Positions 1-19,063 of a stretch of DNA of 19,063 nucleotides are shown here, one piece after another (the first letter of the stretch is position 1; each line of letters opens with the position of its first letter). Source of the DNA: an uncultured archaeon (GTDB taxonomy: Archaea > Asgardarchaeota > Thorarchaeia > Thorarchaeales > Thorarchaeaceae); the NCBI GenBank assembly GCA_964648855.1, contig CAZYLT010000029.1, positions 1 to 19,063 on the forward strand. The letters are read 5' to 3'. A program made the position numbers and the translations under genes. Below the pieces are notes generated by a model. The model ran no database searches. It had not been told where the DNA came from and worked only from the letters and a program-made list of their open reading frames with translations.

Positions 1-84
1 TGCGCGTAAAGGGAAACTCCGCCCTCTGGAGCAACCTACGTTGCACCGCTAACCCATTGTCCTGTACCTCTCGTTCTACCTCTG
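1..84 (+). repeat. Dispersed composite repeat, copy 1 (truncated by the left window edge)
   Basis: 28-55 GGAGCAACCTACGTTGCACCGCTAACCC is identical to 7082-7109. 1-21 TGCGCGTAAAGGGAAACTCCG matches 5274-5293 with one extra A. Confidence 0.9.
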
Positions 85-181
85 AGAGGTTCCGAAGAAC
101 TGACAGTCTGTAGTATTGTCCCGCAGATGTATGCTTGACCCACTACATAATCAATGGAGGTCAAGGCGTTCATATGATTCA

Positions 182-1081
182 CTAGCTGTTGTGGTCCTGC
201 CTGTGCCAGACATAGATTGGATAAGAAGTACTAGTTTTGAAGCCCACGTGTTTGTACATCCTGAATGCGATATTGGGCTCATCAATAATCACATCTAGCC
301 AGACATTTGCTATCGACTTGTGTTCCCGTATAATCCCCTTCAAGATGTCAATTAGCAGTAATCTCCCAAGGCCACGGCCCCGGTAGGGGGGCATCAATCC
401 GATGAAACTGATATACCCTCTGTTTTTGAGTGTGTTGTAGACGCAGATACCAATCGGCTCCGAATCGTCCATGAGAAGGTATGTTTCACTATACCGGTTC
501 CATTGAGCGAGGGTTTCTCTGCATCCATCAATCGAGCCATAGAAGTCTTGGAAGAGTTCGAGAGAAGAAGAGTCACGATGGCACTCGTATAGCGTTGTAA
601 CAGCAGTTTTCTCGTTAGAAGTATCGAATGGAACCAGCGAGAAAGAATTGGGAAACTTCGAGGGAGGTAGGTCCTGTATCTCCTCGCGGGATATACTCAT
701 CAGTTTTCTATCGTATTTCACGAAGCCGTTGCTGGTGAACGTGTCGTAAAGGTGTTCAGGGAAGAATTGAGCCATGATATAGAGCGAAGAATACGACTTC
801 TTGAAGTGAGTGATTGAGTCTTCCAGGAGTTTCTTCCAGTGTCCATTCCTTGCATGTATCATTGTGAGCCGCTTCATGTCCACCTTGAACGAACAAAAAC
901 CGACAGGAGAGTTCTCTAGGTCGAACCCTGCCAACACCAGTATCTCGCCACTCTTCATCTTTGACCTGAGAGACTCCCGCAGCCTCTTTCTCTTACCTTT
1001 ATCATCCGTATAGGTGATAAGATATTCATCTACAAGGTCTTCAATTAGATTCCAATCCTCTACGAAAATCTCACGAAGCAT
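182..1081 (-). CDS. GNAT-family N-acetyltransferase (probably tandem GNAT, C-terminal domain intact)
   Basis: 299 aa. Acetyl-CoA motif A GLMPPYRGRGLGRLLL and motif B NIAFRMYKHVGF; GGGTGG upstream of the ATG. Confidence 0.85.
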   Translation of the reverse strand: MLREIFVEDWNLIEDLVDEYLITYTDDKGKRKRLRESLRSKMKSGEILVLAGFDLENSPVGFCSFKVDMKRLTMIHARNGHWKKLLEDSITHFKKSYSSLYIMAQFFPEHLYDTFTSNGFVKYDRKLMSISREEIQDLPPSKFPNSFSLVPFDTSNEKTAVTTLYECHRDSSSLELFQDFYGSIDGCRETLAQWNRYSETYLLMDDSEPIGICVYNTLKNRGYISFIGLMPPYRGRGLGRLLLIDILKGIIREHKSIANVWLDVIIDEPNIAFRMYKHVGFKTSTSYPIYVWHRQDHNS

Positions 1082-1415
1082 CAGCCCACCCGTTTCAAAG
1101 ATGGTTTGATTGAATATAAAATATCCTTGGCCTTGGTACTATAACATAGTCATCAGTAACAACGGAATAAGAGCGTGCTTGCAGTCATTTCTCGCTTATT
1201 GTCTAGTTATTGCTTTGGGACCTGTTGAAACTGATTTCACACGCGTACAGCGAGTTCCAATTCCCAAGTAAGTCTTGGATCCTGATTCGCCTTGATGATT
1301 GGACGCCTTTCCCTATCCCCGAAATGCCATTTCTGGCCCCAAATCGTATTGAAATTCCAGCATAATAGTATTGGATAGACACAAATACTTCACTGCAAGA
1401 CTATTTCTGATACCC

Positions 1416-3356
1416 ATGAATGATTTCCCTGTGGAATCCATTCTTTCTGCAAGACAAGTTCTATCTCCAAATCTCGTAGGTGACCATGTCTACTTTGTTA
1501 GTGATATGAGTGGGATTATGAGCCTATATAGAATGAGGAGGTCGGGCAGTTTCCCTGAAAGGTTACTTCCTGCTGGAATGGCGATCCAGAACCCCCATCT
1601 AATGGGACAAAGTCATCTCTATGTGGTTTTTCCTGAGGTGAATAAGATACTCCTCATGTTGGACCAGGACGGAAATGAGCTATATCAACCATGCCTACTA
1701 CCTCTTGAAGGTGGTGTTCCAGAACCAATCTTTGGTAACCAATACGAGGGGCAGCAAATCGCCTGTTACAACTACGATGTCAAAAGGGGTTATGCCTATT
1801 TTATTAGGGACGATCGCACAGTGAAGGAGGGGTCCTTCCGTTACACAATAAGAGTTAATCTCGAGTCCCTTACGGAAACCACTCTTGGTAGAAGTCAGGC
1901 TCTAGGTTTCTTACCTCAGCCCAACGACAATCATTCGAAAATCCTTTTGTCGGAGGGCTACGTATTTGGAGATTTTGTTACATTTCTCTGGGAAGAGGGT
2001 AAGGATGACCTGAAACTCATTCTAGGTACACCACTCAGTGAAAGGGGCGAGAAGGAGAAGACCAAACTATACAATGTCATTCCCATGCATTGGGGCGCGG
2101 AGGGTTCACTCATCTACACCACGGAGTTTGATGACCTTGGTGGGATAGGATACTTGGACATTGCCAACCCGGAGAGCTTCCAAGAAGTTACCATTGAGGG
2201 GCATTTACACGATGGCTTTGGTGAGTTCGAGTCCCTTGAACACATTACCCATGACAGGTATCTCTTGGCATACAATATTGACGGGTGCTCGTGGAAGTAC
2301 GAGGGGGTGTTTGACCGGGATGGCATGAAGATGACCATTCGAAATGTCATTGTTGGAACCCCACCCTTCAACGAGGGGGTGGATCTTGGTGTGACTTGGG
2401 ATAAATCAGTAACTCTCAATCAGAAGAAACCAATCCAGTATGTGATTTCGTTCACAAGTGCAACACAGCCCTCACAGCTTTATCTCTATGTTCCTGAAGA
2501 AGGCAAGGAGTCGATTGTTCAGCTATCAAGAGAACGGGTCATCGGTATACCTAGAGAAGTGTTCTCCCCCGGGGAAGATGCCAGCTATGACTCCTTTGAC
2601 GGATTGAGAATATCTGCACGGCTCTATTTGCCAGCGGAAGAGCTTGGCTTCCAGGGGCCACGCCCTCTTGTCTTGTACGTACATGGAGGGCCAGAGAGCC
2701 AAGAGCGGCCTGACTTCACTTGGTTCAGTATGCCACTGATTCAACTGTTGACAATGAATGGATTTGCAGTGTTTGTGCCAAATGTCAGAGGCAGCACAGG
2801 GTATGGGTTCAAGTACGCGAAGCAGGTTGACCATGACTGGGGAGGAAAGGACCGGCTTGACCATGTTGAGGGCATCAAATCACTCGAGCAAGATAATCGG
2901 ATCGACTCTTCCAGACGAGGGGTTGTGGGACGTTCTTATGGCGGGTACATGACTCTGACCCTCGCCATGCGCCATCCCGATCTCTGGGGAGCTGCCTGTG
3001 ATATGTTCGGACCCTATGACCTTATTTCTTACATCAACCGCGTACCTGAATCATGGGCGGTGTACTTCTACCTCACAATTGGACACCCAGAGAGAGATGC
3101 AGAATTCCTCAAGGAGCGGTCTCCCAGTGCATATATGGATGATCTTGAGGCGCCGCTTCTTGTAGTCCAAGGGAAGAACGATCCAAGGGTCCCTCATAGG
3201 GAATCTAGTGATATGGTAGAGAAACTAAGGTCATCTGGTAAGCAGGTCGAATACCTGATGTTTGAAGACGAGGGGCATGATGTCCTCAGATTCAAGAACA
3301 GAGTCACAGTCTACAACAGAATCGTAGACTTCTTCAAGACCCATTTGGAACCTTGA
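1416..3356 (+). CDS. S9 (prolyl oligopeptidase / acylaminoacyl-peptidase) family serine peptidase
   Basis: HGGP, NVRGSTGYG, nucleophile GRSYGG, acid QGKNDPRV, base DEGH, plus an N-terminal propeller-sized domain. ATG at 1416 preferred over the TTG at 1371. Confidence 0.93.
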   Translation: MNDFPVESILSARQVLSPNLVGDHVYFVSDMSGIMSLYRMRRSGSFPERLLPAGMAIQNPHLMGQSHLYVVFPEVNKILLMLDQDGNELYQPCLLPLEGGVPEPIFGNQYEGQQIACYNYDVKRGYAYFIRDDRTVKEGSFRYTIRVNLESLTETTLGRSQALGFLPQPNDNHSKILLSEGYVFGDFVTFLWEEGKDDLKLILGTPLSERGEKEKTKLYNVIPMHWGAEGSLIYTTEFDDLGGIGYLDIANPESFQEVTIEGHLHDGFGEFESLEHITHDRYLLAYNIDGCSWKYEGVFDRDGMKMTIRNVIVGTPPFNEGVDLGVTWDKSVTLNQKKPIQYVISFTSATQPSQLYLYVPEEGKESIVQLSRERVIGIPREVFSPGEDASYDSFDGLRISARLYLPAEELGFQGPRPLVLYVHGGPESQERPDFTWFSMPLIQLLTMNGFAVFVPNVRGSTGYGFKYAKQVDHDWGGKDRLDHVEGIKSLEQDNRIDSSRRGVVGRSYGGYMTLTLAMRHPDLWGAACDMFGPYDLISYINRVPESWAVYFYLTIGHPERDAEFLKERSPSAYMDDLEAPLLVVQGKNDPRVPHRESSDMVEKLRSSGKQVEYLMFEDEGHDVLRFKNRVTVYNRIVDFFKTHLEP

Positions 3357-3488
3357 CATAGCGCTACTAAACCATTATTAGAGTAATTCTAGCAGTAACT
3401 CTTTTCGACTAACTTTTGAAACCAAGAAATGTGCTAAACAGGGCAGAAAAAAGAAGAATCTTTCAAAAAGGGCAGATAACCTCTCTCC

Positions 3489-5009
3489 TCAGCTGAAGAT
3501 GGATGAAAACTTAGTCTGTAGATACTTCAGATATGGTTTGCACGACATCTCTTTGCCTGTGACTCTCTTCATGAGATCTGGCGCATCATAGAGTCGCCCC
3601 TTCTTGTGGATGTTTTCAGACATCCAACTGACAATATCGGAGATGTCACCATTGGCAATCTGGTCCCTCCAATCGGACATCTGCTTTGACATGGCCTCTG
3701 CTAACTGTGCCGAAAATATTTTTCCTAGTACAAACATCGGAAAATAACCATAGTAACCACGTCCCCACTGCACGTCTTGCAGTGCACCTTCGCCGTCGTC
3801 ATTCACTGTCACTCCAAGGTACTCCTCATAGAGCTCATTCCAGACGGATGGTATATCGGAGATCTCGATCTTGTTATCGAAGAGATCTTTCTCAATCTCA
3901 AATCGAATGATGATATGAGAAGTATATGTTAACTCATCGGCGGTAACACGGATTGGTCCGGGTCGTACTTGGTTCACCGCTCTTACGAACTCATCCACGC
4001 TTATATCCTTGAACTGCCCGTCTGTGGTCTCGTTCAGTATGGGCAAGAAGTATCGGATGAACTCAGGCGACTTTCCAATCATATTTTCAAGAAAATTTGA
4101 CTGTGACTCGTGGATGGAAACCCCCGACCATATCCCGACTGGCTGATACTGCCACTCTCTATCTAGATTCATATCGTATAGCGCATGGCCAGACTCGTGC
4201 ATGAAAGCATAGCAGGCTTGAGAGAAATTCTTCTCCTCGAATTTCAATCCGATTCGTACATCATCATATACACCAATTGACATGCCAGGATGCACACACT
4301 CGGCTATATGCCCGATAGCATTCTCTGATCTGAGGTCATAACCTACAAATTCTGCAAGCCGCTCAATCAACTGAATTTGGGTGGCCTTCTCTACGGGCCT
4401 ATTTAGAAAGTCAGTTTTTATCTCCTGCGAGATGTTGGCATATTTCTCAACCATAGAATTCAGAGGTGCTTTTAACTCATCAAAGACTTTAGTGATGTGT
4501 TCTGTCCTCATTCCCATTTCGAACCCGTCAATACAGACATCATATAGGTCAGAGGCACCTACAATGTCTTGAATGCATTCAGCATACTCCAGCATAAGAG
4601 TAAACATCTTCTCGAACTCAGGCTCAAAAATAGACCAGTCATTCTTTACCAGGGCCTTCTCCCGTGCATTATTCGTTATAGGCCACTGCCTATGCAATCG
4701 CTTTTCCAAGTCTTCTGGGAGCTGGGTGTTCATGTCATATTCTCTTCTCATAAGAAAGACGTTGCGTTTCTGAACCTTCGTCAGCGGTTCGTACACTGAT
4801 TCCTTCTCAACGGCATCGAGAAGGCTACCAATCTCCTTGTCTGTGTTCCGGCGGTGCCGTATAGACCCAAGGAGGGCATTCTGGTCAGCTCTTTGCGACA
4901 CAGCCCCCGGTGGCAAGAAGGTGTAGGTATCCCAGTTCAGGGTCCCCATCACAGACGCCAGTATTGTGATTTCTCTATGCTTCTCAAGTAATCTCTCGTA
5001 TGCCTCCAT
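3489..5009 (-). CDS. M32 family metallocarboxypeptidase (carboxypeptidase Taq-like), divergent
   Basis: HEXXH = HESGH, HESQS, IRVTADELTY, QDVQW, GYFP. ATG at 5009 with GGAGTG upstream. Confidence 0.92.
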   Translation of the reverse strand: MEAYERLLEKHREITILASVMGTLNWDTYTFLPPGAVSQRADQNALLGSIRHRRNTDKEIGSLLDAVEKESVYEPLTKVQKRNVFLMRREYDMNTQLPEDLEKRLHRQWPITNNAREKALVKNDWSIFEPEFEKMFTLMLEYAECIQDIVGASDLYDVCIDGFEMGMRTEHITKVFDELKAPLNSMVEKYANISQEIKTDFLNRPVEKATQIQLIERLAEFVGYDLRSENAIGHIAECVHPGMSIGVYDDVRIGLKFEEKNFSQACYAFMHESGHALYDMNLDREWQYQPVGIWSGVSIHESQSNFLENMIGKSPEFIRYFLPILNETTDGQFKDISVDEFVRAVNQVRPGPIRVTADELTYTSHIIIRFEIEKDLFDNKIEISDIPSVWNELYEEYLGVTVNDDGEGALQDVQWGRGYYGYFPMFVLGKIFSAQLAEAMSKQMSDWRDQIANGDISDIVSWMSENIHKKGRLYDAPDLMKRVTGKEMSCKPYLKYLQTKFSSIFS

Positions 5010-5091
5010 CACGAAACACTCCAAAGAGCAAAACGCTCGGCTATCTAGATATAACCATGTCTAATTAATGTGGCGGACCTCAATAGAATAG

Positions 5092-5244
5092 TATGATGTC
5101 GCTGGGCGGTTTGACGAAACTATCGAGATCTTAGTGAACTATGGCAAGGAACACAACGATAAGTCAGCTCTCGAACGAGCTGATGAAATCCGTGAGTTGA
5201 AACGGTCATTCGAAGAGACCCAACGTCCACTCTTTTTGGATTGA
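5092..5244 (+). pseudogene. Orphan 3' fragment of an unknown helical (TPR-like?) gene; forms the left part of repeat copy 2
   Basis: Open frame YDVAGRFDETIEILVNYGKEHNDKSALERADEIRELKRSFEETQRPLFLD*, preceded by an in-frame TAG at 5089. Homologous decayed frames at 6935-7027 and 15475-15537. Confidence 0.65.
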
Positions 5245-5360
5245 ATATGAAAAATATAGGGTGCTCAACAGCATGCGCGTAAGGGAAACTCCGTTTTCAG
5301 GATACGATTATACATTAGTGCTATTCTATCAAAACCGCTAATCCGCTATGCTCGTTGAAC
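5092..5360 (+). repeat. Dispersed composite repeat, copy 2
   Basis: Shares GAAGAGACC, GTCCACTCTTTTTG, TATAGGGTGCTCAACAGC (5255-5272 = 7037-7054), ACTCCGTTTTCAGGA and ACCGCTAA with copy 3. Confidence 0.9.
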
Positions 5361-5566
5361 TCTCTCTTTTCCTTCTGGCAGTGTTAATAATTCGGATTGC
5401 AGCATCATTGAGAGGGGAAATTGAACCATATTCAATCGTCTAATTGAGGGCACCAAGGTTGCTCTTACTGTAGGGGGCAAGGTCTAGCATGCTTTGAAAA
5501 GATGCGGGCTTGTGCTTCTATATCTATATGCAAAAGGCCTCGCCTTTAGATAAGTAAATTCGAGAA

Positions 5567-5968
5567 CTAGGAGCAAAGCCTACCTGCAAACCAATCGGCG
5601 AGTTCTTCAAGACGTATCCTATGTTCAATGGTGAGATTGCAAATCATTACTGACTCACATTTTTCTGATGTGAACCAATGCCCATTCATTCGTAGGAAAG
5701 TCTTAGCCGAAAGAAGTGCAGTCCTTTTATTCCCATCTTCAAATGGATGTACATTAATAATACACTCGAACAGAACAGCAGCTTTTAACCAGAGTGTTTC
5801 ATAGAGTTCTTCCTTTTGATAGCTCATCATCGGCTTTTCGGCACACATGTCAAGCATACCGTAATTAATCACGGTAGCGATGGAGAAATCCCATGCTTCA
5901 ATTGCTTGATGAAGTGAGATGATATCATCGGTGCTTAGATAGTGGAAGTTGTTGTTTGATTCCACCAT
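5567..5968 (-). CDS. doc: Doc (death-on-curing) family Fic toxin
   Basis: 133 aa. Doc-type Fic motif HPFEDGNKRTA, with KAAVL before it and FLRMNG after it. Confidence 0.92.
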   Translation of the reverse strand: MVESNNNFHYLSTDDIISLHQAIEAWDFSIATVINYGMLDMCAEKPMMSYQKEELYETLWLKAAVLFECIINVHPFEDGNKRTALLSAKTFLRMNGHWFTSEKCESVMICNLTIEHRIRLEELADWFAGRLCS

Positions 5969-5977
5969 CGCTGCCCC

Positions 5978-6427
5978 TTATTTCGCCAATTCTCTTAGTG
6001 TTTCCTCATCTTCGATAAGGAGTTGCAGAACGATACGCCTGAATCGGCTGTCCTGATGGTCAGCAAGGACTGATGCTGCATTAATGAATCGTAGTAGCGT
6101 TTCAAGACTGCGCCATTCGTAATCAGATGAGGAAATTGATCCCCTACTCCTATGGATAATCCATGAATCCAAAGCTGGACTTACGCCTATTTCACTGCTT
6201 GTGAGGTGAGTTAATTGATTCCTAATAAAAGGAAATCGTGGAACAGGAGAATCTGTTTCTTCTGCAGAGGGGCTTCTTATATCGTATCTCGTGATGAATT
6301 CATCATCTCTATTTAATGGAAATGAAAAAGTCGGATGGATATAGAGAGCGTTATCTGATGAGGTATGGACTGCAATCTCTCTTTGTACATACTCATCATT
6401 CAGTTGAGTGGGGATCATCTCTGTCAT
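5978..6427 (-). CDS. Putative Doc antitoxin with a long Ser/Pro/aromatic-rich N-terminal extension
   Basis: Lies 9 bp upstream of doc. C-terminus LLIEDEETLRELAK resembles the ...LRELAK tail of Doc-partner antidotes. ATGA overlap with the upstream gene. Confidence 0.6.
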   Translation of the reverse strand: MTEMIPTQLNDEYVQREIAVHTSSDNALYIHPTFSFPLNRDDEFITRYDIRSPSAEETDSPVPRFPFIRNQLTHLTSSEIGVSPALDSWIIHRSRGSISSSDYEWRSLETLLRFINAASVLADHQDSRFRRIVLQLLIEDEETLRELAK

Positions 6428-6795
6428 TCATTACCACCGGCTTCTCTGGAGGCTTGGATTTCCTTCTCCATCATTTCTAATTCACTTACTCTCTCATTAA
6501 GCCATCTAGCTAATTGTCTTGCTGCTGGTATTGAAAGATCAATGCCAACGATGTATTCTCTATCAACAATCGGGGGATCAGCTGGATCAATATCTTCTAT
6601 CCTTCCTTCGCGTTCATTTTTTGGAACTAATTTTTGCTTCGTTGACCGTCTAGTTTTTTCATGGTAGAAATCGATGTTGAGGTGGTATCCACTTTGGAAA
6701 CCTCCACGTGCACCAGTGGCATATACTTTTCGATAGTCTGGTGAATAATGATACTCGAATATCACCATTGGTTTATCCTTTTCATCTGATGGCAA
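6424..6795 (-). CDS. Hypothetical protein, DUF3467-like (beta strands plus C-terminal helix)
   Basis: PDYRKVYATGARGG...LNIDFYHE...REYIVGIDLSIPAARQLARWL pattern. TTG start with GGGGT upstream; stop overlaps the next start. Family call is from recalled pattern only. Confidence 0.55.
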   Translation of the reverse strand: MPSDEKDKPMVIFEYHYSPDYRKVYATGARGGFQSGYHLNIDFYHEKTRRSTKQKLVPKNEREGRIEDIDPADPPIVDREYIVGIDLSIPAARQLARWLNERVSELEMMEKEIQASREAGGNE

Positions 6796-6934
6796 GTCTT
6801 AACCCCTGTATCTTTATCATATTAATCGATGCTAGCAGCCTAATAGTATTGCGTATATGAAATCTCATGAGAATTACTACTAAAAATGTTTGTTAAGTGT
6901 CACTCTTATTGAGCTAGAAAACCCAGATATCTTC

Positions 6935-7140
6935 AGCGAGCAGCCAGCCCTAGTATAAACCCATGAGATTCGTGAATTAAAACAGTCGTACGAAGAGACC
7001 TAGTGTCCACTCTTTTTGAATAAATAAATGAAAAATTATAGGGTGCTCAACAGCGCACATGAAAGGGAGACTCCGTTTTCAGGAGCAACCTACGTTGCAC
7101 CGCTAACCCGTCAGGCCCGTACTTCTGCTGCTTTTGCTTC
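6935..7140 (+). repeat. Dispersed composite repeat, copy 3
   Basis: Decayed frame SEQPALV*THEIRELKQSYEET*CPLFLNK*, then core GCTCAAC (7045) ... GTCAGGC (7116) and a pyrimidine-rich tail CTTCTGCTGCTTTTGCT. Confidence 0.92.
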
Positions 7141-7148
7141 CAGATAAA

Positions 7149-7565
7149 TTAAGAGGCTACTAACACGCTTGCTAACCAAAGAATGAATTCTCTTAGTAGT
7201 TTGAGTCCAATATACGAAAGTACGCTTGTACTTAGGAATGTGATAATGGCCTCTCCAAGCGAGTTTGTTTCATTGTATGTTTCTGCAGCTGCACCAATTG
7301 CCATCAGCAGAGAAACACCCACTTCCGGTGCATCTATGAATATATGAACCAGAAAGCCTTCTGGGCTACGTGGATCTCCATAGTCGACATGAAGCTTCCA
7401 TCCGGTAGGATATTTCAGCAGGTGCATGTTACCAGGACCTCGATACTGAGCCATTGCGTCCTTGATTTCACCAAGCCTAGTTTCCTCAAACCCCGGGGGA
7501 AGATTCGGCATTCTGCTTTCTGGAATCCAGACTTCCTGCCCCGGTTTCAGTTTAGGTAACATCAT
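7149..7565 (-). CDS. Hypothetical membrane protein with a His/Asp-rich N-terminal domain and C-terminal hydrophobic helices
   Basis: ATG 7565 preceded by GGAGGTGA, 1 bp after the upstream stop. Motif QYR...H...HVDYGDP...H...DAPE followed by two hydrophobic segments. Confidence 0.75.
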   Translation of the reverse strand: MMLPKLKPGQEVWIPESRMPNLPPGFEETRLGEIKDAMAQYRGPGNMHLLKYPTGWKLHVDYGDPRSPEGFLVHIFIDAPEVGVSLLMAIGAAAETYNETNSLGEAIITFLSTSVLSYIGLKLLREFILWLASVLVAS

Positions 7566-7566
7566 T

Positions 7567-7818
7567 CTAGTTTTCACCTCCAAATATTTCTGCAAGAACG
7601 GCCACCCCCACACCGAAAAGGAATGCCCCTACTAGTGAACCAAGCGCTGACTGCATATATTGAGGATTCTCTCGCGCCCTTTTTTCACGGATATCGGCAA
7701 TGAAGGCATGTATGATCTGCTGAACCAGAGCATTACGAGACGAGGCCATACCTTGGTCAGCTAAAGCATCCAATATTTCCGCTTCCTCATCAGGCAAAGT
7801 CACAATAATCCGCGCCAT
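7567..7818 (-). CDS. Ribbon-helix-helix (CopG/NikR-like) protein with a C-terminal Gly-rich transmembrane segment
   Basis: MARIIVTLPDEEAEILDALADQGMASSRNALVQQII is an RHH pattern; ALGSLVGAFLFGVGVAVLAEIF is hydrophobic. Confidence 0.8.
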   Translation of the reverse strand: MARIIVTLPDEEAEILDALADQGMASSRNALVQQIIHAFIADIREKRARENPQYMQSALGSLVGAFLFGVGVAVLAEIFGGEN

Positions 7819-7820
7819 AA

Positions 7821-7870
7821 TTACACATCTTACATATTTGTATGCGTATTACGCATATATTGATATAATT
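7821..7870 (-). promoter_or_regulatory. Putative promoter/operator of the RHH operon
   Basis: Perfect inverted repeat TATGCGTA-T-TACGCATA at 7841-7857. Related half-sites TTACACAT (7821) and TTACATAT (7830). AAAATTATAT TATA-like element on the minus strand just upstream. Confidence 0.6.
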
Positions 7871-7981
7871 TTTGTTACTTCGTGTCAATAAGACTGGGGC
7901 TTTCACCTGAGAAACAAGTGCACAGGATTGCTTAATGATATGACAATCTGTCTTCAGCATCCCCAATGCAATATGATAGAA

Positions 7982-8488
7982 TTACACATTATTAATGGAT
8001 TGCTGAAACAAAGATGCCCTTAGATGTTTCTTGAAATTTCTATCAGCCAACAGAAGCGGACGATATATGCCATCAAGAAGAGTAGTAGCATTCGCAACAG
8101 CTTGTCTATCAATGGCCGCATCTCTGCTCTTGCTGCCGTGGAAAAGGTTGCATCTTACTTGATAAATGACTTCAACAATGTTTTCAAAGTCCTCATCGGA
8201 TGCAGGCTTGTAGATGCCCTTGGTTTTCATGTTCTTGATCCCATTTTCAATAAACCAATCGATTGCCTCACACATCTCTGGATTCGACTCGCGTGCCTTT
8301 TCGAACGTATGATTGTAGTTCTCTTTGAACCAGTCTATCATATCACGGTCTGTATTCTCATTGGATTCTCGAGCAAGCCATGCATTGAATGATATCCAAA
8401 GATAGATGAATCGGTCAAAATCGGCCATTTCGTATCTATCAAACCACTCAGAAACCAAGTCTTTGAATGGAACTTGTGTCAAACTCAT
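7982..8488 (-). CDS. Stand-alone HEPN-domain protein (ApeA-like HEPN pattern), putative RNase
   Basis: N-terminal RFIYLWISFNAW helix and Rx4H motif YQVRCNLFHGSK. Confidence 0.75.
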   Translation of the reverse strand: MSLTQVPFKDLVSEWFDRYEMADFDRFIYLWISFNAWLARESNENTDRDMIDWFKENYNHTFEKARESNPEMCEAIDWFIENGIKNMKTKGIYKPASDEDFENIVEVIYQVRCNLFHGSKSRDAAIDRQAVANATTLLDGIYRPLLLADRNFKKHLRASLFQQSINNV

Positions 8489-8626
8489 AGTATCACATGA
8501 AGAAACAGTGCTAAGAAGAACAAGAATGTTTGGTATCCAAATGACCTAAGAATCAACAGGACTCTAATTTAACGGATTCTGATAGTGCAAAATGCGTTTC
8601 AAGATAAAGGACGGGTTAGTTTCTTG

Positions 8627-11437
8627 CTACCACTTTATGCTCGAAGTTAGCAATGTTTCGTCTTTCTCAACATTGACCACTCGGTCTGCTACTCTATGAA
8701 ACTCATCGTCGTGCGTTACGATAACTATCTGATTAGCGGGGCTTACACGCGAGAGGGTTTCCACGAGTTCAGTCTTCCGTTGGTCGTCAAGATATGCGGT
8801 AGGCTCATCTAACATTAGCAAATCACTGCTAGCCAGTGCTCGTGCAAAGCCCAGTCTGACTGCTAGCCCTGCTAGAACTTGCTCGCCCCCAGACAGCCTG
8901 CTCATGGGTTCAAATGTTCCAAACCTCGATATCTGAAGGTCATGGTTCTCACCGATTCTAATCCTGTCATATTCGTTGGATCCTATTAGCGTCTTGAATA
9001 TCTCAGTGGCATGGTTAGATGCTCGTGCAGTGTCTCTTTTCCTCAGGGGTTTCTGGACTTCTCTGAAAAATTCTCTAACTTTAGACACAACCGCAAGCGC
9101 TGTAGTTGCTCTCTCTTCTTTTTCTGTCACCTTTTCAATTTCCTCTGCTGCCTTCTTGGATTCTTCGAATAGCTCTTTGGCATTAGGAATAAGTTCATTC
9201 TCCAATGTTTCAATACTCTCATCTAGTCTGGTAACCGCTTCTTCTAATGCCCCAACCTCTTCTCGCAATTCTGTGTGTTTCTCAGTATCATAGGATTTCT
9301 TCAAATCGGACAGCTCGTCCTCGTCTTCCTTCTGTTCAGTCTTCAGCTTGGTTAGATACTCAAGTGTGTTCTTAATACCGGAAAGGTCATGTATCAAATC
9401 TCTAAGAGCTTGTTCCTGAATTTCTAACTCAGCTATCTCTTTTTTGAGGCCTTCGACCTTCCCATGAGGGTCTTTGGCTTTCATCTCCGATATTTCCTCA
9501 TCAAGTGTTTCAAGCCGAGAGTGAGCTTTTTCAATATCCAATTCTAGCTCAGGCAGGTCTTCAGAAATAGTGCTCAGTCTATCCAATTCCTTGATTGATT
9601 CTTCTAGTTTCTGCTTTTCTTTGCCAAGTGATTCTGAATCATATTCACTCAATGCGTCTGCTATTTCATCGACCTCACTATTTGTTTCATGCAATTGCTC
9701 TCTTTTCTGACCAAGCTCGACTGATGTATCTGTATCAATTTTTAAATAGAGCCGAGCCTGCTTTATTAGCTCGGTTCTCCTCCGGAGTTCTTCCTTTTCC
9801 TTCTGATTTTCATTCAAAGTGCTTTCAAGCTCGAATTCTTCAGCTAGAAGAACATCCAATTCCTCTTCGGTTTGAAGCAATTTATCTTTGATTTCACTTC
9901 GCAATCTTTCTGCATGTTCATCATTTACAATTTGCTTGCATTTCGGACACTTCTTCCCTTTTATATCAGACAAGTCATCCAAGTCATTTTTGTACCGGTC
10001 AATTTGACCACGTTTTCTTCCTTTCTCATTCTGGATTTTTTGAAGTTCAGAGCGGGCCTTTTCTTCTTGACTCTTCACGCTCCGTAATTTGGGAGAAAGA
10101 CTTCTCAAGTCAGTATTGGCAAGTTCTTTCCAATCATCTCCAACCTCCTCGATTGCAGCCGACTCATTTTCTTGCAGGCGCGCTTCTAAGGCATCTATAG
10201 ACAATCGGAGATCCTGAAGTTGTTCGAGAGCATTCTCGTGTTGTGATTCGAGGTCTGATAGTTCAGATATGCGGGACTCGACTTCATCCTTCTGCGACGT
10301 GAATTCATCTCTCCTACTGGATAATGTTTTCGTCCATTTCTCAGTTTCATCTTCACTCAATGCTGGTTCAAACGAGAGTATCCTTTGTCGCTTGCTTTCT
10401 ACCTCTTGTTCCTTTTTGGTTAACTCGCTCTTTCGAGTCTCATAATTCTGTTCACGATGCTTCAGACTTTCTACCTTCTGTGAGTACTCGTCTTTAGCAA
10501 TTCTTTTGGATTCTAGCTCTTCTTTGATCGCATGATGTGTTTCCTGAGCGGCACCTATCAAACTCTCTACCTTTGATTGCTCGATGATTTCCGGTATTTC
10601 AAAATCAACCTTCTCGGCGTGTTTTTTGATTGACCTTATGTACTTGGTCTTATCTTCAGCAGTGCGTTCTATTGTACCATTCCGCTGCTTTGCCTGAGTT
10701 TCTAGTGTTGAAATTCGCTTTTCAATGTCATTCAATTCATCCAGATCTGATTTCTTGGCTTTCAGGTCTTTTCTTAGTTGCTTAATCTCGCCTTTCTTTT
10801 CTTCCTTCTGTGCTCGTTTTGTTTCGAGCTCCTTTTTCCGTTCATCCAATTTTGATGCGGGTTCTTTGTAGGCTTCAATTACGTCAGCAGCCCGTTCAAT
10901 ATCATTTTCTAAAGTGTTCATAATTTGTCGGCATCTGCCCCACGCAACTTCATAGTCATGTAATCCCAAGAGTTTATCGAAGAGCTTCTTTCGGTCACTC
11001 TTCTTCATGCCAATGATTTGCGCTATCTCCCCTTGTCCAACAAGAATAACATCACTGAATATCTCTCTGCTGATTTCAAGTTTTTCAGATATCTCATTGG
11101 TCACAACTGACTGCTTTTCTGCGATGGGTGGTGAATCTCGAGATGTGAGCAAGAATGCCTCGGGAGAGCCTGATGCTCTCAGTTTCCTTTGAACAATATA
11201 CTCCTGTCCTCTATGCTCGAATTCCAGTTCAAATTCCGCATAATCTTTTCCTATCCTCACCATTTCGTCATTATTCCCTGGAGGATAGTAACCGTATAGA
11301 GAGTAAAGGATGGACTGGAGAATGGTGCTCTTGCCAGAACCATTCCTTCCGATAATCACGGTCTTACCACTGGCAAAGCTGACCTCTGAGTCTTCAAAGC
11401 ACTTTACATCATTCATCTTGAGATTACGGAGTATCAA
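8627..11437 (-). CDS. rad50: DNA double-strand break repair ATPase Rad50
   Basis: Walker A GRNGSGKS, Q-loop VGQGEI, coiled coils, Zn hook CPKC, signature LSGGE, Walker B/D-loop LMLDEPTAYLD, H-loop VTHD. TTG start overlaps the mre11 stop (TTGA). Confidence 0.96.
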   Translation of the reverse strand: MILRNLKMNDVKCFEDSEVSFASGKTVIIGRNGSGKSTILQSILYSLYGYYPPGNNDEMVRIGKDYAEFELEFEHRGQEYIVQRKLRASGSPEAFLLTSRDSPPIAEKQSVVTNEISEKLEISREIFSDVILVGQGEIAQIIGMKKSDRKKLFDKLLGLHDYEVAWGRCRQIMNTLENDIERAADVIEAYKEPASKLDERKKELETKRAQKEEKKGEIKQLRKDLKAKKSDLDELNDIEKRISTLETQAKQRNGTIERTAEDKTKYIRSIKKHAEKVDFEIPEIIEQSKVESLIGAAQETHHAIKEELESKRIAKDEYSQKVESLKHREQNYETRKSELTKKEQEVESKRQRILSFEPALSEDETEKWTKTLSSRRDEFTSQKDEVESRISELSDLESQHENALEQLQDLRLSIDALEARLQENESAAIEEVGDDWKELANTDLRSLSPKLRSVKSQEEKARSELQKIQNEKGRKRGQIDRYKNDLDDLSDIKGKKCPKCKQIVNDEHAERLRSEIKDKLLQTEEELDVLLAEEFELESTLNENQKEKEELRRRTELIKQARLYLKIDTDTSVELGQKREQLHETNSEVDEIADALSEYDSESLGKEKQKLEESIKELDRLSTISEDLPELELDIEKAHSRLETLDEEISEMKAKDPHGKVEGLKKEIAELEIQEQALRDLIHDLSGIKNTLEYLTKLKTEQKEDEDELSDLKKSYDTEKHTELREEVGALEEAVTRLDESIETLENELIPNAKELFEESKKAAEEIEKVTEKEERATTALAVVSKVREFFREVQKPLRKRDTARASNHATEIFKTLIGSNEYDRIRIGENHDLQISRFGTFEPMSRLSGGEQVLAGLAVRLGFARALASSDLLMLDEPTAYLDDQRKTELVETLSRVSPANQIVIVTHDDEFHRVADRVVNVEKDETLLTSSIKW

Positions 11438-12663
11438 TGTTCCTCGCCTCCTAAAACAGGAAAATTGCTCCTACCTTCTACGAATTCATAGAGCCTATCG
11501 AGTAGGGTTGCCTCTGCCTTATCATCCATGGATTGGGTAAGAATCTCCTTCATATCCTTAGCCAAACTGACCCACTCATTGGCATTCTCTTCGGGAACTC
11601 CTAATCGATGAACAAAGACCTCCTGCATAACTTCTGCATCAGAAGCACTCTCACGAATAGGCGGTCCTGCATACTCCATCTCGGGTACTATATTGACATA
11701 GAATGCCTTCTCTGTTTCTCGGGCCAATTTGTTTATGTCCAATGTTTGCTGGGTATCGCTAAGGACCCCTCTTACGTCCACTCTGATTATTGCATCCTCT
11801 TCATCCAGCTCTTGCAAGGCGTCAGCTACAGCGTCTGATGCCTCAGAGATGGTCACCGTTCCTAATTCTAGGATTTTCCTTTTCTTTGGTCTGACTTCAT
11901 ATTCTAGCCTGTTGATTTCTGGCTTCCACTTGTTTGCAGTTCTTGTCAAAACTACCAGAGCAGCTGATCGCTTTGGCGTGTCCCATTCTTCTGCGGATAC
12001 ATGTTCTGTGGAGCCGGTACAGCACATGGTCTGTGACCCATTGACCCACCATCCATGATAATGCCCTAATGCGATATAGTCGAAGCCGAGAATGTCAAGA
12101 GAATATTCGCTAAGCTGCGCAGAGGACAGCATATTCTCTAAGAATTCATGCAAAAGCAAGATATTAGGTGTATCACCCGGTTCCAACAACTGTTTGTTTT
12201 CTTCAACAAGTTCACCGAGCCTCTTCTGGGGCTCAGCGCCGTAATAACCGACACCCCAAACCCTGACCGAACGCCCGTCTGTTAAATTGACTTCTTCGTA
12301 TTTGTCTTCAAGAAGATTGACCAGTCCGAGGTCTTGAAAGACATGAATTTCATTTCCGCCCTGTCGTTTACTCCATGCGTATGAAGCGTCATGGTTCCCA
12401 CGAATAGCAAAGACAGGAATCTCCTTTTCTTTGAATACATTGAAAACTTTGATAGCTTGTCTTTGGTCTACAGGATATGGTCGTGGGCGATGAAAGATGT
12501 CCCCCGGTACCAAAATCAAGTCGGGGTCTTGTTCAACCAGCAGTTCTGCCGCACTAATTGCAGCATTGTAGAAATCCTTGATCCGGTCATATTTTCCATA
12601 CTGTCTATATCCCAAATGTAGGTCAGACATCTGACCCATTCGTATCTCCTCATTCTCACTCAA
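11434..12663 (-). CDS. mre11: DNA double-strand break repair nuclease Mre11
   Basis: Phosphoesterase motifs SDLHLG, GDIFH, GNHD, LLLHE, LGHYH. TTG at 12663 overlaps the herA stop (TTGA). Confidence 0.95.
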   Translation of the reverse strand: MSENEEIRMGQMSDLHLGYRQYGKYDRIKDFYNAAISAAELLVEQDPDLILVPGDIFHRPRPYPVDQRQAIKVFNVFKEKEIPVFAIRGNHDASYAWSKRQGGNEIHVFQDLGLVNLLEDKYEEVNLTDGRSVRVWGVGYYGAEPQKRLGELVEENKQLLEPGDTPNILLLHEFLENMLSSAQLSEYSLDILGFDYIALGHYHGWWVNGSQTMCCTGSTEHVSAEEWDTPKRSAALVVLTRTANKWKPEINRLEYEVRPKKRKILELGTVTISEASDAVADALQELDEEDAIIRVDVRGVLSDTQQTLDINKLARETEKAFYVNIVPEMEYAGPPIRESASDAEVMQEVFVHRLGVPEENANEWVSLAKDMKEILTQSMDDKAEATLLDRLYEFVEGRSNFPVLGGEEH

Positions 12664-14246
12664 TTCCAATCCCGCCTCTCAAAGGCACCATCGCCATCAT
12701 GTCGAGGAGCTTCCCTTTGAGTATTTCGCCCCTCTTCATTGTTCCAAGATCCTATAACATCGATGTCTTCACCGCCGAGAGACCCCTCGTACTTGTCAAT
12801 CTTGACCAATGCAGGAAGATTGACTGCGGGTCCGAAGACCACAGCTTCGCCCACATTCAAGCTAGGTAGCTCTTGCATCAAATCTTTGCTCAGCGCTTCT
12901 GCTGAGTTTTCGATGTTGCTTTGATCTCTTGGATTCACAACACGCAACACAATCATGCTATTACATTGGGAGAGAACATTGGAGTCTATTTTTCCGGGCC
13001 TTTGCGATACAACACAGAGACCTACCCCGAATTTCCTTCCTTCGGACGCAATTCTGCGGAGAATTCTCTTTGATGTGGACCATCCCTCAGTGGGTATGAA
13101 GTTATGACACTCTTCAACAACCAGTAAAACGGGGCCGGGTATGGAGTCCTCACCTTCAATACTACGACGCCATGCTACAGCTCCTCGCAGAATCTTTTGA
13201 GCAACTCTCCGGACAGCTGCTTGTTGGACATCAGTATCAAGACCAGCCAATGACAGCACAGTCATGCATCCCTCATTTACTATGCCGGGAGAAGTTACAT
13301 CCCCAGCTAACGGAACTTCTTGAGTGGGATCCAAAATAGCAAATTCTGTTGCTTCACCCATTAGGCTGAGCAAGGCTCGATACTGGTCTGAGTTTTCCCC
13401 ACCGTCTGCTTGCCTTAATGCCTCTTCCAAATCATCTCTACCCCATTCCCGACCCTCGAGTCGTTCGAATGCATCTCTGAAAAGCTCCCTCTGCCTGTTA
13501 GCATTTGATCGTACTCTCAGAATTGAAAGAAAATCATCAGCCGAGAAACTATTGAATCTGAACCTCAGTGGGTGGATTCTTCGTGACCTATCAGCCTCAA
13601 TGGAGAATGAAACCACCCTCTCTCCCAACTCGTTGCGCATAGACACGTATTCACTATGGGGATCTATGACCACGATAGAGCCGCCCAGTTCCAATATCCT
13701 TGAAGCAATTACAGCTACAGTATTCCCTTTTCCACCCCCAGTTATCGCTAATATTGCCAAGTGCCGCCGTACAACCTCATTGACATCAAGTCTAACTCGA
13801 ACATCCTCACTGGTAAGGAGATGACCCACCTCAATATGGCCTTGACCAAAGGCCTGAGAAAGCAGTTCTGTGGGAGCTCGGGAAACGTCTGCGCCAGGTG
13901 GAGGCGAGAAACGAGGTATCTCCAGTTCGTTTGCCTCGTTCAAATAGCCCATAATGCGAGCATTTGCGGTCAGGATTTCGCCATCTGTCAAATCACCAAT
14001 TCGCCTCAATGCTTCAAACTCTCTTGGACTTGTTAGGATTGAATTTGGCATATTGAGATTAGTAACACCAATCTCGGACACGGATGCTAGTACGGGTTGT
14101 TCCAAATCCCCACATCCGTATTCTATTACCAAATACTCACCAAGCCGAAGAGGATTTGTCCTGACGACTGATGGATCAATACAAATTGTTACTTCAATCG
14201 GGGTTGTTGTTCCCAGAAGATTTCCAATTACTTGTCGATTGCTCAT
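12660..14246 (-). CDS. herA: HerA DNA translocase/helicase
   Basis: N-terminal HAS barrel, RHLAILAITGGGKGNT, VVIDPHSEY, Walker B VVEECH, EGRKFGVGLCVVSQRP. GGTGA RBS. Confidence 0.95.
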   Translation of the reverse strand: MSNRQVIGNLLGTTTPIEVTICIDPSVVRTNPLRLGEYLVIEYGCGDLEQPVLASVSEIGVTNLNMPNSILTSPREFEALRRIGDLTDGEILTANARIMGYLNEANELEIPRFSPPPGADVSRAPTELLSQAFGQGHIEVGHLLTSEDVRVRLDVNEVVRRHLAILAITGGGKGNTVAVIASRILELGGSIVVIDPHSEYVSMRNELGERVVSFSIEADRSRRIHPLRFRFNSFSADDFLSILRVRSNANRQRELFRDAFERLEGREWGRDDLEEALRQADGGENSDQYRALLSLMGEATEFAILDPTQEVPLAGDVTSPGIVNEGCMTVLSLAGLDTDVQQAAVRRVAQKILRGAVAWRRSIEGEDSIPGPVLLVVEECHNFIPTEGWSTSKRILRRIASEGRKFGVGLCVVSQRPGKIDSNVLSQCNSMIVLRVVNPRDQSNIENSAEALSKDLMQELPSLNVGEAVVFGPAVNLPALVKIDKYEGSLGGEDIDVIGSWNNEEGRNTQREAPRHDGDGAFERRDWN

Positions 14247-14257
14247 TTCTTAATCAC

Positions 14258-15310
14258 CTATCCAAACATGCTTCTCCTTTGTGCTCCGAAAACGAATTTT
14301 GCCGTATTCATGTCCTCTTTTGCAATTGAAGACATGATTAAGCGAGCCAACGATTCAGATAATGCATCCGGAATCATTGCCCGGTTATGGACTATATGTG
14401 ACGGTAGAAGATACCCGTTCCCATCATGCATTGACACAGCGAATCCTTTGACCTCATCAAGACGGTTCTCTTGACTCCTGAGTGTGTCAAGACGAAAGAC
14501 CCGTCCGTGTGGCTTCATAATTCCAAACATGGTCTGGAAATCAGCTCTACCATCGATTAGAATGGACTTGGACTCTAAGAATTGTTTCACTCGTGGAATC
14601 TCAAGATACTTGGCATCCATTACAGGGGTGAAACCGGTTCTTCCACCAGCGTATAGCGCAAGGGTTGCACTGTCATTCAGCTTTCTTGGGAAGTTGTATT
14701 CTCTTGAGAGGAGTCGAGACCTCGGGTCCTTTGCGGCACCAATGAGAGGAACCTCTAAGGTCTGGCATTGCTGAATTAGAATATCGAATCGCTGTAGGAA
14801 TCGCATATATGAGCGGAAATACTCATAGTGTGGGCTATCGTCTGGCTGTGGATGCGTGAAGTAGTATAGACTCGAGTGAGGAACCCCTTGGGTTGCATAG
14901 CTGGCGAGTCCGTTGTCCAAGACAGCAAACTCCGGATTATTATTGAGTAATTCAAGTATGCATTCTATTTCGAGTATATCACGTTCTATTCCTACAAACC
15001 TGTCCACGTTTCTAGGAAGGCTCGTGAACCCAGCATCCATTCTTTCATACCATTTGATAGACTCGTTGGGTCGAAACAGACCTGCTGCAGCCCTGATCAC
15101 ATACAGGCTTCCTCCGACTAGGTCGAGATATGCTGAGCCACCATCAACCCATGCGGACGTGATTTTATCATCTGATGGTGGAGGAAAATCTAATTCCAAA
15201 TCCACGCCTCTGAGTTGGTTCTGGGTGTCCCTCATCTCGTGAATCACATTTTCAGAGAAGTTTCTGACTTTCGTTAACCAATGCTCATCGACTTCCTCAT
15301 CTGCTTGCAT
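14258..15310 (-). CDS. nurA: NurA 5'-3' nuclease
   Basis: AWVDGGS, E...E, AVLDNGL, GAAKD, GYLLPSHIVHNRA; directly upstream of herA. Confidence 0.88.
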   Translation of the reverse strand: MQADEEVDEHWLTKVRNFSENVIHEMRDTQNQLRGVDLELDFPPPSDDKITSAWVDGGSAYLDLVGGSLYVIRAAAGLFRPNESIKWYERMDAGFTSLPRNVDRFVGIERDILEIECILELLNNNPEFAVLDNGLASYATQGVPHSSLYYFTHPQPDDSPHYEYFRSYMRFLQRFDILIQQCQTLEVPLIGAAKDPRSRLLSREYNFPRKLNDSATLALYAGGRTGFTPVMDAKYLEIPRVKQFLESKSILIDGRADFQTMFGIMKPHGRVFRLDTLRSQENRLDEVKGFAVSMHDGNGYLLPSHIVHNRAMIPDALSESLARLIMSSIAKEDMNTAKFVFGAQRRSMFG

Positions 15311-15460
15311 TATCAGTTTTCCACCCCTGTGCTACGGATGATACCGGAGCTCATTACAAATCCACATTATTTCAATGAATGTGTTCTATATCAATCCATG
15401 TTTCATTATCATTAATCTCGGTTTCTCCGAGCTAATTGAGCAATAGACTAAAGACGCCAG

Positions 15461-15645
15461 CATAAGTCAACTGCATTCGTTATCTGGAAATAGCATTCAC
15501 CGAAGCCCAAAATCCACTCATTTTTAATAGCTTCTGAAAAGAATAGAGAGCGCTCAACAGCACAATAGCAAGGGTAACTCCTTTTTCTGGTGAACCTGGA
15601 TTGCACCCCAACCCGTTAGGCCCAATTCTTCCGCTGCTTCTGCTA
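15461..15645 (+). repeat. Dispersed composite repeat, copy 4 (most diverged)
   Basis: Frame IRYLEIAFTEAQNPLIFNSF* (15475-15537), core GCTCAAC (15552) ... AAGGGTAACTCC ... TTGCACC ... AACCC-GTTAGGC (15621), tail CTTCCGCTGCTTCTGCT. Confidence 0.85.
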
Positions 15646-15659
15646 CTATGAGTAGAATC

Positions 15660-16874
15660 TCATAGAATCTCTTGAATGAAAGATAGTAGACTATTTTCTG
15701 ATTCTTTGATATTTCGCATATCGAAACCATATTCGACTATTTCTTTGCCATGAAATTTCTCCGATTGGATTTGTAATCCTTCTTGCCAGGATGGAAAGAT
15801 CAATGCTATCGTGTCAACATCATATTTCTGGACATATGTGATTGCTTGATTAATATCGGGACGAGTGAGACTCTCTTTATATTTCATATCCATTACCATA
15901 ACAGGTATTTCTTCATAATAGATTACCAAATCGGGTCGTATCATATAACGTTGTGAGCTTTCAAACAAGTACTTGGATTCCTGAAATCTGACACCATATT
16001 TCTTAGAAATTACCGAGTCCCTTATCAAATAGTAAATGTATCTCTCGAAGACGTCATTCATATCAACTAGAAATGATGAGATTCTAATCTTGCCGAAAGA
16101 TTCTAGTTCTATCTGCGTATTGCCGATAATGAACAATGCCATTTCAAGAATGTCATAATAGTAGTATCTAGTAGATGGAACTTTGTTCCTTTCAATCTTC
16201 TCTCTCACATCGGCGACTGAATTTGAATCCCAAGACAAGGTTATGTCTTTGAACCACCTGTACTTTGATATGAGAGAGGCTCGCAAATTTGAGCCGATTT
16301 TGCCTTCACTCAGATACAATAAAGAGTAGAGTGCCAGCTTGACTATCCTGTTCTCTCTGTTATCATCGGTGGTCTGAACGCCATTGCACACAATCCCGGT
16401 TTGGTCTCCCCTAATCCACTTTGCAAGAGTCGGTTCGATTAGTACCCTACCACGTACTTTGTTGTGCATAATCTTCCGCTCTGAAAGCTTCAGGAGCCCG
16501 TATCTTCTAAGCTCATCCAGCATTTCAAGAAACGAAACGACGATAAAATCAAACAGATTATCACATTGCGAAACCTTTTCGGTATTCGACACAGCTTGGA
16601 TTTGTGCCAGATTTGCATTAGGAATATTTCCAGTGGTCGTTCTTGACTTGCCTAGGATATATAGAAAATCGTTAATCTTCGCCTTTGGATTGATGACTAT
16701 AGTTGTATTCTCGTTAATAGGAAGAATACCGACATAATTCAGTGCCTTGAATCTTAAGCCTTCTCTTGAATAGATAGGCTTCAAATATTTCTCAATACCC
16801 GGATAGTAATCCATTTCAGCTCTGAAAATGTTGCTTGATCTCCACTCTTGTAGAGGGATTCTATTCCTCTTCAC
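15660..16874 (-). CDS. mcrC: McrC-family PD-(D/E)xK restriction nuclease subunit
   Basis: NYVGIL, DMNDVFERY, IRPDLVI...MDMKYK, DINQAITY. GTG 16874, overlapping the end of mcrB, preferred over 16928. Confidence 0.88.
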   Translation of the reverse strand: MKRNRIPLQEWRSSNIFRAEMDYYPGIEKYLKPIYSREGLRFKALNYVGILPINENTTIVINPKAKINDFLYILGKSRTTTGNIPNANLAQIQAVSNTEKVSQCDNLFDFIVVSFLEMLDELRRYGLLKLSERKIMHNKVRGRVLIEPTLAKWIRGDQTGIVCNGVQTTDDNRENRIVKLALYSLLYLSEGKIGSNLRASLISKYRWFKDITLSWDSNSVADVREKIERNKVPSTRYYYYDILEMALFIIGNTQIELESFGKIRISSFLVDMNDVFERYIYYLIRDSVISKKYGVRFQESKYLFESSQRYMIRPDLVIYYEEIPVMVMDMKYKESLTRPDINQAITYVQKYDVDTIALIFPSWQEGLQIQSEKFHGKEIVEYGFDMRNIKESENSLLSFIQEIL

Positions 16875-17967
16875 TCTTGCCCCACCATATGCTTTCGATT
16901 TTACGATAATCCTCTTCATGCAAGACACCGTAGTATTGCTTTAGCAGAAAGGAGAGTTGAGTGTCCCAGAGATCTCTTAGGTCATCAATGCTCCTGACAT
17001 TTTTGAAAAACGCATGACCCAGATTGAAGTATGATTGAGTTGAGTCAAAAACATGGAGGGTTCTATCTATCGCATCTTCTTCCGCATCATTTTGCTCCAA
17101 AATTTTTCTTAAGACCAATTTGCTCGGAGGAATTTCAATAAAGGTAAAGCGTCGCATTAGTGCATAATCTAGGTCAATGGTGGATTTGTCAAGTGTGTTC
17201 ATTGTGCCAATGATGTGAACATTGTCAGGTATGGTAAACGGTTCTTGTGAATATTGAAGCACTATCTCATGACTTCGATACTCAAGAGCAGAGAATATCT
17301 CACCAAAAACCTGAGACAAGTCAGCACGATTTATTTCGTCAAGAATGATTACGATATTCTCATTTTTTCTGTTCTTGGCATGATCACACACTTGTTTGAA
17401 AAATCCGTTTTTTATGGTGAATGACAGTTTACCCGTCTTCTCTTCAACCCTAGGAAATATTCCTTCCATGAAACTCTCGTAGGAGTATGATGGATGGAAT
17501 TGGACCTCTTTAACATGATTCGAAATCCAATTTTGATCTTCGAGAAGCTCTTCCTCTATTTGACCTCTTCTTCTTGCAGCAATTCTAGCTCCCACACGTT
17601 TGGCATAGAATGTCTTGCTTGTGCCTGGAGGTCCAAATAGAATGACCTGTTTATTCAGTAGAGCTGTATTGTACACTTGTTGTTCTCTATCCAGCATTGT
17701 CGATGAGATTTCAGAACCAATAACCGATGTTTCATCAATTCCCCATTCTTTCAACCCATACATTCCCCCACCTAGTTGAACAAAAAGGTCCTGAGATGTT
17801 TTCATCATTGCCGCTCGAAGAGTCTGTGCGGGAGTCTTGGCATCAGGACTGGGTTGAACCAATCCTCCTCTTTCTGCACGTTCATATATTTCTCTATAAT
17901 GAAGGGGTTCTCCTTCATCTCTTAGTAGTTTCTCTGCAGCTTGCCAGTTAGTCATTGGTTCGGTCAT
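16861..17967 (-). CDS. mcrB: McrB-family AAA+ GTPase with an N-terminal HARE-HTH (HB1/ASXL-type winged helix)
   Basis: AAEKLLRDEGEPLHYREIY...KTPAQTLRAAM...GMYGL winged helix; GPPGTSKT, QFHPSYSYE, ILDEINR, McrB signature GTMNTLD, ALMRRF. Confidence 0.92.
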   Translation of the reverse strand: MTEPMTNWQAAEKLLRDEGEPLHYREIYERAERGGLVQPSPDAKTPAQTLRAAMMKTSQDLFVQLGGGMYGLKEWGIDETSVIGSEISSTMLDREQQVYNTALLNKQVILFGPPGTSKTFYAKRVGARIAARRRGQIEEELLEDQNWISNHVKEVQFHPSYSYESFMEGIFPRVEEKTGKLSFTIKNGFFKQVCDHAKNRKNENIVIILDEINRADLSQVFGEIFSALEYRSHEIVLQYSQEPFTIPDNVHIIGTMNTLDKSTIDLDYALMRRFTFIEIPPSKLVLRKILEQNDAEEDAIDRTLHVFDSTQSYFNLGHAFFKNVRSIDDLRDLWDTQLSFLLKQYYGVLHEEDYRKIESIWWGKSEEE

Positions 17968-18286
17968 TTCGAAAGATACCCCATGTGATTTGGAGCAAAC
18001 TCATTGCAATATTTAGTTTATGTTATCCGTTCTATTAAATAAACTTCGATGATAATTCGCAGCAAAATTGCTTGAATAGGCATGTCACGTCCATAGACTG
18101 GCACTCTGACTCGTTTAGCCAAACTAGACCAATTTCCCATAAAAAAGAAGATTCGGTTTCCAAGGCATTCTCAATTAGAACAAAACATCAAGATTTGCCA
18201 TTCGCGCTAAAGTCAAAAAATAAGGAAGTCATATGGTAAATGCTGGTATCTACTCATTTTAAATCTCCACTGCAAGAAACTTCTGT

Positions 18287-18420
18287 GTTCCACCCGTCTC
18301 CTGCCCGGTGTTACCACCATCTCACACACCAAACTGGCCTGTGAGTAAGCAGAAGCTTTGTCCGAACTCATCGGGATTGAATCCCTCCCTCGGTCGCGGC
18401 TTCTGTCTCCTGTCGTGACA
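18287..18420 (-). ncRNA. Candidate omegaRNA / element right end of the TnpB remnant (boundaries approximate)
   Basis: Minus-strand hairpins CTCACA-GGCCA-GTT-TGGTG-TGTGAG (18345-18321) and GGTG-GTAA-CACC (18318-18307, GNRA loop). GC-rich tract giving way to AT-rich flank near 18265. Confidence 0.4.
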
Positions 18421-18775
18421 TGCCCGCATCAGTAGCAGCAACAGTGAGTGTTTCCACAGTTCTTTCCACGGCGGGGTCGTTATCACTCAACTCAGGCTCG
18501 TCGCCGAACCTGGACAGGTCCGTCTGGACAAAGTGAACAGCCGCGGACTCGCCAGGATGTGATGCATCATCCCTTTTGGAGAGTGCGGACTTCCGCTTGG
18601 AAGAGTTTCTCTTCCTCCCGGCCTTCGAGACTGGGGCTCGCTCAGGAGTCACCCACCGCCCTATCCCGTGTGTATCATTCCGAAGTGAAGGAATGAGCTT
18701 GATGAGGCGGCGTGCGATGTTCAGAGAAACACTGCAAACAGCGTTGGTCTTGAATACATAATTAAGAAGTGGTAA
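18368..18775 (-). pseudogene. tnpB: TnpB-like (IS200/IS605/IS607) C-terminal remnant
   Basis: The 18368-18652 ORF stays open upstream to 18775 and reads ...FKTNAVCSVSLNIARRLIKLIPSLRND..., a decayed RuvC-III NAD.NAA.NIARR motif with the catalytic D lost, followed by a low-complexity tail. No zinc finger or RuvC-I/II upstream. Confidence 0.55.
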
Positions 18776-18875
18776 TTATCGCAACGCTAAACCTACCCAA
18801 ATAATTCTGCGAATATCATATTCTGTGGATGCCTTTTTGGGATACAGCATAGATTCTCGCATATCGGAAACAAAA

Positions 18876-19063
18876 CTAACCAGTAGTGGATGGTACCTTG
18901 TATATATGACCGTCCGCATGGTAAACCAATTCGAATTCAGTTGAAGATGTTTTATTCGGAGATTCATAAACAATATCATGTCCCTTCATTGAGCTTGCGT
19001 CCTCTCTTGTTTCGGACTGTTCCGGTGTCTTTACACGGAATGCACCAAATTGATTGATATTGA
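18876..19063 (-). CDS. 3' end of a hypothetical gene entering from the right edge
   Basis: Frame open from the edge for 62 codons: NINQFGAFRVKTPEQ...ELVYHADGHIYKVPSTTG*. Confidence 0.4.
   Translation of the reverse strand, partial: NINQFGAFRVKTPEQSETREDASSMKGHDIVYESPNKTSSTEFELVYHADGHIYKVPSTTG

Follow-up and report, generated by a model that had tools for sequence, protein, structure and literature searches.

The repeats that divide this stretch of DNA are 5′-truncated copies of the 3′ trailer of the host 16S rRNA, comprising the arm of the processing stem and a T-run, and we regard this identification as practically certain. The window analyzed is the whole of the 19,063-nt contig C29 of genome G000 (C-numbers denote other contigs of G000, and G-numbers denote genomes of the same family); its four main repeat copies are termed c1 to c4, and 16S sense corresponds to its minus strand. 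The native copy was located on C19 directly 3′ of the 16S gene (Rfam archaeal SSU) and runs opposite to the plus strand of the window; it forms the processing stem together with the 16S leader and ends in the T-run. Copies c2, c3, and c4 paired with the leader better than 200 of 200 shuffles, and c1, which is cut short, showed no such pairing. Since the same arm closes the 16S gene in relatives without an array in the fetched loci (e.g., G019, G011, and G016), the repeat is the host's own sequence. An identity as the terminus of a mobile element was also considered and dropped, given that array-free relatives carry one copy behind 16S. An Rfam search of the window yielded no match. At their 3′ side the trailer copies all stop at the T-run, while the 5′ edge varies over 12 to 230 nt; this edge never passes the AAGTCG/TAACAAGG site, and none of the copies reaches past the 1492 target site.

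As summarized in Table 1, the trailer copies alternate with cargo modules in the window. The four homologous repeats of the same orientation in the preliminary description are real, with profile E-values from 1e-14 to 1e-50 and identities of 81% over 122 nt (c2/c3), 75% over 135 nt (c4/c3), and 90% over 48 nt (c1/c3); the last pair includes a 28-nt identical block, and the mosaic make-up noted for the copies was borne out. The c3 trailer matched the native trailer at 88% over 129 nt. The 5′ edges of c1, c3, and c4 lie about 8, 20, and 22 nt past the 16S end position, respectively, and the first hairpin of c1 is of another lineage's type. The left part of c2 is the 3′ stub of a giant gene, and weak similarity past c2 runs to about position 5357. 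The decayed fifth copy (P of 0.002 to 0.04 against four reference copies) splits in two what had been taken for a single 5-kb interval with the GNAT gene and two peptidases. The distance between the minus-strand stop codon and the repeat is about 10 nt for c3 and about 15 nt for c4, but about 90 nt for c1 and more than 200 nt for c2.

Table 1. Trailer copies, cargo modules, and element remnants along contig C29
Feature	Position	Strand	Basis or remark
c1, 16S-trailer copy	1–90	−	Cut by the contig start
Module: GNAT acetyltransferase (182–1081, −) and S9 peptidase (1371–3356, +)	182–3356		Pfam
Decayed fifth trailer copy	3398–3442	−	Similarity to reference copies; intact repeat at the same spot in G006
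Module: giant-gene stub and M32 carboxypeptidase (3489–5024)	3459–5286	−	Pfam; 90% identical in G006
3′ stub of the giant gene with predicted Cas1 fold, 34 aa	5110–5211	+	68% identity; intact gene is C19:36416–41566
c2, 16S-trailer copy: distal arm, T-run, downstream GAGTGGA motif	5226–5302	−	Profile
Module: Doc/Fic toxin triad (123, 149, and 133 aa)	5567–6795	−	Pfam
c3: trailer (7006–7140) and decayed giant-gene stub (6934–7005)	6934–7140	−	Sequence similarity
Module: 154-aa ORF, RHH, 168-aa ORF, nurA-herA-mre11-rad50 operon	7149–15310	−	Pfam
c4: trailer (15513–15645) and strongly decayed stub-like left part	15461–15645	−	Profile
Module: mcrB-mcrC	15660–17967	−	Pfam (McrC, McrB-type AAA)
TnpB 3′ end and omega-RNA region	18248–18761	−	18262–18761, 88% nucleotide identity to the C19 element

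Pfam supported the earlier calls of GNAT, S9, M32, Fic/Doc, RHH, Rad50, Mre11, HerA, NurA, McrC, and a McrB-type AAA protein; HEPN received no Pfam call in the window, where an RxxxxH motif is visible by eye only. McrB (16861–17967) carries a HARE-HTH domain at its N terminus. The nurA-herA-mre11-rad50 genes form an accessory second operon, the housekeeping copy being on C9; the window-type NurA, detected in 9 of 86 genomes of the family, adjoins a repeat in G008 and not in G009 or G023. The cargo had been described as mostly of the defence type; toxin-antitoxin pairs dominate, with peptidases, an arsenic operon, and kinases carried as well. Its modules had also been thought far larger than integron cassettes, which is true of the window and not of the family, where intervals have a median length of 1.45 kb.

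Public contigs from one study bridged c2 and c4 without differences, and none of those listed spanned c3. Contigs of this study also joined c2 to c3 (side 30), c3 to c1, and c1 to the TnpB end; these joints may originate from repeated words and were left out of any count of circles and deletions. A contig from a single run joined a repeat core to a TnpB remnant (side 86). In run X4 the M32 region (window positions 3477–4934) was present as a diverged allele with 134 differences, on a contig continuing into other sequence, which suggests module variation inside the population.

A profile search of the 3.1-Mb assembly revealed about 12 repeat copies, on C19 (one), C29 (four), and C31 (seven), plus one end of C57, and the copies are co-oriented within each contig. 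The repeat model matched 62 of 86 family genomes, native trailers included. In 36 genomes we mapped 196 trailers, 22 of them native, in fetched loci that had been chosen for matches, and none was inverted. The array and the 16S gene share a contig in over a dozen relatives; in the genomes consisting of a single contig, all exact cores lie at 16S in G044 and at one locus in G082. As judged from sequence, C29 likely belongs to an accretion array whose anchor is the 16S 3′ end. The serial gene-capture array envisaged at the outset is supported: the copies group around a single anchor without any inversion, and modules differ between genomes in presence and order, the breakpoints lying within the repeat; neither scatter in random orientation nor invariant, syntenic modules in relatives lacking the repeats was observed. 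A tyrosine or serine recombinase, which the preliminary description had proposed to look for near the copies, was not found in the G000 assembly.

Comparison among genomes revealed how modules are exchanged. The congeneric G001 and contig C31 have three modules in common, in different order and company, with homology starting or ending inside the repeats, and the stub and M32 module of the window recurs at 90% identity in G006, which belongs to another genus, with its edges at the flanking repeats c2 and the fifth copy. Modules are shared, swapped, and reordered as the preliminary description had anticipated, and crossovers inside the repeat exchange them between genomes. A nucleotidyltransferase (NTase) module has moved between genera together with a repeat of foreign type (G001, G012, and G095). 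When 61 copies were compared with 22 native trailers, 35 were closest to the trailer of their own genome. Junctions are weakly conserved across genera, a start near the repeat being shared in only 9 of 49 cross-genome module pairs, and no age polarity was detected along the arrays (rho = −0.10, P = 0.48). An AGTRGA element motif at +28/29 opens 39 of 194 modules (about 20%), versus 2 and 2 in control windows. Near the distal array end, a 196-aa module recurs with an identical junction at TAACAAGG, both at L103:10238–11122 and in G015, G062, G067, G087, and G089, representing several genera.

On C19, the 16S trailer and two cargo genes are followed by a 1716-aa giant gene (36416–41566) with a divergent TnpB. 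In a structural model of the giant protein (pLDDT 78.8), residues 1 to 240 matched Cas1 (Z 13.2, rmsd 3.9, 198 residues aligned), the top 12 matches of the structure search were all Cas1 or casposase, and a weaker match to a Cas4-like nuclease (Z 6.4) followed the Cas1 part; on this modeling, the N-terminal 240 residues are predicted to have the Cas1 catalytic fold. Pfam, PDB sequence, and Atlas feature searches with the giant protein were blank, and its single-sequence model reached a pLDDT of 37. Foldseek matched Cas1 only at an E-value of 0.2. The TnpB retains the rearranged D-E-D triad in 20 of 20 copies; TvTnpB with a rearranged triad is active and cuts 21 to 22 nt from the TAM (PMC10530073). 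This element lies immediately behind 16S in 10 genomes. Its debris in the window consists of the giant-gene 3′ stub in c2, fainter stub-like traces in c3 and c4, and the TnpB 3′ end (18262–18761), which stops just short of the guide units and abuts a module-start motif (18248–18262). Casposons are characterized by a family B polymerase, long terminal inverted repeats, and a fixed short target duplication; judged by ORF size, no polymerase-sized ORF was found beside the element in the mapped loci, and the duplications at the array are long and variable. Arrays are also present in G044, G067, G087, and G089 (86% to 88% complete), in which both the giant gene and TnpB were not found.

Several related sequences were noted. 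G000 has two canonical Cas1 genes, on C32 and C42. The first 900 nt of C52, reverse strand, contain a second TnpB right end with two 16S guide units and no TnpB, followed by an ATPase-bearing module, and both ends of that contig resemble the right end of C19. Short dispersed elements made up of the TnpB 3′ end and omega-RNA region occur at L001:13718–14047 and on C1, C2, C6, C8, C20, C34, C45, and C56, and the one on C56 apparently interrupts a gene that is intact in G001. In G004 (L117:1646–5609), two TnpB genes without the giant gene lie directly behind the 16S trailer, with 16S-matching units present.

Past the end motif of the element there are up to four units, each comprising a CAGGTCGG-like motif and 16S sequence, in both orientations. 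Thirty such guide-like units from 12 genomes match four 16S sites, each preceded by GGAT or GAAT; the best matches span 12 to 27 nt, compared with at most 13 nt with one mismatch, and mostly 7 to 9 nt, for shuffled units. For the 24 units with their own 16S at hand, the own match was perfect over at least 10 nt in 5, and the 16S of another genome was matched in 14. The predicted guides were thus found to match the naive allele next to a TAM and to spare the carrier's allele, as far as sequence matching can tell. The 17 full 16S genes have inserts at seven positions, of which five lie inside the four guide targets; most inserts are 30 to 31 nt long, and the G000 16S is altered at all four target sites.

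The edges of the repeats bear on the same sites. Of 36 well-aligned trailer-side edges, 23 lie 4 to 20 nt beyond the end of 16S, close to where the last guide is predicted to cut, versus 11 expected under a crude uniform null; these counts, like those for the inserts and for mvhD below, overstate independence, the genomes being kin. A protective insert is present in 24 of 29 copies that keep a 16S tail versus 10 of 31 native genes, and tail-bearing copies carry it even in genomes whose own 16S lacks it. Both the edge cluster and the insert enrichment would also fit removal of intact-target copies by TnpB, or selection against extra 16S tails. The repeats may have been "born at the cut" or "trimmed until immune", by a nuclease or by Cas1 integration, and either fits. 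In G065 (L154:5568–5840), the last guide unit continues into a complete trailer copy, so that guide and repeat are one sequence, which is possibly a snapshot of repeat birth.

A sister element was identified at mvhD in G000 (C4:172781–179156), with its TnpB downstream of about 179400. Its predicted guides target codons 16 to 20, and the mvhD allele of the carrier differs by synonymous changes. Five copies of the mvhD 3′ end were found, in three genomes, and every one begins at codon 19, within the guide target; such an exact edge inside the seed hints at Cas1 integration rather than a nuclease.

We propose, with a probability of roughly 0.55, that the array is driven by the TnpB/Cas1 element behind 16S. 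During growth, the element would direct TnpB to the final ~200 nt of 16S in other alleles and break these, or open them for Cas1; repair would then rebuild 16S out of the incoming allele, trailer and cargo included, and the old trailer would be pushed outward as a 5′-truncated repeat. Inserts of 30 nt or point changes would protect the carrier's own 16S. Host homologous recombination between copies of 60 to 200 nt may subsequently delete, swap, and reorder modules and make the repeats mosaic. This origin is favored because the element sits first behind 16S in 10 genomes, encodes a predicted Cas1 fold, and keeps its triad; because the 30 units match four 16S sites and inserts fall in these targets; and because of the edge cluster, the 1492 limit, the insert enrichment, and the codon-19 edges at mvhD. 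It is weakened because four genomes have arrays without a detectable element, because polarity is absent and junction conservation weak, and because the first joining of cargo to the T-run falls outside the model, the AGTRGA start accounting for about 20% only. For the window itself it is further weakened because C29 and C19 are separate, unjoined contigs in the assembly. A broader reading is offered tentatively, as something short of an even bet: a system of RNA-guided gene capture and gene drive, in which a multi-guide TnpB would direct breakage or Cas1 integration at the 3′ ends of essential genes (16S, mvhD, and probably tRNAs), spread its own allele with protective 30-nt inserts, and build integron-like arrays of displaced host gene ends as a by-product, without a tyrosine or serine recombinase.

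The best surviving alternative, which we consider rather unlikely, is accretion by the host alone: incoming DNA would anchor by homology to the 16S end (RadA), its other end would join illegitimately, and the element would be a passenger that at most filters the surviving copies. The arrays without a detectable element, the scatter of 5′ edges, the missing polarity, and the transfer of whole modules with a foreign-type repeat, as for the NTase module, all agree with such accretion, but it predicts neither the upper limit at the guide target, the edge cluster, and the insert enrichment nor the exact mvhD edge inside a guide target.

It appears improbable that circles were integrated, as at tRNA islands, at an att site within the tail of 16S by a site-specific tyrosine or serine recombinase that works in trans or has disappeared since. 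Such integration would account for the module with the same TAACAAGG edge in at least six genomes and for a layout like that of tandem islands at gene 3′ ends, and G003 does have tyrosine recombinases, elsewhere in its genome. However, the edges vary over 200 nt with no fixed crossover site, and no match to PF00589 or PF00239 was obtained in G000 (94.6% complete); the controls of the PF00589 search were positive in 14 of 14. In this genome not even XerA was detected among tyrosine recombinases, and no resolvase was detected either, so the statement that no recombinase is visible in the window extends, for these two families, to the whole assembly; PF00589 was also without a match in four of five relatives tested (G044, G067, G089, and G019).

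That the array is an archaeal integron (CALIN) with the repeats as attC sites is very improbable, despite the direct repeats after gene stops, an RYYYAAC motif in the repeat core, and the enrichment of CALINs in Asgard archaea (PMC9668308). The R″-R′ box pair of attC, which would form a bottom-strand hairpin, is absent in c1 and c3, and 111-nt folds were no better than shuffles (z from −0.9 to +2.0), so that box-pair and folding tests gave attC identity no support. The integron-like recombination site of the preliminary description is accordingly not supported: the repeat is a host 16S trailer, single in array-free relatives, with no consistent attC structure, and no integrase, which a CALIN may lack, was found in G000. 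Dispersal over the genome in both orientations and terminal inverted repeats, as expected of MITE or REP elements, were not found. That the repeats are such a dispersed element or stem from misassembly, as suggested by the contig start inside a copy and by the lack of a listed public contig spanning c3, is scarcely credible, since the copies are confined to C19, C29, C31, and one C57 end in one orientation per contig and to one locus in G044 and G082, c2 and c4 are bridged without differences, and the layout recurs family-wide.

Tandem or accreted islands such as CIMEs and tycheposon islands occur at the 3′ ends of tRNA, tmRNA, or protein genes. In such islands, as here, the anchor gene is restored and its displaced 3′ ends form direct repeats between cargo blocks; here, in contrast, the anchor is the 16S trailer, the edges are variable, and no tyrosine or serine integrase was found. 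With integrons and CALINs (PMC9668308) the array shares reordering and swappable, often toxin-antitoxin, modules between co-oriented repeats, whereas its repeat is host sequence without attC structure, and IntI, attI, and detected polarity are lacking. Its outcome resembles that of an integron and its layout that of an accreted island, but the array is a member of neither as defined.

Among described loci, the aCas1-associated TnpB loci Cas1H-Asgard-1 and -2 of Asgard archaea share the divergent TnpB, the giant Cas1-fold gene, and a GTTCACTCA-like end motif, according to the accessible parts of the source (PMC10691335). These parts propose a transposon with a possible guide before the motif and make no mention of 16S-matching units after the motif or of a cassette array. 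Restorative homing by TnpB (PMC13565253) and collaborative or intronless homing (PMC2988022) likewise involve a free-standing nuclease that cuts insert-less alleles and spreads linked DNA by gene conversion; here, in contrast, several predicted RNA guides address an essential rRNA gene, Cas1 is a partner, and cargo has accumulated. In Heimdallarchaeum, the mobile element HeimM2, also from Asgard archaea and with a homing endonuclease, is inserted beside the sole 16S gene, but it is a single element with a protein-guided nuclease, and the accessible portion of that report (PMC8813620) describes no trailer-repeat array. Our search of a mostly open-access literature found no description of a 16S-trailer array or a 16S-directed TnpB.

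The findings suggest that integron-like arrays of accessory genes can arise in Asgard archaea without an integrase, here tied to the rRNA locus and observed throughout a family. The catalogued aCas1-TnpB loci would gain a concrete target, a TAM, and a predicted product, and a natural pair of Cas1 and multi-guide TnpB bears on the origin of CRISPR adaptation and of type V effectors. The stray 16S tails include the anti-Shine-Dalgarno end, and they cause breaks in metagenome assemblies.

Protection is a candidate reason for the 30-nt rRNA inserts. In the 16S genes of the family (e.g., that on C19 of G000, L002:3224–4820) these are hairpins of a fixed length of 30 to 31 nt and variable sequence at a few hot spots, and the fixed length recalls Cas1 spacers. 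In G019 (L105:1759–1948), which has no array in the fetched locus, several hairpin inserts lie in tandem in 16S helix 45. One insert sits in the 1492R primer site, so that PCR may miss such genes.
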